Shown: one piece after another, positions 1 to 56,820 of the stretch
How positions within the stretch are numbered: position 1 is the stretch's first letter
How the letters are laid out: each line of letters opens with the position of its first letter
Source: an uncultured Woeseia sp.
GTDB lineage: Bacteria; Pseudomonadota; Gammaproteobacteria; Steroidobacterales; UBA11654
DNA: 56,820 bases
Assembly: GCA_964416745.1 (NCBI GenBank)
Contig: CAYQEV010000003.1
Location: forward strand, 1 to 56,820
Reading direction: 5' to 3'
Made by a program: the position numbers and the translations under genes
The notes under the pieces: generated by a model
The model's input: the letters and a program-made list of their open reading frames with translations, nothing else
Told to the model about the DNA's origin: nothing
Database searches by the model: none

Positions 1-1590
1 AGCAAGATCTTTTAGGTAATTAGATAGTTGGTGCACAGACCTTTTTTCAGCCGCTCGGTTAATAACATCAGGGTAGTTTTGCAGCAAGGATATCAACTCT
101 AGCTCATGTTTGTTATTAAGGTTACGTATATTTTTTTTGCCAAGCGCCTGATTGTTTCTAAACCCTTTCTTTTTTATTTCTTGGATAACGCTACATATTC
201 TGGCGTTTGCATATTGAATATAATAGACAGGGTTTTGGTTATTTTGTTGTGTTGCCAACTCTAGGTCAAAATCTAAATGTTGGTCATTTGATCTGCTAAT
301 ATAAAAAAATCTAGCAGCATCAACACCAACCTCTTCATAAAGATCTCTCATTGGAACAAAATTACCTGAGCGGGTTGACATTTGTAGCTTTTTTTTGCCC
401 CTATAAAGAGCTACAAACTGCATGAGTATCACTTCTAAATCCTCAGGCTCATATTCCATTGAGGCTAGGCCCGCTTTAAGTCTTGCAATATAACCATGAT
501 GATCAGAACCAAGTATGTTAATAAGCCTATCAAACCCCCTGTCCTTCTTGTCAGCATGATAGCCAATATCAGAAGCAAAATAAGTACTTCTGCCATCTTC
601 TCTTATGACAACTCTGTCTTTATCATCTCCATAATTTGTTGTTTTCAACCAGGTTGCACCATCTTTTTTTACTAAAGAATTTTTATCCTCTAAACGCGCT
701 ACTATCTTTTTAATTTTTGATTCTTTGATCATGTTTTTTTCTGAAAACCAGTGATCAAATTCCACACCAAAATCACCCAAGTCTTTTTTGATTGTTTGTA
801 AGACATTTTGACAAACAGCCCCTGTTACTTTCTCAAAGACATCCTCTCCTATAGAGCCCCTAACTATTGAGACCAAAGCATCAGTTTCTTCATCTTTATT
901 TAAACCTTTGGCTCTCTCATTGCCTAAAGATATGTTGTCTAGATTTACAAGTTGTTTTTTATTAACAAATTTTGCTATGTCTTTTATGTACCCACCTTGA
1001 TAGCAAGCCTTAGGAGGGGTTGTTTTAATCCCAGAGAGGTTCATAGCCTCAATTAAAACGCTTAAAACTAAGATATCAATTTGTCTTCCAGCGTCATTTA
1101 TATAATATTCTGTTTCAACTAAATGACCTGCTTTTTTTAAAAGCTTTGCCAGTGAGTCGCCAAAAGCAGCGTGACGACCATGACCAACATGTAGGGGCCC
1201 TGTAGGGTTTGAAGAAACAAACTCCAGCAATATAGATTCTTTGGAGCCCGGATCTTGAGTCCCAAAAGCACTTTGCTTATCTATTATTGATATCAAAACA
1301 TCAGCTTTAACTTCATGTTCAATAAAAAAGTTAATAAAACCCGGCTGAATAGCCTCAGTTTCTTTTAGCCAACTTGGCTTGTCTATAGAGTTAGAGATCG
1401 ATGTTGCAAGCTCAAAAGGGCTTAAACCCACTTGTTTGCTAAGCTTTAAGGCAATATTAGATGAAAAATCACCAAAATCAGGCTTAACTGATCTGCTGAT
1501 TTCTATCTCAAGGTTTTTAGCATCGTTGCTGCCAAGAATTTTTTCTGTAGCAATGGTTTTTTGTAATAATTTTTTTAACTTATTTTTCAA
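1..1590 (-). CDS. argS: Arginine--tRNA ligase, partial (C-terminal ~45 aa lie beyond the window start)
   Basis: The minus-strand frame is open from position 1 to a TTG at 1590, with an in-frame stop at 1606-1608 just upstream. My translation starts LKNKLKKLLQKTIATEKILG..SRSVKPDFGDFSSNIALKLSK and contains ..ILLEFVSSNPTGPLHVGHGRHAAFGDSLAKLL, the class I HIGH motif in ArgS context. The window-edge end reads ..HQLSNYLKDLA, an ArgS anticodon-domain motif. It is absent from the ORF track because there is no stop in the window. Confidence 0.9.
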   Translation of the reverse strand, partial: MKNKLKKLLQKTIATEKILGSNDAKNLEIEISRSVKPDFGDFSSNIALKLSKQVGLSPFELATSISNSIDKPSWLKETEAIQPGFINFFIEHEVKADVLISIIDKQSAFGTQDPGSKESILLEFVSSNPTGPLHVGHGRHAAFGDSLAKLLKKAGHLVETEYYINDAGRQIDILVLSVLIEAMNLSGIKTTPPKACYQGGYIKDIAKFVNKKQLVNLDNISLGNERAKGLNKDEETDALVSIVRGSIGEDVFEKVTGAVCQNVLQTIKKDLGDFGVEFDHWFSEKNMIKESKIKKIVARLEDKNSLVKKDGATWLKTTNYGDDKDRVVIREDGRSTYFASDIGYHADKKDRGFDRLINILGSDHHGYIARLKAGLASMEYEPEDLEVILMQFVALYRGKKKLQMSTRSGNFVPMRDLYEEVGVDAARFFYISRSNDQHLDFDLELATQQNNQNPVYYIQYANARICSVIQEIKKKGFRNNQALGKKNIRNLNNKHELELISLLQNYPDVINRAAEKRSVHQLSNYLKDLA

Positions 1591-1615
1591 TCTTTTCTTC
1601 TTGTTCTAAAACTCA

Positions 1616-3607
1616 TTAAGACATGTCGATTGGGTCTATATCAATAACCCATCTTACGCCTTTACTCATGTCATTATTCTCAATAAACAATCTTACTTGA
1701 TTAAGTGTGGAATGAAGTTTTTTTCTATTTTTGTTTAATAGTAATATTTGACCCCTATATTTCCCTAGTTTTCTTTCAATGGGAGAAGAAATAGGCCCTA
1801 GAAATAAAGTTTTATGGTTTTTTAATGTTTCACCAAAACTACTGACTTTAGAGAGAAGCTCAAACACCTTTTTTTTATTAACCGCCTCTGCCCTTAATAG
1901 AGCCGCACCATAATAGGGCGGCCACAAATGTTTAATCCTTTCTTCAATAGAGCTATTGAAAAAAGAATTATAATTATTGTTGATAATGTTTTGTAATAAA
2001 GGATGGCTTGGGTTGTGTGTTTGGATCACCACTAGACCTCTTTCACTCCTTCTGCCTGATCTACCAGAAGCTTGAAAATAATGTTGGGCAAATAACTCAC
2101 TGCTTCTAAAACCACTCCCAAACAAACCTTGGTCAGCATTTATTATTGCCACCATAGATAGATTTGGAAAATCATGACCTTTTGTTAGCATTTGTGTGCC
2201 TATCAAAATTTTTGCCTCACCTGAGTGTGCAAGCTCCATAGCAAGTTCTCGCTTTTTTTTGGACCTGGTGGTGTCTCGGTCTATTCTTAGTATTTTTTCA
2301 CCAGGAAACTCCTCTTTTAAACCTTCTTCAAGTTGTTGTGTGCCTTTGCCAACAATTACATTATTAGAACTACATTCGCTACATGATTGAGGTTGTGTTT
2401 TTTGATATGAACAATGATGACACCTTAGAAGGCTAATTGTTTTATGCAAAACCAAGCTTGTGTCACACCTTGGGCATTCTTCTATATGCCCACACTCTTC
2501 GCACATGGTTAAAGGGGCATACCCTCTTCTGTTTAAAAAGATTAACACTTGTTTGTTCTTGTTGATCTGTTCTGCTATGTCTTTAATTAGCGGCCTAGTT
2601 AACCCTTTGGTTATTGGGTGTACCCTCAGGTCTATTATTTTATTTTCAGGCAAGGGAGTTGAAAACACTCTTTTATTAATTTCAACTGCACCATATTTTT
2701 TCTTTTTTACATTAAACAAGCTTTCAAAAGATGGTGTGGCTGAACCTAAAAGTAGTTTTGCGTTGTGTTTTTTTGCTTTTACAACAGCCAGGTCCCTGGC
2801 TGAGTACATTAAACCGTTTTGTTGCTTGTAAGATTGATCATGCTCTTCATCAACAACAATAATCCCCAACGAAGCAAAAGGAGTAAAAATAGCAGACCTT
2901 GTTCCAACAACTAATTGCGCAAGACCTTTTTGTGCAGCAATCCAAACAGATGCTCTAACCTTGGGGCTGGTCCCAGAGTGTACAACATTAACTAAATCAC
3001 CAAAACGGTCAGTTAAAACATTGGCAGTTTGTGGGGTTAAGCCAATCTCTGGAACAAGAAACAATACTTGGTGGCCAAGACTCAGCTCTTTTTCAATTAG
3101 TCGCATATACACTTCTGTCTTGCCGCTTCCTGTGATTCCGTTAAGGAGAAGAGTGCTTTTATTTTTAAAATATTTTTCGGATTCTTTTAGGGCGCTTTTT
3201 TGAGCATCGGTTAAGATTTTTCTCTTTTCTGCTACAGCCACAAAACCTTTGTCTTTAATTTTGTTTGGGTATTTAGACTCTCTTAAATACTTGGGAACAA
3301 TAGTTGAGTAAACCATACCAATAGGGTAATGATAGTAATTTGAGCACCACTTAATCAGATCTCTTGTGTGGTTATCTATAACTGGTGTTTCATCAATAAT
3401 TTCTGTAAAAGGCCTTAACTTTCTATTACTTATTTTGGATGAAGAGCTAATATCATGTATAAACCCCAACCTTTTTTTATTCCCAAAAGGCACGTGAATT
3501 CGTTGACCAATTTGTGGTTTTATCTTAGATTCTGGGTTTACGCTATAGTCAAAAAGCGATTTAACGGGTGTTTGTATAGCAATATTTAGTATTGATTTTT
3601 TCAGCAC
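1616..3607 (-). CDS. priA: Primosomal protein N' (replication restart helicase PriA)
   Basis: 663 aa. Walker A GITGSGKTEVY, Walker B VVDEEHD, and Cys-rich zinc-binding region CEECGHIEECPRCDTSLVLHK..LRCHHCSY..CSECSS, typical of PriA. Confidence 0.93.
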   Translation of the reverse strand: MLKKSILNIAIQTPVKSLFDYSVNPESKIKPQIGQRIHVPFGNKKRLGFIHDISSSSKISNRKLRPFTEIIDETPVIDNHTRDLIKWCSNYYHYPIGMVYSTIVPKYLRESKYPNKIKDKGFVAVAEKRKILTDAQKSALKESEKYFKNKSTLLLNGITGSGKTEVYMRLIEKELSLGHQVLFLVPEIGLTPQTANVLTDRFGDLVNVVHSGTSPKVRASVWIAAQKGLAQLVVGTRSAIFTPFASLGIIVVDEEHDQSYKQQNGLMYSARDLAVVKAKKHNAKLLLGSATPSFESLFNVKKKKYGAVEINKRVFSTPLPENKIIDLRVHPITKGLTRPLIKDIAEQINKNKQVLIFLNRRGYAPLTMCEECGHIEECPRCDTSLVLHKTISLLRCHHCSYQKTQPQSCSECSSNNVIVGKGTQQLEEGLKEEFPGEKILRIDRDTTRSKKKRELAMELAHSGEAKILIGTQMLTKGHDFPNLSMVAIINADQGLFGSGFRSSELFAQHYFQASGRSGRRSERGLVVIQTHNPSHPLLQNIINNNYNSFFNSSIEERIKHLWPPYYGAALLRAEAVNKKKVFELLSKVSSFGETLKNHKTLFLGPISSPIERKLGKYRGQILLLNKNRKKLHSTLNQVRLFIENNDMSKGVRWVIDIDPIDMS

Positions 3608-4713
3608 CCTATAGACTTTATCCCATTGCTAACCAATTCTAATCCTTGTGATAAATAATCAGAATGAGAACCGATACCAAACCTTAAGTAACCATCCATA
3701 CCGTAACAGTCACCAGGAACAATCAAAACGCTTTGCTCAATTCTTAGTTTGTGAGCAAACTCCATGCTATTAATATCCATTTTGTAGCCCACAAAAGCCA
3801 TCCCTCCAGCTTGTGGTGGAACAAAAGTAAACAATCCGTTATGAGAATCCAACCAGGATTGAAATAATTTTAGGTTGTTATTTAGCATTTCACTAGACCT
3901 CGATAAAACTTGTCCCCTAGTTTTTTTTGCCATAATTTTTATTGCTATTTCTTGGGACAAAACAGAAGCACATAGTGACGTATAATCTTTGTGGGCCCAA
4001 ATTTCTTCAACCAATTCTTCATTGGCAACCAACCAGCCGATTCTTAGACCTGGGTGGGCAAAAGATTTTGATAGCCCACAGCACACAATTGCTTTTTCGT
4101 AAAACTCTATAAAACTTTTGGTTTCTTTGCCATCAAGCTCTGAGCCACGATAAACTTCATCTGAATGAACATAAGCATCATTGGTTCTTGCAATCGATGC
4201 AATAGAAGTCATTTCTTCATCTGTCATAACAGCCCCAGTTGGATTGTTGGGGTTACAGATGGAAATTAATTTAGTATTAGGGGTAACAATTTCCTCTAAC
4301 TCATTTAAATCGAGACGCCACCCCAGTTCCTCTTTAAGGTTTATGGTTTTTATTTCAGCACCAAAATTTTTGGCCAAACCAGGCACTTGCATATAATTTG
4401 GCAACACCATAACCACCTCATCACCAGGCTTAACTAACGTCCAAGCCATTATAAAATTAGCCTCAGCAGAGCCACTAGTTAGTAGAATATTTGACTCGTT
4501 GGTGTTGGGGTACCAGTCTTTAATTAAATTGAGCAAACGAGGGTCACCCTGTGTATAACCGTAGTAGATTTCCATTGATAAAAACCTCTCAATTTCATCT
4601 TTATCAAGCAAATCATTAATAGACATTGGATGATTGCCGCTATCACTAAGGTTAAAATCCACCTCATTTTCATAGACGGACTGAAAGCGCTCCATTTCAA
4701 ATCTTACAAACAT
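3601..4713 (-). CDS. Class I/II PLP-dependent aminotransferase (substrate unknown)
   Basis: 370 aa. ICNPNNPTG motif and PLP-lysine motif GLSKSFAHPGLRIGW. Overlaps the priA start by 7 nt. The start could be M1 or M7 (MERFQS). Confidence 0.85.
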   Translation of the reverse strand: MFVRFEMERFQSVYENEVDFNLSDSGNHPMSINDLLDKDEIERFLSMEIYYGYTQGDPRLLNLIKDWYPNTNESNILLTSGSAEANFIMAWTLVKPGDEVVMVLPNYMQVPGLAKNFGAEIKTINLKEELGWRLDLNELEEIVTPNTKLISICNPNNPTGAVMTDEEMTSIASIARTNDAYVHSDEVYRGSELDGKETKSFIEFYEKAIVCCGLSKSFAHPGLRIGWLVANEELVEEIWAHKDYTSLCASVLSQEIAIKIMAKKTRGQVLSRSSEMLNNNLKLFQSWLDSHNGLFTFVPPQAGGMAFVGYKMDINSMEFAHKLRIEQSVLIVPGDCYGMDGYLRFGIGSHSDYLSQGLELVSNGIKSIGC

Positions 4714-4759
4714 AATGCTGAGAATAACATACTCTGAAAGTTGAGATAACTGTCTTTAT

Positions 4760-6139
4760 TTAAAGCTCTTTTATTGATTGAACTAGATCTGTGGCCACGT
4801 CCTTTCCATCTCCGTATAGCATTCTAGTGTTATCTAAAAAGAATAAACTGTTTTCAATGCCTGAGAAACCAGCACCCTGGCCTCGTTTGACAACTATAAC
4901 ATTTGAAGAGTAATCAGCATCAAGTATAGGCATTCCATAAATAGGACTAGATGGATCGGTTCTAGCGACAGGGTTAACCACATCATTAGCGCCAATCACC
5001 AAAGCCACATCACAACTTTTAAATTCTTGGTTGATCTCATCAGCATCATAAATTAAATCATAAGGAACCCCAGCCTCTGCTAATAAGACATTCATATGAC
5101 CTGGCATTCTTCCTGCAACAGGGTGTATAGCAAACTTTACATCAACACCTCGATCGATAAGCAATTGACAATATTCCCATACTTTTTGTTGGGCTTGTGC
5201 AACAGCCATACCGTAACCCGGTATAACAATAACTTTTTGAGCAAAAGCCATCATGATGCTGGCATCGTTTGCTTCAATGGGCTTCATTTCTCCTTGTGTG
5301 TTTTCTTCTGATGACAGAGCACCACTGTCACCAAAACCACTAAACAAAACATTAGCCAATGAGCGGTTCATAGCTTTGGCCATTAGTTGGGTCAGTAGCG
5401 TCCCAGCAGAACCAACAACTGTTCCTGCTATTATCATTGAGTAATTTTGTAGAACATATCCCTCAAGACCAACAGCCAAACCAGTTAAAGCGTTATATAA
5501 AGAGATTACGACAGGCATATCGGCACCACCTATTGGAAGCGTCATTGTGACACCTAAAATAAGAGCAACAACAAACACTAATACAATAGGGTTATCGATA
5601 TAGTTTAGCCCAAGAACAATAAACAACGAAAAGATAGTCGCCGTTAACAAGATGCTTAAATTTAAAATATTCTGGCCTTTAAACCTGAAGGATCCTTTAA
5701 TAAGCCCTTGTAATTTACCAAAAGCAATTAAGCTGCCAGAGAATGAGATAGAACCAATTACACCCCCAACTAATGCCAAAATTACAAAACTTAATTGAAG
5801 TTGGTGTCCTTTAAAAAGCTCAACAGCAGCTATCGCTGCAGCTGCTCCTCCACCCATGCCGTTATACAATGCAATCATTTGTGGCATATCGGTCATTTCA
5901 ACTTTTTTTGCAGTAATGCCTGCAATAATACTTCCTATGAGTATCGCAACTAAAATTAACAAGAGGTTCTCTATGCCTGGGTAGAAAAAAGTTACAGCAG
6001 TGGCTAACAACATTCCTACACCGGCCCAGATAATTCCTGTTCTAGCAGTGGTTGGTGAGCTCATTTTTTTTAAGCCAAGAATGAACAAGATGGCTGCAAC
6101 TACATAAGCGCTTTGAATTATTACCTCAAGGTTTGTCAT
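4760..6139 (-). CDS. pntB: NAD(P) transhydrogenase subunit beta
   Basis: 459 aa. N-terminal multi-TM region plus a C-terminal NADP(H)-binding domain (..VIVIPGYGMAVAQAQ..FAIHPVAGRMPGHMNVLLAEA..). Confidence 0.93.
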   Translation of the reverse strand: MTNLEVIIQSAYVVAAILFILGLKKMSSPTTARTGIIWAGVGMLLATAVTFFYPGIENLLLILVAILIGSIIAGITAKKVEMTDMPQMIALYNGMGGGAAAAIAAVELFKGHQLQLSFVILALVGGVIGSISFSGSLIAFGKLQGLIKGSFRFKGQNILNLSILLTATIFSLFIVLGLNYIDNPIVLVFVVALILGVTMTLPIGGADMPVVISLYNALTGLAVGLEGYVLQNYSMIIAGTVVGSAGTLLTQLMAKAMNRSLANVLFSGFGDSGALSSEENTQGEMKPIEANDASIMMAFAQKVIVIPGYGMAVAQAQQKVWEYCQLLIDRGVDVKFAIHPVAGRMPGHMNVLLAEAGVPYDLIYDADEINQEFKSCDVALVIGANDVVNPVARTDPSSPIYGMPILDADYSSNVIVVKRGQGAGFSGIENSLFFLDNTRMLYGDGKDVATDLVQSIKEL

Positions 6140-6419
6140 TGTCTTTGCTCGATTTAAACATTTCTAACATTCTCTCGGTCACAACGTACCCGCCTACAGC
6201 ATTCCCTGAGGCAAGTAAAACGCCTATAAAGCCAATTGTTTTCTCTAAAGTGTTATCAGCTAACCCCAAAGCAATAATTGCTCCGACTAAAACAACACCA
6301 TGAATAAAATTAGACCCAGACATTAATGGTGTGTGGAGTATCGCTGGGACTTTTGAAATTACTTCATACCCAGTAATAGCCGCTAGTAAGAAAATATAAA
6401 TTGCAACAAAGGCTTCCAT
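6126..6419 (-). CDS. pntAB: NAD(P) transhydrogenase alpha subunit part 2 (membrane piece)
   Basis: 97 aa, three predicted TM helices, motif ..HTPLMSGSNFIHGVV.. as in the split PntAB of Rhodospirillum-type enzymes. Overlaps pntB by 14 nt. Confidence 0.88.
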   Translation of the reverse strand: MEAFVAIYIFLLAAITGYEVISKVPAILHTPLMSGSNFIHGVVLVGAIIALGLADNTLEKTIGFIGVLLASGNAVGGYVVTERMLEMFKSSKDNDKP

Positions 6420-6431
6420 TGTTAACTTGAG

Positions 6432-7544
6432 TTAGTGCTCAGCACTAAACGTTATTTCTCCATTTTTTGTTAGGTTAGAGTCTCTAAAAACCTCATCTTC
6501 CCAGTCAACAATTAACCCTTTTTCAGTTATTGCTGGAGATAAAAAATTTGAAAGGTTTCTCGCGTATAATTCACTTGCATGTTTTGGCATAGTAGCTGGT
6601 AAATTGGTCGGACCACAAACAATTACACCATTAAAGTTAATTGTTTCATCAGGTTTTGTTACTGAACAATTACCACCTGATATTGCTCCTAGGTCAACAA
6701 TCACAGAACCCGGTTGCATTGTCTTGACTGTTTCTTCATCGATAAGCTTGGGAGCAGGTTTACCTGGTACCGCAGCCGTTGTGATAACTACGTCTGACTC
6801 GCTTATGGTTTTTGCCAACACTTCTTTTTGTTGGTCTAGCTCATCTTTAGTTAACTCTCTGGCATAACCCCCTTCGCCCTCAGCTGATACCCCGGTATCA
6901 AGAAATTTTGCCCCCAAGGACTCAATCTGTTCTTTTGTGCTGCTTCTTACATCAAAGGCTAAAACTCTTGAACCAAGACGTTTAGCAGTTGCGATGGCTT
7001 GTAAACCAGCAACGCCGGCTCCAATGACCAAGGTTTGCGCAGGCCTTACAGTCCCAGCAGCCGTTGTTAACATAGGAAAAAATTTATTTGAGTGATTTGC
7101 AGCAAGCAACACCGACTTGTACCCAGCAATGGAGGCTTGTGATGATAAGGCATCCATTGATTGGGCCCTTGATATTCTTGGTATTAGCTCAACAGAAAAG
7201 GACACGATATTTTGTTGAGCCATTAATTTAATAAGGTCTTTATTTTGAAAGGGGTTCATAAACCCAACCACAACGGTTTTTTCTTTTAGGACAGCTACCT
7301 CTTCCTTTAATGGCGGGCTCACCTTTAATAATACGTTGCAAGCCTTAAGAACCTCTTCACTGGACCCAATAAAATTGCAGTTGTCAGGATAATCGGAGTC
7401 ATGATAACCAGCTAAGAGACCACTGTTTTTTTGGAGGACAAACTCGACACCAGACCCTGATAGTTTTTGGCAAATTTCAGGCACAATAGCCACTCTAGTC
7501 TCGTTATTAACCGATTCTTTTAGGATCCCAATCTTTATAGTCAT
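6432..7544 (-). CDS. pntAA: NAD(P) transhydrogenase alpha subunit part 1 (soluble NAD(H)-binding dI)
   Basis: 370 aa. Alanine-dehydrogenase-like fold signature, Rossmann VIGAGVAGLQAIATAKRLG, no TM region. Confidence 0.92.
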   Translation of the reverse strand: MTIKIGILKESVNNETRVAIVPEICQKLSGSGVEFVLQKNSGLLAGYHDSDYPDNCNFIGSSEEVLKACNVLLKVSPPLKEEVAVLKEKTVVVGFMNPFQNKDLIKLMAQQNIVSFSVELIPRISRAQSMDALSSQASIAGYKSVLLAANHSNKFFPMLTTAAGTVRPAQTLVIGAGVAGLQAIATAKRLGSRVLAFDVRSSTKEQIESLGAKFLDTGVSAEGEGGYARELTKDELDQQKEVLAKTISESDVVITTAAVPGKPAPKLIDEETVKTMQPGSVIVDLGAISGGNCSVTKPDETINFNGVIVCGPTNLPATMPKHASELYARNLSNFLSPAITEKGLIVDWEDEVFRDSNLTKNGEITFSAEH

Positions 7545-7701
7545 AAGAAAATTAAGTTGTTTGTTTTCTTTGTCCCATTTATAGGTGCATCACACTAACA
7601 CGATTAGCGAAAAAACCAAGAAAAAAAAGAATAGAAATTCAATTATTATTTATAAAAAATTGTTTACTATTAGGTACAAAATAATATAAAAGATTAAGAG
7701 T

Positions 7702-8319
7702 ATGAACACCTACCATCAAACATTGAGAGTTGATATCACAGGACTGCCTTTAGAGTGGGTGGACTATAAAGAGGCGGTTAAACTTTATGCAGTCGATCAG
7801 GTTGTTTATACCTTAGGGAACGACCTTTATACAATATATGGTGGAATTAATGCAGCGTCTGGCAAACAAAGCTCTATAACTGTTAACTCAATTATTGCAA
7901 CTAACGGAAGGACCAAGCATTTTCAAGATAAAATGAGTCAATATACTCCTCCTCTTAACAATCAAACATTATTTAAGCGAGACAGTTATCTTTGCATGTA
8001 CTGCGGCGATCGATACAACAAGAGAGAGCTTACAAGAGACCATATTACTCCAATCAGTCAAGGTGGAAACGATGACTGGAACAATGTGGTTTCAGCATGT
8101 AAACGCTGCAACCATCACAAAGGAGGTAGAACCCCTGAGCAGGCTAAAGTTGAGTTACTAGCTATCCCCTTCGTGCCAAATTATGCAGAGTATATTTATC
8201 TACAAGGAAGAAATATTCTTGCAGACCAGATGGATTTTTTATTAGGTTATATTTCTAAATCAAGCCCTATTCACCACCGCATCGATCTAGAAAAAGATAA
8301 TCAAGATTGTCTGATTTAA
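7702..8319 (+). CDS. HNH endonuclease domain protein with uncharacterised N-terminal domain
   Basis: 205 aa. HNH/zinc motif CMYCGDRYNKRELTRDHITPISQGGNDDWNNVVSACKRCNHHKG. The N-terminal ~95 aa matches no motif I recognise. Confidence 0.8.
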   Translation: MNTYHQTLRVDITGLPLEWVDYKEAVKLYAVDQVVYTLGNDLYTIYGGINAASGKQSSITVNSIIATNGRTKHFQDKMSQYTPPLNNQTLFKRDSYLCMYCGDRYNKRELTRDHITPISQGGNDDWNNVVSACKRCNHHKGGRTPEQAKVELLAIPFVPNYAEYIYLQGRNILADQMDFLLGYISKSSPIHHRIDLEKDNQDCLI

Positions 8320-9179
8320 TACGAGCAATTTCTATACACTCAGGCATAGACCTCCAGTGCACAGATGACACCTTTAGTTTAACTTCCAAGCAACCCGCCC
8401 ACCTAAAGGTACATAATGAAGAGGCAGTTTATTTTTTAAAAGTTGCTGAAAATAATGACTTCAATAGATTTGTAGCAGAGGCAAGAGGTCTGGAGTTAAT
8501 ATCTTTAACAAACACGGTGCAGGCACCCCATGTTTTTAGTGTTGGGAATGTTGGAGATAACGCTTATATCCTCATGGAGTTTTTAGACATAAGACCACAA
8601 ACAAAACATTCAGCTCTTGAGTTAGGTAAACAGCTGGCCATAATGCATAAAACTAAGGCAGATTATTTTGGTTTAAATCAAACCAACTGGATAGGGTTGA
8701 CCAAACAACTCAATAAGCAAGAGACCGATTGGGTTGTTTTTTATAAGGACCAAAGACTGTTACCCCAATTAGAGATGGCTTATTCCAAAGGCTATTCTGC
8801 AGCACTTGAGGATAAAGCCACCCATCTTCTGAACAATCTGGATGTTTTTTTTGAGGATTATTCGCCTGTCTCTAGTTTATTACATGGCGACCTATGGTCG
8901 GGAAACTGGGGGACCCTTTGCAACAATAAACCAGTGATTTTTGACCCAGCCGTTTATTATGGTGACCGTGAGACCGACATTGCTATGACACTTTTATTTG
9001 GGGGTTTTTCTCAAGAGTTTTATGAGTCTTATAATAGCATTTGGCCAGTTTCATCAGGCTTCAACATAAGGCAAGACCTTTATAATCTTTACCATGTAAT
9101 AAACCATCTCAATATCTTTGGTATAAGTTATTTGCTCCAGTCAGAAAATTTATTGGACAAGCTGATATTAAAACTGTAA
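8307..9179 (+). CDS. Fructosamine/ketosamine kinase family protein (YniA-like)
   Basis: 290 aa from a TTG start. Collinear with E. coli YniA as I remember it, including LLHGDLWSGNW and IFDPAVYYGDRETDIAM. Overlaps the HNH gene by 13 nt. Confidence 0.85.
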   Translation: MSDLIRAISIHSGIDLQCTDDTFSLTSKQPAHLKVHNEEAVYFLKVAENNDFNRFVAEARGLELISLTNTVQAPHVFSVGNVGDNAYILMEFLDIRPQTKHSALELGKQLAIMHKTKADYFGLNQTNWIGLTKQLNKQETDWVVFYKDQRLLPQLEMAYSKGYSAALEDKATHLLNNLDVFFEDYSPVSSLLHGDLWSGNWGTLCNNKPVIFDPAVYYGDRETDIAMTLLFGGFSQEFYESYNSIWPVSSGFNIRQDLYNLYHVINHLNIFGISYLLQSENLLDKLILKL

Positions 9180-9192
9180 TCATGTTGCGATT

Positions 9193-11157
9193 ATGAGCGA
9201 AAAAACCATAGACTCTATATTAGAGGAGAGGCGCCGATTTTCTCCATCGGAATCTTTTAGTAAGGATGCAAATATAAAGAAACCTGAACTCGATGAGCTG
9301 AGGCGCCATGCTGAAGAAGACTATGAAGGTTATTGGGCAAAATTAGCACAAGATAACCTTCATTGGTTCAAGGATTTTTCTACCGTCTTAGATGATAGAA
9401 AAGCACCTAATTATCAATGGTTTACTGATGGTGAGGTTAACGTCTCATATAATTGCCTTGATCTGAACGCACAAAGATCTCCAAACAAAATAGCAATTAT
9501 TTTTGAGGCTGAAAACGGAGAGACAAAAAACATTACATATCAAGAGCTACTTGATGAGGTCTCTAGATTTTCAAATGGCTTGTTAACTCTAGGAGTTAAA
9601 CCCTTAGATAGGGTTATTATATATATGCCCATGGTGCCCGAGGCAGTTATAGCAATGCAGGCGTGTGCACGGATTGGTGCAGTGCACTCAGTAGTTTTTG
9701 GTGGTTTTTCATCAAACGCACTCAAGGATCGTATCGAAGATGCTGCAGCAAAACTTGTCATTACCGCTGATGGAGCTTTTCGTGGAGGCAACATAATTCC
9801 CTTAAAGGACTCTACTGATAAAGCATTGGAAGGTTGGGAGGCGCCTATTGAAAATGTGGTGGTGTTTCAAAGAACAGGCGAACCCATCAACATGGTTAAT
9901 AAAAGAGATATATGGTGGCACGATCTGATCAAAGACCAAAAAAGAGAGTCAAAAGCTATAGCATTAAGTTCAGAACACCCTTTGTTTATTCTTTATACCT
10001 CAGGCTCAACAGGAAAACCAAAAGGGATACAACATTCGTCAGGCGGCTATTTATTACATGCAAAAACCACGTTCCAATGGATTTTTGACATCAAAGATTC
10101 CGATGTTTTTTGGTGTACAGCCGATGTGGGTTGGATTACGGGCCATACTTATGTTGCTTACGGACCACTAGCAGCCGGAGCGACCATTTTAATTTATGAA
10201 GGAGCCCCCACTTATCCTCACCCAGGAAGGTTTTGGGAGGTCTGTGAGCGACATAATGTCACACTATTTTATACTGCACCAACTGCAATAAGAGCATTAA
10301 TGAAATTGGGAGATGATATTCCAAATAACTATGATTTATCTGCACTTAGGCTACTAGGAACTGTTGGTGAGCCCATTAACCCAGAAGCATGGATGTGGTA
10401 TCACACAGTAATTGGTAAAGAAGAGTGTCCAATCGTAGACACTTGGTGGCAAACCGAAACAGGAGCAGCCATGATTAGTCCTTTGCCAGGAGTAATCTCA
10501 ACCAAACCGGGTTCATGCACACAGCCTTTACCAGGAATTATGATGGATATTGTTGATGACACAGGAAACACAGTTAACCAACCTAATAAAGGTGGTTATT
10601 TGGTTATAACAAAACCATGGCCCTCTATGTTAAGAACAATTTGGGGTGATAATGATCGATACATCGAAACATATTGGGAAAAATTTAACCATAAATTCTA
10701 TGTTGCTGGAGACAGTGCCAACCAAGACGAAGATAAGTTTTTTTGGATTATGGGGAGAATAGATGATGTCTTAAACGTTTCAGGGCATCGCCTAGGAACG
10801 ATGGAAGTAGAGTCTGCGTTGGTTGCACACCCCAATGTTGCTGAGGCTGCGGTGGTGGGAAAACCACATGAAGTGAAAGGAGAAGGAATCTTTGCTTTTG
10901 TTGTCACCAAAGGAGAGCGACCCACCGAAGACACAGAACCTAATGTGACAAAAGAGCTAAGGGACTGGGTTGCTGAGCAAGTTGGACCCATTGCAAAACC
11001 AGATGATATAAGATATTCAGATAACCTTCCTAAGACCAGATCAGGAAAAATTATGAGGCGCCTACTTAGAGCAATCGCAAGAGGTGAGGAGATTACCCAA
11101 GACACCTCAACACTTGAAGATGAGGGCGTGATTAAACAACTTCAGGGAATGGATTAA
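9193..11157 (+). CDS. acs: Acetyl-CoA synthetase
   Basis: 654 aa. AMP-binding motif YTSGSTGKPKG, WWQTETG, and C-terminal PKTRSGKIMRR with the acetylatable Lys context typical of Acs. Confidence 0.95.
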   Translation: MSEKTIDSILEERRRFSPSESFSKDANIKKPELDELRRHAEEDYEGYWAKLAQDNLHWFKDFSTVLDDRKAPNYQWFTDGEVNVSYNCLDLNAQRSPNKIAIIFEAENGETKNITYQELLDEVSRFSNGLLTLGVKPLDRVIIYMPMVPEAVIAMQACARIGAVHSVVFGGFSSNALKDRIEDAAAKLVITADGAFRGGNIIPLKDSTDKALEGWEAPIENVVVFQRTGEPINMVNKRDIWWHDLIKDQKRESKAIALSSEHPLFILYTSGSTGKPKGIQHSSGGYLLHAKTTFQWIFDIKDSDVFWCTADVGWITGHTYVAYGPLAAGATILIYEGAPTYPHPGRFWEVCERHNVTLFYTAPTAIRALMKLGDDIPNNYDLSALRLLGTVGEPINPEAWMWYHTVIGKEECPIVDTWWQTETGAAMISPLPGVISTKPGSCTQPLPGIMMDIVDDTGNTVNQPNKGGYLVITKPWPSMLRTIWGDNDRYIETYWEKFNHKFYVAGDSANQDEDKFFWIMGRIDDVLNVSGHRLGTMEVESALVAHPNVAEAAVVGKPHEVKGEGIFAFVVTKGERPTEDTEPNVTKELRDWVAEQVGPIAKPDDIRYSDNLPKTRSGKIMRRLLRAIARGEEITQDTSTLEDEGVIKQLQGMD

Positions 11158-11158
11158 T

Positions 11159-12514
11159 TTAAGCTATATTTTGATTTGATAATTGTTTAAACAGTAACCT
11201 ATACCATATTATTCCAGCTATCCCAGCAAGGATATTTGCAACCACTTGAGCCACAAAAACTCCTCTTATGCCCATTAATGAAGCAAACCAATAAGCCATT
11301 GGAACATAAACAATTAATGTTCTAGCAATTGAAATTGTCATGGCTGGCATAGGTTTACCAAAAGCATTGAATGAACCATTACAAATTGCAGCTAGACCAA
11401 GAAAGCCATAACCCCATGGGCAATAAAGCAATTGAATTTTAGCTATTTTAATAACCTCAGGGTCAGAGGTAAAAAAACCTAAGAAAAATTCAGCAGAGAG
11501 ATATAAAAATATAATACAAAATAATGAATACACCAATATGAATCTCGCAGAGAATTTAAACCCTTCTTCTAAACGGTCAAATCTTTTGGCCCCAAAGTTT
11601 TGCCCAACATAGGGAGACATTGCTCCCCCAAGGGCCATTAAGATAACAATAATAAAAGCCTCTAACCGGCCCGCTAACCCATAAGCTGCCACAGCTGCTT
11701 GGCCATAACTGCTTATAAGTGCCGTAACTAGAGCAGTTGATAGTGGAGCAATAAGGTTACTGGCTATAGCTGGCAAACCAACATGAAGAATTTTTTTCCA
11801 AGACTCAACAATCGATTTCAAACTATGGTTAGCAAATTGTATTAAGTTGTCTCTAAAAATAAGAATACATAATGCTGCTATTAAAAATACAACGTTAGAA
11901 AGAACACTTGCCAGTGCTGCACCTTTAACACCCATTGCAGGCAAACCAAACCACCCAAATATTAGTATCGGGTCCAATACAGCATTAATAATGGCTGAAG
12001 AAGCCATTAAAACAGAAGGTGTTTTTGCATCACCGGCTGCTCTCATTACAGAGTTACCTATCATAGGAACTGCCATAAAAAGTCCACCCCAATAGTAGAC
12101 CTCCATATACTCCTTTACATAAGGCATGGTTTCTTCGTTGGCTCCTAATAACCCAAAAACCAAATCAATTGATGACAAACCAATGGCTATTACAATAACC
12201 CCTACAACGATAGACAGAATCATTGCATGGGTTGCGATCTCTTTAACAATCTCTTTGTTTCCTGATCCAATGGCTCTTGAAGCTAAAGAGGAGGTGCCAA
12301 CACCTAAACCCATTACAATGCCGCCTAGAACAAACCAAACAGGAAAAGCATAACTCACAGCAGCTAATTGAGCATAACCCAATTGACCTATGAAATAAGC
12401 GTCAACCAGTCCATTGCCAATAATAACAATTAAACCAATAACCATTGGCGTCATCATTGAAATTATTGCCTTTGAAGGAGGACCTTTAGTGAGTTTAGGG
12501 GTGTCGTCTTGCAT
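11159..12514 (-). CDS. MATE family efflux transporter
   Basis: 451 aa, ~12 TM segments, NorM/DinF-like layout. Its stop codon lies 1 nt from the acs stop. Confidence 0.85.
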   Translation of the reverse strand: MQDDTPKLTKGPPSKAIISMMTPMVIGLIVIIGNGLVDAYFIGQLGYAQLAAVSYAFPVWFVLGGIVMGLGVGTSSLASRAIGSGNKEIVKEIATHAMILSIVVGVIVIAIGLSSIDLVFGLLGANEETMPYVKEYMEVYYWGGLFMAVPMIGNSVMRAAGDAKTPSVLMASSAIINAVLDPILIFGWFGLPAMGVKGAALASVLSNVVFLIAALCILIFRDNLIQFANHSLKSIVESWKKILHVGLPAIASNLIAPLSTALVTALISSYGQAAVAAYGLAGRLEAFIIVILMALGGAMSPYVGQNFGAKRFDRLEEGFKFSARFILVYSLFCIIFLYLSAEFFLGFFTSDPEVIKIAKIQLLYCPWGYGFLGLAAICNGSFNAFGKPMPAMTISIARTLIVYVPMAYWFASLMGIRGVFVAQVVANILAGIAGIIWYRLLFKQLSNQNIA

Positions 12515-12565
12515 AGAGGTGATTTTAGTATTGCTGAATAATACAGGGGAGAATAATAATTACAA

Positions 12566-14029
12566 TTATTCTTCTATGCCAGCTAGAGAGATATATTTTA
12601 TTTCTAAATAATCATCTATTCCGTATTTTGAACCTTCTCTACCCATGCCTGATTCTTTAACACCGCCAAAGGGAGCCATTTCAGTAGAAATAATTCCTGT
12701 GTTTAGGCCAACTATTCCATATTCAAGCTGCTCAGAAACCCTCCAGCTTTTTGCTAAATCACTGGTGTAGAAGTATGAGGCCAGGCCAAAAGGTGTGTTG
12801 TTTGCCCTCTCTATCACTTCCTCTTCTGTTGAAAACGAAAATAAAGGTGCGACTGGCCCAAATGTTTCCTCGTATGACACGAGCATTTCATCATTAGCAT
12901 TCTTGATAACAGTAGGCTCATAGAACAAACCTCCAAGCTCATGAGGTTGACCACCTAGAATAATTTCTCCCCCATGATTTTTTGCGTCTGCAACATGCTC
13001 TTCAACTTTGGCTAAAGCAGCTTTATCAATAAGAGGACCTTGATCTGCTACAGGATCAAAACCTTGGCCTGTCTGGAGTTTTCCAGCTTCTTTGGCAAAC
13101 CCTTCAGAAAACTCTTCATAAACATCTTGATGGACATATATTCGATTAGCACAAACACAAGTCTGACCAGCGTTTCTATATTTTGCTGCAATTGCTCCTG
13201 CAATAGCAGCTTTTATATCCGCATCTTCAAAAACGATAAATGGAGCGTGTCCCCCTAACTCCATAGACACTCTTTTCACTGTGTTTGCACACTCTTTTAG
13301 AAGCATTTTTCCTATCTCAGTTGACCCAGTAAATGTCAGTTTGCGGACCAGATCACTGTCAGTTAATGCTTTGCCAATGGTTTGAGCATTTCCGGTTAAT
13401 ACATTCAACAACCCTTTGGGCAAGCCTGCTTCTTCCGCTAAATAGGCAAAGGCCAGCGCTGAAAAAGGAGTCTGTTTTGCTGGTTTGCACACAAGCGAAC
13501 AACCTGTTGCGAGCGCAGGACCAACTTTTCTTGCCAGCATTGCTGAGGGAAAATTCCAAGGTGTGATTGAAGCCACAACCCCAACAGGTTGTTTGATAAC
13601 CAAGGTTCTTCTGTCATGCATATGGCCTGGTATTACATCTCCGTAAATACGCTTTGCTTCCTCTGAAAACCATTCGATAAATGATGCTGAATATGCAATT
13701 TCTCCTAAAGCTTCTGCTAGAGGCTTGCCTTGTTCATAGGTAAGAATTTTTGCTAAATCATCCTGATTTGAGCAAAGTAGATTATAAAAATCTCTTAGAA
13801 TGGAAGCTTTTTCTTTTGCAGGATATTTTTGCCACTTTTTTTGTGCTTCTGCAGCGGCATTTATTGCAACATTGGTTTCTGTTGCGCCACAATTTGGAAC
13901 GCGGCCTATGATTTCTTGGTTAACTGGATTAAGGACATCCAAAGTTGAGTTATCATCAGCATCAACCCATTGACCATTGATGTATGCTTTTTCTATAAAC
14001 AAACTCTGATTTTTTATTTCAAGTTTCAT
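12566..14029 (-). CDS. gabD: Succinate-semialdehyde dehydrogenase (NAD(P)+)
   Basis: 487 aa. Near-collinear with E. coli GabD as remembered: ITPWNFPSAM, FTGSTEIGK, ELGGHAPFIVF, catalytic-Cys context NAGQTCVCANR, EETFGPVAPL. Confidence 0.92.
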   Translation of the reverse strand: MKLEIKNQSLFIEKAYINGQWVDADDNSTLDVLNPVNQEIIGRVPNCGATETNVAINAAAEAQKKWQKYPAKEKASILRDFYNLLCSNQDDLAKILTYEQGKPLAEALGEIAYSASFIEWFSEEAKRIYGDVIPGHMHDRRTLVIKQPVGVVASITPWNFPSAMLARKVGPALATGCSLVCKPAKQTPFSALAFAYLAEEAGLPKGLLNVLTGNAQTIGKALTDSDLVRKLTFTGSTEIGKMLLKECANTVKRVSMELGGHAPFIVFEDADIKAAIAGAIAAKYRNAGQTCVCANRIYVHQDVYEEFSEGFAKEAGKLQTGQGFDPVADQGPLIDKAALAKVEEHVADAKNHGGEIILGGQPHELGGLFYEPTVIKNANDEMLVSYEETFGPVAPLFSFSTEEEVIERANNTPFGLASYFYTSDLAKSWRVSEQLEYGIVGLNTGIISTEMAPFGGVKESGMGREGSKYGIDDYLEIKYISLAGIEE

Positions 14030-14069
14030 TAACCTCGTTTGATTTATAAATTGTCAGTACCCAAAAAAA

Positions 14070-14897
14070 TTAACCCCCGGTTCTGAATCTCTCCATTACT
14101 TCAGGATCCATGCCAACAGATTTAGCTAATTCAGTAAATAGTTCAGCGGTCACAACACTCGCATTATTTTCTTGGGTAAATTCTTCTGTGTTTTCTATCA
14201 CCATTTTTCTTAGTGGTGGCGGTACGTTCATTAACATTTTCATTGCCTCTTTATCCCAATCCATCGCCGTCACTGCATCCGCGCCTTGCATAGCATTTTT
14301 GGGCTGCCCAAGAGTATGTTGAGTAAGGTTTTCACCAACAGTTCCATGATAATACACTTGTCTTGCCTCATCTCCCATTCCAATAGGAAGATTCATAGTA
14401 CGGATTCTTTCTTCTCTTCCCATGTCGACCAATTTTTCATCAACGACTATTGCCTCTATGGTGCCGATTACAATACCGGTGCTTTTTTCTAATTTAATTA
14501 TTTCATCCACAGTGCACTCTGCTATTTGTGGACACTCTTTAAGACTCGGTGGTTTAACCTTTTTTGAAGGGATTGATGTAAAGCTCGTAAACTCTAACTC
14601 ATTAACACCCTCGGGGTAGAACTTAGCGGTTTCCATCATGTCGTCTAGATGAGAAGCACTAGGACAGTTCACAACAAATTCACCTGTGTCACAAATGTTC
14701 ACAAAAGTATGAGAGTCTTGCCTAAAACCCACAATCATTCTGGGGTTTTTAGTCATCACATCGTATTGCATTATATGAGAATAGGGACCTGCGTTTACCG
14801 TGCCTTCTTTGTCTAATGTGGTAATGATTGTTATGAGTTTAGGCCAAAGCCAAATATCTGAATACCAAAAAGGCTTAATTTTTATTTCTGTTTTCAT
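14070..14897 (-). CDS. Flavin reductase-like FMN-binding domain fused to a C-terminal PCP_red-like domain
   Basis: 275 aa. The N-terminal ~190 aa has the flavin-reductase pattern (IITTLDKEGTVNAGPYS..TGEFVVNCPS). The C-terminal ~60 aa (WDKEAMKMLMNVPPPLRKMVIENTEEFTQENNASVVTAELF) matches the pattern of the protochlorophyllide reductase B C-terminal domain (PF08369) as I remember it. Confidence 0.7.
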   Translation of the reverse strand: MKTEIKIKPFWYSDIWLWPKLITIITTLDKEGTVNAGPYSHIMQYDVMTKNPRMIVGFRQDSHTFVNICDTGEFVVNCPSASHLDDMMETAKFYPEGVNELEFTSFTSIPSKKVKPPSLKECPQIAECTVDEIIKLEKSTGIVIGTIEAIVVDEKLVDMGREERIRTMNLPIGMGDEARQVYYHGTVGENLTQHTLGQPKNAMQGADAVTAMDWDKEAMKMLMNVPPPLRKMVIENTEEFTQENNASVVTAELFTELAKSVGMDPEVMERFRTGG

Positions 14898-14910
14898 TTT
14901 TTATAATAAT

Positions 14911-16605
14911 TTAATTGTTAGTATTAAACTCCCCTCTATTAAGTTTTGTTATATAGGCTTTGTATTCTTTCATTGCTTGATGTCCGAATAACCAGATTAT
15001 TGGTAGGTTAGCAATAATACAAAAACCAGTCCCTAAATTTGCAAACATATTTAGTTCTGCGTCAGTCTCAATAAAACCTGATGTTGCTAATACAGCAAGA
15101 GCACAAAACCCAATTTTATATAAAATAACCCCTTTTTCTCCAACAAGAAACACCACTCCTTTTTCACCGTAATAACTCCAAGAGATCATAGTTGAAATAG
15201 CGAATAACCAAGAAGCGAGTGTTACTAGCCATTTACCTAGTCCGGGCACTACCTTATCAAAAGCTGCAGCAGTAAGCGTTGCGCCAACATAATCTATATA
15301 AACAGATCTGTCCTTTAACTCAGGTGTTTCTGGGGAAGCAGGTGAGTCTAGGAAAGATATTTCGTCCCACTCCACAGTGTTGTTTTCCTCAACTGTGCCG
15401 TACACTTTTTTAAAGTTATTGCCTGACTCAGGATTAAAGCGTCCCCTGTAGATCGTAAACACCCTCTGACCTTCATCTATAGATGAATCAATATTGGTTG
15501 ACAATTGCCAGGTCGTTTTTGTGTCAGGAGCCTCCGTAACTTCTTCAGTCGTTTGAACGAAGTTGTAATCAGTGATAACGGACTCAGCTGGACGATTCCA
15601 GACCCCAGTAACCAAGATGACAAGAGCACTCATTGTGCACACTACAATAGTGTCTATAAAAGGTTCCAGACCTGCGACAACCCCTTCTCTAATTGGCTCA
15701 TCAGTTTTTGCAGCAGAGTGGGCAATAGCAGATGAGCCTTGGCCTGCTTCATTTGAAAACAATGCTCTTTGCATGCCATACATAAAAGCATAACCTGCTG
15801 TACCACCAAGAAAAGCATTGCTTGATTCTAGCGGCGAGAAAGCTGAGGTTACTATCAAAGCTAACATTTTGGGTATGCTTTCAATGTTAATCAACAGAAC
15901 AAATATGCAAGCAACTACATACAGAACCAACATAAAAGGAACAAGCTTTGATGTTACAGCTCCAATTCGCTTAATTCCGCCGATGATAACCGCACCAACC
16001 ACAATAGCTAAGATCAGCCCTGTAATCATAGTTGGAACGCCAAAATACGATTGTGTTAGGTTTGCTACATTCCAAGCTTGAAACATATTCCCAGCTGTAA
16101 TTGTATTAACTATTAAAGCTATACAAAAAACGCCGGCAATTAATTTACCAATATACTTAAGGACAGGACCCTTGTTCGACAAGTTTCTTTCAACCACCCA
16201 CATAGGACCACCGCTTGGATTGTCACTATCTGAAGTGTCTCTATGGATCATAGCCAATGAAACCTCAGTCAGTTTAATAGCCATCCCTAAAAAACCAACC
16301 ACCCACATCCAAAACACAGCACCAGGCCCACCCAATGAGATTGCCAGAGCTACCCCACCAATATTTCCCAGGCCTACTGTTGCCGACAAAGCTGTTGATA
16401 GAGCTTGGAAATGTGTAATCGCACCTGGATCATCTTGTTTGTCAAAATCACCCCTAATGGTCTTAACTCCATGGGTTAAAGCATAGTATTGTGAAAAACC
16501 ACTCCATAAGGTAAAAACTACCCCTGTGAGTAACAGCGCGTATAACGTGTAATCATTCCAAAGTATTGCGTTGATGGTTTCAATCAACAGTTTAAATTCC
16601 ACCAT
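14911..16605 (-). CDS. Sodium:alanine (alanine/glycine:cation) symporter family transporter with a ~100-aa extra loop
   Basis: 564 aa. AGCS signatures GLGNIGGVALAISLGGPGAVFWMW and FSNEAGQGSSAIAHSAA. Hydrophilic insert at about aa 337-438. Confidence 0.88.
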   Translation of the reverse strand: MVEFKLLIETINAILWNDYTLYALLLTGVVFTLWSGFSQYYALTHGVKTIRGDFDKQDDPGAITHFQALSTALSATVGLGNIGGVALAISLGGPGAVFWMWVVGFLGMAIKLTEVSLAMIHRDTSDSDNPSGGPMWVVERNLSNKGPVLKYIGKLIAGVFCIALIVNTITAGNMFQAWNVANLTQSYFGVPTMITGLILAIVVGAVIIGGIKRIGAVTSKLVPFMLVLYVVACIFVLLINIESIPKMLALIVTSAFSPLESSNAFLGGTAGYAFMYGMQRALFSNEAGQGSSAIAHSAAKTDEPIREGVVAGLEPFIDTIVVCTMSALVILVTGVWNRPAESVITDYNFVQTTEEVTEAPDTKTTWQLSTNIDSSIDEGQRVFTIYRGRFNPESGNNFKKVYGTVEENNTVEWDEISFLDSPASPETPELKDRSVYIDYVGATLTAAAFDKVVPGLGKWLVTLASWLFAISTMISWSYYGEKGVVFLVGEKGVILYKIGFCALAVLATSGFIETDAELNMFANLGTGFCIIANLPIIWLFGHQAMKEYKAYITKLNRGEFNTNN

Positions 16606-16826
16606 ATTTTTCCTTATTTATTTCTTTTAGTAATATTCGAGTATTGAGTATGTACATAGAACAATAGCAATGACTCCATATAATACCGGTGCTAGCAGAA
16701 AAATTAATCAAAAATTGCTATAATCTACTTTTATCGGTTTCCAGCATACTCTTTTATGCCATTGACTGGTTGAGGCCAACAGATTTCTCGATAAAAAATT
16801 TTAACAAATAAACAAAATATAAACTT

Positions 16827-19800
16827 ATGTCTTTTAGACCAAAACTAAAGGTTGGATTGTACGATGCTCAGTTTGAGCATGATAGTTGTGGGGTTGGTTT
16901 TGTTGCTGATATCAAGGGTATAGAGAGCAGGCAAATAGTAAAAGATGCCCTTACTATTCTCTGTAACATGGACCACAGGGGAGCCAGAGGCGCTGAAGCA
17001 AATACTGGTGACGGAGCAGGAATTATCACAGGCATCCCTCATCAATTTTTTAAGAACATTGCGTCAGATTTATTTGACCGTGTTGTATTGAAAAAAGACA
17101 CATACGCAGTAGGAAATATTTTTCTACCAAAAGATAAAAAAGAACAAAGTTATTGTAGGGATTATTTTAAAAAAATCTGCCAGCAAAATGACCTAAAGCT
17201 ATTAGGGTGGAGACAGGTGCCATTTGATATTGAAGGCTCAAATATAGGCCCATCAGCCATACAAGCAATGCCTATTATCGAACAAGTGTTTATTCAAAAC
17301 ACTATAAATATTGACGATCAAGAGAGTTTTGAAAGAAGGCTTTATTTAGCTAGAAAAAAAGCCAGTAACGATCTTAGGAATGACGAAGCTTTAAAAGGTT
17401 CAAGCCTCTTCTATATTAACAGTCTGTCATCTAAAACAATTGTTTATAAAGGCATGTTAACTTGTAACCAATTAGCAGCGTTTTATCTTGATCTTAGTGC
17501 TGAGGAGTTTGAGTCACATCTAGCCATGGTTCACTCCAGATTCTCAACTAACACATTTCCAAGTTGGGATCGAGCGATGCCAAACAGGATGATGTCTCAT
17601 AATGGTGAAATTAATACCATTAAAGGGAATATTAATTGGATGAGAGCAAGAGAAGGCAATATTGAGTCCGATATTTATGGTGAAAAAATCAAAGAACTGT
17701 TCCCTGTGATAGAGAAGGACTGCTCAGACTCTGGTAATTTTGATAATGTCCTAGAGTTTCTAACGATGACAGGAAGAAGCCTGGAAGAGTCAGTTTTAAT
17801 GATGGTGCCGGAGGCATGGCAAAACAAGAAAACATTGTCCAAAGATAGAAAGGCATATTACGCGTTTACTTCTAATTTAATGGAACCATGGGATGGGCCA
17901 GCATCAATTACATTTACTAATGGAGATGTTGTCGGGGCGGTTCTTGATAGAAACGGGCTAAGACCTAGTCGTTATTATATAACTAAAGATAATAAGGTGA
18001 TTATGGCCAGTGAGGTAGGTGTCTTACCAATCTCTGATGACAACATTTTGATTAAAGGAAGGTTAGCACCTGGAAAAATATTTCTCATTGATTTTAAAAA
18101 AGGCCAAGTGCTTTCAGATGATGAGGTAAAAGAACCTCTAATAAATGCCAAACCATATAGAGAGTGGTTACACGATAACCGACTAATTTTTAGAAAAATA
18201 AAACAATCAAGATCAGACCCTTCGTTTTCATTGGAAGAGCTTACTCGAAGAATGAGAGCCTTTGGTTATACCTCAGAAACTCTAGAGTTTATGCTGTTAC
18301 CTATGGTGCATGACTTAAGGGACCCTTTAGGGTCAATGGGTAATGACTCTGCTTTGGCTGTTTTAAGCGACAAACAACGCATGCTGTATGATTATTTTAA
18401 ACAATTATTTGCTCAAGTCTCAAACCCCGCAATTGACTCCATAAGAGAAAAAATCATAATGTCTCTGGAGTGTTATATTGGCCCAGAAAAAAACATACTA
18501 AACCCTGGAGAAGGCCATGCACATCGATTATTAGTTGATCATCCGATTCTAACCAGTACCGCCCTGTATGCCTTGAAGCATCTTGATCATGAGGGCCACA
18601 AAAGTAAAGTAATAGATATAACCTTTAATATTTCTGACTCGTCAACAGAAGATTTAAAAACTGCTGTTAACAGGGTTTGTCAGCAAGCAGAAGAAGCTGT
18701 TGATAATGGTGTGGGCTTCTTGGTTCTTTCAGACAGAAGCGTTAATCATGAATTTGCAGCTATAAGTAGTTTAATGGCTTGTGGTGCCGTTCATCATCAC
18801 TTAACTAAGGTGGCAAAACGAACAAAAACAGCGATTATAATTGAAACAGCTGAGGCCAGGGAGGTTCACCATTTTTGTCTCCTCTTTGGTTATGGGGCAG
18901 ACGCTATCAACCCTTATTTAGCCTATGAAACACTCATTCATGCAAAAGATGAAGGCTTAATCAAACACGCTCACCATCGTCGTGGCAAGGAAAATAGAAT
19001 TTTATTGGATAGTAACGAAGAAGTTATCGACGCTTATCGCCAAGCCGTTATTAAAGGCGTGCTTAAGGTGATGGGTAAAATGGGAATATCCACCCTTCAG
19101 TCTTATAAAGGAGCACAAATTTTTGAAGCCCTTGGTTTAGCTCAAGAGGTAATTGACCTATGTTTTGCTGGCACAACAAATCGGATAGAGGGTGCCGATT
19201 TTGCATTATTAGAAAAAGAAGTAAAGCAACGACATAGTCTTGGTTGGCCACAAGACACTAATTCAAATATAGATAACCTTCCAAATCCTGGGGAATTTCA
19301 TTGGAGAAGCCAAGGAGAAAAGAAAGCTTGGGACCCAGAAACCGTTTGGTCGTTACAATATGCTGCACGTAAAAATGATAAAAACGCTTACCAACAATTT
19401 GCATCTAATGCTAACCGCACAGCTGAAGAGTCATTATCTCTAAGGGGACTACTAGGATTTAATACCTCTAAGAATAAAAATATAGATATCAAAAATGTAG
19501 AGCCTGCAAGCCAAATTATTCAACGTTTTTGCACCGGGGCCATGAGCTTCGGCTCTATCTCATCAGAAGCACATGAAACACTAGCTATTGCTATGAATAG
19601 AATAGGTGGGAGAAGCAATAGTGGAGAAGGAGGTGAAGACCCAGAGCGCTTCAAGCCGATGAAGAACGGTGACTCTAAATCCTCAGCGATTAAACAAATT
19701 GCTTCTGGCCGTTTTGGTGTTACAGCTAATTACATTGCCAATGCAAAACAACTACAAATCAAGATTGCACAAGGTGCAAAACCAGGCGAAGGTGGAGAGC

Positions 19801-21458
19801 TGCCTGGTAGAAAAGTAGATGAAAAAATTGCATCAATAAGACACTCAACACCCGGTGTAGGTTTAATTAGCCCACCACCACATCATGACATTTATTCAAT
19901 TGAGGATTTATCCCAATTAATATTTGATCTTAAGAACGCTAACCCAAAAGCTGAAATAAGTGTCAAATTGGTTGCTGAAATGGGTGTGGGCACAATATCA
20001 GCTGGGGTGGTAAAAGCACATGCAGACCATATTGTTATTTCTGGAGATGTTGGGGGCACAGGGGCCTCACCTCTAACAAGCATTAAACACGCTGGCATGC
20101 CATGGGAGCTAGGCATTGCTGAAGTACACCAGACATTGGTGCTCAATGATCTTAGAAGCAGGGTTACCCTACAAACCGATGGCGGGCTTAAGACTGGCCG
20201 AGATGTTGTAATAGCCGCATTACTTGGTGCGGAAGAATTTGGTTTTTCAACTGCACCCCTTATAACCATGGGTTGCATCATGATGAGAAAGTGTCACATG
20301 AATACATGCCCAGTAGGTATAGCTACACAGGACAAAATACTAAGGGAAAAGTTTGCTGGGCAGCCAGAACATATTATTAATTATTTATTTATGGTGGCCG
20401 AAGAGGCCAGGGAGATCATGGCTGATTTAGGGATTGAGTCAATTGATGAACTAATTGGCCGTGTTGATTTATTAGATGCTGGCAAGGCAGTGAAGCACTG
20501 GAAATCAAAAAAGATAAACTTAGAGGCTTTATTAGTTAATGCTTCAGAGCTTCGTGAAGGTGTGGCAATTAGGAAGACAGTTCCACAAAATCATGGAATT
20601 AAGAATGTTTTAGATCGACAACTCATCAAGGACGCAAAAGAGTCAATAAAAACTAAACAGCAAATTAATTTGCAATACCCGATCACAAATACAAACCGTA
20701 CAACAGGCGCCATGTTGAGTCATAAAGTGGCTAGCTTATGGGGCGAAGACGGCTTACCAAATGACACCATTAAAGTTGATTTCAAAGGATCCGCAGGCCA
20801 AAGTTTTGGGGCTTTTTTATCAAAAGGCATTACCTTTAATTTGCTTGGTGATGCCAATGATTATGTTGGTAAAGGGTTGTCAGGCGGAAAGATAATTGTT
20901 GCTCCTCCAAAGGTGGATGGTTTTGTGGCACAAAAGAATATAATTATTGGCAATGTAGCACTTTATGGTGCTACCTCAGGGTTTGGTTTTTTTAAAGGCA
21001 TTGCAGCAGAAAGGTTTTGTGTAAGAAACAGTGGCGCAAGAGCAGTGGTTGAAGGGGTTGGAGATCATGCTTGTGAATACATGACTGGTGGACGCGTGGT
21101 GGTTCTTGGGTCAACAGGGGTAAACTTTGCTGCAGGAATGTCAGGGGGCATTGCTTATGTTTATGATCCACATAATGAATTTGATCCTAAATGCAACACA
21201 GGCATGGTTGAACTTGAGACAGTAGATGATCAAGAGAGTATTGCTGAGCTTCTTAGAATGGTGGAGCTACATCAGAGATACACTCAATCAGAGGTCGCTT
21301 CATTGCTCCTCGATGATTGGGAAAATAACCTAGAAAAATTTGTCAAAGTTATGCCACAAGATTATAAGCGAGTTATGACAGAGCGACGCGAACATAATGA
21401 GGAAATTGAATCTATTTTTGAGGTCAAAGATAGGAAATCTGAGAGGCCAGGAGTTTAA
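16827..21458 (+). CDS. gltB: Glutamate synthase (NADPH) large subunit
   Basis: 1543 aa. N-terminal amidotransferase Cys in ..FEHDSCGVGF.., FMN/3Fe-4S central domains, and a C-terminal GXGXG beta-helix region. Confidence 0.97.
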   Translation: MSFRPKLKVGLYDAQFEHDSCGVGFVADIKGIESRQIVKDALTILCNMDHRGARGAEANTGDGAGIITGIPHQFFKNIASDLFDRVVLKKDTYAVGNIFLPKDKKEQSYCRDYFKKICQQNDLKLLGWRQVPFDIEGSNIGPSAIQAMPIIEQVFIQNTINIDDQESFERRLYLARKKASNDLRNDEALKGSSLFYINSLSSKTIVYKGMLTCNQLAAFYLDLSAEEFESHLAMVHSRFSTNTFPSWDRAMPNRMMSHNGEINTIKGNINWMRAREGNIESDIYGEKIKELFPVIEKDCSDSGNFDNVLEFLTMTGRSLEESVLMMVPEAWQNKKTLSKDRKAYYAFTSNLMEPWDGPASITFTNGDVVGAVLDRNGLRPSRYYITKDNKVIMASEVGVLPISDDNILIKGRLAPGKIFLIDFKKGQVLSDDEVKEPLINAKPYREWLHDNRLIFRKIKQSRSDPSFSLEELTRRMRAFGYTSETLEFMLLPMVHDLRDPLGSMGNDSALAVLSDKQRMLYDYFKQLFAQVSNPAIDSIREKIIMSLECYIGPEKNILNPGEGHAHRLLVDHPILTSTALYALKHLDHEGHKSKVIDITFNISDSSTEDLKTAVNRVCQQAEEAVDNGVGFLVLSDRSVNHEFAAISSLMACGAVHHHLTKVAKRTKTAIIIETAEAREVHHFCLLFGYGADAINPYLAYETLIHAKDEGLIKHAHHRRGKENRILLDSNEEVIDAYRQAVIKGVLKVMGKMGISTLQSYKGAQIFEALGLAQEVIDLCFAGTTNRIEGADFALLEKEVKQRHSLGWPQDTNSNIDNLPNPGEFHWRSQGEKKAWDPETVWSLQYAARKNDKNAYQQFASNANRTAEESLSLRGLLGFNTSKNKNIDIKNVEPASQIIQRFCTGAMSFGSISSEAHETLAIAMNRIGGRSNSGEGGEDPERFKPMKNGDSKSSAIKQIASGRFGVTANYIANAKQLQIKIAQGAKPGEGGELPGRKVDEKIASIRHSTPGVGLISPPPHHDIYSIEDLSQLIFDLKNANPKAEISVKLVAEMGVGTISAGVVKAHADHIVISGDVGGTGASPLTSIKHAGMPWELGIAEVHQTLVLNDLRSRVTLQTDGGLKTGRDVVIAALLGAEEFGFSTAPLITMGCIMMRKCHMNTCPVGIATQDKILREKFAGQPEHIINYLFMVAEEAREIMADLGIESIDELIGRVDLLDAGKAVKHWKSKKINLEALLVNASELREGVAIRKTVPQNHGIKNVLDRQLIKDAKESIKTKQQINLQYPITNTNRTTGAMLSHKVASLWGEDGLPNDTIKVDFKGSAGQSFGAFLSKGITFNLLGDANDYVGKGLSGGKIIVAPPKVDGFVAQKNIIIGNVALYGATSGFGFFKGIAAERFCVRNSGARAVVEGVGDHACEYMTGGRVVVLGSTGVNFAAGMSGGIAYVYDPHNEFDPKCNTGMVELETVDDQESIAELLRMVELHQRYTQSEVASLLLDDWENNLEKFVKVMPQDYKRVMTERREHNEEIESIFEVKDRKSERPGV

Positions 21459-21459
21459 G

Positions 21460-22956
21460 ATGGGCAAACCAACAGGTTTTATGGAATACCCTAGGCGGAA
21501 AACACCTTGGCGCGACACTAAGGAAAGGCTGCTTGATTATTATGAAATATATACCCCCGCTAAAGACCATGATTTAAAAACCCAAGGCGCACGATGCATG
21601 AACTGTGGTGTACCTTTTTGTGAGTCTGAACACGGCTGTCCTATTGATAACCTTATCCCAGAATGGAATGATTTAGTTTACAAAGATAGATGGAGTGACG
21701 CATATGACAGGCTCATTAAGACAAATAATTTTCCAGAATTCACAGGACGAGTTTGTCCAGCACCGTGTGAAGGAGCTTGTGTTTTAGGTATTAATGAGCC
21801 AGCAGTTACAATTAAAGATATCGAAAATTCCATAATTGATAGAGCTTTTGAAGAAGGTTGGGTTAGGTCAAAACAAGCAACAAAAAGAACCAATAAAAAA
21901 GTCGCAATTATAGGGTCTGGACCAGCAGGGCTTACAGCTGCAGATCAGTTAAACCAAGCCGGCCATTCGGTCACTGTTTTTGAGCGCGAGGACAGGATTG
22001 GGGGATTGTTAATGTATGGCATACCTAATATGAAGCTTTCTAAAAGCTTGGTAAACCGTCGTCTTCAATTGCTTGAGGACTCTGGCATAGAATTTAAAGT
22101 TAATACAAATGTTGGAGTCAACCTGGACCCCCAATTACTAATGGATGATTTTGATGCAACCCTAATTGCTACTGGCTCTACAATACCTAGGGATATTGAA
22201 ATCCCTGGTAGAGATGGACAGAACGTTCATTTTGCAATGGATTTTCTCACCCAGCATACAAAAAGCTTGCTCAATACTTCATTAACAGATGGTAATTACA
22301 TAAACGCAAAAGATAAAAATGTGATTGTTATAGGTGGTGGCGATACCGGTACAGATTGTATAGCCACAGCCATAAGACAAGGTTGTAGTAGCCTAATTAA
22401 TATGGAGATAATGCCTAAACCGCCGGTAGATAGAGACCCCAATAACCCTTGGCCATTATGGCCTCATATTTATAGAACCGACTATGGTCACGAAGAGTCT
22501 CAAGAGAGATTTGGCAAGGACCCAAGAGAGTTCTCACTGCTGAGTAAAGAGTTTATTGTTGATAAGCACAATAAATTGACAGGACTTAAGACAATTAATT
22601 TAGATTGGGAGGAATCACCTGAAGGACAAAAAAGTATGAAAGAAGTAAAAGGCACTGAACAAATATGGGAAGCTGACCTTATATTTTTAGCTATGGGATT
22701 TGTGGGTCCGGAACAATATCTCTTAGATAAGATGAAGGTTAAATTAAATGATAAAAATAATATTCATGCAGATTATGGAAAGTTTACAACCAGCATCAAA
22801 GGCGTTTTTGCTAGTGGTGATTGTCGACGAGGACAATCATTGGTTGTTTGGGCAATGAATGAAGGCAGAGGTGCTGCTTTAGCAATTGATCGGTTTTTAG
22901 AAGGTCAAAGCACATTATCAGCCCCGATGTTAAAACTGGGTTCTCTAAGAAGTTAA
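21460..22956 (+). CDS. gltD: Glutamate synthase (NADPH) small subunit
   Basis: The track ORF begins at 21397 inside gltB. The ATG at 21460, 1 nt after the gltB stop, gives [12 protein letters not shown].., the canonical GltD N-terminus. Cys clusters CMNCGVPFC and CPAPCEGAC; Rossmann [12 protein letters not shown]. Confidence 0.95.
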
Positions 22957-23059
22957 AAGCTCAATAATGAAATGGTTGCTTTTAGTTATAGTGTAAAATC
23001 AGGTTATATAAATTGAATTATTTATTTTATGTATATGTATATTTTTTAGGAGAATTAGG

Positions 23060-23515
23060 ATGAAAAAAATTATTCTGGCCACAGTGATTGGGGTCTTCAT
23101 GTCTGTGACAACTATGTCTAATGACCATGAAGAAAGTACAGTGGTGATACCTGCAAAAATTAGTAAAGAGGATGCTACCGGTGCTATTTATAACCGTCCG
23201 GATATGGTAGAGGAGACTAATAATGGAAATACCACTCTAGACGTAATGACCATGCTTAGTAGTGATGGAAGGTTTGGTACTGGAATGTATCAGTCTGGAA
23301 AAGCTCATTATGATATTACCGAACCTTACGGTGTCGATGAGTTCTTTTACATCCTTGAAGGAAGTATCACTCTAACCTCTGCAGATGGAACTGTGCAAAC
23401 AATGAATGCAGGTGAAGCAGTTAGCATTCCCAAAGAGTGGACAGGCGTATGGGATACCGATGGCTATAGCAAAGTATGGGTCATATATACAGAAGATGGT
23501 TCTGCTCTAAAATAA
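23060..23515 (+). CDS. Secreted small cupin (cupin_3/DUF861-like) protein
   Basis: 151 aa. N-terminal signal-like MKKIILATVIGVFMSVTTMS. Cupin core DEFFYILEGSITLTSADGTVQTMNAGEAVSIPKEWTGVW. RBS AGGAGAA upstream. Confidence 0.75.
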   Translation: MKKIILATVIGVFMSVTTMSNDHEESTVVIPAKISKEDATGAIYNRPDMVEETNNGNTTLDVMTMLSSDGRFGTGMYQSGKAHYDITEPYGVDEFFYILEGSITLTSADGTVQTMNAGEAVSIPKEWTGVWDTDGYSKVWVIYTEDGSALK

Positions 23516-23527
23516 AAAAGTTTGAAT

Positions 23528-24220
23528 TTAAGTTAATTGGTAAGAATAGTTAAATATTTTGTGTCCCAGTTTAATGCCCCTTTTTTCAAACTTTGTTTTG
23601 AGGTTTCTTGATTCACTTTTAATTTCTTTAAACTGATTGCTTTCTTTAAAGGTAAGCTCAATCTGTTGAGCGTAATCTTCCCAATCAGTGGAAATATTAA
23701 TAATGCCTTTATTTATAAGAGATTTAGACAACAGAGCCAAAAACCTTTTATTGATTAATCTTCGTTTATGATGTCTTTTTTTTGGCCAAGGGTCAGGAAA
23801 GAGTATGTTAATTTTTTCAACGCTTTTTTTGGTAATGAATTGTTCAAACACCTCGACCGCATCACCATAAATCAAGCGTATATTTTTAATCTTATGTTTA
23901 TTAATTTCATTTAAGCATTGCCCAAGACCTGAGTCATACACCTCTATCCCAATGAAATTCTTATTAGGGTTTTTTAAAGCGGATTCAATTAATACTGTTC
24001 CATCTCCAAACCCTATTTCTATAACTACACCATGCTGTTTTGAATCGAAGCAACTTTTTAGGTTTGTACTGGTATTGTTGGTATCAAGAAGATATTTTGA
24101 AGAATGATCTTGAAGAGCATTTTTTTGTGATTGTGTTAATCGCCCTGATCTTCTAACAAAGCTCTTGACGGATTTTATTTTATGCTTCCTCGAGTTTTGC
24201 ACGGAGTTCTTTGATGGCAT
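23528..24220 (-). CDS. trmB: tRNA (guanine46-N7)-methyltransferase
   Basis: TrmB N-terminal motif SFVRRSGRLT, SAM motif IEIGFGDG, FPDPWPKKRHHKRR. The track start (TTG 24247) and the ATG at 24220 both lie inside the rpoH 3' end. I chose the ATG; the start is uncertain. Confidence 0.88.
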   Translation of the reverse strand: MPSKNSVQNSRKHKIKSVKSFVRRSGRLTQSQKNALQDHSSKYLLDTNNTSTNLKSCFDSKQHGVVIEIGFGDGTVLIESALKNPNKNFIGIEVYDSGLGQCLNEINKHKIKNIRLIYGDAVEVFEQFITKKSVEKINILFPDPWPKKRHHKRRLINKRFLALLSKSLINKGIINISTDWEDYAQQIELTFKESNQFKEIKSESRNLKTKFEKRGIKLGHKIFNYSYQLT

Positions 24221-25043
24221 TATCTTCAATTTGCCTGATCCGCTCAATAGAGACTTTATACTGTTTAGCTAGTTTTTTAAGGGTTACTTTTTTATCAGTC
24301 AGCCAACGTTGTGTAAGTATTTCTTTGCTTCTATGGTCAAGAGACTGGAGCGCTTTGGTAAGCTCTTCTGTTTTTCCTTCAAGCCAGTTGTCTTTTTCTG
24401 CAATTTGTGAAGGATCAGGATCTGGTGATGGTAAGAATCCGGCGGGAGACACATAATCTTCTTCTGGATCTGAGCTTCCAACATCATACGACATATCAAC
24501 CGACGCAAACCTTTGTTCCATTGTTGCCACATCTTTTGATCTAACACCAAGATCTTGAGCAATCAATTCTTTTTCATCATTGGTGAGCCATCCAAGCTTT
24601 TTTTTGTTGCTTCTTAACTTAAAAAAAAGTTTTCTTTGAGCTTTTGTTGTGGCTACTTTTACTATTTTCCAATTATTAAATACAAACTCATGGATTTCTG
24701 ATCTAATCCAATGAACTGCATAAGTGACCAGTCTTACGCCTTTATCAGGATTAAATTTTTTTACAGCCTTCATCAGACCAATATTACCTTCTTGTATTAA
24801 GTCAGCCAGCGGAAGGCCATAACCGTTATATGTTCTTGCTATATGAACAACAAAGCGTAGTTGAGACATAATGAGTTGTCTTGCAGCATCAAGATCATTA
24901 TCATTTTTGTAACGGTATGCTAACTCTCTTTCTTCTTCTCTAGAGAGGACAGGGGATTGATTTACAATATTAATATAAGCATCTAGGCTGCCCATTGGGC
25001 CCATTAATGCTAATTCATTTTTTAATACCAATTCGTTTGCCAT
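24180..25043 (-). CDS. rpoH: RNA polymerase sigma-32 (heat shock sigma factor)
   Basis: 287 aa. RpoH box QRKLFFKLR, regions 2 and 4 collinear with E. coli RpoH. Confidence 0.96.
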   Translation of the reverse strand: MANELVLKNELALMGPMGSLDAYINIVNQSPVLSREEERELAYRYKNDNDLDAARQLIMSQLRFVVHIARTYNGYGLPLADLIQEGNIGLMKAVKKFNPDKGVRLVTYAVHWIRSEIHEFVFNNWKIVKVATTKAQRKLFFKLRSNKKKLGWLTNDEKELIAQDLGVRSKDVATMEQRFASVDMSYDVGSSDPEEDYVSPAGFLPSPDPDPSQIAEKDNWLEGKTEELTKALQSLDHRSKEILTQRWLTDKKVTLKKLAKQYKVSIERIRQIEDNAIKELRAKLEEA

Positions 25044-25067
25044 AATTTTTCCTATTCGGCCAATAAT

Positions 25068-25096
25068 TTTAGCACTCTAACAGCAAGAGTGCTAAA
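25068..25096 (-). promoter_or_regulatory. Perfect 11-bp inverted repeat (TTTAGCACTCT-N7-AGAGTGCTAAA) in the rpoH leader; hairpin or operator
   Basis: Arms 25068-25078 and 25086-25096, read directly. It lies 25-53 nt upstream of the rpoH ATG (25043) and downstream of the candidate promoter. Confidence 0.5.
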
Positions 25097-25106
25097 TATT
25101 AGACAT

Positions 25107-25134
25107 ATAATATTTAAAAATCTATATATATCAA
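25107..25134 (-). promoter_or_regulatory. Candidate sigma-70 promoter for rpoH (TTGATA-16 nt-TATTAT)
   Basis: On the minus strand, -35 TTGATA is at 25134-25129 and -10 TATTAT at 25112-25107, with a 16-nt spacer. The AT-rich background makes false positives likely. Confidence 0.3.
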
Positions 25135-25211
25135 TAGATTAAATGATTATTTATGTTTAAAATTAACAATATATTTACATGAAATTTGCGCAAAAATCAT
25201 AGAAGAACCTT

Positions 25212-25778
25212 ATGTCATCCAGTAAAGAAGTTCGAATTATTAGCGGGCACTACAAAGGTAGAAAACTAGCAATTAAGGATTCAGCTGTTAAACCTACACC
25301 AGATAGGGTTAGAGAAACATTGTTTAGTTGGTTAGAGCCCATTATCCAGGATTCCAATATCTTAGATCTTTTTGCTGGCTCAGGAGTCCTTGGTATTGAG
25401 GCACTATCCAGAGGCGGCAAACACTTAACCCTAATTGATAGCTCAAATAATGTTCATCGAAGACTTCAGCAACAAATAGAAAGCATAGGAATTTGTGATT
25501 ACATCAATTTATGTATGGACTCACTCAAGTTTGTTAGCAGTAAAAATAAAAAAGATTCTTTTGATATTATTTTTGTTGATCCTCCATATGGGGCTTACGA
25601 TCTTATGGAGCTTATAGCTCTCTTATATGAGAATGGTTGGGCCTCTAAAACAACATGGGTTTATTACGAAACAAACAAACCCATAACCACAGAAGACCAT
25701 TTTGGTTACTATATTTATAAAGAATCTAGAGCAGGTAAAGTATACTATGGCCTTATTAGGCAGCTTGACAGCGAATAA
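25212..25778 (+). CDS. rsmD: 16S rRNA (guanine966-N2)-methyltransferase
   Basis: 188 aa. RVRETLFSWL, SAM motif LDLFAGSGVLGIEALSRG, catalytic FVDPPY. Confidence 0.88.
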   Translation: MSSSKEVRIISGHYKGRKLAIKDSAVKPTPDRVRETLFSWLEPIIQDSNILDLFAGSGVLGIEALSRGGKHLTLIDSSNNVHRRLQQQIESIGICDYINLCMDSLKFVSSKNKKDSFDIIFVDPPYGAYDLMELIALLYENGWASKTTWVYYETNKPITTEDHFGYYIYKESRAGKVYYGLIRQLDSE

Positions 25779-25792
25779 TTTATGGAGTTGAT

Positions 25793-26269
25793 ATGATTGC
25801 ATTGTACCCAGGGACATTTGATCCGATCACAAACGGACATTTTGAAATCATAAGGAGAGCCTCAACATTGTTTGGGGACCTTGTTGTTGGGGTAGCAAAG
25901 AGCCCTGAAAAAAACCCATTATTTACAATTGATCAAAGACTAGAAATGGTTAATGAGGTCCTTAATAACTTTAATAATATTGAAGTTAAAGCATATGATG
26001 GCCTGACTATAAACTTTGCAAAATCAATTGAAGCAAGAGTTATTGTAAGGGGTTTACGATCACCTGCAGACGGCCAGTATGAATTTGAGTTAGCCAGCAT
26101 GAACAAAAGACTCGCAGATGATATTGAAACTGTATTTTTAAGCAGCGGCGATCAAAATGCTTTTATCTCATCATCGTTGATTCGACAGATAGCACAAGAA
26201 GGTGGCAATATATCTGATTTTGTTCATCCAGCCGTTCAAAACGCTTTAGCAGAAGCTTATAAAAAATAA
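25793..26269 (+). CDS. coaD: Phosphopantetheine adenylyltransferase
   Basis: 158 aa. N-terminal YPGTFDPITNGH nucleotidyltransferase motif and ..ISSSLIRQIA... Confidence 0.94.
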   Translation: MIALYPGTFDPITNGHFEIIRRASTLFGDLVVGVAKSPEKNPLFTIDQRLEMVNEVLNNFNNIEVKAYDGLTINFAKSIEARVIVRGLRSPADGQYEFELASMNKRLADDIETVFLSSGDQNAFISSSLIRQIAQEGGNISDFVHPAVQNALAEAYKK

Positions 26270-27972
26270 TGCTTAGTTTGTTCAGCAAAGCATTATTGCG
26301 AACATTGGTTTGTCTTTCACTGATCAACATCCCGATTGCTTTTAGTGAATCAATTAATCCACAACAACCCGGGATAGCTTCTGCTCATCCATTAGCAACT
26401 AAAGCAGGTTATAGAATTTTAGAACAAGGAGGTAACGCTTTTGATGCTGCTGTTGCTGTTAGTGCCGTCCTCTCTGTGGTAGAGCCATATAGTTCTGGAC
26501 TTGGTGGCGGTGGATTTTTTCTCATGTATCGAAATAGTGATGAGCTCTCAACTTTCATAGACGCCAGAGAGGTTGCCCCACTTGATTCTTACTCAGAAAT
26601 GTATTTGGATGAGAGTCAAAATGTTATACCTAGAGTGTCCTTAGACGGCCCATTGGCTGCTGGTATTCCAGGCTTACCTGCTGCACTTGTCTATGTTTCA
26701 GAAAATTATGGAACACTCCCATTAAATGTAGTTTTGAGACCAGCAATTGAGCTTGCCGAACAAGGTTTCCCGGTTTATGAAAGATTGTTGGTTGCTTTAA
26801 GGGTTGCCCAGATAGTTGATGTGATGTCCCCCAAGTTTAAGGAGATCTTTTTACCGAACAATAAACTGCCAGATGTTGGTTATGTGATTAAACAAAAAGA
26901 GCTCGCCTCCACACTAAACACTATCGCTGAACAGGGTCATCAAGGGTTCTATGACAGCAAGCTTACCGAGACCATCATCAATGAAACTAACAAAGATGGA
27001 TCTATTTGGTCTTTAGAAGATTTTCAAGATTACCAGGTTGTGGAGCGTTCACCAATTAAAATAGATTTTAATGAATTCAAACTAACTCTTGCGCCACCTC
27101 CATCATCTGGTGGAACCACCATAGCTACCATTTTAAATATTCTTCAACAATACGACTATAAGCAATTAGAAGAAGCCGATCTAGTTCATTTAATAGTTGA
27201 GGCTATGCGACGAGCATATCAAGATCGGGCAGCATACCTCGGCGATCCTGATTTTGTTGATGTACCAATTAATAAGTTGATTGGACTAGATCATGCAGTT
27301 AAACACACAGAAACCATCGATTTAACTCAAGCTACTCCTATCCATCTTGAAGATAATATAGCGGTTGCTTTAAATGTTAATAAAGGCACAGAAACAACCC
27401 ATTATTCAATTATAGATAACCAAGGCAACCGAGTTGCCACAACTCAAACAATTAATACTTGGTTTGGTTCGGGCTATATGGTCCCTTCGGCTGGGTTTAT
27501 ATTAAACAATGAAATGGATGATTTTTCTGCTAAGCCTTTTGCACCAAATCGATATGGTCTAGTTCATGGTGAAGCAAACTCAATTGAACCTAAAAAAAGA
27601 ATGCTGTCTAGTATGACACCAACTTTTATTGAGTCTGATAAGGGTATAGCTATTTTAGGAACTCCTGGAGGAGCCAAAATTATTACCATGGTTCTTCTGT
27701 CTATTTTAAATTGGACGAATGGCGGGTCAGCCGATGAAATGACATCATTAAGTCGTTTCCATCATCAATACTTACCAGATGTAATTCAACATGAGGGAGA
27801 CACATTTAGTAAAGATATGGTTAAAAAGCTTCAGTCCAAGGGACATAAGCTGACAGAAATTGCAGAGTATGGAAACATGCAAATTGTCACAATGCAAAAA
27901 TCAAATGGCAAAGTTGATACCTCTTCTGACCCTAGAGCGCTAATTGATGACGATGAAGTTGATTACTATTAA
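26269..27972 (+). CDS. ggt: Gamma-glutamyltransferase (secreted)
   Basis: 567 aa. Signal-like N-terminus, autoprocessing/catalytic Thr context GTETTHYSIIDNQGN, GGFILNNEMDDF. The ATG overlaps the coaD TAA by 1 nt. Confidence 0.92.
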   Translation: MLSLFSKALLRTLVCLSLINIPIAFSESINPQQPGIASAHPLATKAGYRILEQGGNAFDAAVAVSAVLSVVEPYSSGLGGGGFFLMYRNSDELSTFIDAREVAPLDSYSEMYLDESQNVIPRVSLDGPLAAGIPGLPAALVYVSENYGTLPLNVVLRPAIELAEQGFPVYERLLVALRVAQIVDVMSPKFKEIFLPNNKLPDVGYVIKQKELASTLNTIAEQGHQGFYDSKLTETIINETNKDGSIWSLEDFQDYQVVERSPIKIDFNEFKLTLAPPPSSGGTTIATILNILQQYDYKQLEEADLVHLIVEAMRRAYQDRAAYLGDPDFVDVPINKLIGLDHAVKHTETIDLTQATPIHLEDNIAVALNVNKGTETTHYSIIDNQGNRVATTQTINTWFGSGYMVPSAGFILNNEMDDFSAKPFAPNRYGLVHGEANSIEPKKRMLSSMTPTFIESDKGIAILGTPGGAKIITMVLLSILNWTNGGSADEMTSLSRFHHQYLPDVIQHEGDTFSKDMVKKLQSKGHKLTEIAEYGNMQIVTMQKSNGKVDTSSDPRALIDDDEVDYY

Positions 27973-28794
27973 TTAATGCTGACAGTTAGAACAATAAAAA
28001 GAACTTCTGCCACTAAGCTGGACTGATTTTATTGGTTGCTTACATTTAGAGCATTCTAAATCCTCTCTACCATAAACAAGGAGCTTCTGTTTAAAGTAAC
28101 CAACCTTCTCTCCAGCATGAGAGTAAGTAAAGTCTCTTAGTGTTGTTCCTCCCATGTTAATTGATTGTTCAAGAGTGTTTTTTATTGAAGTTGCTAATTG
28201 AAGGTATCTGTTCTTACTAATATTATTTGCTCTTCTTTTGGGATGGATGCCACTAATAAACAGAGATTCACTGGCATAAATATTTCCAACACCAACAACA
28301 ACATTAGCATTCATTATAAAAGCCTTAACCGATGTCTTGCGACCTTTGCTTAATTCATACAAATGCAAACCTAGTGCATCATTGTTAAGAGGTTCTGGCC
28401 CAAGGTGTTTTAAGAGCTTATGTTTTTCAGGATTTTTTCCTGCCCAGATAAACGAACCAAATCTCCTTGGGTCATTAAATCTAATAATTATTTTGTTATC
28501 TAAGACCAAATCAAAATGATCATGTTTTTTTACTGGCCTATCATTCTTTAGTATTCCAATACTGCCCGACATTCCCAAATGAATTAAAGCGGTTCCACAT
28601 TCGGTATTAATTAAAATATATTTACCCCTTCTTGTTAGGCTTAATATATCTTGATTAATTAAACGTCTAAGTTGGCTGGAATTGATAGGCCATCTTAAGC
28701 GCCTTTCTCTGATATCAATACGTTTTATTTGCCGACCTTGAAGATGGTTTGCTAGCGACTTTTTGGTTACTTCAACCTCTGGTAGTTCAGGCAT
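27973..28794 (-). CDS. mutM: Formamidopyrimidine-DNA glycosylase
   Basis: 273 aa. N-terminal MPELPEVE, C-terminal zinc finger CSKCKQPI..GRSSFYCSNCQ. Its stop abuts the ggt stop with 0 nt between. Confidence 0.95.
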   Translation of the reverse strand: MPELPEVEVTKKSLANHLQGRQIKRIDIRERRLRWPINSSQLRRLINQDILSLTRRGKYILINTECGTALIHLGMSGSIGILKNDRPVKKHDHFDLVLDNKIIIRFNDPRRFGSFIWAGKNPEKHKLLKHLGPEPLNNDALGLHLYELSKGRKTSVKAFIMNANVVVGVGNIYASESLFISGIHPKRRANNISKNRYLQLATSIKNTLEQSINMGGTTLRDFTYSHAGEKVGYFKQKLLVYGREDLECSKCKQPIKSVQLSGRSSFYCSNCQH

Positions 28795-28829
28795 AATGAA
28801 ATAATGCCTTTAGGCAATTCGGAATGAAA

Positions 28830-28985
28830 TTATTTAATTTTAGATTCTTTATAGAGAACATGTTTCCTAATCTTAGGATCAAATTTTTTAGTCTCCATTT
28901 TATCAGGGTGTTCCTTCTTATTTTTAGTGGTCGTATAGTAATGACCAGTCTTAGCAGTTGACACAAGTTTTATTTTTTCACGCAT
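28830..28985 (-). CDS. rpmG: 50S ribosomal protein L33
   Basis: Not in the ORF track (51 aa). My translation is [51 protein letters not shown]. It starts immediately after the rpmB stop. Confidence 0.92.
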
Positions 28986-29222
28986 TTATACTTTTTCCCC
29001 AAAATCTTTCAAATTATCAAGAACATGGTCTATTCCTAATTTATCGATAGTTCTTAACCCTTTTTTAGAAAGACGTAGCTTAACGTATTTGTTTTGACTT
29101 TCAACCCAAATACGATGTGAGTGTAAATTTGGGAAGAATTTTCGCCGCGTTCTATTGTTTGCATGCGAAACATTGTTCCCGCTTTTAGTTCTTTTTCCAG
29201 TTACTTCACAGACTTTTGCCAT
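28986..29222 (-). CDS. rpmB: 50S ribosomal protein L28
   Basis: The track ORF (to 29303) is over-extended. The ATG at 29222 gives [29 protein letters not shown].., 78 aa, the canonical L28 N-terminus and length. Confidence 0.93.
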
Positions 29223-29386
29223 TTCTTTCGTTTTTATCGTTAACCTGTATATATTTTTTGTATTTAGGTCGGCTGTTATACCAATAGCTACATAACATAG
29301 CAAGAATTTATGAGAAAAAAGTAATCACCCAGTCTGGTGACCTGAAGATAAAAGAATTAAACTAACCTTGTAACTCTTTTTATATT

Positions 29387-29839
29387 ATGAAAAAAACCAT
29401 AGATCTTAAAATTATTGATCCACGTATTGGCAAGGATTTTGATTTACCTGAATATCAAACTGATGGCTCAGCTGGAGTTGACCTTCAAGCATGTATTGAT
29501 CAAACAGTTTCCATAAAACCAGGGGACACTGAGCTAATCCCTAGTGGGATTGCGATACATATTAAAGACCCTAATCTAGCAGCTGTGCTGTTACCCAGAT
29601 CTGGATTAGGCCATAAAAAAGGTTTAGTGCTTGGTAATTTGGTTGGTTTAATTGACTCTGATTATCAAGGCCAAGTTTTTATTTCTTGTTGGAACAGAGG
29701 GTCAAATCAGATTGATATTGAGCCTGGGATGAGGATAGCACAAATGGTCTTTTTACCAGTCGAGCAAGTTGATTTTAATGTGGTGGTGGATTTTGATGAA
29801 TCAGAAAGAGGCTCAGGTGGTTTTGGGCACACAGGCTAG
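29387..29839 (+). CDS. dut: dUTP diphosphatase
   Basis: 150 aa. Trimeric dUTPase motifs [25 protein letters not shown]-terminal [10 protein letters not shown]. Confidence 0.95.
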
Positions 29840-29841
29840 TC

Positions 29842-30486
29842 TTATACTCCGTATTCTTCTCTATACTTTTTAATTTGATCCATGTGCTGACCATAATCAG
29901 AGGAATTGTTTTCTATATAATCAATAACTTCATCCAGATTTACTATTGATATAACCGGGATATTAAGAGAATTGCTTATTTCCTCTGCTGCTGACAGATC
30001 CCCAATTCCTTTTTCTTGTCTATCAAGTGATATCACTATACCTGTTGTGGTTGCACCAGAATTATTGATAATATCAACAGCCTCTCTTATTGCTGTACCG
30101 GCTGTTATAACGTCATCCACAATAACCACATTGCCTCCTAATTCTTCTCCAACAGTAACCCCACCTTCTCCGTGGTCCTTAATCTCCTTTCTGTTGTAAA
30201 CAAATGGTTTATCCAGTTGATAAGATGTTGAGAGCGAAGAAGCAAGAGCGGTAACTATTGGTATACCTTTATAGGCTGGCCCGAAAACCATGTCATAATT
30301 TATATTGCTATTAATGAGGGCCGCTGCATAAAAATCACCTATGTTTTTTATTAAGGGTCCTGAGCTGAAAAGACCCATATTAAAGAAATAAGGGCTAATT
30401 CTTCCTGATTTAAGTTGAAATTCTCCAAACTTCAGTGCACCTATCTCTAGCGATAAGCTGATAAATTTCTGTTTGTAATTTTCCAT
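29842..30486 (-). CDS. pyrE: Orotate phosphoribosyltransferase
   Basis: 214 aa. FGEFQLKSGRISPYFFN and PRPP-binding loop VVIVDDVITAGTAIRE. Its stop is 2 nt from the dut stop. Confidence 0.94.
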   Translation of the reverse strand: MENYKQKFISLSLEIGALKFGEFQLKSGRISPYFFNMGLFSSGPLIKNIGDFYAAALINSNINYDMVFGPAYKGIPIVTALASSLSTSYQLDKPFVYNRKEIKDHGEGGVTVGEELGGNVVIVDDVITAGTAIREAVDIINNSGATTTGIVISLDRQEKGIGDLSAAEEISNSLNIPVISIVNLDEVIDYIENNSSDYGQHMDQIKKYREEYGV

Positions 30487-30571
30487 ACAATATACACTTA
30501 GATCGACATGATATGTCTAGCATCTCACAGAATGAAATGATTATGAAGGTATAGCTTAAAGGAGGGATCTA

Positions 30572-31336
30572 ATTAAGGTAATCACACTAAATGTTAACGG
30601 GATTCGTGCAGCTCAAAAAAAAGGGTTGTTTGAATGGTTAAAAAAAGAAAACGCCGACTTTGTATGCTTACAAGAAGTCAGGGCACAGTTGGACGACATT
30701 AAAAGTGAAATATTTTGGCCAAATAATTATCACTGTTACCATCATGTTGCTATTAAAAAAGGCTATAGCGGGGTAGCTATTTTCACCAAACTAAAACCTA
30801 ATAATGTTATTGAAGGCCTTGGTCAAGAGGAGTTTGATGCTGAGGGTCGTTATATTGAGTGTGAGTTTGATGATTTTTCTCTTGCATCAGCTTATTTCCC
30901 GTCCGGCTCTTCTGGAGATCAAAGACAGGAGCTAAAATACAGATTCCTAGATACCTTTGAAGATAAAATTAAAGCTCAGAACTTGAATAATAAAGGGTAC
31001 TTATTTTGTGGTGATATCAACATTGTCCATCAAGAAATAGATATAACTAATTGGAAAGCAAACCAGAAGAATTCAGGGTGTTTACCACAAGAGCGAGCCT
31101 GGTTAGATATGATTTTTAATGAACTGAAGTGTGTTGATGTTTTTAGACAAATTAATCAAGAGAGACAGCAATACACATGGTGGTCTAATAGAGGTAAAGC
31201 ATGGGCTAATAATGTTGGGTGGAGAATTGATTATCAGATTTGTAATAGTAATTTTAAACGCCAAGCATTACAGGTCTCAATATATAAAGACGAGCGATTC
31301 TCAGATCACGCACCTTTGATTATGACCTATGACTAA
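30572..31336 (+). CDS. xthA: Exodeoxyribonuclease III; probable ATT (or otherwise non-canonical) start
   Basis: The track ORF starts at TTG 30626 (MFEWLKKENADFVCLQEV..). The same frame is open upstream back to TAA 30557-30559 and encodes IKVITLNVNGIRAAQKKG, the conserved ExoIII N-terminal NxNG motif. AGGAGG at 30560-30565 sits 6 nt before ATT 30572. There is no ATG, GTG or TTG in that stretch. C-terminal SDHAP motif present. Confidence 0.85.
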   Translation: MKVITLNVNGIRAAQKKGLFEWLKKENADFVCLQEVRAQLDDIKSEIFWPNNYHCYHHVAIKKGYSGVAIFTKLKPNNVIEGLGQEEFDAEGRYIECEFDDFSLASAYFPSGSSGDQRQELKYRFLDTFEDKIKAQNLNNKGYLFCGDINIVHQEIDITNWKANQKNSGCLPQERAWLDMIFNELKCVDVFRQINQERQQYTWWSNRGKAWANNVGWRIDYQICNSNFKRQALQVSIYKDERFSDHAPLIMTYD

Positions 31337-32603
31337 TTTGAGCACACAAATGAACGAAAAGGGTCTTGGTATTTATACCAGCTCTGAGTCCATTCGTATG
31401 ATATTTTTAGGGTTTTCAGCGGGACTGCCGCACCCTCTTCTGTTTGCAACCTTAACTGTTTGGTTGGCTACACTTGATGTTAGTATTTCAGAGATCAGTA
31501 TGTTCGGGTGGGTGGGTATTATTTATGCCATTAAATTTCTTTGGGCACCCATGTTGGATAATCTCTCTATCCCATTTTTAACTAAAGCGTTGGGCCAGCG
31601 AAGGTCTTGGATATTGATCATGCAGCTAATTATCTTGATGGGTTTTATATGGATGTCGTTTGTCGACCCAACTAAAAACCTTGTTTTGCTTGTTTACCTT
31701 TCAATATTAATTGCCTTTGCTTCCGCATCACAAGATGTTGCTATTGATGCTTACCGAATCGAAATTATTGAAAACAAATACCAAGCAGCAATGGCAGCTA
31801 GTTATCAGTTAGGCTATAGAATCTCTGCATTGACTTCAGGTGCGGGAGCACTGTATTTGGCAGGGTTTTATTCATGGCAAGCTACTTACCAGATAATGGC
31901 AGGTTTCATGTTTGTTGGAATAGTTACTGTCCTGATTATTGCTGAGTCTCCTAAAACTGAGCCCATAATTGAAAAAACTCACTGGTTTAAGTCGTCTGTT
32001 ATAGAGCCTTTTTTTGAGTTTTTTAAAAGAAGCGGCTTCTGGTCAATTATTTTAATCACCTATATAGCTATATATCGAGTCAGTGACTTAATTCTAGGCA
32101 TTGTTGCCAATCCTTTTTATATTGATATTGGTTTTAATCTAAATGAGATAGCAACGGTGACCAAAGTTTTTGGTTTTGCAGTTACTATTGTCGGAGCTTT
32201 TGTAGGTGGCATTTCAGTTGCTCGCTATGGTATACCTAGACCGCTTATTCTCAGTAGTGTTTTGCTAGCAGGGACAAATCTATTTTTTTTATTGCTTAAT
32301 AATATCGGACCCGATTTATCAGTATTGGTGTTGACCATCAGTGCAGATAATTTTGCATTAGGGTTTTCAGGATCTGTTTTTATAGCTTTTTTATCTAGTT
32401 TGACTAATCGATACTACACGGCATCTCAATACGCTCTGTTTACATCTATTATGTTTCTGCCGGGAATCATCTTGAGTGGTTTTTCAGGTCAAATAATTGA
32501 TGCGATGGGTTGGACAAAGTTTTTTCTCTTTGCTGCCTCAATGGGTATACCATCAATCTTGTTTTCCTTAGTGATTGTCAAAAAGGGTTGGCAGGAACAG
32601 TAA
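31329..32603 (+). CDS. ampG: AmpG-family MFS permease (muropeptide transporter-like)
   Basis: 424 aa, ~12 TM. AmpG-type N-terminal region ..LGFSAGLP..L..TLTVWLA...GIIYAIKFLWAPMLD. Overlaps xthA by 8 nt. Confidence 0.8.
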   Translation: MTNLSTQMNEKGLGIYTSSESIRMIFLGFSAGLPHPLLFATLTVWLATLDVSISEISMFGWVGIIYAIKFLWAPMLDNLSIPFLTKALGQRRSWILIMQLIILMGFIWMSFVDPTKNLVLLVYLSILIAFASASQDVAIDAYRIEIIENKYQAAMAASYQLGYRISALTSGAGALYLAGFYSWQATYQIMAGFMFVGIVTVLIIAESPKTEPIIEKTHWFKSSVIEPFFEFFKRSGFWSIILITYIAIYRVSDLILGIVANPFYIDIGFNLNEIATVTKVFGFAVTIVGAFVGGISVARYGIPRPLILSSVLLAGTNLFFLLLNNIGPDLSVLVLTISADNFALGFSGSVFIAFLSSLTNRYYTASQYALFTSIMFLPGIILSGFSGQIIDAMGWTKFFLFAASMGIPSILFSLVIVKKGWQEQ

Positions 32604-32667
32604 CCATTAACGAACGAGTTGCTTAAGGTTATTACAAGAATAGGGTTTAAAAAAAAAGAGGTACTCA

Positions 32668-34017
32668 GTGATTAACAAACCATTACCTAAAGATATATTA
32701 AGGTTCCTTGTACCATCAATTTTTGGCGTGATAATTTTTTTAATCCCTGTTTTTTTTGATGGAAAGCCAACAATAGTTTATGGGATTATATTTGATATTT
32801 TGAGGGACGCGACCCAAGACTATCTCCCTGCTATAGTAACTGGGCTTTTGTTGATATCAGGGCTGTGTTCAACTTACTTCAGTTTATTTAGAAAAAACAA
32901 TCAAACAAAATCAATAAACCGAATAGAACAAATATTTACCACCCAGATTTCTTGGCTAACTATAAGGATACTGGGCGCAATTTTTGCTTGCCTAGTCTTT
33001 TTTAATGTAGGTCCTGAATGGATAATCAGCCCTTTAACAGGGGGAACAGTCCTTTTTGAGTTAGCTAGCTCCTTAGTTATATTCTTTTTGGTTGCATGTC
33101 TTTTGCTCCCGTTTCTTATTGATTTTGGTGCGGCTGAATTTATGGGAACCTTGTTAAAAAAACCATTTTTACTGGCTTTTCGTCTTCCTGGTAGAGCCAG
33201 TATTGACTCTTTGGCATCTTGGTTGGGAAGTGGTTCTGTTGGGGTCTTGATTACCATACAACAACATGAAAGAGGTAACTATAGCGGAAGAGAAGCAGCG
33301 ATAATTACGACTAATTTTTCTATTGCCTCGATAGCTTTTTGCGTATTGGTGACAAAAGTAATTGAAATTGACCATATGTTTTTTGAGTTTTATTTTTCAG
33401 TTTTATTCTCTGGAATGGTTGCTGCATTAATTATTCCTAGACTTTGGCCACTTAAAGGAAAAAAAGATTTTTATTTATCCAAACAAGATGATTTCTTAGA
33501 TACACCCCAAGAAGGAAAAGGAATCTTTAGTTGGGCACTTATTCAAGGTATTAATAAAGCAAAAACAGCACCAAAATTAAGATCGTTATTAAAAGACGCT
33601 TTAATTAACATCATGGATATATGGTTCTCACTTCTTCCATCTGTTGTAACCATAGGCACGATAGTTTTAGTGTTGGCAGAGTTTACTCCTGTCTTTTTAG
33701 TCATTACAAAACCACTTGTTCCTATCCTTGAGTTAATGCACATACCTGAAGCAAAAGCAGCTGCCCCTGCATTTCTGGTTGGTTTTGCTGACTTATATCT
33801 CCCTGCTGTAATTGGAAAAAGTATTGAGAGTGAAATGACTAGATTTATTATAGCTTGTGTTTCTATTACTCAAATAATATATATGACGGAGGTTGGAACA
33901 CTAATTATTAAATCAAAAATCCCTTTAGAAATTGGAGAATTATTCTTAATTTTCTTACTCAGAACCGTAATTACCTTGCCTATAATTACTGCTATTGCCC
34001 ATCTTATCTATCGTTAA
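32668..34017 (+). CDS. YjiH-like / nucleoside-recognition (Gate) domain inner-membrane protein
   Basis: 449 aa from GTG with RBS AAAGAGG. Polytopic. The segment FMGTLLKKPFLLAFRLPGRASIDSLASWLGSGSVGVLIT..GNYSGREAAIITTNFS resembles the YjiH family as I remember it. Confidence 0.6.
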   Translation: MINKPLPKDILRFLVPSIFGVIIFLIPVFFDGKPTIVYGIIFDILRDATQDYLPAIVTGLLLISGLCSTYFSLFRKNNQTKSINRIEQIFTTQISWLTIRILGAIFACLVFFNVGPEWIISPLTGGTVLFELASSLVIFFLVACLLLPFLIDFGAAEFMGTLLKKPFLLAFRLPGRASIDSLASWLGSGSVGVLITIQQHERGNYSGREAAIITTNFSIASIAFCVLVTKVIEIDHMFFEFYFSVLFSGMVAALIIPRLWPLKGKKDFYLSKQDDFLDTPQEGKGIFSWALIQGINKAKTAPKLRSLLKDALINIMDIWFSLLPSVVTIGTIVLVLAEFTPVFLVITKPLVPILELMHIPEAKAAAPAFLVGFADLYLPAVIGKSIESEMTRFIIACVSITQIIYMTEVGTLIIKSKIPLEIGELFLIFLLRTVITLPIITAIAHLIYR

Positions 34018-34069
34018 TAAATAGAAACTACTATATATTAGTAATTCTTGATTACTCTAGGAACTCCTA

Positions 34070-35296
34070 ATGAGACTTTTCATTGTATTTGCTTCAATCC
34101 TCTTATCTGTAAATATTGATGCTTCAGAGGTTAGTGATAGCAGGCCCCCAGGCGTCACAGGAGAAACATGGCAATTTGGACCCCTAAACAGATGGGCGTA
34201 TACACATATACGTGAAATACTGCCGACTAAAAACATTGCAAATAACCCCAGCTTTATACAACCAATACCTGGCATAGAAGAGGCCAAAAAAGATTTACAA
34301 ATTAATTTTGATGGCCAATCAGTTCTGTTATCTGAACTTATGAAGAGCCAATTTATTGATGGAATTCTAATAATAAAAAATGGTACAGCAATGGTGGAAC
34401 TTTATGGTGGAACGCTAAAGCCAAATCGGACCCATCTTATGTGGTCAGTTAGCAAAACAATTGCAGGACTTACGGCAGCTTCAGTAGAGGCCGATGGATT
34501 AATCAATCTTAGTAATACTGTTGGAGATTATGTGCCAGAGCTCACCAATAGTGGTTGGGGCGAGAACACTCTGAGAGAAATATTGGACATGCGTGATTCT
34601 TCTAACTGGGTTGAAGATTATGATTCTCCAGAAAGCACTGTTAGAAGGCAAGATTGTGCGGATGGATTGCTTACAGGGCCAATGTGTATTGACACTGCAG
34701 TGATAGGTAATTATAAATTCTTACCGGCTGTGGGAAAAGAGGCCTCAAGAAAAGGCAAGTTTGTTTATAAATCTGGCACCGCAGATGTAATGGCATGGGT
34801 TCTAGAAGCTGCTACCGGAAAAAGATATGCGGACCTAGTAAGTGAACGACTTTGGAAGCCTATTGGGGCTGAAAGCAATGCAGGTATTACAGTAGATGTA
34901 TCTGGTTTTACTCTCGCAAGTGGAGGCATGTTTGCTTCTCTTAGAGACACAGCTAAAATCGGACAACTAATTTTAAATAAAGGTCAAGCAGGAAAAACTC
35001 AAGTAGTGCCTGAGAATTGGATAAACGATATGACTGACCAACCAGGTGATAATTCAATAATGCCTTTAGGCAGTGAAAGTATTAATCCTTATTACCGTTC
35101 ATTTATTTGGGGCATAGGAGACGGAGAAGGGACGGTGCTGGCTAATGGGGTTCATGGACAGTTTGTTTATATTTCACCAAAAACAGGAGTTGTAATAACT
35201 ATATTTTCAACATGGCCCAATGCCGATGGAGGAGCTCCAGAGGTGGGCCTTGAGAACGCTATGGAGATTATTGAAGCTATAAAAAACTCCATTTAG
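34070..35296 (+). CDS. Secreted serine hydrolase, beta-lactamase/transpeptidase-like family
   Basis: 408 aa. Signal-like MRLFIVFASILLSVNIDA and SxxK motif in MWSVSKTIAG. Confidence 0.75.
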   Translation: MRLFIVFASILLSVNIDASEVSDSRPPGVTGETWQFGPLNRWAYTHIREILPTKNIANNPSFIQPIPGIEEAKKDLQINFDGQSVLLSELMKSQFIDGILIIKNGTAMVELYGGTLKPNRTHLMWSVSKTIAGLTAASVEADGLINLSNTVGDYVPELTNSGWGENTLREILDMRDSSNWVEDYDSPESTVRRQDCADGLLTGPMCIDTAVIGNYKFLPAVGKEASRKGKFVYKSGTADVMAWVLEAATGKRYADLVSERLWKPIGAESNAGITVDVSGFTLASGGMFASLRDTAKIGQLILNKGQAGKTQVVPENWINDMTDQPGDNSIMPLGSESINPYYRSFIWGIGDGEGTVLANGVHGQFVYISPKTGVVITIFSTWPNADGGAPEVGLENAMEIIEAIKNSI

Positions 35297-35318
35297 ATTA
35301 TCAAATATGCTCAATTAT

Positions 35319-36179
35319 CTATTGGCTATTAAAAATAAATGCGTGCTCTTTGATGTATTCTTCAAGAGATTTAGGTTGTTCACCCATTAATTCTTTATAG
35401 GTATCAGTTTTATCTTCAATGCCTCCTTCAACAATACCCTGAAAAAGATCAATGACCGAATCAAGATGCCACTGATTCGTTAAAAATTTAGATAGAATAT
35501 CTTTATAGGCAGCCATAGGCATATCAACATAATCAATGTTTCTTTGTAGAGCATTTGAAAATTTTTCAGCAACATCATGAAACGATAATATTTCCGGCCC
35601 AGTGATAGCATAGTTGTTGGATGCATGACCATCTTCCGAAAGAACCTTAGCAATGACTTTACCCACATCTCTGGTATCAATCATTCCGGTTTTTCCTTCA
35701 CCCATTGGAAGAAAAAATTTATCTTGTTCTTTTATGGTGGTTGCGGATGCAAGAAGGTTTTGCATATAAAAGTTTGGCTTAATCATCGTCCAATCTAGAC
35801 CTGATGCTTTTATATAATTTTCAGATTCTAAATGAAGTTTTGGGATTGGGCTTGTTGCATCAGGGGTAGCTTCAATTGAAGACACTTTCACAATATGTGC
35901 GACACCATTTTGTCGGGCGACATCTGTAATTTGTTTTTCTAAAGCTAACTGATTTTCTGAGTTTGGTAAGAGAACTAAAACTTTTTCCACGCCTGACATT
36001 GCATCAACTAATGATTGATTGTCCTCGACAGAACCAATAACAACTTCTGCACCCAAGGCTTTAAGCTCTTCTTCTTTCTCTGGGTTTCTTATTAGTGCCC
36101 TATAACTTTGCCCGAGATCATTAAGTGCTGTTGCTGTTGCAGAACCAGATTTTCCGGTCGCCCCTGTAATTAAAATCAT
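35319..36179 (-). CDS. NmrA-like / atypical SDR NAD(P)-binding protein
   Basis: 286 aa. N-terminal Rossmann MILITGATGKSGSA and NmrA-like length and layout. 5 nt downstream of the Rieske gene. Confidence 0.75.
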   Translation of the reverse strand: MILITGATGKSGSATATALNDLGQSYRALIRNPEKEEELKALGAEVVIGSVEDNQSLVDAMSGVEKVLVLLPNSENQLALEKQITDVARQNGVAHIVKVSSIEATPDATSPIPKLHLESENYIKASGLDWTMIKPNFYMQNLLASATTIKEQDKFFLPMGEGKTGMIDTRDVGKVIAKVLSEDGHASNNYAITGPEILSFHDVAEKFSNALQRNIDYVDMPMAAYKDILSKFLTNQWHLDSVIDLFQGIVEGGIEDKTDTYKELMGEQPKSLEEYIKEHAFIFNSQ

Positions 36180-36184
36180 TTCAG

Positions 36185-37201
36185 TTACTCCATATTTAAC
36201 TTGTGAATTATCAAATCATGAAAATAAGCAACCCCAGTTTCATACTTTGTGCTTAGAGGCCCAGAAGTATAAATTCCTGCCTGGAGGTTCTGTTGTATAT
36301 CTGGAATTAACTTCTGATCTTCTACACTGACTTCCAACTGATACTTTCCTTCTTTATTTTCGAAATCATCATACTCAATATCAGGCGATCTGAAAAGATT
36401 ATAAATAACTCTGCACCACTTGGGTTTAATTGGTTCAATCCTCTGGAAGACTATACCTCTTCCATAGGTATTAAAGATAAAATTAGGGAAATGCCAACCA
36501 AAGCTCCCAGGTTGACTGCTGCTAGCCTTTTCAGGGACATTATGAATACTGCACTCGTTTGTATTATTCAGTTCATATTCTTCCCAGACAACATCTTTAT
36601 TTAATTGTGGGTGGACATTTGGGATATGATAGCCTTCCTGATAGTTATCAACATAGGTTTTCCAGTTAGCGTGAACATCAAATTTGAGTTCATTGTGGAA
36701 AATAAAATCACTTTCATAATGATTATTGATAACTTGCTCAAATGGCCCCAACCACTCATCTAAAAACTTTGGCTGTTTATTGATGTTAATAAAAATAAGC
36801 CCGAACTTTTCCTGAACATGAATCGGAAAGAGTGAATGTATTTTGTGATCAAAGTCATCTGATCCAAAGAATTTAGAGGGGTTTGATAATTCACCTTTAA
36901 GGTTATATCTCCACCCATGATAGGGGCACACAATATGCTTACAGTTACCTGAAGACCTAAGCAAGACCTTAGAAGCTCTATGACGGCAAACATTATGGAA
37001 GCCTCTTAATTGATTGTTAGTGTCCCTAATAACAATGATTGGAAGGTGAATTACATCTGCCGTGATAAAGTCACCTCTGTTTTTTAGCTGGTCTGATCTA
37101 CCTATCCACAGCCATTCTTTTTTAAAGATATGCTCTATCTCTTCTGTAAATATTTTCTCATCATAATAGTGATGTGATTCAAGACTTTTCTTTCTAAACA
37201 T
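36185..37201 (-). CDS. Rieske [2Fe-2S] non-heme iron oxygenase alpha-subunit-like protein
   Basis: 338 aa. Rieske motif CRHRASKV..(17)..CPYHGWRY and a mononuclear-iron motif region DNYQEGYHIPNVHP. No reductase or ferredoxin gene is adjacent. Confidence 0.82.
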   Translation of the reverse strand: MFRKKSLESHHYYDEKIFTEEIEHIFKKEWLWIGRSDQLKNRGDFITADVIHLPIIVIRDTNNQLRGFHNVCRHRASKVLLRSSGNCKHIVCPYHGWRYNLKGELSNPSKFFGSDDFDHKIHSLFPIHVQEKFGLIFININKQPKFLDEWLGPFEQVINNHYESDFIFHNELKFDVHANWKTYVDNYQEGYHIPNVHPQLNKDVVWEEYELNNTNECSIHNVPEKASSSQPGSFGWHFPNFIFNTYGRGIVFQRIEPIKPKWCRVIYNLFRSPDIEYDDFENKEGKYQLEVSVEDQKLIPDIQQNLQAGIYTSGPLSTKYETGVAYFHDLIIHKLNME

Positions 37202-37277
37202 ATCCCCAATTTAAAGCATATTAAGATTAACGATCAATTATAATATTTCATATTAACTACAAAATAAGACGACGACC

Positions 37278-38030
37278 ATGAAATTAAAAAACAAAATAGC
37301 TCTTATAACAGGCTCTTCATCAGGCATAGGCCAAGGCATAGCAAAACTTTTTGCACAAGAAGGGGCAACGGTAGTGGTCAATTATCCTAGTGAAAAAGAG
37401 ACAGACAATGCTGATAGTACATTGGAGTTAATTACTAGTGATTCCCCTGATTCTATAACCCACATGGCCAATGTTTCTGTAGAAAATGAAGTTATTGAAA
37501 TGATTGACAGTATAAAAGATAGATTTGGAACTATTGATATCCTTGTTAATAATGCAGGGATAGCAACCAGCGCCCCTATTCATGAAATGACATCACAAAT
37601 GTGGAACGAATTACTATCCATACATTTGAGCGGAACGTTTATGTGCACAAGAGAGTGCCTCAAGATTATGTATAAAAATAATTATGGACGAATAATTAAC
37701 ACAGCATCCCAATTGGCTTATAAAGGAAGTGCAGGTTTTGCTCATTACACAGCAGCGAAAGGAGCAATAATATCTTTCACAAGATCATTGTCGTTAGAGA
37801 TTGGCAATAAGAATATTAGAGCTAATTGTGTTGCACCTGGCGCAACAGAGACAAGAATGCTAGCTGATGTTCCACAAGAAATACTAGATGGTATTAGACA
37901 AAGCATACCAAAAGGGAATATTGCTCATATTGATGAGATTACACCAGCATACTTATTTTTAGCTTCAGATGCTGGTAACCACTTTGTGGGTCAATGTATT
38001 AGTCCTAATGGTGGTGATGTATTTTTATAG
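37278..38030 (+). CDS. Classical short-chain dehydrogenase/reductase (FabG-like)
   Basis: 250 aa. TGSSSGIGQG, NNAG, catalytic YTAAK. Confidence 0.88.
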   Translation: MKLKNKIALITGSSSGIGQGIAKLFAQEGATVVVNYPSEKETDNADSTLELITSDSPDSITHMANVSVENEVIEMIDSIKDRFGTIDILVNNAGIATSAPIHEMTSQMWNELLSIHLSGTFMCTRECLKIMYKNNYGRIINTASQLAYKGSAGFAHYTAAKGAIISFTRSLSLEIGNKNIRANCVAPGATETRMLADVPQEILDGIRQSIPKGNIAHIDEITPAYLFLASDAGNHFVGQCISPNGGDVFL

Positions 38031-38039
38031 AACATAATA
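38027..38039. repeat. Outer direct repeat copy 1 (ATAGAACATAATA); contains the SDR stop codon TAG
   Basis: Read directly. Identical 13-mer at 39476-39488. Confidence 0.85.
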
Positions 38040-38119
38040 TTATACATAAATATATATATAGTATAAATTACTGATATATATGAAATAATACCTATATATA
38101 TATTAATATAGTAATTTAT

Positions 38120-38131
38120 AGTATGCTATAT
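38120..38131. repeat. Inner direct repeat copy 1 (AGTATGCTATAT), 2 nt before the integrase ATG
   Basis: Read directly. Identical 12-mer at 39412-39423. Confidence 0.85.
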
Positions 38132-38133
38132 AT

Positions 38134-39402
38134 ATGATAAGAATCTCTGATGTTCTTAATCCTGAGTTTATAAATGCAATTGAATTTGAAGAACAGCCTT
38201 ATTTTATTAAATTTAAACAATATCCAGGACTTAGGATTAAGGTTAATCCCAAAGGAAGAATTTCATATATTACATACGGGAGAATACACTTTGGCGGCAG
38301 GCCAAGGACAGTTACTCATGGAACTACAAAAAACCTAACTATAGATAATGCCCTTGATAAGCATTTTCAATGTTTGAAGTTATTACAGAAAGGTCTTGAT
38401 CCAAATTTAATTAAAAAGAGTAAAACTAAACAATTTACTGCTTCAATGAATTTTTTATATGTTGCAGAAGATTTCATAAAAGACAAAATCGAAAAAAATG
38501 AATATTCCTATGAATTTGCAAGTCATTCATCTAAATACTTATTAAACAATAAGCTTAAATATTTCCATAAAATTAATATTGGACAAATTACTAAAGAAAA
38601 AATAGAAGATTGGTATAACCAAGAAAAAAGAACTCCCGCAGCTAGGCATAATGCACTAAGGCTAATGTCATCAGTGTTTTCATATGCTGGAACGCAGAAC
38701 ATAGTAGAAAAATCATTCAACCCTACAAGCAAAATGTTCAATGAGGGTATGAGCTATCAACCCAAATCAAAAGATATACAATTAAGCCTTGATAATGAAC
38801 TCCCTAACTTTATATATCAAATGTGGGATCCTTTGAATAATAACAAGGTAGATAGATTAAGCAGGAATGCAATTTATTTTATGTTATTCACAGGCATAAA
38901 AAAATCAGATGTATTAAATATGAAATGGAGTCAAATTACAGGTAATAGTTATATATTGATTGAGAAAAAAAACTATAAACAAATGCTACCAATAACACCT
39001 TCAATTGAGCTTGTCTTGAAAGATATACGAGATCATCAAATTAGTAATAAACACCTTATTGGTAATGAGTATTTATTTTTTAATATCAAAACAGGCAAGC
39101 CAATTAATAATTTAAGAAAAACATTCGTGAAATATTCTAAAGATCTCGAATGGACTGTATACCCTGAAGCAATTAGAAAAACTTTCGCTAAGGTTTGTGA
39201 TTATTCATCTATACCAAGAGAACATTTTTACCAGTTATTAGGAATAAAAAAAGCATATAACCCATATCAGTCATATCCAGATAATAAAGACGATATTAAT
39301 AGACTAAAAAAATCATTGATCAATGTGCAAGCAAATATAGATAAAGCAGCACCCATGTTAATTCCTGGACAATTAACTAAAATATCAGATTTTATCTTTT
39401 AG
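38134..39402 (+). CDS. Tyrosine-recombinase (P4-type, DUF4102-like N-terminus) integrase homologue with non-canonical catalytic positions
   Basis: 422 aa. The N-terminus GLRIKVNPKGRISYITYGR..GGRPRTVTHGTTKNLTIDNALDKHFQCLKLLQKGLDPN fits the P4-integrase arm-binding domain pattern. The C-terminal region has FTGIKKSDV (expected TGxRxxE), YPEAIRKTF (expected HxLRHT) and LLGIKKAYNPY (expected LGH...Y). Confidence 0.75.
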   Translation: MIRISDVLNPEFINAIEFEEQPYFIKFKQYPGLRIKVNPKGRISYITYGRIHFGGRPRTVTHGTTKNLTIDNALDKHFQCLKLLQKGLDPNLIKKSKTKQFTASMNFLYVAEDFIKDKIEKNEYSYEFASHSSKYLLNNKLKYFHKINIGQITKEKIEDWYNQEKRTPAARHNALRLMSSVFSYAGTQNIVEKSFNPTSKMFNEGMSYQPKSKDIQLSLDNELPNFIYQMWDPLNNNKVDRLSRNAIYFMLFTGIKKSDVLNMKWSQITGNSYILIEKKNYKQMLPITPSIELVLKDIRDHQISNKHLIGNEYLFFNIKTGKPINNLRKTFVKYSKDLEWTVYPEAIRKTFAKVCDYSSIPREHFYQLLGIKKAYNPYQSYPDNKDDINRLKKSLINVQANIDKAAPMLIPGQLTKISDFIF

Positions 39403-39411
39403 CGTACTTTA

Positions 39412-39423
39412 AGTATGCTATAT
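39412..39423. repeat. Inner direct repeat copy 2 (AGTATGCTATAT), 9 nt after the integrase stop
   Basis: Read directly. Identical 12-mer at 38120-38131. Confidence 0.85.
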
Positions 39424-39475
39424 CATATATACTTTTATAAAAAATTATATATTATTGAAATATAAAGGTAAAATA

Positions 39476-39488
39476 ATAGAACATAATA
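39476..39488. repeat. Outer direct repeat copy 2 (ATAGAACATAATA); 5 nt from the adhC stop
   Basis: Read directly. Identical 13-mer at 38027-38039. Confidence 0.85.
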
Positions 39489-39493
39489 AAATA

Positions 39494-40600
39494 TTAAAAT
39501 TCTATAACTGACCTTATTGATTTGCCTTCATGCATTAAATGAAACGCGTCATTTATTTTTTCTAAAGGCATTTTATGAGTTATCAGATCATCAATATTAA
39601 TTTTGCCATCCATATACCAATCAACAATTTTAGGAACATCAGTTCGTCCTCTGGCACCACCAAAGGCCGTACCCCTCCATACCCTGCCTGTTACCAGTTG
39701 AAATGGTCTAGTTGATATTTCTTGACCAGCTCCAGCGACACCTATAATCACTGACTCTCCCCATCCTTTATGGCAGCATTCCAGAGCTTGTCTCATGGTT
39801 TCTACATTACCTATACATTCGAATGAGTAATCTGCCCCACCATTGGTGAGATCTAATATATTTTCAACTATATCACTTGTAGTTTTAGGGTTTATAAAGT
39901 CAGTCATACCAAATTTTCTAGCTAACTCAACCTTATCCTCATTAATATCAATGCCAATTATTTTATTGGCTCCAACCATATTTGCTCCTTGGATTACATT
40001 AAGGCCTATGCCACCCAATCCAAATATGACAACATTTGAACCGGCTTCAACTTTTGCATCAAAAACAACAGCCCCTATACCAGTAGTGACACCACAACCT
40101 ATATAACAAACTTTATCAAAGGGAGCATCTTCTCTAATTTTGGCAACAGCAATTTCTGGTAATACGGTGTAGTTTGAGAATGTTGAGCAACCCATATAAT
40201 GAAATATTTCTTTGCCGTTAAGAGAAAATCTAGAGCTTCCATCAGGCATTAGACCTTGTCCTTGAGTTTCTCTAATGGACTGGCATAAATTAGTTTTAGG
40301 GTTTAGACAAAAGTCACATTCACGACATTCCGGTGTGTACAAGGGAATCACATGGTCGCCCGGCTTTACGCTGGTTACGCCTGAGCCAACTTCTACAACT
40401 ACACCAGCTCCTTCATGTCCAAGGACTGAAGGAAATATACCTTCGGGATCATCTCCAGAGAGTGTAAATGCATCAGTATGACAAACACCAGTTGCTTTTA
40501 CCTCAATAAGAACCTCATTTTCTTTCGGACCATCTAAATCTATTTCTTCAATAACTAAATCTTCAGCAGCGTTTAGTGCTAAGGCAGCTTTTGTTTTCAT
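39494..40600 (-). CDS. adhC: S-(hydroxymethyl)glutathione dehydrogenase / class III alcohol dehydrogenase
   Basis: The ATG at 40600 ([11 protein letters not shown]..) is preceded by GGGAGAAG. The track TTG at 40612 is a likely over-extension. Motifs [43 protein letters not shown]. Collinear with FrmA/AdhC. Confidence 0.93.
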
Positions 40601-40642
40601 ATCTTCTCCCAAATAACTTTATAGACTAAGCATATCAGTATG

Positions 40643-40659
40643 ATATTGATAATCAATAT
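40643..40659. promoter_or_regulatory. 17-bp palindrome ATATTGAT-A-ATCAATAT in the divergent adhC/UbiD intergenic region (candidate operator)
   Basis: Read directly. 8-bp arms around a single central base, 43 nt from the adhC ATG and 66 nt from the UbiD ATG. The AT-rich context weakens significance. Confidence 0.35.
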
Positions 40660-40724
40660 TCTAGGTATTAGATTATTATTGATGCCTATTGTAAGCTATC
40701 ACCTCAAATTAATTTAAATTAAAC

Positions 40725-42119
40725 ATGCATAGATCCTTTAGAGAAATTGTTAACATCCTTGATAAAAAAGGGAGCCTCATACATATCAAAAAAGAGGTTA
40801 ATCCTAAATTTGAAATGCCAGGAATAATGAAAAAACTAGAGCAGGAAGGTAAGGCGTTTATATTCGAAAACATTAAAGGCTCAAACTATAAAGCAGTTGG
40901 CGGAATATTTACTTCCATGGATCGTTATGGGTTAATTTTTAATGAAGACGCTAGTGAAAGCTTCACATATGATCAAGCCGGTAAAAAAGTTCAACAAGGA
41001 ATATCTAATCCTATTCCTTATATTCAAAATGACACAGGCCCCATAACAGAAAACATATTAACCAATGATGAAATTAATTTATTGGACTTACCTGTGCCTA
41101 CATTTTTTGAGCTAGATACAGGACCATTTATTACAGCAGCAGTAGGTATTTTCAAAAAACCAGGAGGTGAAATTAATGTTGGTTTTTATCGATGCCTGAT
41201 TGTTGACGAGAAACACATATTAATTAATGCTAGCGGCCTGAGCGACCTACGTAAAAGCTATAATTGGCATCGCGAAAACAATAAAGAAATGAAAGTCGCT
41301 ATGGTTTTGGGTGCGCCCCCAGCCTTATTAATGGCTGCTGCTTCAAAATCACCAGAACATATTTCGGAACTGGATGTGGCCGGTGGAATTATAGGGGATG
41401 GGGTTAAAGTAGTGTTGGGCCCTAAAACTGGATTACCTATTCCAGCTGATGCTGAGATGGTCATTGAAACCGTCGTTGATCTCGACAATATGGTGGAAAA
41501 TACGTTGGGTGAGTTTGGTGCACAGTATGGAACTGAAACAGCGCCGATGTGTAAGGTCACATCAATTCTTAAGCGGAACAATGCAATGTTTTATTCATTA
41601 ATGGCTGGCAGAGCCAAGGAACATAACAATTTAGGTTATCTAACTGTTTATGGAATGTCGGAAATGATTAAACAGAAAATTAAAGAGGTTTTTTCATTTG
41701 TTACTGATGTGGTGGTTCATTTTGATACTAAGATAGGCCCACTAATGCATCTTGTTATTGCTATTAAGAAATCATCAGATTTGCAACCGAAAGAGGTTAT
41801 TAATGAAGTGTTTAATATTAACATGGGATTTTTCAATTTATCCTGGATGGCTAAACGGGTAATTATTGTTGATGACGATGTAGACCCATCTAATATGGAT
41901 GATGTTGAATGGGCAACATGGACAAGAATGGGTCGGGCAGAAAAAGTTTATTTATTTTCAGATTTTATTACTTGGGAAATTGATAGAGCAGCATTGCCAG
42001 ACAAAACTTCATTAAGGGTTGGAATAGATGCAACAAAAGACATGGAACAGGTTGATGATTTAGTTAGGCCTGTTGTTCCGGGGATTGATAATATAAATCT
42101 AGATGATTACATTAGTTAA
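40725..42119 (+). CDS. UbiD-family (prFMN-dependent) reversible decarboxylase
   Basis: 464 aa. UbiD-like layout with the acidic motif VENTLGEFGAQYG (compare EGPFGE in characterised members, from memory). No ubiX in the window. Confidence 0.8.
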   Translation: MHRSFREIVNILDKKGSLIHIKKEVNPKFEMPGIMKKLEQEGKAFIFENIKGSNYKAVGGIFTSMDRYGLIFNEDASESFTYDQAGKKVQQGISNPIPYIQNDTGPITENILTNDEINLLDLPVPTFFELDTGPFITAAVGIFKKPGGEINVGFYRCLIVDEKHILINASGLSDLRKSYNWHRENNKEMKVAMVLGAPPALLMAAASKSPEHISELDVAGGIIGDGVKVVLGPKTGLPIPADAEMVIETVVDLDNMVENTLGEFGAQYGTETAPMCKVTSILKRNNAMFYSLMAGRAKEHNNLGYLTVYGMSEMIKQKIKEVFSFVTDVVVHFDTKIGPLMHLVIAIKKSSDLQPKEVINEVFNINMGFFNLSWMAKRVIIVDDDVDPSNMDDVEWATWTRMGRAEKVYLFSDFITWEIDRAALPDKTSLRVGIDATKDMEQVDDLVRPVVPGIDNINLDDYIS

Positions 42120-42140
42120 TTATAAAAGAGGGTATTAATA

Positions 42141-43196
42141 ATGGATCCATATTTAGCGGTAGGACTCCAAACTAAGATCAAGCACGTCACATCTCGCCAA
42201 GAAGTGAGTAGAAACTTAAACCATATTGGCAACATGATAGATATGGTAACTCACATGTGCTCTTTAGAGCTTCCTGTTAGGCTTATTGCTCTAGGGGAGG
42301 GGGCAATTCAGGGTTTTGTTGATGAAATAATGGATTTGGATCAAGCTGACTACGCTAAGAATATGGCAGCCGAGATTCCAGGGTTTGAAACTGATTTCTT
42401 GGGTAAATACGCTAAGAGTAAAAATACTTTTATTATTGGGCAACTAAAAGAAAAATTACCAGATTACCCAGATCGTTTCTTCAATACAGTTTTTATTATT
42501 GATGACAATGGAGATGTTATTTATAAACACCATAAAAACATTGTTGTCTTTGTTGAACACTCGACAACGCCTCACGATGTTTATGATCAATGGATTGAGC
42601 AACACGGAGATAGCCTTGAAGCGTTTTTCCCTGTTGCCAAGACCAAGATTGGCAATATAGCAGGCACGGTTGGTGTAGAGGGTTCTTTTCCAGAATCATT
42701 CAGAGCATTTGCTATGAATGGAGCAGAAATTCTTTATCGAGCGTCATTGCCGGAGCCATGGGTTTCAAGAGAAATCTTTGAGGTTCAAAATCGTTCCAGA
42801 GCAATTGACAATACCTGTTATATGGTTGCACCTAATTCTGGGTCACTGATTATGCCTGGAAACGAAGGCGAGGACCCAACAGTGATTGATGGTGCTCTCG
42901 GTGGTTGCTCCTCAATTATTGATTATAAGGGGACAGTTTTAGCCCATAACCAAATCGTGGGCGACAGTTATGTCGCATCTGAAATTAATATTGATGCACT
43001 TCGATACTATAGAGAAAATGCAAAGTTTCAAAATTGGATTCCCTACTTGAAGACCGAGATTTATAGAAAAATATATGATCAAGAAATATGGCCAAAAAAC
43101 CTACCTCCAATGAATCATGAAGATGCTGGAGAAGTCTTTAAAAAGACAATCAAAAAGCTTATTGAGTCTGGGGTATACACCCCAAGAAATAAGTAA
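42141..43196 (+). CDS. Carbon-nitrogen hydrolase (amidase/nitrilase superfamily) paralogue lacking the nucleophile cysteine
   Basis: 351 aa. Roughly one-third identical by eye to the 45560-46702 protein along its whole length. Glu (ALGEGA) and Lys (YKHHKN) positions are kept, but the nucleophile elbow reads GTVGVEGSFPE where the paralogue has TLICAEGSYPE. 21 nt downstream of the UbiD gene. Confidence 0.75.
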   Translation: MDPYLAVGLQTKIKHVTSRQEVSRNLNHIGNMIDMVTHMCSLELPVRLIALGEGAIQGFVDEIMDLDQADYAKNMAAEIPGFETDFLGKYAKSKNTFIIGQLKEKLPDYPDRFFNTVFIIDDNGDVIYKHHKNIVVFVEHSTTPHDVYDQWIEQHGDSLEAFFPVAKTKIGNIAGTVGVEGSFPESFRAFAMNGAEILYRASLPEPWVSREIFEVQNRSRAIDNTCYMVAPNSGSLIMPGNEGEDPTVIDGALGGCSSIIDYKGTVLAHNQIVGDSYVASEINIDALRYYRENAKFQNWIPYLKTEIYRKIYDQEIWPKNLPPMNHEDAGEVFKKTIKKLIESGVYTPRNK

Positions 43197-43200
43197 ATCC

Positions 43201-43635
43201 TTAAGAAATTATTAGTCGCATTAGCACCATCTCTACTGCTATTTTATCTACATCTTGTCTTATAGGCCTACCTTGCTTATAACCCACTTCAGCAAAAAAA
43301 CCAGAAACCCTGCTGTGCTTACAAATTGCCTCAAGTTGATCTGCAATTAATTTATTATCCTCAAACTCAACATCAATCTTAGCTTCAATCATGTTACCTT
43401 TATATAAGAGCTTTATTTTTTCTAAATTGACTAGGTTTCTCCACCAAATAAATGGTCGATCTGTTATGCAGCTAAGTCTACCTTCTGGGTTTTCAAGATA
43501 ACTAACAGGAATGGCATAATCTTTTCCAGTTTTAACCCCCTTAAAATATAAGACAACTACATTTGCACTTATTAATCCATGTAAGAATGAATTTGCTATC
43601 GCAATCGTAATTGGGTTTATCAGTTTCCAGAACAT
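43201..43635 (-). CDS. Small DUF385-like (deazaflavin-dependent nitroreductase/quinone reductase fold family) protein
   Basis: 144 aa. Pattern ..VVVLYFKGVKTGKDYAIPVSY...IWWRNLVN..KIKLLYKG.. resembles the DUF385/split-barrel family. Weak assignment. Confidence 0.45.
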   Translation of the reverse strand: MFWKLINPITIAIANSFLHGLISANVVVLYFKGVKTGKDYAIPVSYLENPEGRLSCITDRPFIWWRNLVNLEKIKLLYKGNMIEAKIDVEFEDNKLIADQLEAICKHSRVSGFFAEVGYKQGRPIRQDVDKIAVEMVLMRLIIS

Positions 43636-43656
43636 AAAAATTATTATAACTGGATT

Positions 43657-45543
43657 TTATAACATTAACTGTTCGTTGACTGCTCGATCAGCAGCATCTA
43701 TAGCGCCAATAAGATAAGCGTAAGCCGAGGCATCTGAGTTAGCTATTGAAATACGTCCAATTTGTGCTCGGCCAGCAATGTGCGGCCCATTGCTTGGGCT
43801 GAATTCCACAGGATCAGAATAATCAAGATATTCGTAGGCATAACCATGTGGCCATCGATTAACTGTAATTGCTGCTATGTCTTGCTCTGCATCAAATCCA
43901 CCGTCACGCAGTGCACCACTCATTTGGCTAACAATGTTTTTCTCAAAATCATCAAAACTCATTTCATATAACCTAGTTCTTCCAGCTATACATTGCTCTC
44001 GAGCATTCAGCCCTTTATCCGGGTCTAGGGGTACATGAGTACCATGAATAACAGTCGGCTCGTCTGGATTTTGGGTGAAATTGTAACCTCCCATACTGAC
44101 TGGAAAATCAAGACCAAACGAATGCATTAAACTGGGTTGTGGGATATAGAAACTTCGGTATCCAAGATTTGAGAATGCATTCCAATTCCTAACAGCAACA
44201 CTGATATACACTAACGGCATTTTTGTGGCATAAGCAATGGCTTCCTTCTGTGCATCAGGCACCTCGGGACAAATATCTGGAATAATATTGTTGTAGCATG
44301 CCATGATCACATGGGCTCCTCTCACTCGATATGGGCTTCCATCCTTGATATAAGTAACATCGACTGACTTCTCACTTGGCGTATGCTCTACTTTAACAGC
44401 CGTAGAGTTTAATCTGATACGAACCTTTAATGAGTCCAAATCAAGCCCGGCATAATCAACTCTTGCTTTCACAAGATCTTCCATGGTTGTACCTGAAATA
44501 GCGCTAGGTATTAACTCACGGACAATTGATCGAGCAAACCCTGCATTACCATCTGGAAAATGAAAAATATAAGGCTCATCCCTCTCATAGCTTTGTTCGG
44601 CTATTTTGAGGTTAAGACCCAGTGTTCCAGGCATATCTGATTTATAGGCATCCAAAGCAGATAATGCATCCCACCCTATGCCCCATAGACCTCGAGACAT
44701 ATCTCTGTAGAGCAATACAACCTCTTCAGAAACATTGACGTATTTTCTTAAAAAATCACTATAACTTGTTTGTCTAAGCAGATTAATTTTATCCTCTTGA
44801 GACCCCATCCCTAGGAGGTAATTCTCTGTTTGACTCAGTAATTTAATCAGAGCAGTTTTTGAAGCTTCAGCAATAGGGTAGGCATTAATAAGGTCAATGA
44901 TCTCCTGTTCATTATCTTTTATTTTGGCTCCCAAAATATTATCTGATACATAATCTTTGCCATATTGATCACGACTGAAATACAGACCACGACCTAGTTT
45001 TCGATCTTTGAAATAATTACGATCAAAATAATCATAAAAACGCTCGGTGTGAACCCCTACATCTTTGAGTAGTTTCTTCCCTACAGGAGACCAACTGCTT
45101 GGGTCAGCGATAGATTGACTGCCTCCATAGCCAATCAGTTGCTTGCCATCAACAGTGAACTCATTACGTTTTGCATGACCCCCAAAATCATCATGATTAT
45201 CTAAAATTAATATTCTTGAATTCTTCCCATGACGTTGCTTGTAGAGATACGCTGCCGATAGACCTGAAATACCTCCTCCAACAATCACAAGATCATAATC
45301 ACGATCAGTCTGATCAGTAGGCTCTGTCCAACGTGCACCATTTCTAGCCAGGGCGTGTGCAACTTCAAATGAACCAGGATGACTGCCTCGCATACCGATG
45401 AGTTCAGGTGGATATAATGCATCAGCACTGGATTGATGACTCATGGCGAGTAGTTCAAGAGGTGATAATGCAGTGCCTGCAGTCAAACTCATAGCTACAC
45501 CGTTCATAAAATCACGCCGCGTAATGTTTAACTTTTTAGTCAT
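43657..45543 (-). CDS. Tat-exported FAD-dependent amine oxidoreductase, spermidine-dehydrogenase (SpdH)-like
   Basis: 628 aa. Twin-arginine signal ITRRDFMNGVAMSLTAGTALS, dinucleotide fold YDLVIVGGGISGLSAAY, and size and layout like Pseudomonas SpdH as remembered. Confidence 0.65.
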   Translation of the reverse strand: MTKKLNITRRDFMNGVAMSLTAGTALSPLELLAMSHQSSADALYPPELIGMRGSHPGSFEVAHALARNGARWTEPTDQTDRDYDLVIVGGGISGLSAAYLYKQRHGKNSRILILDNHDDFGGHAKRNEFTVDGKQLIGYGGSQSIADPSSWSPVGKKLLKDVGVHTERFYDYFDRNYFKDRKLGRGLYFSRDQYGKDYVSDNILGAKIKDNEQEIIDLINAYPIAEASKTALIKLLSQTENYLLGMGSQEDKINLLRQTSYSDFLRKYVNVSEEVVLLYRDMSRGLWGIGWDALSALDAYKSDMPGTLGLNLKIAEQSYERDEPYIFHFPDGNAGFARSIVRELIPSAISGTTMEDLVKARVDYAGLDLDSLKVRIRLNSTAVKVEHTPSEKSVDVTYIKDGSPYRVRGAHVIMACYNNIIPDICPEVPDAQKEAIAYATKMPLVYISVAVRNWNAFSNLGYRSFYIPQPSLMHSFGLDFPVSMGGYNFTQNPDEPTVIHGTHVPLDPDKGLNAREQCIAGRTRLYEMSFDDFEKNIVSQMSGALRDGGFDAEQDIAAITVNRWPHGYAYEYLDYSDPVEFSPSNGPHIAGRAQIGRISIANSDASAYAYLIGAIDAADRAVNEQLML

Positions 45544-45559
45544 TCTCTAAATCTGACCA

Positions 45560-46702
45560 TTAACTAATATCTTTTGCTTTATCGATACGGCTTTGAACTG
45601 ATTCACTAACTTCATAAGGTTCCCAGTTATCTGGGGGCGAATACACCCCCATTTTGACCATTTTGTTCACTTGATGTTTAACTAATTCCAATTGATCTTC
45701 TTCTGTAAATGGCGGTTCGTCCATACATAAATTCCTAGGGTAAATACCTCCTTTTGCCATCATTGCATCGTAGATCACTTTATATTCCTCAACTCTCATA
45801 TCTTTTGCTAAATTTTGCCACTGCCCCCTTACGCGAAAATCTCTCAAACCATCAATATTAATGATGCCGCTAACAAGAGCCTCGCCTCCACCTAAATATT
45901 CAGAAATAATTTGTCCACGATAGTCAATAATTTGGCTACGACCATTGCTCATTTTAAAGTCATCCATTCCGGGCATATATATGCCTCCGATATTTGGAGC
46001 AAGCACATAACATGTATTAAAAATAGCATGTGATTGATTTTGAATTTGGTTCATTTTATTACCCATCCATGGTTCAGGGTATTGAGATCGATATATAACT
46101 TCAGCTCCATTTAAAGCTAACCCCCTGGCAGCTTCTGGGTAACTACCCTCAGCACAAATCAATGTTCCAATATTACCGATTTCAGTTTTAGCAACTGGAT
46201 AAAGAACATCAAGAAGTTTTTCTGGATCATCACCATATTTCTCTAAATACAGGTTCCATATATCACTTGGGGCAGTATTTGTTTCTCTTTGATAAAAAGA
46301 CGTTTTTATATGTTGGTGTATCACGTCACCATTAGGGTCAATCATAAAGGCTATATTGAATATTCTGTCTTTCATCAAATCAGGAGCTTTGGCGATCATT
46401 TGGGCAATAAGATAAATATTAAACTCTTTACATATAGCCCCCAGAAATTCTGTTTCTTTACCTGGAATTTCTGGCACCACTTCTCTAGAAATACGAATAT
46501 GCTCATCACCTCCGCCTAGACACCAACCACCTATTCCGCCCTCAGAAACCGAAACTAATCTTACAGGTAGGTCTAGGCTGCAGTTCCATACTGCATAACC
46601 AATGCTGGTTTGAAGACGTTCAAGGTCTTTCCAATAGTCATCAATGCTTGTCGCCATATGCGACTCATTTTGTATACCCACAGCGGTATATTGAAGTGTC
46701 AT
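45560..46702 (-). CDS. Carbon-nitrogen hydrolase (aliphatic amidase-like), catalytic triad intact
   Basis: 380 aa. Glu in SVSEGG, Lys in HQHIKT, Cys in GTLICAEGSYPE (compare AmiE IICDDGNYPE, from memory). C-terminal ~60-aa extension. Confidence 0.78.
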   Translation of the reverse strand: MTLQYTAVGIQNESHMATSIDDYWKDLERLQTSIGYAVWNCSLDLPVRLVSVSEGGIGGWCLGGGDEHIRISREVVPEIPGKETEFLGAICKEFNIYLIAQMIAKAPDLMKDRIFNIAFMIDPNGDVIHQHIKTSFYQRETNTAPSDIWNLYLEKYGDDPEKLLDVLYPVAKTEIGNIGTLICAEGSYPEAARGLALNGAEVIYRSQYPEPWMGNKMNQIQNQSHAIFNTCYVLAPNIGGIYMPGMDDFKMSNGRSQIIDYRGQIISEYLGGGEALVSGIINIDGLRDFRVRGQWQNLAKDMRVEEYKVIYDAMMAKGGIYPRNLCMDEPPFTEEDQLELVKHQVNKMVKMGVYSPPDNWEPYEVSESVQSRIDKAKDIS

Positions 46703-46818
46703 AATTTACCCCTTAGCTGAATTACTAAAAATAATCTCTTTAACTTGTTACTATTTGTTCTTTATTTATAAACAATATTATAGTCCTTAATCAATCTACA
46801 AATCCAAATGAGGTTTCA

Positions 46819-48087
46819 ATGAATCAATCACCAACAAATCAAAACACTCAGAAACAAGAGATATTATCCTTCTCAGAGATACCAGCGAGCGCATATAAAA
46901 TTTTCTTTATTTGTTTGATTGGCGTAACTTTTGCCAATTTAGATCATTCTATTTTTATTTTGGTAAGTGAAAAATTTCAAGAAGATTTTGGATGGGATCT
47001 AACAGATGTGGGTTGGTATGTAGCGATTACATTTTTTATATCCGGAATACTTTGTACCCAAGTTGGAGTGCTTACTGATCGTATTGGTAGAAAAAAATCA
47101 TTATTAATTTCAACATTTTTGACTCCTATTTTTGTTGGTTTTCTAGCTATTGCTCCTAATACCTTATCAGTATTAATTGCTAGAACTCTTGGGTTTACTG
47201 CAGCAGGAGCGCAGTCTCCTATTACACTGACCACGGTTACAGAGTCTTCTCCACCAAGATTTAGAGGTTTGTTTACAGGTATTTTACAAATTGGTTTTCC
47301 GTTAGGTTGGTTCTTTGCTTCAATATTGGTGGTCTTTATGATTGATAATTTAGGCATTAATTGGAGATATACATTTCTCTTAGCCTTTTTATTTGTGCCT
47401 TATGGTTGGGTTATTCATAAGTATTTACCAGAATCAAAAGTATGGCTTGAGGCTCAAAATAAGAAAACTGAGAATCAGCCAAAGCCCAGTACTATGGTTT
47501 TATTTTCTGACAAGTATAGAAAAAAATCACTGCTCTTATTTTCAGGCCAATTTCTTTATGCTTTTGCTTATGGAAGCACATTAATGTTGGTTCTTTATTT
47601 TACACAAGCAAGGAATTGGGAGATTGTAGATGCTATCAAGATAGTTGGGCTTTCATATGGCATAGGGTCTTTTGGTTATATTGCTGCTGCAATCGTGGGA
47701 GAGTTCTTATTAATAAGAAGAAATACTATTATTTTATGGGCATTGCTTGGAGGCCTAGCTTTTATTTATTTAATATGGATGGCTGATTCTTGGAATAAGG
47801 TGCTGATTAGTTATGGATTAATGACTTTGTTTTTTTATGGTGCTTATGCGGTCATGGCAACCTTTATTGCTGAAAATTTCCCTGCAGAAGTTAGAGCAAC
47901 AGGAGCTAGTTTTTGTGGAACATTAGCTATTAATTTAGGCTTCGGTTTGGGACCTTTAGCTATTACATATGCAGCAACTGATTATGGCTGGAATATGGGA
48001 TACACAATAGTAGGAATCATACCAATAATTGCTGCGGCTCTTATTTTTCTATTCTTGAAGCCCGTACCTAGAGAAGATGTGTTTTAA
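46819..48087 (+). CDS. MFS transporter (organic acid/metabolite:H+ symporter-like)
   Basis: 422 aa, 12 TM, MFS motif A GVLTDRIGRKKSLL. Confidence 0.85.
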   Translation: MNQSPTNQNTQKQEILSFSEIPASAYKIFFICLIGVTFANLDHSIFILVSEKFQEDFGWDLTDVGWYVAITFFISGILCTQVGVLTDRIGRKKSLLISTFLTPIFVGFLAIAPNTLSVLIARTLGFTAAGAQSPITLTTVTESSPPRFRGLFTGILQIGFPLGWFFASILVVFMIDNLGINWRYTFLLAFLFVPYGWVIHKYLPESKVWLEAQNKKTENQPKPSTMVLFSDKYRKKSLLLFSGQFLYAFAYGSTLMLVLYFTQARNWEIVDAIKIVGLSYGIGSFGYIAAAIVGEFLLIRRNTIILWALLGGLAFIYLIWMADSWNKVLISYGLMTLFFYGAYAVMATFIAENFPAEVRATGASFCGTLAINLGFGLGPLAITYAATDYGWNMGYTIVGIIPIIAAALIFLFLKPVPREDVF

Positions 48088-48130
48088 ACGACGCTTATTT
48101 ACCTAGGTATTTGAACTAACTCACTGGATC

Positions 48131-49582
48131 TCAATTTGCTGGTCTAAGTGGTTTAATATGCAGCTCCCAATCAGCATGGTCATCTGGCCCTTGGGGTCCG
48201 ATCATGCCCTCAGCTGACTTTAGTAACATCTCTGGGTAATATATTTCACCACCTTTAATCACTAATTTGATATTCCGTGTAACCTTAATATCTTCAAATG
48301 GATTACCCTTGATAACGAGGACATCAGCCAGTTTTCCAGGTTCTATGGAGCCAAGTTTGTCTGCAATACCAAGAGCGCTTGCACCATTAATTGTTGCTGC
48401 TTTTAGTACTGCAATGTTTGGTAAACCTGCATGTACCATTGCCAAGAGCTCTCGATGAAATGCAAACCCAGGCAATAAAGTTGTATAGACAGGCTCATCG
48501 GTACCCACAATCAGGAGATTCTCACCGCCAGATTCATAAAGCCTGTTCAGTTCAAGCACGCGTTGTGCATATTCGATCACGTCTGATTCTGGCAGTGGCT
48601 CACCCCGTTTCTCAAGTAAAGTTTGTGCGTAGGGGGTGAAGTATTTTGCTTCATTCGTCCAAATCATATCTGCACCAAGTTCTTTTCGTAGGTTAACTCC
48701 ACCGTACATCTGCAGGTTGGCGTCATAATACACCTGGTATTGTAGAATCAGATCAATCATTTGCTCCATATCAGCACTGTCTTGACCGCCGCTACCCAAT
48801 GTAATCTGATGCTCCAGACGATCCAAACCCATCAAGATCGCATCTCTTGGGTGCACATCGTATTCCCATTCGTAATTGGCCAAATGCCCTGTTGTTGTCA
48901 TACCGTGTTTATGTGCTTGCTCAATTACAATTTTGGTTTCACCGGGAGTTGCTTGTTTAATTTTGATGCTGATAACACCCCGTGCAGCCCATTTATCCAC
49001 TTCAGCTCGCATTTCCTCTTCTGTAATGTCATTTGGCCAAGCAGAGCAATTATCTGCCGCAGTTTTAACGCTATATTCGCATCTAAATCCACCAAAATAA
49101 GGGCCTGAAGCGAAAAGCCTCGGACCGATTGCTTTATCACTATCTATTAGATCTCGCTGTCTAAGGACACGCTCAGGATAGTATTCACCTGCTGACCAGG
49201 TTGACGTCACTCCGTTTGCTAAGAAAATGATGCCGTTATTGACAACTTCTTCCACACGACCTACATCGACGAGATCAAAATTGTAGTGTGCATGCAGATC
49301 AATCATGCCAGGTAGAATTGTTTCTGACTCGGTCAGGTCTATTACGTTAGCTCCTGAAAGATTTCCCCCTTGTATATTTGCATCAATTTCAACAATTTTC
49401 CCCTCACGAATCACAATACCTTTGTTGAGTCTTCGTGTGTCGCTGATGCCATCGAACAACCAACCACCGCGAATCACGATTTCTTCTGAAGGTGGTTCTG
49501 ACCATTGTGCATATGAAGCACAAGATAGAAATAAAAGAATGAGAGTTGCTTTATTTAATAAACGGCTAATTGATAAGTGCAC
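48131..49582 (-). CDS. Secreted metal-dependent amidohydrolase (PF01979-type)
   Basis: The track ORF starts at 49657 inside the upstream gene. The GTG at 49582, 7 nt after the upstream stop, gives (M)HLSISRLLNKATLILLFLSCASYA/QW, a plausible Sec signal. HxH metal motif in LPGMIDLHAHY. Confidence 0.82.
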   Translation of the reverse strand: MHLSISRLLNKATLILLFLSCASYAQWSEPPSEEIVIRGGWLFDGISDTRRLNKGIVIREGKIVEIDANIQGGNLSGANVIDLTESETILPGMIDLHAHYNFDLVDVGRVEEVVNNGIIFLANGVTSTWSAGEYYPERVLRQRDLIDSDKAIGPRLFASGPYFGGFRCEYSVKTAADNCSAWPNDITEEEMRAEVDKWAARGVISIKIKQATPGETKIVIEQAHKHGMTTTGHLANYEWEYDVHPRDAILMGLDRLEHQITLGSGGQDSADMEQMIDLILQYQVYYDANLQMYGGVNLRKELGADMIWTNEAKYFTPYAQTLLEKRGEPLPESDVIEYAQRVLELNRLYESGGENLLIVGTDEPVYTTLLPGFAFHRELLAMVHAGLPNIAVLKAATINGASALGIADKLGSIEPGKLADVLVIKGNPFEDIKVTRNIKLVIKGGEIYYPEMLLKSAEGMIGPQGPDDHADWELHIKPLRPAN

Positions 49583-49589
49583 TATCTTC

Positions 49590-52352
49590 TTAGGTCTCAA
49601 TATATCTCTCAAAATCACAAGTGTAATCATGAAAAGTATGGTTGGGCTCATAGGCAAAAGGCTTCCATCCTAGATGTTCATAATCTCCCACTAACGAAGT
49701 GGGTTTAATTAAACCACCAGTTTGAACAACAGCGCTGAAGTTTTGTCTATTCCTAAACATCATAGGGTCCCAACCATGATACATATACATCATATTGGGC
49801 CCCATGGCAGAGGTCACATGAGCTTGTGCTATAAAAGAACCCGCTATACTAAACACTTTAACTAAGTCACCATCACTAACACCCTTGTTTTGTGCGTCAT
49901 CAGGGTTAACATAGACATCAGGCTCACCTCTCTGAAGGCTTAGCAGAAAACTGTCGTCTCTCCACATACTATGTATTCCATGACGAGCATGACCCATGAG
50001 CATTTTCATTGGGTAACCCTCATTGACCAAGGGATCTTTATGACGTGGTAGAACCTCATCAAATTCAAAAAACCAATCATGATCAATATAAAATTGCTGT
50101 CGATGAGTGAGCGTTTTATACCCAACTTTATGGTTAACGCTTTCCCAGATCTCTGAGTAATAAGGGGACTCTTTACTATGAACTGTTGTTTCAGAGCCTT
50201 TATTTCTTGAAAAACCCTTCTCAGCGAGCTCATCATAACTTATTTTTTGTATACCGCTTGAGTTGTTAAGAAGAAATTCAATAACATCCTTGACTGAACG
50301 AATTGAGCCATCACTAGTGTAGTCTTTATGGAAGTTCTTAAAATCTCGTTTAAAAGGAACGCCAACCACATTATCATCAATCGGCTTGATATCTCTTTCT
50401 ATTGCTCTTTGAGCAATTGCTTTTGATAATTTTTCATAAGCCGTCCAGTCATCTACCGACTCCCCAAGTGGTTCAACCGCCTTATCAATTACTTGCATAT
50501 AAGGAGTTCTAGGCTCTAAATGAAAATCATGTCGTTCATAATGGTGTGCAATAGGTAGAACATAATCAGAATACATTGCAGTTGTGCCCATATCAGTTGC
50601 AAAGGTAACAATTGTTTCTAATTTGCCAAATGCATTTTCTCTCCAATGTTGACCTGATGAACGCCAACTGGCCGCGTTAGTGCCTGAGAACATGCCCATT
50701 TTCCAGGGGACTTTTGAATAGTCAGGAAACCAACCCTTATCTGTTGATTCTTGAAAGTATCGGTCATACTCCTCCGCCAATTCTTCGCCATAAACCTCTT
50801 TATTTAGTTCTTTCATGTTCCCATGGACATAATCCCATCTTGAGAGAGTAGCAACTCTAAAGGCAGCTATAGGGTTTTTCATGGCAAAAGGAAAAACAGC
50901 ATCATCTTTTGCTAGGTTAGTAATGGTGAGGCCGCCCCCTTCTTTACCAGTATTACCAGTAATGCATAATAATAAAAAGAAAGCTCTTTGGAGCAAATCC
51001 CCATGTAAATACTTGGAGGCTCTATAACCTGCATAAATCATGCCGGGTTTTGCCTCTGCAAATTTTCTTGCTACTTCTCTTATTACCTCAGCATTAATGC
51101 CAGTAATATCTTGAGCCATTTCTGGAGTATGTTCCGAGGCTCTTTGTTTAGTGAGCTCAAATACAGTGGTAACAGTTACAGGACCATCTTTAGTTTCAAT
51201 AACCCACTCACCTTCCAATGCCGGATCAATTTCACCAAGATCAATAGAGGGCATTGGTGGTATTAAATGTTCAGGGGTGCCTGGAGGTGGAGGCGGAGGT
51301 GTTCCTGTCCCAGGAGCAGCTATAAAACTATCAGTGTTGTTATCCCATAAATAAAACAAATTATCTCTTGTTTCTGGGCTATCCAGGATGTCGGTTTCTC
51401 TTATGTATTTATAATTATCTTTTCTTACAAGAAAAGGGAGATCCGATTGTTCCTTTATGTATTTTACATCATAGGTTTTATCATCCAGTATGGTTTTCAC
51501 CATTGCCATTGCTAAAGCAATATCACTGCCTGGATTGGGGTTTAACCATTTACTTGCATGCATTGCTGTGGCATTAAAATCAGGAGAAATTGAAATAACT
51601 TCTGTTCCATTATATCTTGCTTCCCAAAAGAAATGAGCGTCAGGAATACGAGTCACTGCAGGGTTACAGAACCATATCAGACAACATTTAGACTTATAGA
51701 TTTCTGCCATGGTATTACCCAGCGTTACATGCCCTAAGGTAATTTGTGCTCCAGAAAATAAATCACCAACTCCTGCGAAGGCTTCAGGCATTTGAACCCC
51801 ACTAATATTGGCAAATCTAAGTAAGCTCGCATAAGAAGCCCTTTTCATTACCATTTGTGTGCCTAGTCCGCAGGTGATCGATTCAGGCCCATCTTCAAGA
51901 TTATGATCTATAAATTTATCTGCCACTTCTAGCATCGCTTGGTCCCACGAAATTCTTTCCCATTTGCCTTCGCCTCGCTCACCAATACGCTTTAAGGGGT
52001 ACAAGATTCTTTGCTTGCCATACATATACCTTGAATGACTTAATCCCTTTTGACAGCCTCTCGGTCCATAGTCCGGGGCATCACTTGATGCACCATACTC
52101 TCCTTGCTGTTCCTCTCTCCAAACAACGCCATTCTTTACAAAAACATTGAAAGCACATTGTCCTGTACAGTTGGTGCCATGTGTGGAGTGAGTGACACTA
52201 TCCCATGTCCATTTTTTTCGAGCCAAGTCTTCCCATGCTCTATAAGGTGTTGATGCTTGCCCAAGAATTGAGGAAGAGTAGTTAAGCGTTAAACTTGAAA
52301 AAGTTGTTCCAAGTAAAAAATTTCTTCTGTTAGTTTTTATGTTGGAGTCCAT
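49590..52352 (-). CDS. Tat-exported molybdopterin oxidoreductase, type II DMSO-reductase family (NarG/EbdA/DdhA-like catalytic subunit)
   Basis: 920 aa. Twin-arginine signal TNRRNFLLGTTFSS. FS0 cluster motif H-x3-C-x3-C-x33-C in THGTNCTGQCAF..GPRGCQKG. Candidate Mo-ligand Asp in AFAGVGDLFSG. Hexaproline tract GTGTPPPPPPGTPEH encoded at 51282-51299. Confidence 0.8.
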   Translation of the reverse strand: MDSNIKTNRRNFLLGTTFSSLTLNYSSSILGQASTPYRAWEDLARKKWTWDSVTHSTHGTNCTGQCAFNVFVKNGVVWREEQQGEYGASSDAPDYGPRGCQKGLSHSRYMYGKQRILYPLKRIGERGEGKWERISWDQAMLEVADKFIDHNLEDGPESITCGLGTQMVMKRASYASLLRFANISGVQMPEAFAGVGDLFSGAQITLGHVTLGNTMAEIYKSKCCLIWFCNPAVTRIPDAHFFWEARYNGTEVISISPDFNATAMHASKWLNPNPGSDIALAMAMVKTILDDKTYDVKYIKEQSDLPFLVRKDNYKYIRETDILDSPETRDNLFYLWDNNTDSFIAAPGTGTPPPPPPGTPEHLIPPMPSIDLGEIDPALEGEWVIETKDGPVTVTTVFELTKQRASEHTPEMAQDITGINAEVIREVARKFAEAKPGMIYAGYRASKYLHGDLLQRAFFLLLCITGNTGKEGGGLTITNLAKDDAVFPFAMKNPIAAFRVATLSRWDYVHGNMKELNKEVYGEELAEEYDRYFQESTDKGWFPDYSKVPWKMGMFSGTNAASWRSSGQHWRENAFGKLETIVTFATDMGTTAMYSDYVLPIAHHYERHDFHLEPRTPYMQVIDKAVEPLGESVDDWTAYEKLSKAIAQRAIERDIKPIDDNVVGVPFKRDFKNFHKDYTSDGSIRSVKDVIEFLLNNSSGIQKISYDELAEKGFSRNKGSETTVHSKESPYYSEIWESVNHKVGYKTLTHRQQFYIDHDWFFEFDEVLPRHKDPLVNEGYPMKMLMGHARHGIHSMWRDDSFLLSLQRGEPDVYVNPDDAQNKGVSDGDLVKVFSIAGSFIAQAHVTSAMGPNMMYMYHGWDPMMFRNRQNFSAVVQTGGLIKPTSLVGDYEHLGWKPFAYEPNHTFHDYTCDFERYIET

Positions 52353-52378
52353 AGAATAAATGTATCATAAACTTTTCT

Positions 52379-53023
52379 CTAAGCGTTATGTTGTCCTGGC
52401 AATACAAGAACTTTACCACTCGCTTGACCAATAGCAAATTCGACTAGATTCATTCGATCATTACCGAAAAATATTTGGTTTTCAACAACCATTGTGGGGC
52501 TACCATAACCACCTTTATCTATAAGTTCATTAGTGTTCTGTAATATGATGTCATGATTTTTTTCACTTTCAATAGTCAATCTAAAGTTGTCTATATCCAT
52601 ATCTAATTGTTTGGCAATCCCAATTAGAATCTCACTATCAGCAATATCAGCCATGTCACTAAAAAATGCTTTAAACACTTTTGCGCTGTATTCAGCAATG
52701 GTGTTTTCAGTTATTGCAGCTAAAGCACCCCTAGATGCTTTAAGGGACACGCTGTGATCTAAATTTTTATGTTCTTTAATATCAAGACTGCAGTAAGATG
52801 CCCAATCTTGTAGGTCTTTTGTACGATAATCAGCTACATAGTCAGGTGTAGTTTGTGTCGGCTTATTCAGTAGTTCCTTAATTATATCTAGGTTAATTGG
52901 CTTCCATTCAATGATTGACGCGGTTCTAGTTGCCGTTTGTATAAGTCGCTTAAAACCTAAGTATGTCCAAGGGCAACTATAGTCAAAATAAAACTTAACG
53001 GTGATTTTTTTTTCGCTCATCAA
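52379..53023 (-). CDS. 2-hydroxychromene-2-carboxylate isomerase / kappa-GST (DsbA-like) family protein
   Basis: 214 aa. Single-Cys thioredoxin-fold motif FDYSCPWTYLGF and C-terminal SPTMVVENQIFFGNDRM, typical of the HCCA isomerase family. Confidence 0.75.
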   Translation of the reverse strand: MMSEKKITVKFYFDYSCPWTYLGFKRLIQTATRTASIIEWKPINLDIIKELLNKPTQTTPDYVADYRTKDLQDWASYCSLDIKEHKNLDHSVSLKASRGALAAITENTIAEYSAKVFKAFFSDMADIADSEILIGIAKQLDMDIDNFRLTIESEKNHDIILQNTNELIDKGGYGSPTMVVENQIFFGNDRMNLVEFAIGQASGKVLVLPGQHNA

Positions 53024-54582
53024 GAGTCCTTTCGTAAGGTTGTTTTTAGAACTTTACCATTAGCATTTCTAGGAATTGAGTCTATAAATTCGATAATTTT
53101 TGGCGTTTTAATTTTAGAAATATTCTGTTCACAAAATGCAAGTACTTCTTCCGATTTTAGTGCATTAGGATTATGGGTAACAATAAATGCCTTTAAAGAT
53201 TCCCCCCATTTTTCATCTGGAACTCCAATAACTGCAACATCTTGTATATTGGGGTGGTTATATAAAACATCTTCTATTTCTCTTGGGTAAATATTCACCC
53301 CACCTGAAATCACCATATCTTTTTTTCGATCAACGATATACAAGTAACCGTCTTCATCTTGTTTAGCCATATCACCCACTGTTAACCATCCATCAACTAA
53401 GGCTTCTTTTGTGTCATTAGGCCTTTTCCAATAACCATTAAATAGATAAGGACTCGTAGAGAACAATTCACCGACCTCATTTGGTTCACAGATATTTCCT
53501 GACTCTGTAAGGGTTTTAATTTCTGTGCAAGGAAACGCTTGCCCCACACATTGTAACTTTTTGAGTTGATCATCAGGCCTTAAATTAGAGATAATCCCTC
53601 CCTCTGTTGACCCATAGGTTTCATGAAGTAGGCCTGCACCGAAGTGTTCAATAATTTGTTCTTTTACCTGTTGGGGCAGAGCTGCAGCATTAGAAATGAT
53701 TGATTTAAGTTGATGAGATTTCGCATTATTAAGAATAGATTGCTCAAGACTAAGAATGCCATGGAAATGTGTTGGCACTCCAAAAAACCCGGTAATATTG
53801 TCATTTTTCATTGTTTTTAAAACAACCTCTGGGTCAAAAGAATCCATTATTTCTGCATAACCACCAAAGAAGATAGGAGCTAAAGAGAAAATCATACCGG
53901 CTCCATGACACATGGGTGCAATAGCTAGAAAACGGTCATCAGGAGAGTAACAACCATACTCAACCGCCATTCCAAATAAAGTTAGGATTCTTGAGCGATG
54001 TGGCACCAGAACCCCTTTAGGTTTTCCAGTTGTTCCTGAGGTGTAAGGCATGGTGAACACATCCCATTCCATAACAACCGGACTTTCTTTGAGAGGTTTG
54101 CTGATATTAATCCAATCCTCAAGGTCGCTTTCAATCACAATAATTTTTTCAACTGTTGAGAAAACAACATTTTCTAGAGCCATATACGATGCCTGGTCCA
54201 TAAACAGGATCTTAGCTTCAGCATCATCACATATTGCCTTAATTTCCTTGTCAGATAATTTGGGGTTCACTGTAGCTATGGGTATACCAGCTTGAGAGGC
54301 CCCTAAGACTATCTCCATATATTCAATAGAATTACTAGCGACTATAGCAACATGGCCTTCAGAGGGGTTTAAATGATGCAGTAACCCAGAAGAGATCCTA
54401 TCCATTCGTTGGACCAAATCCTTATAGGTTCTTTTTTTGTTTCCATGTTTATAGGCAGTTTTACTTGGGTTCCTCGACATTGCGGAACGAATACCTTCGG
54501 GTATTGATAGGTGTCTATAGGTATTAGGTAATTGAATGTTTGATTCCACTCTATTTATCCAAGTTGAATACTTGAATCGCAT
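53020..54582 (-). CDS. AMP-dependent acyl-CoA synthetase/ligase
   Basis: 520 aa. YTSGTTGKPKGV, YGSTEGG, GDMAKQDEDGYLYIVDRKKDMVISGGVNIYPREIE. 4-nt overlap (ATGA) with the downstream gene and 32-nt overlap with the upstream gene. Confidence 0.9.
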   Translation of the reverse strand: MRFKYSTWINRVESNIQLPNTYRHLSIPEGIRSAMSRNPSKTAYKHGNKKRTYKDLVQRMDRISSGLLHHLNPSEGHVAIVASNSIEYMEIVLGASQAGIPIATVNPKLSDKEIKAICDDAEAKILFMDQASYMALENVVFSTVEKIIVIESDLEDWINISKPLKESPVVMEWDVFTMPYTSGTTGKPKGVLVPHRSRILTLFGMAVEYGCYSPDDRFLAIAPMCHGAGMIFSLAPIFFGGYAEIMDSFDPEVVLKTMKNDNITGFFGVPTHFHGILSLEQSILNNAKSHQLKSIISNAAALPQQVKEQIIEHFGAGLLHETYGSTEGGIISNLRPDDQLKKLQCVGQAFPCTEIKTLTESGNICEPNEVGELFSTSPYLFNGYWKRPNDTKEALVDGWLTVGDMAKQDEDGYLYIVDRKKDMVISGGVNIYPREIEDVLYNHPNIQDVAVIGVPDEKWGESLKAFIVTHNPNALKSEEVLAFCEQNISKIKTPKIIEFIDSIPRNANGKVLKTTLRKDS

Positions 54583-55408
54583 TCTCTCGGAGAACTAGTT
54601 TTTTAGATGAATCTTTAAAATTTAGATTATTAAATTCATCAACTGCTCTTATCGGATCGATAACAGGCCAGTCAGTTCCAAACATGACTTTATGTTTTCC
54701 ATATGAATTAGCATAATGAACAAAGGATTCCGGCCAATATTTAGGTGCATAAGCATCGCCAGCCGTATAAATATTCTCATGTTTCCAGCACATCGATATC
54801 ATTTCTTCAGTCCAAGGAATACCAATATGTATACCAATAAGCTTTAACTCTGGGAAATCAATGGCTACTTGATCCAAATATATTGGTTTGCCAACACTGG
54901 GAAGTCTTCTATTTTTTGAATAAATTAAATTATGTCCAACTTGCATCATGATGGGTATTCCAAGTTCACAACATTTTGCATAATAAGGGTAATACTTCCG
55001 GTGATTTGGTGGTAACTCACACCAATGAGGGTATAGGTGAGCACCAACAAAACCATATTCTTTAACTGCGGCTTCTAAATCATTTAACCCTTCCATACCC
55101 CTAAATGGATCTACACCAGCCAATCCAGAAAATCTGTCTGGGTTTTGACGGCAAACATCGTAGACTCTTTCATAAGGTATCTCAAAAGATTCAGGAACTT
55201 TGATATCACCAGCCCTGACAGCAATTAATAATGACCTTTCAATACCAGCTTGATCCATTTTCTTAATATAATCAGGGATCGTAACACCACCCCTCATCTC
55301 TTCTGGCATTCTTACTTGTTTTTTGAAATCTTCGTCCAGGCCTGTTTGTCCAAGCTCCACTTCCTGTGGAGTAAAAAGATTAACCACAATGTCGATTATG
55401 CCACTCAT
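54551..55408 (-). CDS. Amidohydrolase_2 (PF04909; ACMSD/LigI-like metal-dependent hydrolase/decarboxylase) family protein
   Basis: 285 aa. N-terminal IIDIVVNLFT, IMMQVGH, IGIHIGIPW, and C-terminal FGTDWP aspartate motif. Confidence 0.78.
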   Translation of the reverse strand: MSGIIDIVVNLFTPQEVELGQTGLDEDFKKQVRMPEEMRGGVTIPDYIKKMDQAGIERSLLIAVRAGDIKVPESFEIPYERVYDVCRQNPDRFSGLAGVDPFRGMEGLNDLEAAVKEYGFVGAHLYPHWCELPPNHRKYYPYYAKCCELGIPIMMQVGHNLIYSKNRRLPSVGKPIYLDQVAIDFPELKLIGIHIGIPWTEEMISMCWKHENIYTAGDAYAPKYWPESFVHYANSYGKHKVMFGTDWPVIDPIRAVDEFNNLNFKDSSKKLVLRENAIQVFNLDK

Positions 55409-55444
55409 CAGCTTTACTTTATTATGAGGTTAATAACCTAGAGA

Positions 55445-56350
55445 TTATTGACCATCTAAATCCCATGGCCCTGTTGATTTAGACCTAACTGGAATTCCAG
55501 CCATTACTGGTGCTTGAGTTTCTGGATCATAGTTAACAGCATCACCTTTGACAATAACTTCTGAATTAAGAGTAACCCAGTTAATTAGAGCTCCATCTAG
55601 CCTAAAGATCCAACTTGCTCCCATTTCTTCACCCGTAATAAAATGGCCATGCTTCACTTTTGCTGGCCTGAAAAAATAAGTCCCAGGTGTGAAACGTCCA
55701 AAATTATAATCAAGATGCCCAGTTAAAGTATAAGCTTCCTCAAAAATGGGATGATGTATGAGTCTATCATCTGTCCATCCTGGTGGCGCCCATCCAAGCA
55801 TAGTAATAAATCCTTTTTCATTCTGGTCCTCGGGAGACGGATCATGGTAGAGAATTTTGAGTTGTAAAAAACGCTGTGTATCACCTTCATAGATATTATC
55901 CATCCAATCCATTTTTGTGGAATCGCAAACAGTTAATTTACCAGGCTCTTCTGAGGCAGTGTTGCCCCCTTCAGGAATAAAATCACTCTTATCTGTTTCA
56001 GAAACTGAAAAGCCCCAATCACCATACTCTCTAAAAATAAGAACTTCAGCACCCTTATCAACACTAATGGCAGGAACTTTCAAACCAGCCGGTGCTCGCC
56101 AATACATTCCCGGACCAAAAATTTGGTCTCCCATTTTTACTTTACCTTCTAAGACAAACCATTCTGTGTCAGCTTCATGATAACCAGCAGGACGATCCCA
56201 TTCAGTTTCAAAATATAGTTTTGTTGAACAAGATCCATCTTCTTCATCATAAGAGAGGTTTCTTTGCATTACTCTTCCTGTGCCTGCGTGAAGTTCAGCA
56301 GGGTGCCAACAAAGGTCACTTTGTTGTATTAGTTCTACATGAGGTCTCAT
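55445..56350 (-). CDS. Bicupin protein, second barrel ChrR-like (cupin_7-like); function unknown
   Basis: 301 aa. Two cupin-like cores: HEADTEWFVLEGKVKMGDQIFGPGMYWRAPAG and HHPIFEEAYTLTGHLDYNFGRFTPGTYFFRPAKVKHG. First gene of the minus-strand operon. Confidence 0.6.
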   Translation of the reverse strand: MRPHVELIQQSDLCWHPAELHAGTGRVMQRNLSYDEEDGSCSTKLYFETEWDRPAGYHEADTEWFVLEGKVKMGDQIFGPGMYWRAPAGLKVPAISVDKGAEVLIFREYGDWGFSVSETDKSDFIPEGGNTASEEPGKLTVCDSTKMDWMDNIYEGDTQRFLQLKILYHDPSPEDQNEKGFITMLGWAPPGWTDDRLIHHPIFEEAYTLTGHLDYNFGRFTPGTYFFRPAKVKHGHFITGEEMGASWIFRLDGALINWVTLNSEVIVKGDAVNYDPETQAPVMAGIPVRSKSTGPWDLDGQ

Positions 56351-56473
56351 AGTCTTGTTCCCTAAAATAAGTTAATTAAATGTAGAATATATCAAAGTTT
56401 ATACTTGATAAAGAGTTGTCAAATTATTTTCATTAAATGATAATCATAGGTAGCTTAATTTAAGGAGAGGAAG

Positions 56474-56749
56474 ATGTCTGAAATAAGACTTTCATGGTCT
56501 GGCACTAATGTTACTGTGACGGAAGAATATTTGGATGAAACCCGTGTTTCAATCAACATGGAGCAGAGTAGAGCTTTTAGAGACTGGCGAGTTCCAAGAG
56601 CAATAGAGTTAGCACAAAGAAATCTAGAAGCCTTAGAGGCTGACAATGCTTCAGAAGAAATACAAGCTACTTTAGCCATGTACATAGGAGAACTATATAT
56701 TTGGCAAGAGGACGGTGAGTTAGTCGAGCCGGAAGTTAAAGCAAGTTAA
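56474..56749 (+). CDS. Hypothetical small acidic protein
   Basis: 91 aa. Strong RBS AAGGAGAGG 4 nt before the ATG. No recognisable motif. Divergent from the operon. Confidence 0.55.
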   Translation: MSEIRLSWSGTNVTVTEEYLDETRVSINMEQSRAFRDWRVPRAIELAQRNLEALEADNASEEIQATLAMYIGELYIWQEDGELVEPEVKAS

Positions 56750-56770
56750 TAATAAGCGGGGGTTTATACA

Positions 56771-56820
56771 ATGGCTGAGTATGAGATATGGAAATTCTTG
56801 CACATTTGTATGTTTGTGTT
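56771..56820 (+). CDS. Start of an ORF running off the window (MAEYEIWKFLHICMFV..), possibly a membrane protein
   Basis: ATG at 56771, 21 nt after the previous stop. Only 16 codons are visible. Confidence 0.3.
   Translation, partial: MAEYEIWKFLHICMFV

Follow-up and report, generated by a model that had tools for sequence, protein, structure and literature searches.

A conserved gene pair of a UbiD-family (de)carboxylase and a CN-hydrolase-fold protein lacking the nucleophile cysteine

The UbiD-family (de)carboxylase gene described here is directly followed by a gene for a CN-hydrolase-fold protein, CNg, in which the nucleophile cysteine is replaced by glycine, and the adjacency of the two genes is near-obligate in both directions. 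The window, i. e. the whole stretch of 56,820 nucleotides that was analysed, comes from an uncultured Woeseia sp. (contig CAYQEV010000003.1 of assembly GCA_964416745.1) and also encodes CNc, a paralogue of CNg that has kept the cysteine and that frequently accompanies the pair in other genomes. The explanation that we favour, although we give it slightly less than an even chance, is that UbiD and CNg form a dedicated module of two proteins, in which UbiD is joined by a non-thiol partner of the CN-hydrolase fold and which works alongside a real amidase.

The features of the region are compiled in Table 1. An earlier note on this DNA had given the boundaries of the UbiD and CNg genes and their separation on the plus strand, and these agree exactly with the list of open reading frames. 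The promoter match sits in the 112 nt that precede the UbiD gene, a region with fewer such matches than its shuffled versions, and it is no more than a candidate start of the two-gene transcript.

Table 1. Features of the UbiD-CNg region and of the genes downstream of it (positions are those of the window).
Feature	Position	Strand	Size	Basis or remark
Sigma-70-like promoter match	40646..40674	+		TTGATA-17 nt-TAGATT; weak, 9/12 consensus positions
UbiD-family (de)carboxylase gene	40725-42119	+	464 aa	ORF list, Pfam, NCBIfam
Intergenic spacer	42120..42140	+	21 nt	TTATAAAAGAGGGTATTAATA
Shine-Dalgarno sequence	42126-42132	+		AAGAGGG; 8 nt ahead of the CNg ATG
Cys-less CN-hydrolase-fold gene, CNg	42141-43196	+	351 aa	Pfam, alignments, AlphaFold2
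Protein gene without Pfam match	43201-43635	-	144 aa	matches in loci L001-L017 only
Flavoprotein gene	43657-45543	-	628 aa	N-terminal RRDF twin-arginine-like motif
Cys-bearing CN-hydrolase gene, CNc	45560-46702	-	380 aa	Cys183, codon 46154-46156

CN_hydrolase (PF00795) is the sole Pfam match of CNg, with 81.5 bits as compared to a gathering cutoff of 23.2. In the phmmer alignment, TVGVEGS of CNg is paired with IVCDDGN of the aliphatic amidase of Geobacillus (2plq, 4lf0), and both hmmalign and MAFFT place Gly178 (codon GGT, 42672-42674) opposite Cys183 of CNc. In the AlphaFold model, residue 178 is located between strand 173-177 and helix 179-182, and this is the nucleophile elbow. Thus, all methods agree with the earlier note that the invariant cysteine of the triad has become a glycine. 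Of the Glu-Lys-Cys triad and the accompanying second Glu, CNg possesses Glu53, Lys132 and Glu139; together with Glu180, these residues show a conservation of at least 95% and are the same in the CNg and CNc families, and the retention of Glu and Lys that had been suspected is therefore confirmed. Among the 120 best homologues (63-90% identity), Gly178 is invariant, as are E53, K132 and E180. A stretch of about 20 residues around the elbow of CNg is free of cysteine, again as proposed before, and C40, the only invariant cysteine of CNg, was rejected as a relocated nucleophile since CNc has this residue as well and more distant members of the family carry Ser or Asn instead. With a glycine at the nucleophile position, CNg cannot form the thioester intermediate. 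Judged by its sequence, the protein belongs to the CN_hydrolase fold family and stands outside its catalytic class; its scores with the NCBIfam equivalogs for aliphatic amidase (NF009802; 46.0 bits, cutoff 427) and formamidase (NF009803; 42.8 bits, cutoff 406) are far below the respective cutoffs.

In all other respects CNg has the appearance of an intact protein: The AlphaFold2 model (pLDDT 86, pTM 0.87) predicts a complete amidase/formamidase fold with the alpha-beta-beta-alpha sandwich of the superfamily, and the best Foldseek matches are the formamidase AmiF and the aliphatic amidase (E ~1e-21, TM 0.64-0.82). The structural neighbours AmiF, AmiE, Nit2 and the carbamoylases (E 1e-18 to 1e-21) are all enzymes of the nitrilase superfamily. 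The dN/dS values for CNg (0.028-0.036) and CNc (0.028-0.032) indicate purifying selection on both genes, and the reading frame of the CNg-type gene is intact wherever a contig covers it, as read in 80 loci of the 224 species genomes that encode a CNg relative. The idea that CNg is a decaying duplicate (a pseudogene, or under relaxed selection) can draw on the loss of the canonical nucleophile and on nothing else. It is refuted by the intact frame, the invariance of the glycine in 120 homologues down to 63% identity, the dN/dS of about 0.03 and the confident structure model, so that we regard it as practically eliminated.

The UbiD gene is found directly upstream of the CNg gene and on the same strand in 77 out of 77 species-genome loci with upstream DNA, at a spacing of -8 to +48 nt; in fourteen of the loci the two genes overlap, by 1, 4 or 8 nt. 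The reverse also applies: 37 of the 38 metagenomic UbiD orthologues with at least 40% identity and sufficient downstream DNA are followed by a Gly-type gene, and the exception, L137, has no partner. The earlier note had described the adjacency for a single genome; the pair is present in more than 100 other uncultured bacteria, and it persists while the surrounding neighbourhood changes between the loci. The system appears to be widespread among uncultured Gammaproteobacteria of marine, freshwater and soil habitats. No fusion of UbiD with a CN-hydrolase was observed among the matches listed, the long ones being CN-CN tandems or chimeric or frameshifted (P0145, P0166). In the literature, we found no description of a pairing of UbiD with a CN-hydrolase and nothing relevant on pseudoenzymes of the nitrilase superfamily, and a CNg-type partner for the UbiD family seems to be undescribed so far.

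The 464-aa product has the three-domain architecture of the UbiD family (UbiD_N 59.5, UbiD 154.3 and UbiD_C 56.2 bits in Pfam), and with 254.1 bits it exceeds the cutoff of TIGR00148 (244.85). Its nearest solved structures are HmfF (6h6v, 4e-40) and AnInD (7p9q, 1e-32). The dN/dS is 0.054-0.058. We take N168, H191 and E233 of Fdc1 to be the Asn-His-Glu ligands of the Mn2+ ion that anchors the prFMN phosphate. The product has retained two of these three expected metal-ligand columns (Asn151 and Glu215); the third, the His column, is occupied by Asp174, and the Asn-His-Glu set is thus incomplete in the UbiD of the window. The aspartate is found in all 77 linked UbiDs, in a MAFFT alignment with a gap near this column, and the histidine is present in HmfF and in 9 of 11 second UbiDs of the related loci. 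Asp174 could still bind metal. In the same 77 orthologues, Arg156 and Glu263, which correspond to the catalytic Arg and the acid-base Glu (R173 and E282 in Fdc1), are invariant, and Glu258, the companion Glu (E277 in Fdc1), is variable (E, S, P, V, W, D, N, Q, T, C). In HudA, the acid-base Glu is E278 (PMC7976604). By its residue pattern, the UbiD partner of CNg belongs to an atypical, divergent subfamily. In agreement with the earlier note, no match to PF02441 (Flavoprotein, the family of UbiX) was obtained among the open reading frames of the window with at least 120 aa, and genes of the LpdD or PhdC type, like ubiX, were seen neither in the window nor in the annotated related loci.

CNc scores 98.5 bits with PF00795, and the end-to-end alignment with CNg that had been reported before extends over 359 columns with 39% identity (E = 8e-85), with both of the peptides quoted at the time present in the two proteins. 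The cysteine is found at the nucleophile position of 108 out of 109 CNc orthologues, and CNc is probably an active amidase or carbamoylase. A recent duplication of CNc was ruled out, given the 39% identity and the separate subclades in a rough NJ tree; CNc is an ancient paralogue of CNg. Within the covered DNA, CNc is present in 51 of 78 genome loci, on the opposite strand and 9-9219 nt downstream of CNg, and it is absent from L039 and L042 even though both have full 10-kb flanks on either side. Moreover, CNc relatives with 62-63% identity occur with neither UbiD nor CNg nearby, suggesting that the Cys enzyme is generally independent of the Gly protein and that UbiD is the tight partner. The two genes between CNg and CNc are clade-specific and outside the conserved core: the flavoprotein has matches in L001, L003, L005 and L010 only.

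In the arrangement that we propose, a divergent (de)carboxylase of the UbiD family, of the prenylated-FMN type, and its dedicated partner would make up a conserved two-gene module whose genes are presumably co-transcribed and, in many genomes, probably also translationally coupled. The preserved pocket of CNg would still accommodate a small ligand of the amide or carboxylate type, with canonical hydrolysis being absent, and CNg would work together with UbiD; a physical subunit or a partner in substrate handling is its most likely role. CNc would be the enzyme that truly hydrolyses the C-N bond in the pathway shared with the pair. For example, a (hetero)aromatic carboxamide or an N-carbamoyl compound would be converted by CNc to the acid that UbiD then decarboxylates, and prFMN would come in trans from a ubiX gene at another place of the genome. 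The strict retention of the Glu-Lys-Glu-Glu set speaks against such a module, as it points to a working active site rather than to a purely structural role. Further points on this side are that no fusion was listed, that L137 has no partner, that L039 and L042 lack CNc, and that there is a stand-alone Ala type. The neighbours did not reveal the substrate: the surroundings differ between the loci (molybdopterin oxidoreductase, DsbA-like protein, AMP-ligase, Amidohydro_2, isochorismatase-like hydrolase, polysaccharide-deacetylase-like protein, cytochrome c, MFS transporter), and no single pathway emerges. A salvage of 7-deazapurines (preQ0 / 7-carboxy-7-deazaguanine) was considered because of QueC and radical-SAM genes 8-9 kb away in L084 and L085, and this was abandoned since the other loci gave no consistent support.

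The loss of the cysteine is not restricted to CNg, and this bears on the alternative that CNg is a true enzyme with a thiol-independent chemistry that catalyses the step just before or after UbiD and needs no stable complex. Conceivable reactions are the attack of a Glu-activated water on an amide, imide or lactam that is itself activated, and a tautomerisation or ring-opening by acid-base catalysis. In the nucleophile column of 140 domains of the subfamily, 90 have Cys, 32 Ala, 14 Gly and 4 Ser, i. e. about one third (50 of 140) are Cys-less; such forms are thus common, and they are old, with the Gly clade grouping with a large Cys-to-Ala clade in the rough NJ tree. Some of these genes stand alone: the Ala-type P0123, of a cluster with 1126 members, has neither UbiD nor a paralogue nearby in its locus, which indicates that a Cys-less protein of this kind does not need UbiD to function. 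P0121 (Gly, 53% identity) and P0122 (Cys, 44%) are the nearest relatives that are not orthologues; their contigs are too short for an informative context, and P0121 has no UbiD within 1.2 kb upstream. The joint conservation of E53, K132, E139 and E180 with the subfamily motif EHSTTPHDVYD-W and a dN/dS as low as that of the active paralogue are also in line with catalysis. On the other hand, no report of a Cys-free enzyme of the nitrilase superfamily was found in the literature searched, to our knowledge every characterised member uses a Cys thioester, and a spacing this tight and a fixed order with UbiD are seen more typically with subunits than with enzymes of successive pathway steps. We therefore consider a thiol-independent enzyme as unlikely, though as a serious candidate. 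The recurrent loss of the cysteine and the solitary Ala-type gene make the pseudoenzyme recruited to UbiD, as suggested in the earlier note, one explanation among others: the missing cysteine and the linkage to UbiD stand, and CNg may instead have a thiol-independent activity.

Two further roles would shift the partnership of CNg away from the substrate of UbiD. CNg might be a dead, prozyme-like partner of CNc that forms a mixed oligomer via the usual dimer surface of the nitrilase superfamily, with the adjacency to UbiD reflecting no more than a shared pathway. This would fit the co-occurrence with CNc, which is often convergent and only 9-60 nt away, the natural tandem fusions that join a Cys domain to a Gly or Ala domain (P0175, P0249, P0257, P0259, P0267), the Cys-type and Ala-type paralogues that lie about 5 kb apart in L079 (Terriglobia), and the 61 positions with a conservation of at least 95% and the same residue in the CNg and CNc families. 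Of these positions, 26 are between residues 164 and 227, the stretch at and past the nucleophile elbow. However, the linkage to UbiD (77/77) is tighter than that to CNc (51/78, and none within 10 kb in L039 and L042), the CNc relatives mentioned above are solitary, and the dead domains of the fusions have usually lost the Lys as well, whereas CNg retains it; this role is improbable in our view. Even harder to support is an accessory that handles the cofactor of UbiD, like the chaperone LpdD or the maturase PhdC, and not its substrate. The closest structural matches of CNg, the amidase and formamidase enzymes, act on small amides, and it seems unlikely that such a pocket would take up a tetracyclic flavin nucleotide; moreover, the conserved residues of CNg are those of amide hydrolysis, and no flavin-binding motif was seen. 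The altered metal/cofactor site of the linked UbiD, with Asp in the His column, and the lack of ubiX and of LpdD- and PhdC-type genes in the window and in the annotated related loci keep a slight chance for this role, as does the recruitment of unrelated folds by UbiD systems for the binding and maturation of prFMN (PMC13040415).

The enzymes of the UbiD family are of interest for reversible (de)carboxylation and CO2 fixation, and their activity in heterologous hosts often requires partner proteins that are poorly understood (PMC13040415, PMC8379154). A near-obligate partner of a completely different fold in at least 224 species genomes would be a concrete lead for the activation and the understanding of an uncharacterised UbiD clade. 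For the nitrilase superfamily, a large clade that has lost the Cys but has an otherwise intact active site and is under strong purifying selection is unexpected, and it raises the question whether these are binding proteins or carry out a new chemistry. The boldest proposal is that CNg is the obligate subunit of a new UbiD holoenzyme that presents, channels or gates the substrate for the Asp-variant UbiD, or else that the Gly/Ala clade is the first thiol-independent lineage of the nitrilase superfamily; we would sooner bet against it than for it. In either case, the UbiD/UbiX system would gain an accessory of a new class, and the nitrilase superfamily would gain a functional state that is new to it. 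The hosts are abundant uncultured Gammaproteobacteria of sediments and the water column (Woeseia-like), and the pathway may therefore matter for the turnover of nitrogen-containing aromatic compounds.

Among the known proteins, AmiE and AmiF are most similar to CNg: they share the fold, the C-terminal extension, the Glu, the Lys and the second Glu, and they provide the closest NCBIfam models, but they have a Cys nucleophile where CNg has Gly, and the identity is about 20-24%. The best solved relative of the UbiD protein over its full length is the 2,5-furandicarboxylate decarboxylase HmfF (6h6v, 6h6x), and the automatic annotation of the orthologues by JGI reads "2,5-furandicarboxylate decarboxylase 1". 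We assume that Arg304 and Arg331 of HmfF are the ligands of the substrate carboxylate; in the UbiD of the window their columns hold Val and Leu, and no orthologue has an Arg there. His296 of HmfF is retained in 75 of the 77 orthologues, with Gln in L050 and L077. Given these replacements, the low identity (about 25-30%, by eye) and the change of the putative metal His of HmfF to Asp, the annotation as a furandicarboxylate decarboxylase is unsupported.

VdcCD, BsdCD and LpdC-LpdD resemble the pair in that the gene for a UbiD-family decarboxylase lies beside a dedicated partner gene other than ubiX. The partner in VdcCD is tightly bound to the UbiD hexamer and required for activity (PMC8379154), and LpdD is described as a prFMNH2-binding chaperone (PMC13040415). 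However, VdcD is small, with a zinc ribbon and four Cys, whereas CNg is a 351-aa protein of the CN-hydrolase fold. It has no homology to the known accessory folds (the VdcD/BsdD zinc ribbon, LpdD, PhdC/YclD and UbiX), and none of these is a CN-hydrolase (PMC8379154, PMC13040415), which the earlier note had said of the zinc-ribbon and Ppc subunits. The PhdA-PhdB-PhdC system resembles the pair in that the UbiD gene shares its operon with an accessory protein that was recruited from an enzyme fold unrelated to UbiD (PMC13040415). The fold of PhdC is that of an HpaC-like flavin reductase, and its target is the cofactor, whereas CNg is amidase-like, and this operon for phenazine-1-carboxylate decarboxylase carries the UbiX gene phdB, in contrast to the window without ubiX. 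Finally, the prozyme of the trypanosome AdoMetDC is a catalytically dead paralogue that serves as a partner (PMC6221367). Prozymes and CNg have in common that a paralogue minus a catalytic residue is under purifying selection and encoded alongside the active paralogue; CNg differs from them as it has kept most of its catalytic residues and has its tightest genomic partner in the unrelated UbiD protein.

A gene for a UbiD-family (de)carboxylase and a gene for a CN-hydrolase lacking the nucleophile Cys, here called CNg, lie next to each other in the window, and our work supports the idea that the two form a dedicated module. The coordinates proposed for both open reading frames in the earlier note proved exact, and its statement that the window lacks ubiX holds: no UbiX-type flavoprotein was found among the ORFs of at least 120 aa. 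The UbiD-family protein reaches 254 bits with TIGR00148 (cutoff 245), and CNg aligns end to end with CNc, the Cys-bearing paralogue encoded nearby (359 columns, 39% identity, E = 8e-85).

Features of the window discussed in the text
Feature	Position or length	Strand	Description
Tyrosine integrase	38134-39402	+	Phage_integrase and Arm-DNA-bind_3; low-GC stretch (0.29), between SDR and class-III ADH genes
UbiD-family gene	40725-42119	+	464 aa; UbiD_N, UbiD and UbiD_C domains
UbiD-CNg spacer	21 nt	+	AAGAGGG, 8 nt 5' of ATG
CNg	42141-43196	+	351 aa; CN_hydrolase as sole Pfam match, 81.5 bits
144-aa protein	43201-43635	-	No Pfam match; beside the 628-aa flavoprotein
628-aa flavoprotein	43657-45543	-	N-terminal 'RRDF' twin-arginine-like motif; only an N-terminal FAD/NAD-binding Pfam match
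CNc	45560-46702	-	380 aa; CN_hydrolase, 98.5 bits
Recurrent block	49590-56350	-	TAT-signal molybdopterin oxidoreductase (920 aa), DsbA-like, AMP-dependent ligase, Amidohydro_2, DUF4437 cupin

The adjacency is not unique to this genome. When one genome was scanned for each species, 224 genomes turned out to encode a CNg relative, and we retrieved 80 of the loci. They come exclusively from MAGs or single-cell assemblies of uncultured organisms, labelled mostly as Gammaproteobacteria ('Woeseia', 'Chromatiales') and in a few cases as Alphaproteobacteria. The window shares 98-99% identity with two of them, L001 and L002 (both 'uncultured Woeseia sp.'). CNg orthologues, defined by at least 61% identity, are present in 78 loci, 77 of them with upstream DNA, and in all 77 a UbiD gene is located immediately 5' of CNg on the same strand. 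The spacing ranges from -8 to +48 nt, with the exception of L002, and in fourteen loci the two genes overlap (by 1, 4 or 8 nt); bigger negative values are artefacts of over-extended ORF starts. In L002, a 'Woeseia' MAG with 98% identity, two overlapping ORFs (8418-9740 and 9527-9976) take the place of an intact UbiD gene (8418-9976), owing either to a frameshift or to an error in the assembly. In the reverse direction, metagenome contigs were scanned with the UbiD alignment. Of the 38 UbiD orthologues that shared at least 40% identity and whose contigs extended far enough downstream, 37 are followed by a Gly-type CNg. The exception, L137, encodes an orthologue (27-923; 43% identity, NASSMSDLR motif) whose downstream neighbour encodes a small predicted membrane protein in place of CNg, and CNg is absent beside metagenomic UbiD homologues of 24-39% identity. 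The surrounding genes turn over completely whereas the UbiD-CNg adjacency stays. When gene order stays fixed and spacing minimal or overlapping across such phylogenetic depth, the encoded proteins typically cooperate physically, and from order and spacing we infer that UbiD and CNg would act together physically.

It had been proposed earlier that CNg has exchanged the nucleophile Cys for Gly but kept the catalytic Glu and Lys, and several independent alignments agree that Gly178 (GGT, 42672-42674) occupies the Cys column: phmmer places TVGVEGS of CNg opposite IVCDDGN of the Geobacillus aliphatic amidase, and both MAFFT and hmmalign, run with CNc and about 140 family domains, arrive at the identical Gly178/Cys column. 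In the AlphaFold2 model (pLDDT 86, pTM 0.87), residue 178 sits at the nucleophile elbow, preceded by strand 173-177 and followed by helix 179-182. CNg keeps Glu53, Lys132, Glu139 and Glu180. Gly is found at the nucleophile column in all 120 best database homologues (63-90% identity), and the Glu, Lys and Glu are conserved in all of them as well. CNg has a dN/dS of 0.028-0.036 when compared with the three closest loci; the corresponding ratios are 0.028-0.032 (CNc) and 0.054-0.058 (UbiD). Foldseek matched CNg to the formamidase AmiF, the aliphatic amidase AmiE, Nit2 and carbamoylases (E 1e-18 to 1e-21). The invariant Gly, the dN/dS values and these amidase-type matches rule out the decaying duplicate that the earlier note had considered.

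The loss of the Cys is old and recurrent in this subfamily, as judged from residue counts, phylogeny, a lone Ala-type representative and tandem proteins. An exhaustive HMMER search of 50%-identity representatives yielded 139 proteins (E <1e-30), whose domains carry Cys (90), Ala (32), Gly (14) or Ser (4) at the nucleophile column. In a rough, quick NJ tree, Cys is inferred to be ancestral with at least 8 changes, and the Gly clade is sister to a large Ala clade ('GRLGIMMANEG') and distant from CNc, which rules out that CNg is a recent duplicate of its neighbour. The Ala-type protein P0123 (1126-member cluster, mostly Actinomycetota MAGs) is encoded alone, with no UbiD or paralogue nearby, as seen for the GRLGIMMANEG clade in L088 (8001-9116); in L079 from Terriglobia, an Ala-type gene (16147-17256, minus strand) adjoins an isochorismatase-like gene, and a Cys-type paralogue lies at a distance of about 5 kb. 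Moreover, there are tandem two-domain CN-hydrolases of about 640-745 aa (P0175, P0249, P0257, P0259, P0267; also P0163 and P0219). Most tandems combine one Cys domain with one Gly or Ala domain, often with loss of the Lys, and in P0134 and P0146 both domains carry Cys. The mixed tandems resemble naturally occurring fusions of an active and a dead domain, all from the same wider CN-hydrolase family.

These fusions, as well as the co-localisation of CNg and CNc, speak for CNg as a prozyme-like, catalytically dead partner of CNc. This idea fits the linkage statistics less well, and we regard it as improbable. CNc (67-96% identity to the window protein) is present in 51 of the 78 loci, where it is encoded on the opposite strand at a distance of 9-9219 nt downstream from CNg; several of the loci without it have short flanks, and it is missing in L039 and L042 despite 10 kb on both sides. 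The Cys is kept in 108 of 109 CNc orthologues. Since two CNc relatives of 62-63% identity, one of them annotated as Chloroflexota, have no UbiD or CNg within 10 kb, CNc seems able to work by itself, and it is UbiD that is tightly partnered with CNg. In L173, CNc (74% identity) adjoins CNg and UbiD, and a bufferin-like RiPP cluster (BufA1, MbnB_TglH_ChrH, HvfC_N, DoxX; 13981-16430 on a 1.29-Mb contig) adjoins UbiD. In L090, a full-length EF-G paralogue (11120-13249), of a family found in 16 loci, is inserted between CNg and CNc.

The retained Glu-Lys-Glu-Glu set indicates that the CNg pocket is still under selection. We tentatively prefer the reading that CNg would act as a binder of a small amide or carboxylate that it does not turn over by the canonical route. 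That it catalyses a thiol-independent reaction seems rather unlikely, if more plausible than the prozyme role, and a cofactor-side accessory function like that of LpdD or PhdC (PMC13040415), conceivable but unsupported, is very improbable.

The partner UbiD is atypical. Among solved structures it is closest to HmfF (4e-40), followed by the indole-3-carboxylate decarboxylase AnInD (1e-32); since Arg304 and Arg331 of HmfF are not retained in the linked UbiDs, the JGI label '2,5-furandicarboxylate decarboxylase 1' is unsupported. Asn151, Arg156, Glu215 and Glu263, the counterparts of N168, R173, E233 and E282 of Fdc1, are invariant across the 77 linked UbiDs, and the first Glu of the ExxxxE motif is variable. 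The acid-base Glu has been documented in HudA as E278 (PMC7976604). All 77 proteins have Asp174 (motif NAS[SG]xSDLR) in what an alignment with a gap close by assigns as the metal-His column, which holds His in HmfF. UbiD homologues of 28-38% identity with no CN-hydrolase downstream (L128, L136, L139, L158-L160, L164, L165) have Asp in this column as well, so the Asp variant is older and broader than the partnership with CNg. Eleven loci (L023, L024, L026, L034, L059, L062, L063, L065, L066, L070, L073) encode a second UbiD, located 5' of the main one at a distance of about 7-8 kb; nine of these second UbiDs have His in the Asp174 column. L089 likewise has one (87-1490). The second UbiDs (21-26% identity to the window UbiD) show the canonical Asn-Arg-His-Glu-Glu-Glu residues. 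A type III CoA-transferase gene adjoins them in L089 and L023/L024, an arrangement reminiscent of phthaloyl-CoA decarboxylase systems.

Between CNg and CNc, the 144-aa protein and the 628-aa flavoprotein occur in the marine Woeseia-like clade only. Genes of the recurrent block accompany the module in 20-36 of the 80 loci, with a 4Fe-4S subunit gene adjoining the Mo enzyme in L081, and the block may belong to the same catabolic pathway. The variable neighbours (isochorismatase-like hydrolase, Amidohydro_2 with cytochrome c, molybdopterin oxidoreductase, AMP-ligase, DsbA-like protein, MFS transporter) are suggestive of a catabolic route for an acid that is aromatic or contains nitrogen, and of nothing more specific. 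The integrase holds the same position in L001-L018 at 42-90% identity and thus seems to be a long-established, fixed element and not a recent arrival.

We found neither the UbiD-CN-hydrolase pairing nor Cys-less nitrilase-superfamily clades described in the literature searched, which excluded most subscription journals. UbiD proteins with a partner are already known, and we classify CNg as a new class of partner in such a system. The UbiD-associated proteins named in two papers on such systems (PMC8379154, PMC13040415) are UbiX, the zinc-ribbon protein VdcD, LpdD and PhdC/YclD: As the earlier note had stated for accessory subunits, none of them has a CN-hydrolase fold.

Follow-up and report, generated by a model that had tools for sequence, protein, structure and literature searches.

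A conserved operon of uncultured lineages that joins a type II molybdoenzyme alpha subunit without local redox partners to CoA-ligase and hydrolase-family genes

Why should a molybdoenzyme with an export signal be encoded in one operon with a CoA ligase, and what might such an operon degrade? These questions are raised by six packed genes on the minus strand of a 56.8-kb stretch of DNA (the window), which the first-pass annotation had described as an operon for the breakdown of an aromatic, heterocyclic or amide-containing organic acid. ORF and Pfam analyses of the window confirmed the coordinates, strand and families of all six. The first gene codes for a bicupin (55445..56350; DUF4437/Cupin_7/Cupin_2). 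It is followed by the genes of an Amidohydro_2 (PF04909) TIM-barrel protein, here AH2 (54551..55408), an AMP-forming acyl-CoA ligase of the class I adenylate-forming type (53020..54582; Pfam and NCBIfam), a DsbA-fold protein of the HCCA-isomerase/kappa-GST type (52379..53023; Pfam DSBA), a predicted Tat-exported Mo-bisPGD enzyme, hereafter alpha (49590..52352; Pfam Molybdopterin and Molydop_binding), and an Amidohydro_1 metallo-hydrolase with a Sec or lipoprotein signal (48131..49582; Pfam). As first described, two of the products carry export signals; no such signal can be read in the proteins of genes 1 to 4.

The junctions between genes 1 and 2 (36 nt), 4 and 5 (26 nt) and 5 and 6 (7 nt, with a GTG start at 49582) are as originally given, and two others are revised. 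The 32-nt overlap of genes 2 and 3 holds only with the first ATG of the ligase (54582). A GTG at 54549, which leaves a 1-nt gap to gene 2, may be used instead of that ATG; the ligase of the closest relative is called 10 residues shorter, starting past the AH2 stop. The 4-nt overlap of genes 3 and 4 lies in the sequence cTTGATGAgc and is TTGA, not ATGA; gene 4 likely starts at the ATG at 53020, with AAGGA 8 nt upstream and an overlap of 1 nt (TGATG). The open frame of gene 6 extends to a TTG at 49657. An AGGGAA ribosome-binding site precedes gene 1. Scans for consensus promoters and terminators yielded nothing above shuffled expectation, and an Rfam search found no element.

A scan of species-representative genomes for relatives of alpha returned 80 loci, all of them from metagenome-assembled (MAG) or single-cell genomes of uncultured lineages. 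In 46 of these, hereafter the operon type, the alpha relative has the same genes ahead of it on the same strand. The ligase is present in all 45 operon-type loci with enough upstream sequence and AH2 in 43 of 43, while the bicupin was found in 33 of 35 and the DsbA-like gene in 43 of 46. In all loci just this small gene lies between ligase and alpha. Median gaps between the core genes are 50, 8, 1 and 23 nt. The complete five-gene core is syntenic in 37 loci, in 25 of which alpha is less than 65% identical and the flanking genes differ. Since the gene order holds even where alpha is only 55-61% identical, the juxtaposition is selected. The MAGs behind the operon loci are of marine, soil, lake and wastewater origin, and the flanks are unrelated. 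The lack of synteny in relatives that the first-pass annotation had considered as an objection is thus not what is seen across distant genomes. The six genes form a real operon here, and genes 1 to 5 are a conserved unit. The operon is also common: 136 contigs carry the exact AH2 protein, and in ocean metagenomes some clusters formed around the alphas at 90% identity contain 400-800 member sequences.

Gene 6 is a recent, lineage-specific addition to the operon. It is found in just three of the 46 operon-type loci (L004, L005 and L009), plus L001, and its GC content is 43%, versus 38% for the window. From the GTG start, its signal reads VHLSISRLLNKATLILLFLSCASYA followed by Q, which is Sec or lipoprotein-like. 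Its HxH motif is intact (DLHAH), and its best NCBIfam match, a weak one, is to Xaa-Pro dipeptidase. As it lies outside the conserved unit, the periplasmic deamidation first put forward would be lineage-specific at best.

By sequence, alpha belongs to the alpha subunits of type II DMSO reductases. It matches TIGR03479 (DMSO reductase type II alpha; NCBIfam) with 877.4 bits, below the cut-off of 984.75, and its Fe4S4 Pfam match is sub-threshold (19.4 versus 22.7 bits). PcrA (4ydd) aligns over the full length (545 bits, 35% identity); PcrA, ClrA and haloarchaeal NarG, each about 35% identical, are the closest characterised relatives. The predicted Tat signal, MDSNIKTNRRNFLLGTTFSSLTLNYSSSILGQA followed by ST, has a canonical motif (NRRNFLLG, a hydrophobic stretch, then GQA before S), and mature PcrA aligns with alpha from residue ~35. 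The twin arginines (RR9-10), the FS0 motif H-x3-C-x3-C...C (H58/C62/C66/C100) and the Mo ligand D197, which aligns with PcrA D170 in ...YGD..., are invariant in the 48 operon-type alphas. These invariant residues suggest that alpha is a bona fide redox enzyme.

The real oddity of the locus, which the first-pass annotation missed, is a type II alpha without beta, gamma and delta partners. To our knowledge, the characterised members of the group are all alpha-beta(-gamma) complexes. The 56.8-kb window has no gene for a beta subunit (four Fe-S clusters), a gamma subunit (haem b), a NarJ/TorD-type chaperone or a cytochrome c, and by tblastn 45 of 47 operon-type loci have none of beta, gamma and NarJ-like chaperone genes within 10 kb. 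Beta is retained just downstream in two (L073 and L078), and a cytochrome c of family f41 lies next to alpha in six. Paralogous loci with beta often sit in the same genomes as the operon type. They comprise alpha, a NarJ-like chaperone, beta and an MFS-cytochrome c (type B), or CN_hydrolase-alpha-beta, with the CN_hydrolase directly upstream of alpha (type C). Their alphas resemble that of the operon (56-61% identity, same motifs, same association with C-N hydrolases), whereas the loci carry beta and have no bicupin-AH2-ligase-DsbA genes, type B further carrying the chaperone, MoeA and the membrane cytochrome c fusion. The operon type and the alpha-NarJ-beta type occur together in six marine genomes, those with the assembly prefixes CACDKD01, PBDY01, CACJRN01, CALMWC01, JAQWSZ01 and DTSX01. 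For two complete operon-type genomes (3.49 Mb each), neither a second close paralogue of alpha in the 80 returned loci nor a beta in the 120 best matches to beta was found. There are precedents for unusual partners: in Escherichia coli, YnfE and YnfF share one beta, YnfG, which is encoded in the same operon, while NapA is served by the cytochrome c NapB and MsrP by the membrane haem protein MsrQ. By analogy, alpha may use the beta of a paralogue or, like these periplasmic Mo enzymes, a cytochrome or haem membrane protein.

No core protein has an equivalog-level NCBIfam match. Gene 1 does code for a bicupin, but the ChrR-like part ascribed to its second barrel is best matched in the first (residues 8-97). 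Its C-terminal barrel has a conserved metal-type motif, HHPxFEE...H (31 orthologues), and its sole PDB relative, 2qdr, is of unknown function. Of the operon proteins, AH2 is conserved best: it is 72-78% identical where alpha is 55-61% identical. The metal ligands of Amidohydro_2 enzymes (ACMSD, LigW, PicC, LigJ type) are an HxH motif ending strand 1, a later His and an Asp. AH2 keeps the later His residues and a GTDWP motif and does not have the N-terminal HxH; an invariant IDIVVN stands in its place, as far as positions can be equated from the sequence. In the N-terminal sequence IIDIVVNLF, V8 and N10 do not vary among 37 orthologues or in the homologues from cultured strains, and the Pfam match begins only at profile position 63. 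Its best PDB matches are the uncharacterised BB4693 (3irs) and LigJ. AH2 would be a hydrolase, hydratase or decarboxylase of an atypical Amidohydro_2 subfamily.

The ligase matches PF00501 (AMP-binding, 241 bits) and PF13193 (AMP-binding_C, 75 bits) and has a conserved YTSGTTGKPKG motif; CoA is its predicted acceptor. Its best NCBIfam subfamily is PRK06187 (423 bits, below the cut-off of 476), and its best PDB match is feruloyl-CoA synthetase (247 bits). The DsbA-like protein matches PF01323 with 111 bits and aligns over its full length with the HCCA isomerase 2imd (48 bits; FYFDYSCPWTYL against FYFDFLSPFSYL), its best solved homologue, with GST kappa next. An invariant Cys17-Pro18 occupies the Ser-Pro site of the isomerase, and glutathione binding is putative. 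The orthologues of this protein are only 26-40% identical.

The surroundings of the operon also recur. A convergent gene (46819..48087, plus strand; Pfam, NCBIfam) codes for an MFS transporter closest to the aromatic-acid/H+ symporter subfamily, a candidate importer of substrate or product; 17 of 46 operon-type loci have it within 10 kb, versus two of the 34 others. CN_hydrolase A (45560..46702, minus strand), an amidase of the nitrilase superfamily with distant similarity to aliphatic amidase or formamidase, is found in 25 of the 46 and is about 71% identical in distant ones. Genes for a UbiD-family decarboxylase (40725-42119) and CN_hydrolase B (42141-43196) follow each other on the plus strand (40725..43196; both Pfam), and the pair is near 18-19 of the 46. 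The best PDB match of the UbiD protein is 6h6v/6h6x, which we take to be the furandicarboxylate decarboxylase HmfF, followed by the indole-3-carboxylate decarboxylase AnInD. Upstream of the operon and divergent from it are a 91-aa ORF (56474-56749, plus strand) and the gene of a six-helix, 224-aa membrane protein, the first 16 codons of which are in the window (56771-56818, plus strand). The latter protein is encoded upstream of the operon in 32 loci. Neither of these divergent genes (56474..56820) had a Pfam, NCBIfam or PDB match. Relatives' loci carry genes for BiuH/RutB-like and PuuE-like hydrolases, and TonB receptors are encoded upstream in many. In seven loci, a bilin-reductase-like gene comes next after alpha.

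What we observe are the genes present, their export signals and cofactor motifs, the conserved synteny and the local absence of beta and delta. From these we propose, at somewhat under even confidence, a conserved catabolic operon by which an N-containing or heteroaromatic acid would be oxidised with water in the periplasm, then taken up, activated with CoA and processed by hydrolysis. Alpha would be folded with Mo-bisPGD and FS0 in the cytoplasm and exported via Tat. Its substrate in the periplasm, which it would oxidise or hydroxylate, would be a small organic acid, N-containing or heteroaromatic, or the precursor of such an acid. Water would be the oxygen source, as in the oxidations catalysed by ethylbenzene and dimethylsulfide dehydrogenases; this redox direction is itself part of the proposal. 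Electrons would pass from FS0 to a partner encoded outside the operon, in the marine lineage most likely the beta of a paralogous alpha-delta-beta locus, matured by the NarJ-like chaperone, and in other lineages possibly the adjacent c-type cytochrome. The presumed order of the later steps is import of the oxidised product by the neighbouring MFS transporter, conversion to a CoA thioester by the ligase and further processing by AH2, a thiol-dependent DsbA-fold enzyme and the bicupin, with the nearby CN-hydrolases stripping amide nitrogen and the UbiD enzyme decarboxylating.

As to the substrate class, an organic N-containing acid is suggested by the recurrent CN-hydrolases, BiuH/RutB-like, PuuE-like, UbiD, MFS and TonB proteins and by the AH2 clusters of cultured strains described below. 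The heterocyclic or amide-containing acid first put forward fits this context, but the aromatic ring processing that went with it was conjecture. Several points weigh against our proposal. The core proteins have no characterised close homologue, so that every reaction is a prediction, and with the usual metal ligands missing the chemistry of AH2 is hypothetical. The two complete genomes above yielded no electron partner among the matches covered. In addition, it is synteny that ties alpha to the CoA chemistry, because the latter is cytoplasmic and alpha periplasmic. A more specific version, which we consider rather doubtful, makes alpha a widespread and so far unrecognised oxygen-independent entry step: the partnerless enzyme would hydroxylate a pyrrole-, furan-, pyridine- or ureide-type acid and feed a new CoA-dependent ring-opening route. 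For electrons, it would borrow the beta of its paralogue or dock a cytochrome or the conserved 224-aa membrane protein. Ring opening would involve the AH2 without metal motif, the Cys-type kappa-GST and the DUF4437 bicupin, and the nitrilase-superfamily amidases would act last. Given the bilin-reductase-like gene and the TonB receptors, a tetrapyrrole or bilin-derived substrate would be allowed.

The missing beta, gamma and delta would also be explained if alpha were a non-redox hydratase or hydrolase with no redox partner at all, like the tungsten enzyme acetylene hydratase, a monomeric member of the superfamily that keeps its FS0 cluster and transfers no electrons. The 45 of 47 surroundings devoid of beta and chaperone, a window without cytochrome c and the f41 cytochrome in six operon-type loci only agree with this idea, for which acetylene hydratase (2e7z), a distant PDB match, is a precedent. 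However, operon-type alphas and beta-linked paralogues show no fixed residue differences, have the same per-site conservation (mean entropy 0.93 each) and have in common the Mo-ligand segment PEAF[A/S]GVGDL. Moreover, beta is retained at two operon-type loci, and acetylene hydratase has a Cys ligand and is no more than a distant relative (91 bits). We judge a non-redox alpha to be unlikely.

Similarly improbable is a role of alpha in the periplasm as a reductase, respiratory or detoxifying, of an oxyanion or an S-/N-oxide (perchlorate, chlorate, selenate, nitrate or DMSO type), linked to the other genes for regulatory reasons or by accident. Its closest characterised relatives and the TIGR03479 subfamily speak for this. 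It also weighs against a water-dependent hydroxylase that oxyanion reductases and enzymes of the DMS dehydrogenase type are nearer to alpha than hydrocarbon hydroxylases are, with 429 bits for EbdA versus 545 for PcrA. The EbdA equivalog NF042978 aligns with only part of alpha (444 bits, cut-off 2000). Nevertheless, F164, Y165 and W461, reportedly the aromatic gate residues in the PcrAB structure, are not conserved: opposite TFYDWYGD of PcrA, alpha has EAFAGVGD, and there is a gap in the region of W461. The neighbourhood has no cld and no gene for a beta, gamma or quinol-oxidising subunit, the five-gene order kept in 25 distant genomes with different flanks argues for one function, and CN-hydrolases accompany all three context types of the alpha clade.

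If alpha instead stayed on the cytoplasmic side and hydroxylated the CoA thioester made by the ligase, its RR peptide serving for chaperone binding only, the core enzymes would all be in one compartment and the role of the ligase, parted from alpha by one small gene in all loci, would be obvious. NarG has a vestigial twin-arginine motif for chaperone binding, and phenylacetyl-CoA:acceptor oxidoreductase is a Mo-bisPGD enzyme that acts on a CoA ester. NarG-type remnants have lost the RR pair, though, whereas each of the 48 operon-type alphas has a full canonical signal, made up of S/T-R-R-x-F-L-x-G, a hydrophobic stretch and an AxA-type site, and no NarJ-like chaperone is encoded alongside, which makes a cytoplasmic alpha highly unlikely. 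Lastly, chance juxtaposition in a compact genome, with which the promoter and terminator scans and the recent insertion of gene 6 would agree, is refuted for genes 1 to 5 by their recurrent order in 37 loci with unrelated flanks from the habitats named above.

If the periplasmic oxidation model is true, the operon extends the type II DMSO-reductase group by a substrate class and a subunit arrangement that are both new. It provides a first context for DUF4437 and for the Amidohydro_2 subfamily without metal motif, suggests a route by which Woeseia-like and related Gammaproteobacteria turn over dissolved organic matter that contains nitrogen, and offers a clean test case of a complex iron-sulfur molybdoenzyme functioning without locally encoded partners.

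The combination of genes had been said to fit no known pathway, and our comparisons with equivalog models, structures and the literature agree: we found no characterised pathway cluster, equivalog model, close solved homologue or paper. The known clusters Hmf, Nic/Pic, Ebd/Cmd and gentisate were rejected, with no component orthology and only distant PDB relatives. The perchlorate (PcrAB), chlorate (ClrABC) and selenate (SerABC) reductases and the DMS (DdhABC) and ethylbenzene (EbdABC) dehydrogenases share the alpha architecture, with Tat signal, His/Cys3 FS0 and Asp Mo ligand, but they have none of the cytoplasmic CoA-ligase, hydrolase, GST-like and cupin genes of the operon. The 2-hydroxychromene-2-carboxylate isomerase NahD and kappa GST have their fold family and an N-terminal FYFD..xP motif in common with the gene 4 protein, in which an invariant Cys replaces their catalytic Ser; in other GST classes, Cys goes with thiol-transfer or glutathione-lyase chemistry.

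In pathway logic, the gene set resembles, by analogy, the Hmf (furoate/HMF) and Nic/Pic (nicotinate/picolinate) systems. Those pathways use a water-dependent Mo hydroxylase and amidases that free formate or ammonia; Hmf has a CoA ligase and the UbiD decarboxylase HmfF, and PicC is an Amidohydro_2 enzyme. However, their hydroxylases belong to the cytoplasmic xanthine-oxidase family, whereas alpha is a predicted Tat-exported bisPGD enzyme; PicC-type decarboxylases need the metal motif that AH2 does not have, and no operon protein is closely homologous to Hmf, Nic or Pic enzymes.

The nearest counterparts in cultured bacteria are pairs of AH2 and an AMP-binding enzyme that Comamonas endophytica, Variovorax sp. 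PBL-E5/SRS16 and Roseomonas haemaphysalidis encode on megaplasmids or chromids. These clusters, themselves uncharacterised, have no molybdoenzyme, bicupin or DsbA-like gene, and their adenylating enzyme is only 25-27% identical to the operon ligase. In Comamonas and Variovorax, AH2 follows the AMP-binding enzyme and overlaps it by 4 nt; in Roseomonas the two are divergent. Acyl-CoA dehydrogenase and alpha/beta hydrolase genes are present in Comamonas and Variovorax, and carboxylate-binding proteins are encoded near AH2 in all three. Isochorismatase-type hydrolases, in Comamonas and Roseomonas, and PuuE-like ones, in Comamonas, are related to those of operon-type loci, and the AH2 proteins of these strains are 48-53% identical to that of the operon and keep the IDxVVN motif.

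The fifth gene of the operon (window 48131-56350, minus strand) codes for a molybdoenzyme, alpha, that belongs, as a divergent member, to the type II DMSO-reductase alpha subunits and works like them. Among NCBIfam profiles, it was assigned to TIGR03479, the type II DMSO-reductase alpha family, with 877 bits against a cut-off of 985, and the ethylbenzene dehydrogenase alpha profile gave a partial match of 444 bits, with a cut-off of 2000. Among solved structures, perchlorate reductase PcrA comes closest (545 bits, with 35% identity along the whole protein), followed by EbdA (429 bits) and NarG (259 bits); on annotated plasmids, haloarchaeal NarG and chlorate reductase ClrA match it best, both with about 35%. 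No variation occurs in the ligands of the FS0 cluster (H58, C62, C66 and C100), in the RR pair or in the Mo ligand D197, whereas the aromatic gate of PcrA is not conserved. Enzymes of the type II group form alpha-beta or alpha-beta-gamma complexes and have a NarJ/TorD-type chaperone. No beta, gamma, chaperone, cytochrome c or any CxxCH protein is encoded in the window, which outside the operon region otherwise contains housekeeping genes. Alpha thus falls outside the definition of the group at the level of the complex, because beta, gamma and delta are missing, and it is also below the curated score cut-offs.

The six minus-strand ORFs were found where the first-pass annotation had placed them, and Pfam confirmed each of the families that it had assigned. 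In the bicupin, the ChrR-like barrel had been taken to be the second, but the best ChrR-like stretch is the first barrel. The junctions of 36, -32, -4, 26 and 7 nt stand as lengths, but three need corrections of start sites or motifs. The 32-nt overlap between the genes of the ligase and of the Amidohydro_2 protein (AH2) requires the first ATG of the ligase; the GTG at 54549 gives a 1-nt gap instead, and the ligase of the closest relative is annotated 10 residues shorter. The 4-nt overlap reported as ATGA actually reads TTGA, within cTTGATGAgc. An ATG one codon inside the DsbA-like start has a good AAGGA upstream, and its use would create a 1-nt TGATG overlap. Lastly, the 7-nt junction before the sixth gene needs the GTG at 49582, and the open frame reaches back to 49657. 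Scans detected promoter-like and terminator-like sites no more often than in shuffled sequence, and an Rfam scan, including the Moco riboswitch, yielded no element above chance.

We scanned species-representative genomes and collected the best 80 of 310 alpha relatives as loci, every one of which comes from a MAG or a single-cell genome; the loci with 95-97% identity to the window carry the label Woeseia or Gammaproteobacteria. Using tblastn with the proteins of the window, 46 of these best 80 loci were classified as operon type. When operon-type loci with enough sequence upstream of alpha were considered, the ligase gene was found upstream of alpha in 45/45, AH2 in 43/43, the DsbA-like gene in 43/46 and the bicupin gene in 33/35. 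Alpha and all four upstream genes occur together in 37 of the 80 loci. In 25 of these complete loci, alpha is just 55-61% identical to that of the window and the flanking genes are unrelated; identities in the distant loci are 72-78% for AH2, 59-70% for the bicupin, 57-66% for the ligase and 26-40% for the DsbA-like protein. The genes of operon-type loci are tightly packed, with median gaps of 50, 8, 1 and 23 nt. The conservation of gene order that the first-pass annotation had proposed to look for is present, and the lack of synteny that would have spoken against its operon does not hold, because order and spacing are kept across distant loci. A 1237-aa JGI gene call (P0072), in which AMP-binding domains are fused to the molybdoenzyme, independently mirrors this gene order; it probably results from a frameshift or from an error in gene calling across the ligase, the DsbA-like gene and alpha.

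The sixth gene (Amidohydro_1) is a recent addition to the operon. Only 3/46 operon-type loci have it, even relatives as near as 88% lack it, and its GC content is 43%, vs 38% for the window. In other lineages, its position is occupied by a ferredoxin-dependent bilin-reductase-like gene (seven loci), by beta (two loci) or by nothing. One bilin-reductase family protein (PF05996, 68 bits) is encoded 12 nt after alpha in locus L084 (12769-13461), these genes being found in non-photosynthetic Gammaproteobacteria MAGs; similar genes follow alpha in L021, L039, L041, L042, L058 and L064.

Clustering of all locus ORFs and a neighbour-joining tree of the alphas defined three context types, A, B and C, with type A corresponding to the operon. 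Type B loci code for MoeA, alpha, a NarJ-like chaperone, beta and a 650-residue MFS-cytochrome c fusion, then for a second MFS, an isochorismatase-type hydrolase and a PuuE-like hydrolase. Type C loci code for a CN_hydrolase, alpha and beta, with a cytochrome b nearby. In the tree, the type A alphas form two groups, one of them sister to type C, and the midpoint root separates types A and C from type B. In direct tblastn searches, 45 of the 47 true type A loci had neither beta nor chaperone within 10 kb, and two type A loci, L073 and L078, retain beta just downstream. We rejected the idea that the type A alphas are relaxed or diverged relative to the beta-linked ones: their mean per-site entropy, 0.93, equals that of types B plus C, no fixed differences between the two sets were found, and the FS0 region is, if anything, better conserved in type A. 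This conservation argues that alpha still performs redox chemistry with a partner docked at FS0. A non-redox role similar to that of acetylene hydratase would suit a partner-free alpha, and none of the 120 best beta homologues comes from either of two complete type A genomes, OZ244979.1 and CP070671.1, which also have no second close alpha among the best 80 of 310 loci. Nevertheless, type A alphas are as conserved as the beta-linked ones, and we consider such a role unlikely.

For a redox-active alpha, the beta and chaperone of type B are candidate partners. Six marine genomes, including the single-cell genomes AG-365-L08 and AG-447-O13, hold both types A and B. A small cytochrome c that adjoins alpha in six loci is another candidate. 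More speculatively, the partner might be a six-helix membrane protein with an invariant His, whose gene precedes the operon in divergent orientation in 32 loci, often as two copies. This protein has 224 aa, its full-length gene is at 4866-5540 of L001, a relative's locus, and H13, W20, G22 and D24 are invariant; its first 16 codons (56771-56818, plus strand) are the last feature of the window. Searches of Pfam, NCBIfam and PDB profiles gave no match, and they lend no support to a haem-binding partner; a HemJ/MsrQ-like identity is speculation. The MFS-cytochrome c fusion of type B, whose C-terminal cytochrome c domain carries CGFCHG (L059 10001-19000, L061 and L088), is encoded directly after alpha, the chaperone and beta. 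It resembles an electron acceptor anchored in the membrane and joined to a transporter, and we know of no description of such a fusion.

AH2 reads IIDIVVNLF where its family carries HxH, at the end of strand 1; V8 and N10 do not vary, and the later His residues and GTDWP are retained. The absence of HxH weakens a PicC-type decarboxylase assignment. Its nearest solved relatives are the uncharacterized Bordetella protein 3irs and the LigJ hydratase. Cultured Comamonas endophytica, Variovorax and Roseomonas have members of the same subfamily (48-53% identity, IDxVVN) on large plasmids or chromids. In these bacteria too, the AH2 gene lies next to that of an adenylate-forming enzyme, and in Comamonas and Variovorax it comes second, with an overlap of 4 nt. 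AH2 and the ligase thus form a portable two-gene module, with a putative function in carboxylic-acid or amide catabolism, on which the cultured clusters offer a tractable handle. These clusters also code for an acyl-CoA dehydrogenase and an alpha/beta hydrolase (Comamonas, Variovorax), isochorismatase-type hydrolases (Comamonas, Roseomonas), two PuuE-like hydrolases of the polysaccharide-deacetylase type (Comamonas) and tricarboxylate-type (TTT) binding proteins (all three). The Comamonas cluster lies at 8980-15903 of locus L089 (plasmid NZ_CP106882.1), and L090 and L091 are further loci from cultured Betaproteobacteria/Alphaproteobacteria; IclR regulators were also observed among them.

HCCA isomerase and the DsbA-like protein can be aligned over their entire lengths, but in the latter an invariant Cys-Pro replaces the Ser-Pro of the isomerase. 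The sole solved relative of the bicupin is 2qdr, an entry with no assigned function; the C-terminal barrel keeps HHPxFEE...H, and a DMSP-lyase identity was dropped as there is no DMSP_lyase Pfam match. Every adenylation motif is present in the ligase, which among solved structures matches a feruloyl-CoA synthetase best.

Within 10 kb of type A alphas, two nitrilase-superfamily hydrolases, a UbiD protein and an MFS transporter recur far more often than with the other types. The best solved relatives of UbiD are 6h6v/6h6x, which we take to be the furandicarboxylate decarboxylase HmfF, and also the indole-3-carboxylate decarboxylase AnInD; the MFS is nearest to aromatic-acid symporters. Soil and wastewater relatives have TonB receptors, Tat-signal Amidohydro_2 proteins and BiuH/RutB-like and PuuE-like hydrolases. 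Hydrolases of C-N bonds are found with each context type of the alpha clade, and this is the best clue to a substrate that would contain amide or ring nitrogen.

A phage-type integrase gene (38134-39402, plus strand; 29% GC vs 38% for the window) is located at the far end of the UbiD/CN-hydrolase/operon block, in the same position in relatives L008-L017. The block that extends from ~38 kb to the end of the window may represent an old genomic island; a tRNA scan of the window for its boundary revealed no tRNA gene. Just outside the integrase gene are those of a Rieske ring-hydroxylating oxygenase alpha subunit (36185-37201, minus strand), an NmrA-like reductase (35319-36179, minus strand) and an SDR (37278-38030, plus strand), and thus genes of aromatic catabolism lie on its other side too. 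Between two CN-hydrolase genes, a gene found in only the closest relatives and L017 codes for a 628-aa FAD amine-oxidase-like protein with a twin-arginine signal, TRRDFMNG (43657-45543, minus strand). Divergent from the operon, a 91-aa acidic ORF (56474-56749, plus strand) is conserved in the marine lineage only, with 83% identity to the one copy compared, that of L001.

The N-terminus of alpha reads MDSNIKTNRRNFLLGTTFSSLTLNYSSSILGQA|ST, and the mature protein aligns with mature PcrA from ~residue 35. With the GTG start, that of the sixth gene product is VHLSISRLLNKATLILLFLSCASYA|Q, and the other four operon proteins have no signal. These signals, read off the sequence, agree with the two exported and four cytoplasmic products predicted in the first-pass annotation.

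Gene content, signals, cofactor motifs, synteny and missing partners are the observations from which we propose, tentatively, the following mechanism. Exported alpha would use water to oxidize or hydroxylate an organic acid (N-containing or heteroaromatic), or a precursor of this acid, and pass the electrons to a partner encoded elsewhere. After import, the oxidized product would be activated with CoA and passed on to AH2, the thiol-dependent DsbA-fold enzyme and the bicupin for further conversion, together with nearby amidases and UbiD. For the direction of the reaction, the order of the steps, the partner and the substrate, this is what we infer. Alpha might also be an oxyanion or oxide reductase, as PcrA and ClrA are, unrelated to its neighbours in spite of the conserved gene order, which we regard as improbable. 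That alpha acts in the cytoplasm on a CoA ester, when it carries an export signal, is very improbable.

Neither an NCBIfam equivalog nor a close solved structure was found for the cluster, and no description of it was found in the literature searched, including the review PMC10100899. The operon is abundant in ocean metagenomes and, among the best 80 of 310 relatives, confined to uncultured lineages. It poses a sharp, testable question, that of a complex iron-sulfur molybdoenzyme functioning without locally encoded partners. Although they rely on another hydroxylase family in another compartment and have no component orthologous to those of the operon, the furoate/HMF and nicotinate/picolinate routes resemble it in pathway logic.

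Follow-up and report, generated by a model that had tools for sequence, protein, structure and literature searches.

Our results show that the window (the whole 56,820-nt stretch of DNA analysed here), which comes from an abundant ocean bacterium, carries the alpha-subunit gene of a type II DMSO-reductase-family molybdoenzyme in a conserved catabolic operon, together with the genes for cytoplasmic enzymes: a bicupin, an Amidohydro_2 protein, a CoA ligase and an HCCA-isomerase-like protein (Table 1). The iron-sulfur partner and the chaperone of this enzyme are probably not missing altogether but have their genes at another place in the genome. The explanation we favour, to which we give about an even chance, is that alpha serves as catalytic subunit in a catabolic oxidase or hydroxylase that depends on water and uses beta and delta subunits encoded in trans.

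Table 1. Features of the alpha gene and of its surroundings in the window.
Feature	Position (nt)	Strand	Remarks
Alpha catalytic subunit (Mo-bisPGD + FS0), type II DMSO-reductase family, locus type A	49590-52352	(-)	920 aa, ATG start
Tat signal peptide, ~residues 1-33	52254-52352	(-)	RR = residues 9-10, nt 52323-52328
FS0 [4Fe-4S] motif H58-x3-C62-x3-C66-x33-C100	52053-52181	(-)	Predicted from alignment
Asp197, predicted Mo ligand (VGD)	51762-51764	(-)	Equivalent to PcrA D170, EbdA D223
Hexaproline tract, residues 352-357	51282-51299	(-)	Loop specific to type A
Signal-peptide Amidohydro_1	48131-49657	(-)	Overlaps alpha 3' end; closest marine relatives only
DSBA-fold, HCCA-isomerase/GST-kappa-like protein	52379-53023	(-)	Pfam DSBA 7e-32; SCPWT motif, no signal peptide
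AMP-forming acyl/aryl-CoA ligase	53020-54582	(-)	Pfam AMP-binding; conserved in type-A loci
Amidohydro_2 metal-dependent hydrolase, decarboxylase or hydratase	54551-55408	(-)	Pfam 5e-41; conserved in type-A loci
DUF4437 bicupin	55445-56350	(-)	Pfam DUF4437, Cupin_7; first gene of conserved operon
c16, 91-aa protein of unknown function	56474-56749	(+)	No Pfam match; divergent from operon
c6 start, first 16 codons MAEYEIWKFLHICMFV	56771-56820	(+)	Cut by window end
UbiD decarboxylase	40725-42119	(+)	Pfam
CN_hydrolase	42141-43196	(+)	Pfam
Hypothetical	43201-43635	(-)	
Tat-signal FAD oxidase	43657-45543	(-)	Pfam
CN_hydrolase	45560-46702	(-)	Pfam
MFS transporter	46819-48087	(+)	Pfam

The alpha protein is a member of the DMSO reductase (MopB) superfamily, since both molybdopterin domains (Pfam Molybdopterin PF00384, 4.9e-37; Molydop_binding PF01568, 4.1e-15; Molybdop_Fe4S4 was weak) and the fold agree. 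By far its best-scoring NCBIfam model was TIGR03479 (DMSO_red_II_alp), with 877.4 bits over 875 of 913 positions, yet this score lies below the curated cut-off of 984.75, which we read as the mark of a divergent subfamily. The narG model gave 314 bits (cut-off 1084), the EbdA equivalog NF042978 gave 444 bits (cut-off 2000), and the NapA models matched with E = 1.7e-13 and 5.4e-12. The top sequence matches were PcrA (4ydd, full length, E = 7e-162, ~35% identity), EbdA and NarG. These were also the top matches of the fold search (TM 0.81, 0.76 and 0.72, respectively), for which alone we used a predicted model with a mean pLDDT of 66, below 50 over the segments that hold the FS0 ligands and D197. 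Thus the sequence-only reading had placed the protein in the right family and, judged from these matches, it is part of a large uncharacterised subfamily with ~35% identity to PcrA. Pairwise dN/dS was 0.04-0.06 against the relatives L005 and L007; alpha is under strong purifying selection and, with its open reading frame intact, a pseudogene or relic was ruled out.

The catalytic and export motifs noticed at the outset were confirmed by alignment. TNRRNFLL occupies residues 7-14, and the arginines of this twin-arginine leader, from which export to the periplasm is predicted, were invariant in 25 clade members (alignment A1). In the same members the His and the three Cys of the FS0 motif were invariant, and they line up with the equivalent His and Cys positions in PcrA and EbdA. 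The aspartate of VGDLFSG, the predicted molybdenum ligand, aligned as proposed with its PcrA and EbdA counterparts and was kept in all 75 typed alphas. The Mo-bisPGD domains, the predicted FS0 ligands and the predicted Asp ligand are all retained. Moreover, the signal pattern RRxF...LxLx(Y/F) is common to alphas of locus types A, B and C. The hexaproline tract had been located exactly, but 'insert' is not the right term for it, because the PcrA loop is longer there (and unrelated) and a five-proline form (PPPPPG) is common across type A. The six-proline form occurs in the closest relatives (L005-L009 and L019), and types B and C lack the tract.

An alpha gene without a partner in cis might also encode a non-redox hydratase or transhydroxylase able to work without an outside electron partner; the first reading had raised this option, with acetylene hydratase and pyrogallol transhydroxylase as its models. 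Acetylene hydratase indeed keeps an FS0 cluster too, but its molybdenum ligand is Cys rather than Asp. The analogy proved distant: the two enzymes matched alpha over partial stretches only (E = 3e-25 and 1.5e-10, respectively), with TM values of 0.55 and 0.51 compared to the 0.81 of PcrA. FS0 and its surroundings are invariant, and four-cluster betas and cytochrome c domains are linked to the sibling alphas. A non-redox enzyme is, in our judgement, very improbable.

PcrAB of Azospira suillum (4ydd, 5ch7) is the closest solved structure, and it resembles the window protein in its end-to-end alignment, its H-C3 FS0 motif, its Asp ligand and its periplasmic Tat-type alpha. This likeness, together with the presence of ClrA, SerA, DdhA and NarG in the characterised Asp-ligand clade (PMC10100899), would suit an oxyanion or S-/N-oxide reductase (chlorate, perchlorate, selenate, nitrate or DMSO-type) or a DMS dehydrogenase, whose catabolic neighbours would then be coincidental. 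However, beyond the low identity to PcrA, the aromatic gate F164/Y165/W461 of that enzyme (a numbering that agrees with the PDB titles of 5ch7 and 5e7o) is replaced by A191/F192/T478, with a four-residue deletion before T478. No pcrB, pcrC or pcrD lies in cis, and neither chlorite dismutase nor respiratory accessory genes were found near alpha. In addition, 47 loci conserve the tight operon in which alpha is joined by a CoA ligase and hydrolases, which argues for a catabolic role, and the two or three alpha paralogues per genome, differing at one active-site position, fit substrate diversification. Position 164 (PcrA numbering) differs between the locus types. We consider a reductase quite unlikely.

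The catabolic role is deduced from the likenesses of the ligase, Amidohydro_2, DSBA-like, UbiD and CN-hydrolase proteins, together with the replaced PcrA gate. The best PDB match of the CoA ligase was feruloyl-CoA synthetase (8wev, 2e-72). The Amidohydro_2 protein matched 3irs and, at 5e-10, LigJ (2gwg), and it is distantly related to LigJ and to gamma-resorcylate decarboxylase. The DSBA-like gene lies 26 nt upstream of alpha, and its product matched HCCA isomerase (2imd, 1e-11); of the 85 sequences analysed, 36 contained this family (cluster 4), whose ORF is hidden in some high-GC loci by spurious ORFs on the opposite strand. The bicupin matched 2qdr (3e-6), and its family was present in 37 of the 85. 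On the other side of alpha, the gene callers start the Amidohydro_1 gene at ~49651 (506 aa). Both flanks were as first described, a DsbA/HCCA-isomerase-like protein upstream and a secreted amidohydrolase downstream. The synteny of the accessory block that runs from UbiD to the MFS transporter (40725-48087) recurs in type-A loci. UbiD had 6h6x/6h6v as its best PDB match (3e-40), which we take to be the furan-dicarboxylate decarboxylase HmfF, with AnInD next; the CN-hydrolase resembles aliphatic amidase and formamidase. Note that c16 is confined to marine type-A loci.

No gene for a NarH-like beta, a NarJ-like chaperone, a haem-b gamma or a c-type cytochrome was found in the 56.8-kb window, nor was a napB-like gene, and none of its open frames of at least 40 aa contained CxxCH or CxxCxxCxxxC. 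The initial statement that the window has no Fe-S, cytochrome or chaperone gene thus stands for cytochromes and chaperones; Fe-S proteins are present, GltB/GltD (16827-22956) and a Rieske oxygenase (36185-37201), none of them NarH-like. Promoter, terminator and tRNA scans of the window gave nothing informative.

Comparison of related loci revealed that the orphan alpha is a conserved property of locus type A, defined by the order cupin, Amidohydro_2, CoA ligase, HCCA-isomerase-like protein and alpha. Delta was present in 0 of 34 type-A loci, and beta only in L079 among these 34 and in the contig-truncated L074, in agreement with the earlier claim that no beta, gamma or delta lies in cis. Type B comprises paralogous alpha-delta-beta-(MFS::cytochrome c) operons with alphas 56-59% identical, and here delta and beta were each present in 18 of 19 loci. 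In six MAGs or SAGs with 80-83% alpha identity, two of which carry SAG-style names (AG-365-L08 and AG-447-O13), both types occur in the same assembly. The idea that close homologues routinely lie beside beta and delta genes, carried at another locus of the genome, therefore held for the type-B paralogues and the dual-type assemblies; for the window genome itself it is drawn from relatives. The step from an orphan in cis to a different partner or a non-redox reaction consequently sits poorly with relatives that keep beta and delta.

Three loci join alphas of this kind to a beta. In L079 and L074, which are non-marine, a complete type-A operon is followed directly by a beta that is 79-81% identical to the marine type-B betas, and both loci nest inside the non-marine type-A clade (95% bootstrap). 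In L090, alpha, beta, UbiD and CN-hydrolase genes form one co-directional block. Our first neighbour-joining tree had suggested that type A is monophyletic; this was dropped, since the marine and non-marine clades had bootstrap values of 100% and 95%, respectively, but all type A together had 19%, and the link between marine and non-marine type A rests on synteny. The ligase-alpha 'fusion' P0072 was likewise set aside as a sign of a cytoplasmic alpha, because it keeps an internal RR signal and looks like the result of a missing stop codon or of an error in gene calling. Finally, type-A alphas have no relaxed surface relative to the beta-linked alphas: of 920 columns, 18 were conserved in the beta-linked types and relaxed in type A, 16 showed the reverse, and the positions were scattered.

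Enzymes of the EBDH type (ethylbenzene dehydrogenase EbdABC(D), p-cymene dehydrogenase CmdABC and the steroid C-25 dehydrogenases S25DH) are periplasmic, hydroxylate organic substrates with water-derived oxygen and feed cytoplasmic CoA-ligase pathways. Alpha departs from EbdA in having Gln166 where the alignment places the active-site His192 of that enzyme. The relatives of the window gene contain several alpha paralogues per genome. A precedent for surplus alphas comes from S. denitrificans (Sterolibacterium), whose S25DH system has eight alpha genes, fewer beta/gamma sets and two chaperone copies (PMC6153880). By the same logic, beta and delta for the window alpha would come from a second, paralogous locus of the alpha-delta-beta-MFS::cytochrome c type. 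A NarJ-type chaperone would mature alpha, and a NarH-type four-cluster beta would pair with it. With oxygen from water, the enzyme would oxidise or hydroxylate an organic substrate, for which an aromatic or N-heteroaromatic compound bearing a carboxyl group is the likeliest candidate; both the substrate and the direction of catalysis were deduced from the neighbouring genes only. Electrons would pass from Mo to FS0, to beta and then to a c-type cytochrome or membrane partner, and the MFS transporter would bring in the product for the CoA ligase and the hydrolases to act on, much as the periplasmic ethylbenzene and p-cymene dehydrogenases supply cytoplasmic CoA-ligase pathways. This proposal of a beta in trans draws on the type-B loci, the dual-type assemblies, the betas of L079, L074 and L090, the common signal pattern, the surface comparison and the S25DH precedent.

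The NarGHJI system shares the Asp-ligand clade and the FS0 motif with alpha, and the paralogous loci encode NarH-like betas and NarJ-like deltas. However, NarG has ~1240 aa compared to the 920 of alpha, which carries a full RR signal and has no NarI; NarGHI faces the cytoplasm and is anchored by NarI. The layout of the A/B/C family also departs from the textbook alpha-beta-gamma-delta arrangement: an EB_dh-type haem-b gamma gene was seen nowhere in this family, type B having the MFS::cytochrome c fusion and type A the membrane protein c6 instead.

The c6 protein is tied to type A and absent from types B and C (26 of 30, 0 of 16 and 0 of 5 loci, respectively, with one copy near the unclassified L061), which could point to a different electron partner. 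Its full-length gene, present in contigs with an identical alpha (L085-L089), encodes ~222 aa with roughly six transmembrane helices, without a match in Pfam or among PDB sequences. In a truly beta-less type-A enzyme, the FS0 electrons would go directly to c6 or to a small soluble cytochrome c, a new type II architecture. The near absence of beta and delta from type-A loci fits this, as does the position of c6 in L079, where it follows alpha-beta at the place of a membrane anchor, and five non-marine type-A loci have a small cytochrome c (cluster c30) nearby. Moreover, the 80 loci retrieved included no type-B locus from the six assemblies nearest in alpha (L005-L009 and L019, 88-97% identity). 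In the complete type-A chromosomes of 3,492,814, 3,488,967 and 3,387,766 bp, no beta was seen among the best 120 of 7857 matches and no delta among the best 120 of 688. NapA offers an analogy for such logic only, being Tat-exported, with one [4Fe-4S] cluster and no four-cluster ferredoxin between it and the cytochrome c subunit that takes up its electrons; it belongs to another branch of the family than alpha, with a Cys ligand.

Against a beta-less enzyme, alphas of this kind adjoin a beta in L079, L074 and L090, the type-A surface is not relaxed, beta and delta occur at a second locus in six related assemblies, and the window has no cytochrome c. In addition, c6 contains a single invariant His, in TM1, but no redox motif that we could recognise, and a transporter is just as plausible an identity for it. 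We regard a truly beta-less alpha as possible, though doubtful. The bolder version, in which the type-A alphas are a widespread class, abundant in the ocean, that has dispensed with both beta and the dedicated chaperone, passes electrons from FS0 to c6 and hydroxylates a heteroaromatic carboxylate with water, seems to us rather unlikely; if true, type-A alphas would do chemistry normally done by xanthine-oxidase-family enzymes.

The conserved link to a CoA ligase, UbiD and amidases suggests that pelagic and sediment Gammaproteobacteria degrade some common dissolved organic compound by way of a step that depends on Mo and not on oxygen. The family should also be a useful system for studying how type II enzymes exchange electron-transfer modules. 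In our searches of the literature on DUF4437, on Woeseia with type II DMSO reductases and on EBDH-like marine enzymes, no description of this subfamily was found. Automated annotation labels the alphas 'molybdopterin-dependent oxidoreductase' or 'DMSO reductase family type II' subunits; the betas that go with them appear under various names, such as nitrate reductase beta or steroid C-25 hydroxylase beta. Since these labels vary, gene-centric surveys could miscount members as markers of nitrate reductase, DMS dehydrogenase or hydrocarbon degradation. The subfamily is large, with 314 relatives in a set of 185,579 species-representative genomes and over 1400 protein clusters. In the public assembly collection, 81 blocks contained the exact window protein, and contigs from TARA Oceans and other ocean metagenomes were among them.

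The alpha gene is a genuine open reading frame starting with ATG, and its product belongs to the type II (Asp-ligand) DMSO-reductase clade on the evidence of its motif, ligand, fold and best-scoring model, though it scores under the curated cut-off. The best curated model was TIGR03479 (type II DMSO-reductase alpha), with 877 bits, slightly below the cut-off of 984.75 bits, and other models scored much lower (EbdA 444, NarG 314, DmsA 214 bits). Pfam recognised PF00384 and PF01568 and, weakly, an Fe4S4 domain, and in a search against solved structures the protein matched the perchlorate reductase alpha, PcrA, from end to end (E = 7e-162), followed by EbdA and NarG. The sequence-only reading had placed it in the NarG/EbdA/PcrA-type clade, pointing to a His-Cys3 motif for the FS0 [4Fe-4S] cluster, a plausible Asp molybdenum ligand and a twin-arginine leader, and all of this was borne out. 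H58, C62, C66 and C100 line up with their counterparts in PcrA and EbdA, the counterparts of D197 are PcrA D170 and EbdA D223, and neither these residues nor R9/R10 in the TNRRNFLL signal vary in an alignment of 25 clade members. The AlphaFold model (pLDDT 66, pTM 0.70) has TM-scores of 0.81 to PcrA, 0.76 to EbdA and 0.72 to NarG; acetylene hydratase (0.55) and pyrogallol transhydroxylase (0.51) are distant folds. The dN/dS of 0.04-0.06 indicates strong purifying selection on the gene.

Polyproline tracts stall translation, and that of the hexaproline may therefore depend on EF-P. The hexaproline sits exactly where it had been reported, but the term insert does not hold, as the PcrA loop at this position is longer. 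The PPPPPG form is common in type A, the locus type of the window, the six-proline form occurs only in the window's closest relatives, and the loop is of another kind in types B and C.

Homologues of the alpha fall into more than 1400 protein clusters, and a scan with one genome per species gave 314 relatives. The closest, sharing 95-97% identity, come from marine MAGs that carry the label Woeseia or Gammaproteobacteria. In the public assembly collection the identical protein turns up in 81 blocks, among them contigs from TARA and other ocean metagenomes with lengths of up to 237 kb, as for TARA_SAMEA4396468 scaffold_4. According to a 2023 MopB review, the characterised members of the clade are only NarG, PcrA, ClrA, SerA, DdhA, S25dA, CmdA and EbdA (PMC10100899), and we found no description of this subfamily in the searchable literature. 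Its interest, which we consider moderate, lies in the subfamily itself, its ocean abundance and its unusual accessory modules.

The Pfam scan of all window ORFs of at least 100 aa revealed no NarH-type ferredoxin, NarJ/TorD-type chaperone, EB_dh or NarI-type haem-b subunit or molybdenum cofactor gene, and no open frame of at least 40 aa carries a CxxCH or classical ferredoxin motif. The claim that cytochrome and chaperone genes are missing from the window was therefore correct. The further claim that it has no Fe-S gene is literally wrong, since both GltB/GltD and a Rieske oxygenase are encoded there, but it stands in substance for the NarH-type ferredoxin. To compare neighbourhoods, the best 80 of the 314 relatives' loci were fetched and typed by clustering of the flanking ORFs. 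The orphan state proved to be a conserved locus type, type A, in which the absence of subunit genes in cis recurs.

Locus types defined by the genes around alpha; denominators count the loci whose flanks were long enough for scoring
Type	Gene order	Alphas	Beta	Delta	c6	MFS::cytochrome c
A (includes window)	DUF4437 cupin / Amidohydro_2 / AMP-ligase / DSBA-like / alpha	49	1/34	0/34	26/30	0/34
B	alpha / NarJ-like delta / NarH-like beta / MFS::cytochrome c	21 (56-59% identical)	18/19	18/19	0/16	17/19
C	CN-hydrolase / alpha / beta	8	5/6	0/6	0/5	1/6

The type-B assignments are backed by Pfam, and moeA often lies immediately upstream of these loci. No EB_dh-type haem-b gamma was present in any examined locus of the subfamily, which as a whole differs in this from known systems: type B has instead an MFS transporter of about 650 aa with a C-terminal cytochrome c domain, right after alpha-delta-beta, and type A is linked to c6, a cluster of flanking membrane proteins. 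The fusion may be an unusual membrane-tethered electron acceptor. In one locus (L091) the gene after the type-B operon encodes an oxygenase of the Rieske/VanA type. Five non-marine type-A loci carry an unexpected neighbour directly downstream of alpha, a homologue of the ferredoxin-dependent bilin reductases (PF05996, 1.7e-17; L043, with equivalents in L022, L033, L042 and L065). In the JGI homologue P0072 (1237 aa), the AMP-ligase C-terminus continues in frame into an alpha that retains its RR signal, and no DSBA gene lies between; loss of a stop codon, an artefact of gene calling or a genuine fusion could each explain this.

From the orphan state, the sequence-only reading had proposed a different electron partner or non-redox chemistry. 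The alpha is indeed an orphan in cis, but several results argue against a type-A enzyme that does without beta. Six assemblies (JAQWSZ01, DTSX01, CACDKD01, PBDY01, CACJRN01 and CALMWC01) pair a type-A alpha, 80-83% identical to that of the window, with a type-B locus on another contig; two of them carry SAG-style names (AG-365-L08 and AG-447-O13). Moreover, two loci, L079 and L074, have a full type-A operon with beta directly downstream on the same strand. Note that the L074 beta, the second in type A, is cut by the contig end and lies outside the 34 scored loci. Both nest inside the non-marine type-A clade (95% bootstrap), and their beta is 79-81% identical to marine type-B betas. Betas are generally 72-91% identical to the L079 beta, alphas of different types only about 57% identical to each other, and this far stronger conservation of the betas makes a shared beta plausible. 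The alphas of all three types also have in common the signal-peptide pattern RRxF...LxLx(Y/F), a region where NarJ-type chaperone recognition presumably occurs. Among the 920 alpha columns, 230 are identically conserved in type A and in types B/C, 18 scattered ones are conserved in B/C yet variable in A, and for 16 it is the other way round; by this comparison the type-A alphas show no patch relaxed relative to B/C. A precedent within the clade comes from S. denitrificans, whose eight S25DH-like alpha genes outnumber its beta/gamma sets and which has two chaperone copies (PMC6153880).

On the other side, no type-B locus of the six closest assemblies (88-97% alpha identity) was among the best 80 of the 314 relatives' loci, and among the matches listed, the best 120 of 7857 betas and the best 120 of 688 deltas, none lay on a complete type-A chromosome. 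Since monophyly of all type A has a bootstrap of only 19% (marine clade, 100%), carrying the evidence from L079 and L074 over to the window's clade rests on shared synteny. It is also possible that the type-A alpha uses c6 as a different electron partner. This protein of about 222 aa has roughly six TM segments and invariant residues including H11, W18, G20, D22, R42, W94 and K154, and matched nothing in Pfam or PDB. It is tightly linked to type A, with one further copy near the unclassified locus L061, and L079 carries two copies after alpha-beta, where a membrane anchor would be placed. However, no redox motif is recognisable in c6, which might just as well be a transporter. The window contains only its first 16 residues; full-length copies are found in identical-alpha contigs (L085, also L018). 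Between the cupin gene and c6, only marine type-A loci encode c16, which has no Pfam match. Taken together, subunits encoded in trans are the most probable reason for the orphan state, an ordinary situation for the type II clade.

Coordinates of features in the window and in relatives' loci (L-numbers)
Feature	Location	Strand	Remarks
NmrA-like	window 35319-36179	-	Rieske oxygenase neighbour
Rieske ring-hydroxylating oxygenase alpha	window 36185-37201	-	within 36185-38030, just upstream of integrase
SDR	window 37278-38030	+	Rieske oxygenase neighbour
Tyrosine integrase	window 38134-39402	+	Phage_integrase + Arm-DNA-bind_3; lowest-GC 2-kb bin (0.293)
FAD/NAD_binding_8 oxidase	window 43657-45543	-	628 aa; signal ITRRDFMNG
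Alpha	window 49590-52352	-	920 aa
Hexaproline	window 51282-51299		
c16	window 56474-56749	+	91 aa
c6, first 16 residues	window 56771-56820	+	last 50 bases
c6, full length	L085:4914-5582		
c6, full length	L018:4858-5538		
alpha-beta-UbiD-CN-hydrolase	L090:2714-9079		
MFS::cytochrome c	L060:14412-16364		also in L091 and 15 other type-B loci
MFS::cytochrome c	L091:11088-13070		
Bilin reductase homologue	L043:12757-13467		

Although PcrA is the closest solved structure, its gate residues F164/Y165/W461 correspond to A191/F192/T478 in the window alpha, which also fails the EbdA-specific tests, with a low model score and Gln166 in place of EbdA His192. Judged from these alignments, the active site resembles neither that of PcrA nor that of EbdA. 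At PcrA position 164, type-A alphas have Ala, type-B alphas Phe and type-C alphas Thr or Ser, as would suit paralogues that act on different substrates. The operon ligase resembles feruloyl-CoA synthetase (8wev, 2e-72), the Amidohydro_2 protein is a distant relative of LigJ and gamma-resorcylate decarboxylase, and the DSBA-like protein resembles HCCA isomerase. Near type A are also an MFS transporter, two CN-hydrolases, which resemble aliphatic amidase and formamidase, and a UbiD gene, whose best PDB match is 6h6x/6h6v, which we take to be the furan-dicarboxylate decarboxylase HmfF, and then AnInD. A further arrangement, with alpha, beta, UbiD and CN-hydrolase in a single co-directional block (L090), indicates that the Mo enzyme is functionally tied to the UbiD and CN-hydrolase genes flanking the window locus. 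Since the operon partners resemble catabolic enzymes, we infer that the enzyme would use water to oxidise or hydroxylate, in the periplasm, an aromatic or N-heteroaromatic compound bearing a carboxyl group, with both substrate and direction deduced from such resemblances. Uptake of the product would then allow its further conversion by the cytoplasmic enzymes. This is the scheme of the ethylbenzene and p-cymene pathways, in which the product of periplasmic oxidation is taken up before cytoplasmic processing.

The window also encodes a tyrosine integrase, bordering the ADH/UbiD/CNH/Mo block. No tRNA was found in the window; the same integrase cluster recurs in 9 analysed sequences, so any island would be old or conserved. 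Next to the integrase lies the Rieske oxygenase with its NmrA-like and SDR neighbours. Finally, the FAD/NAD_binding_8 oxidase between the two CN-hydrolases carries a twin-arginine signal and is predicted to be a second Tat-exported redox enzyme in the same block.
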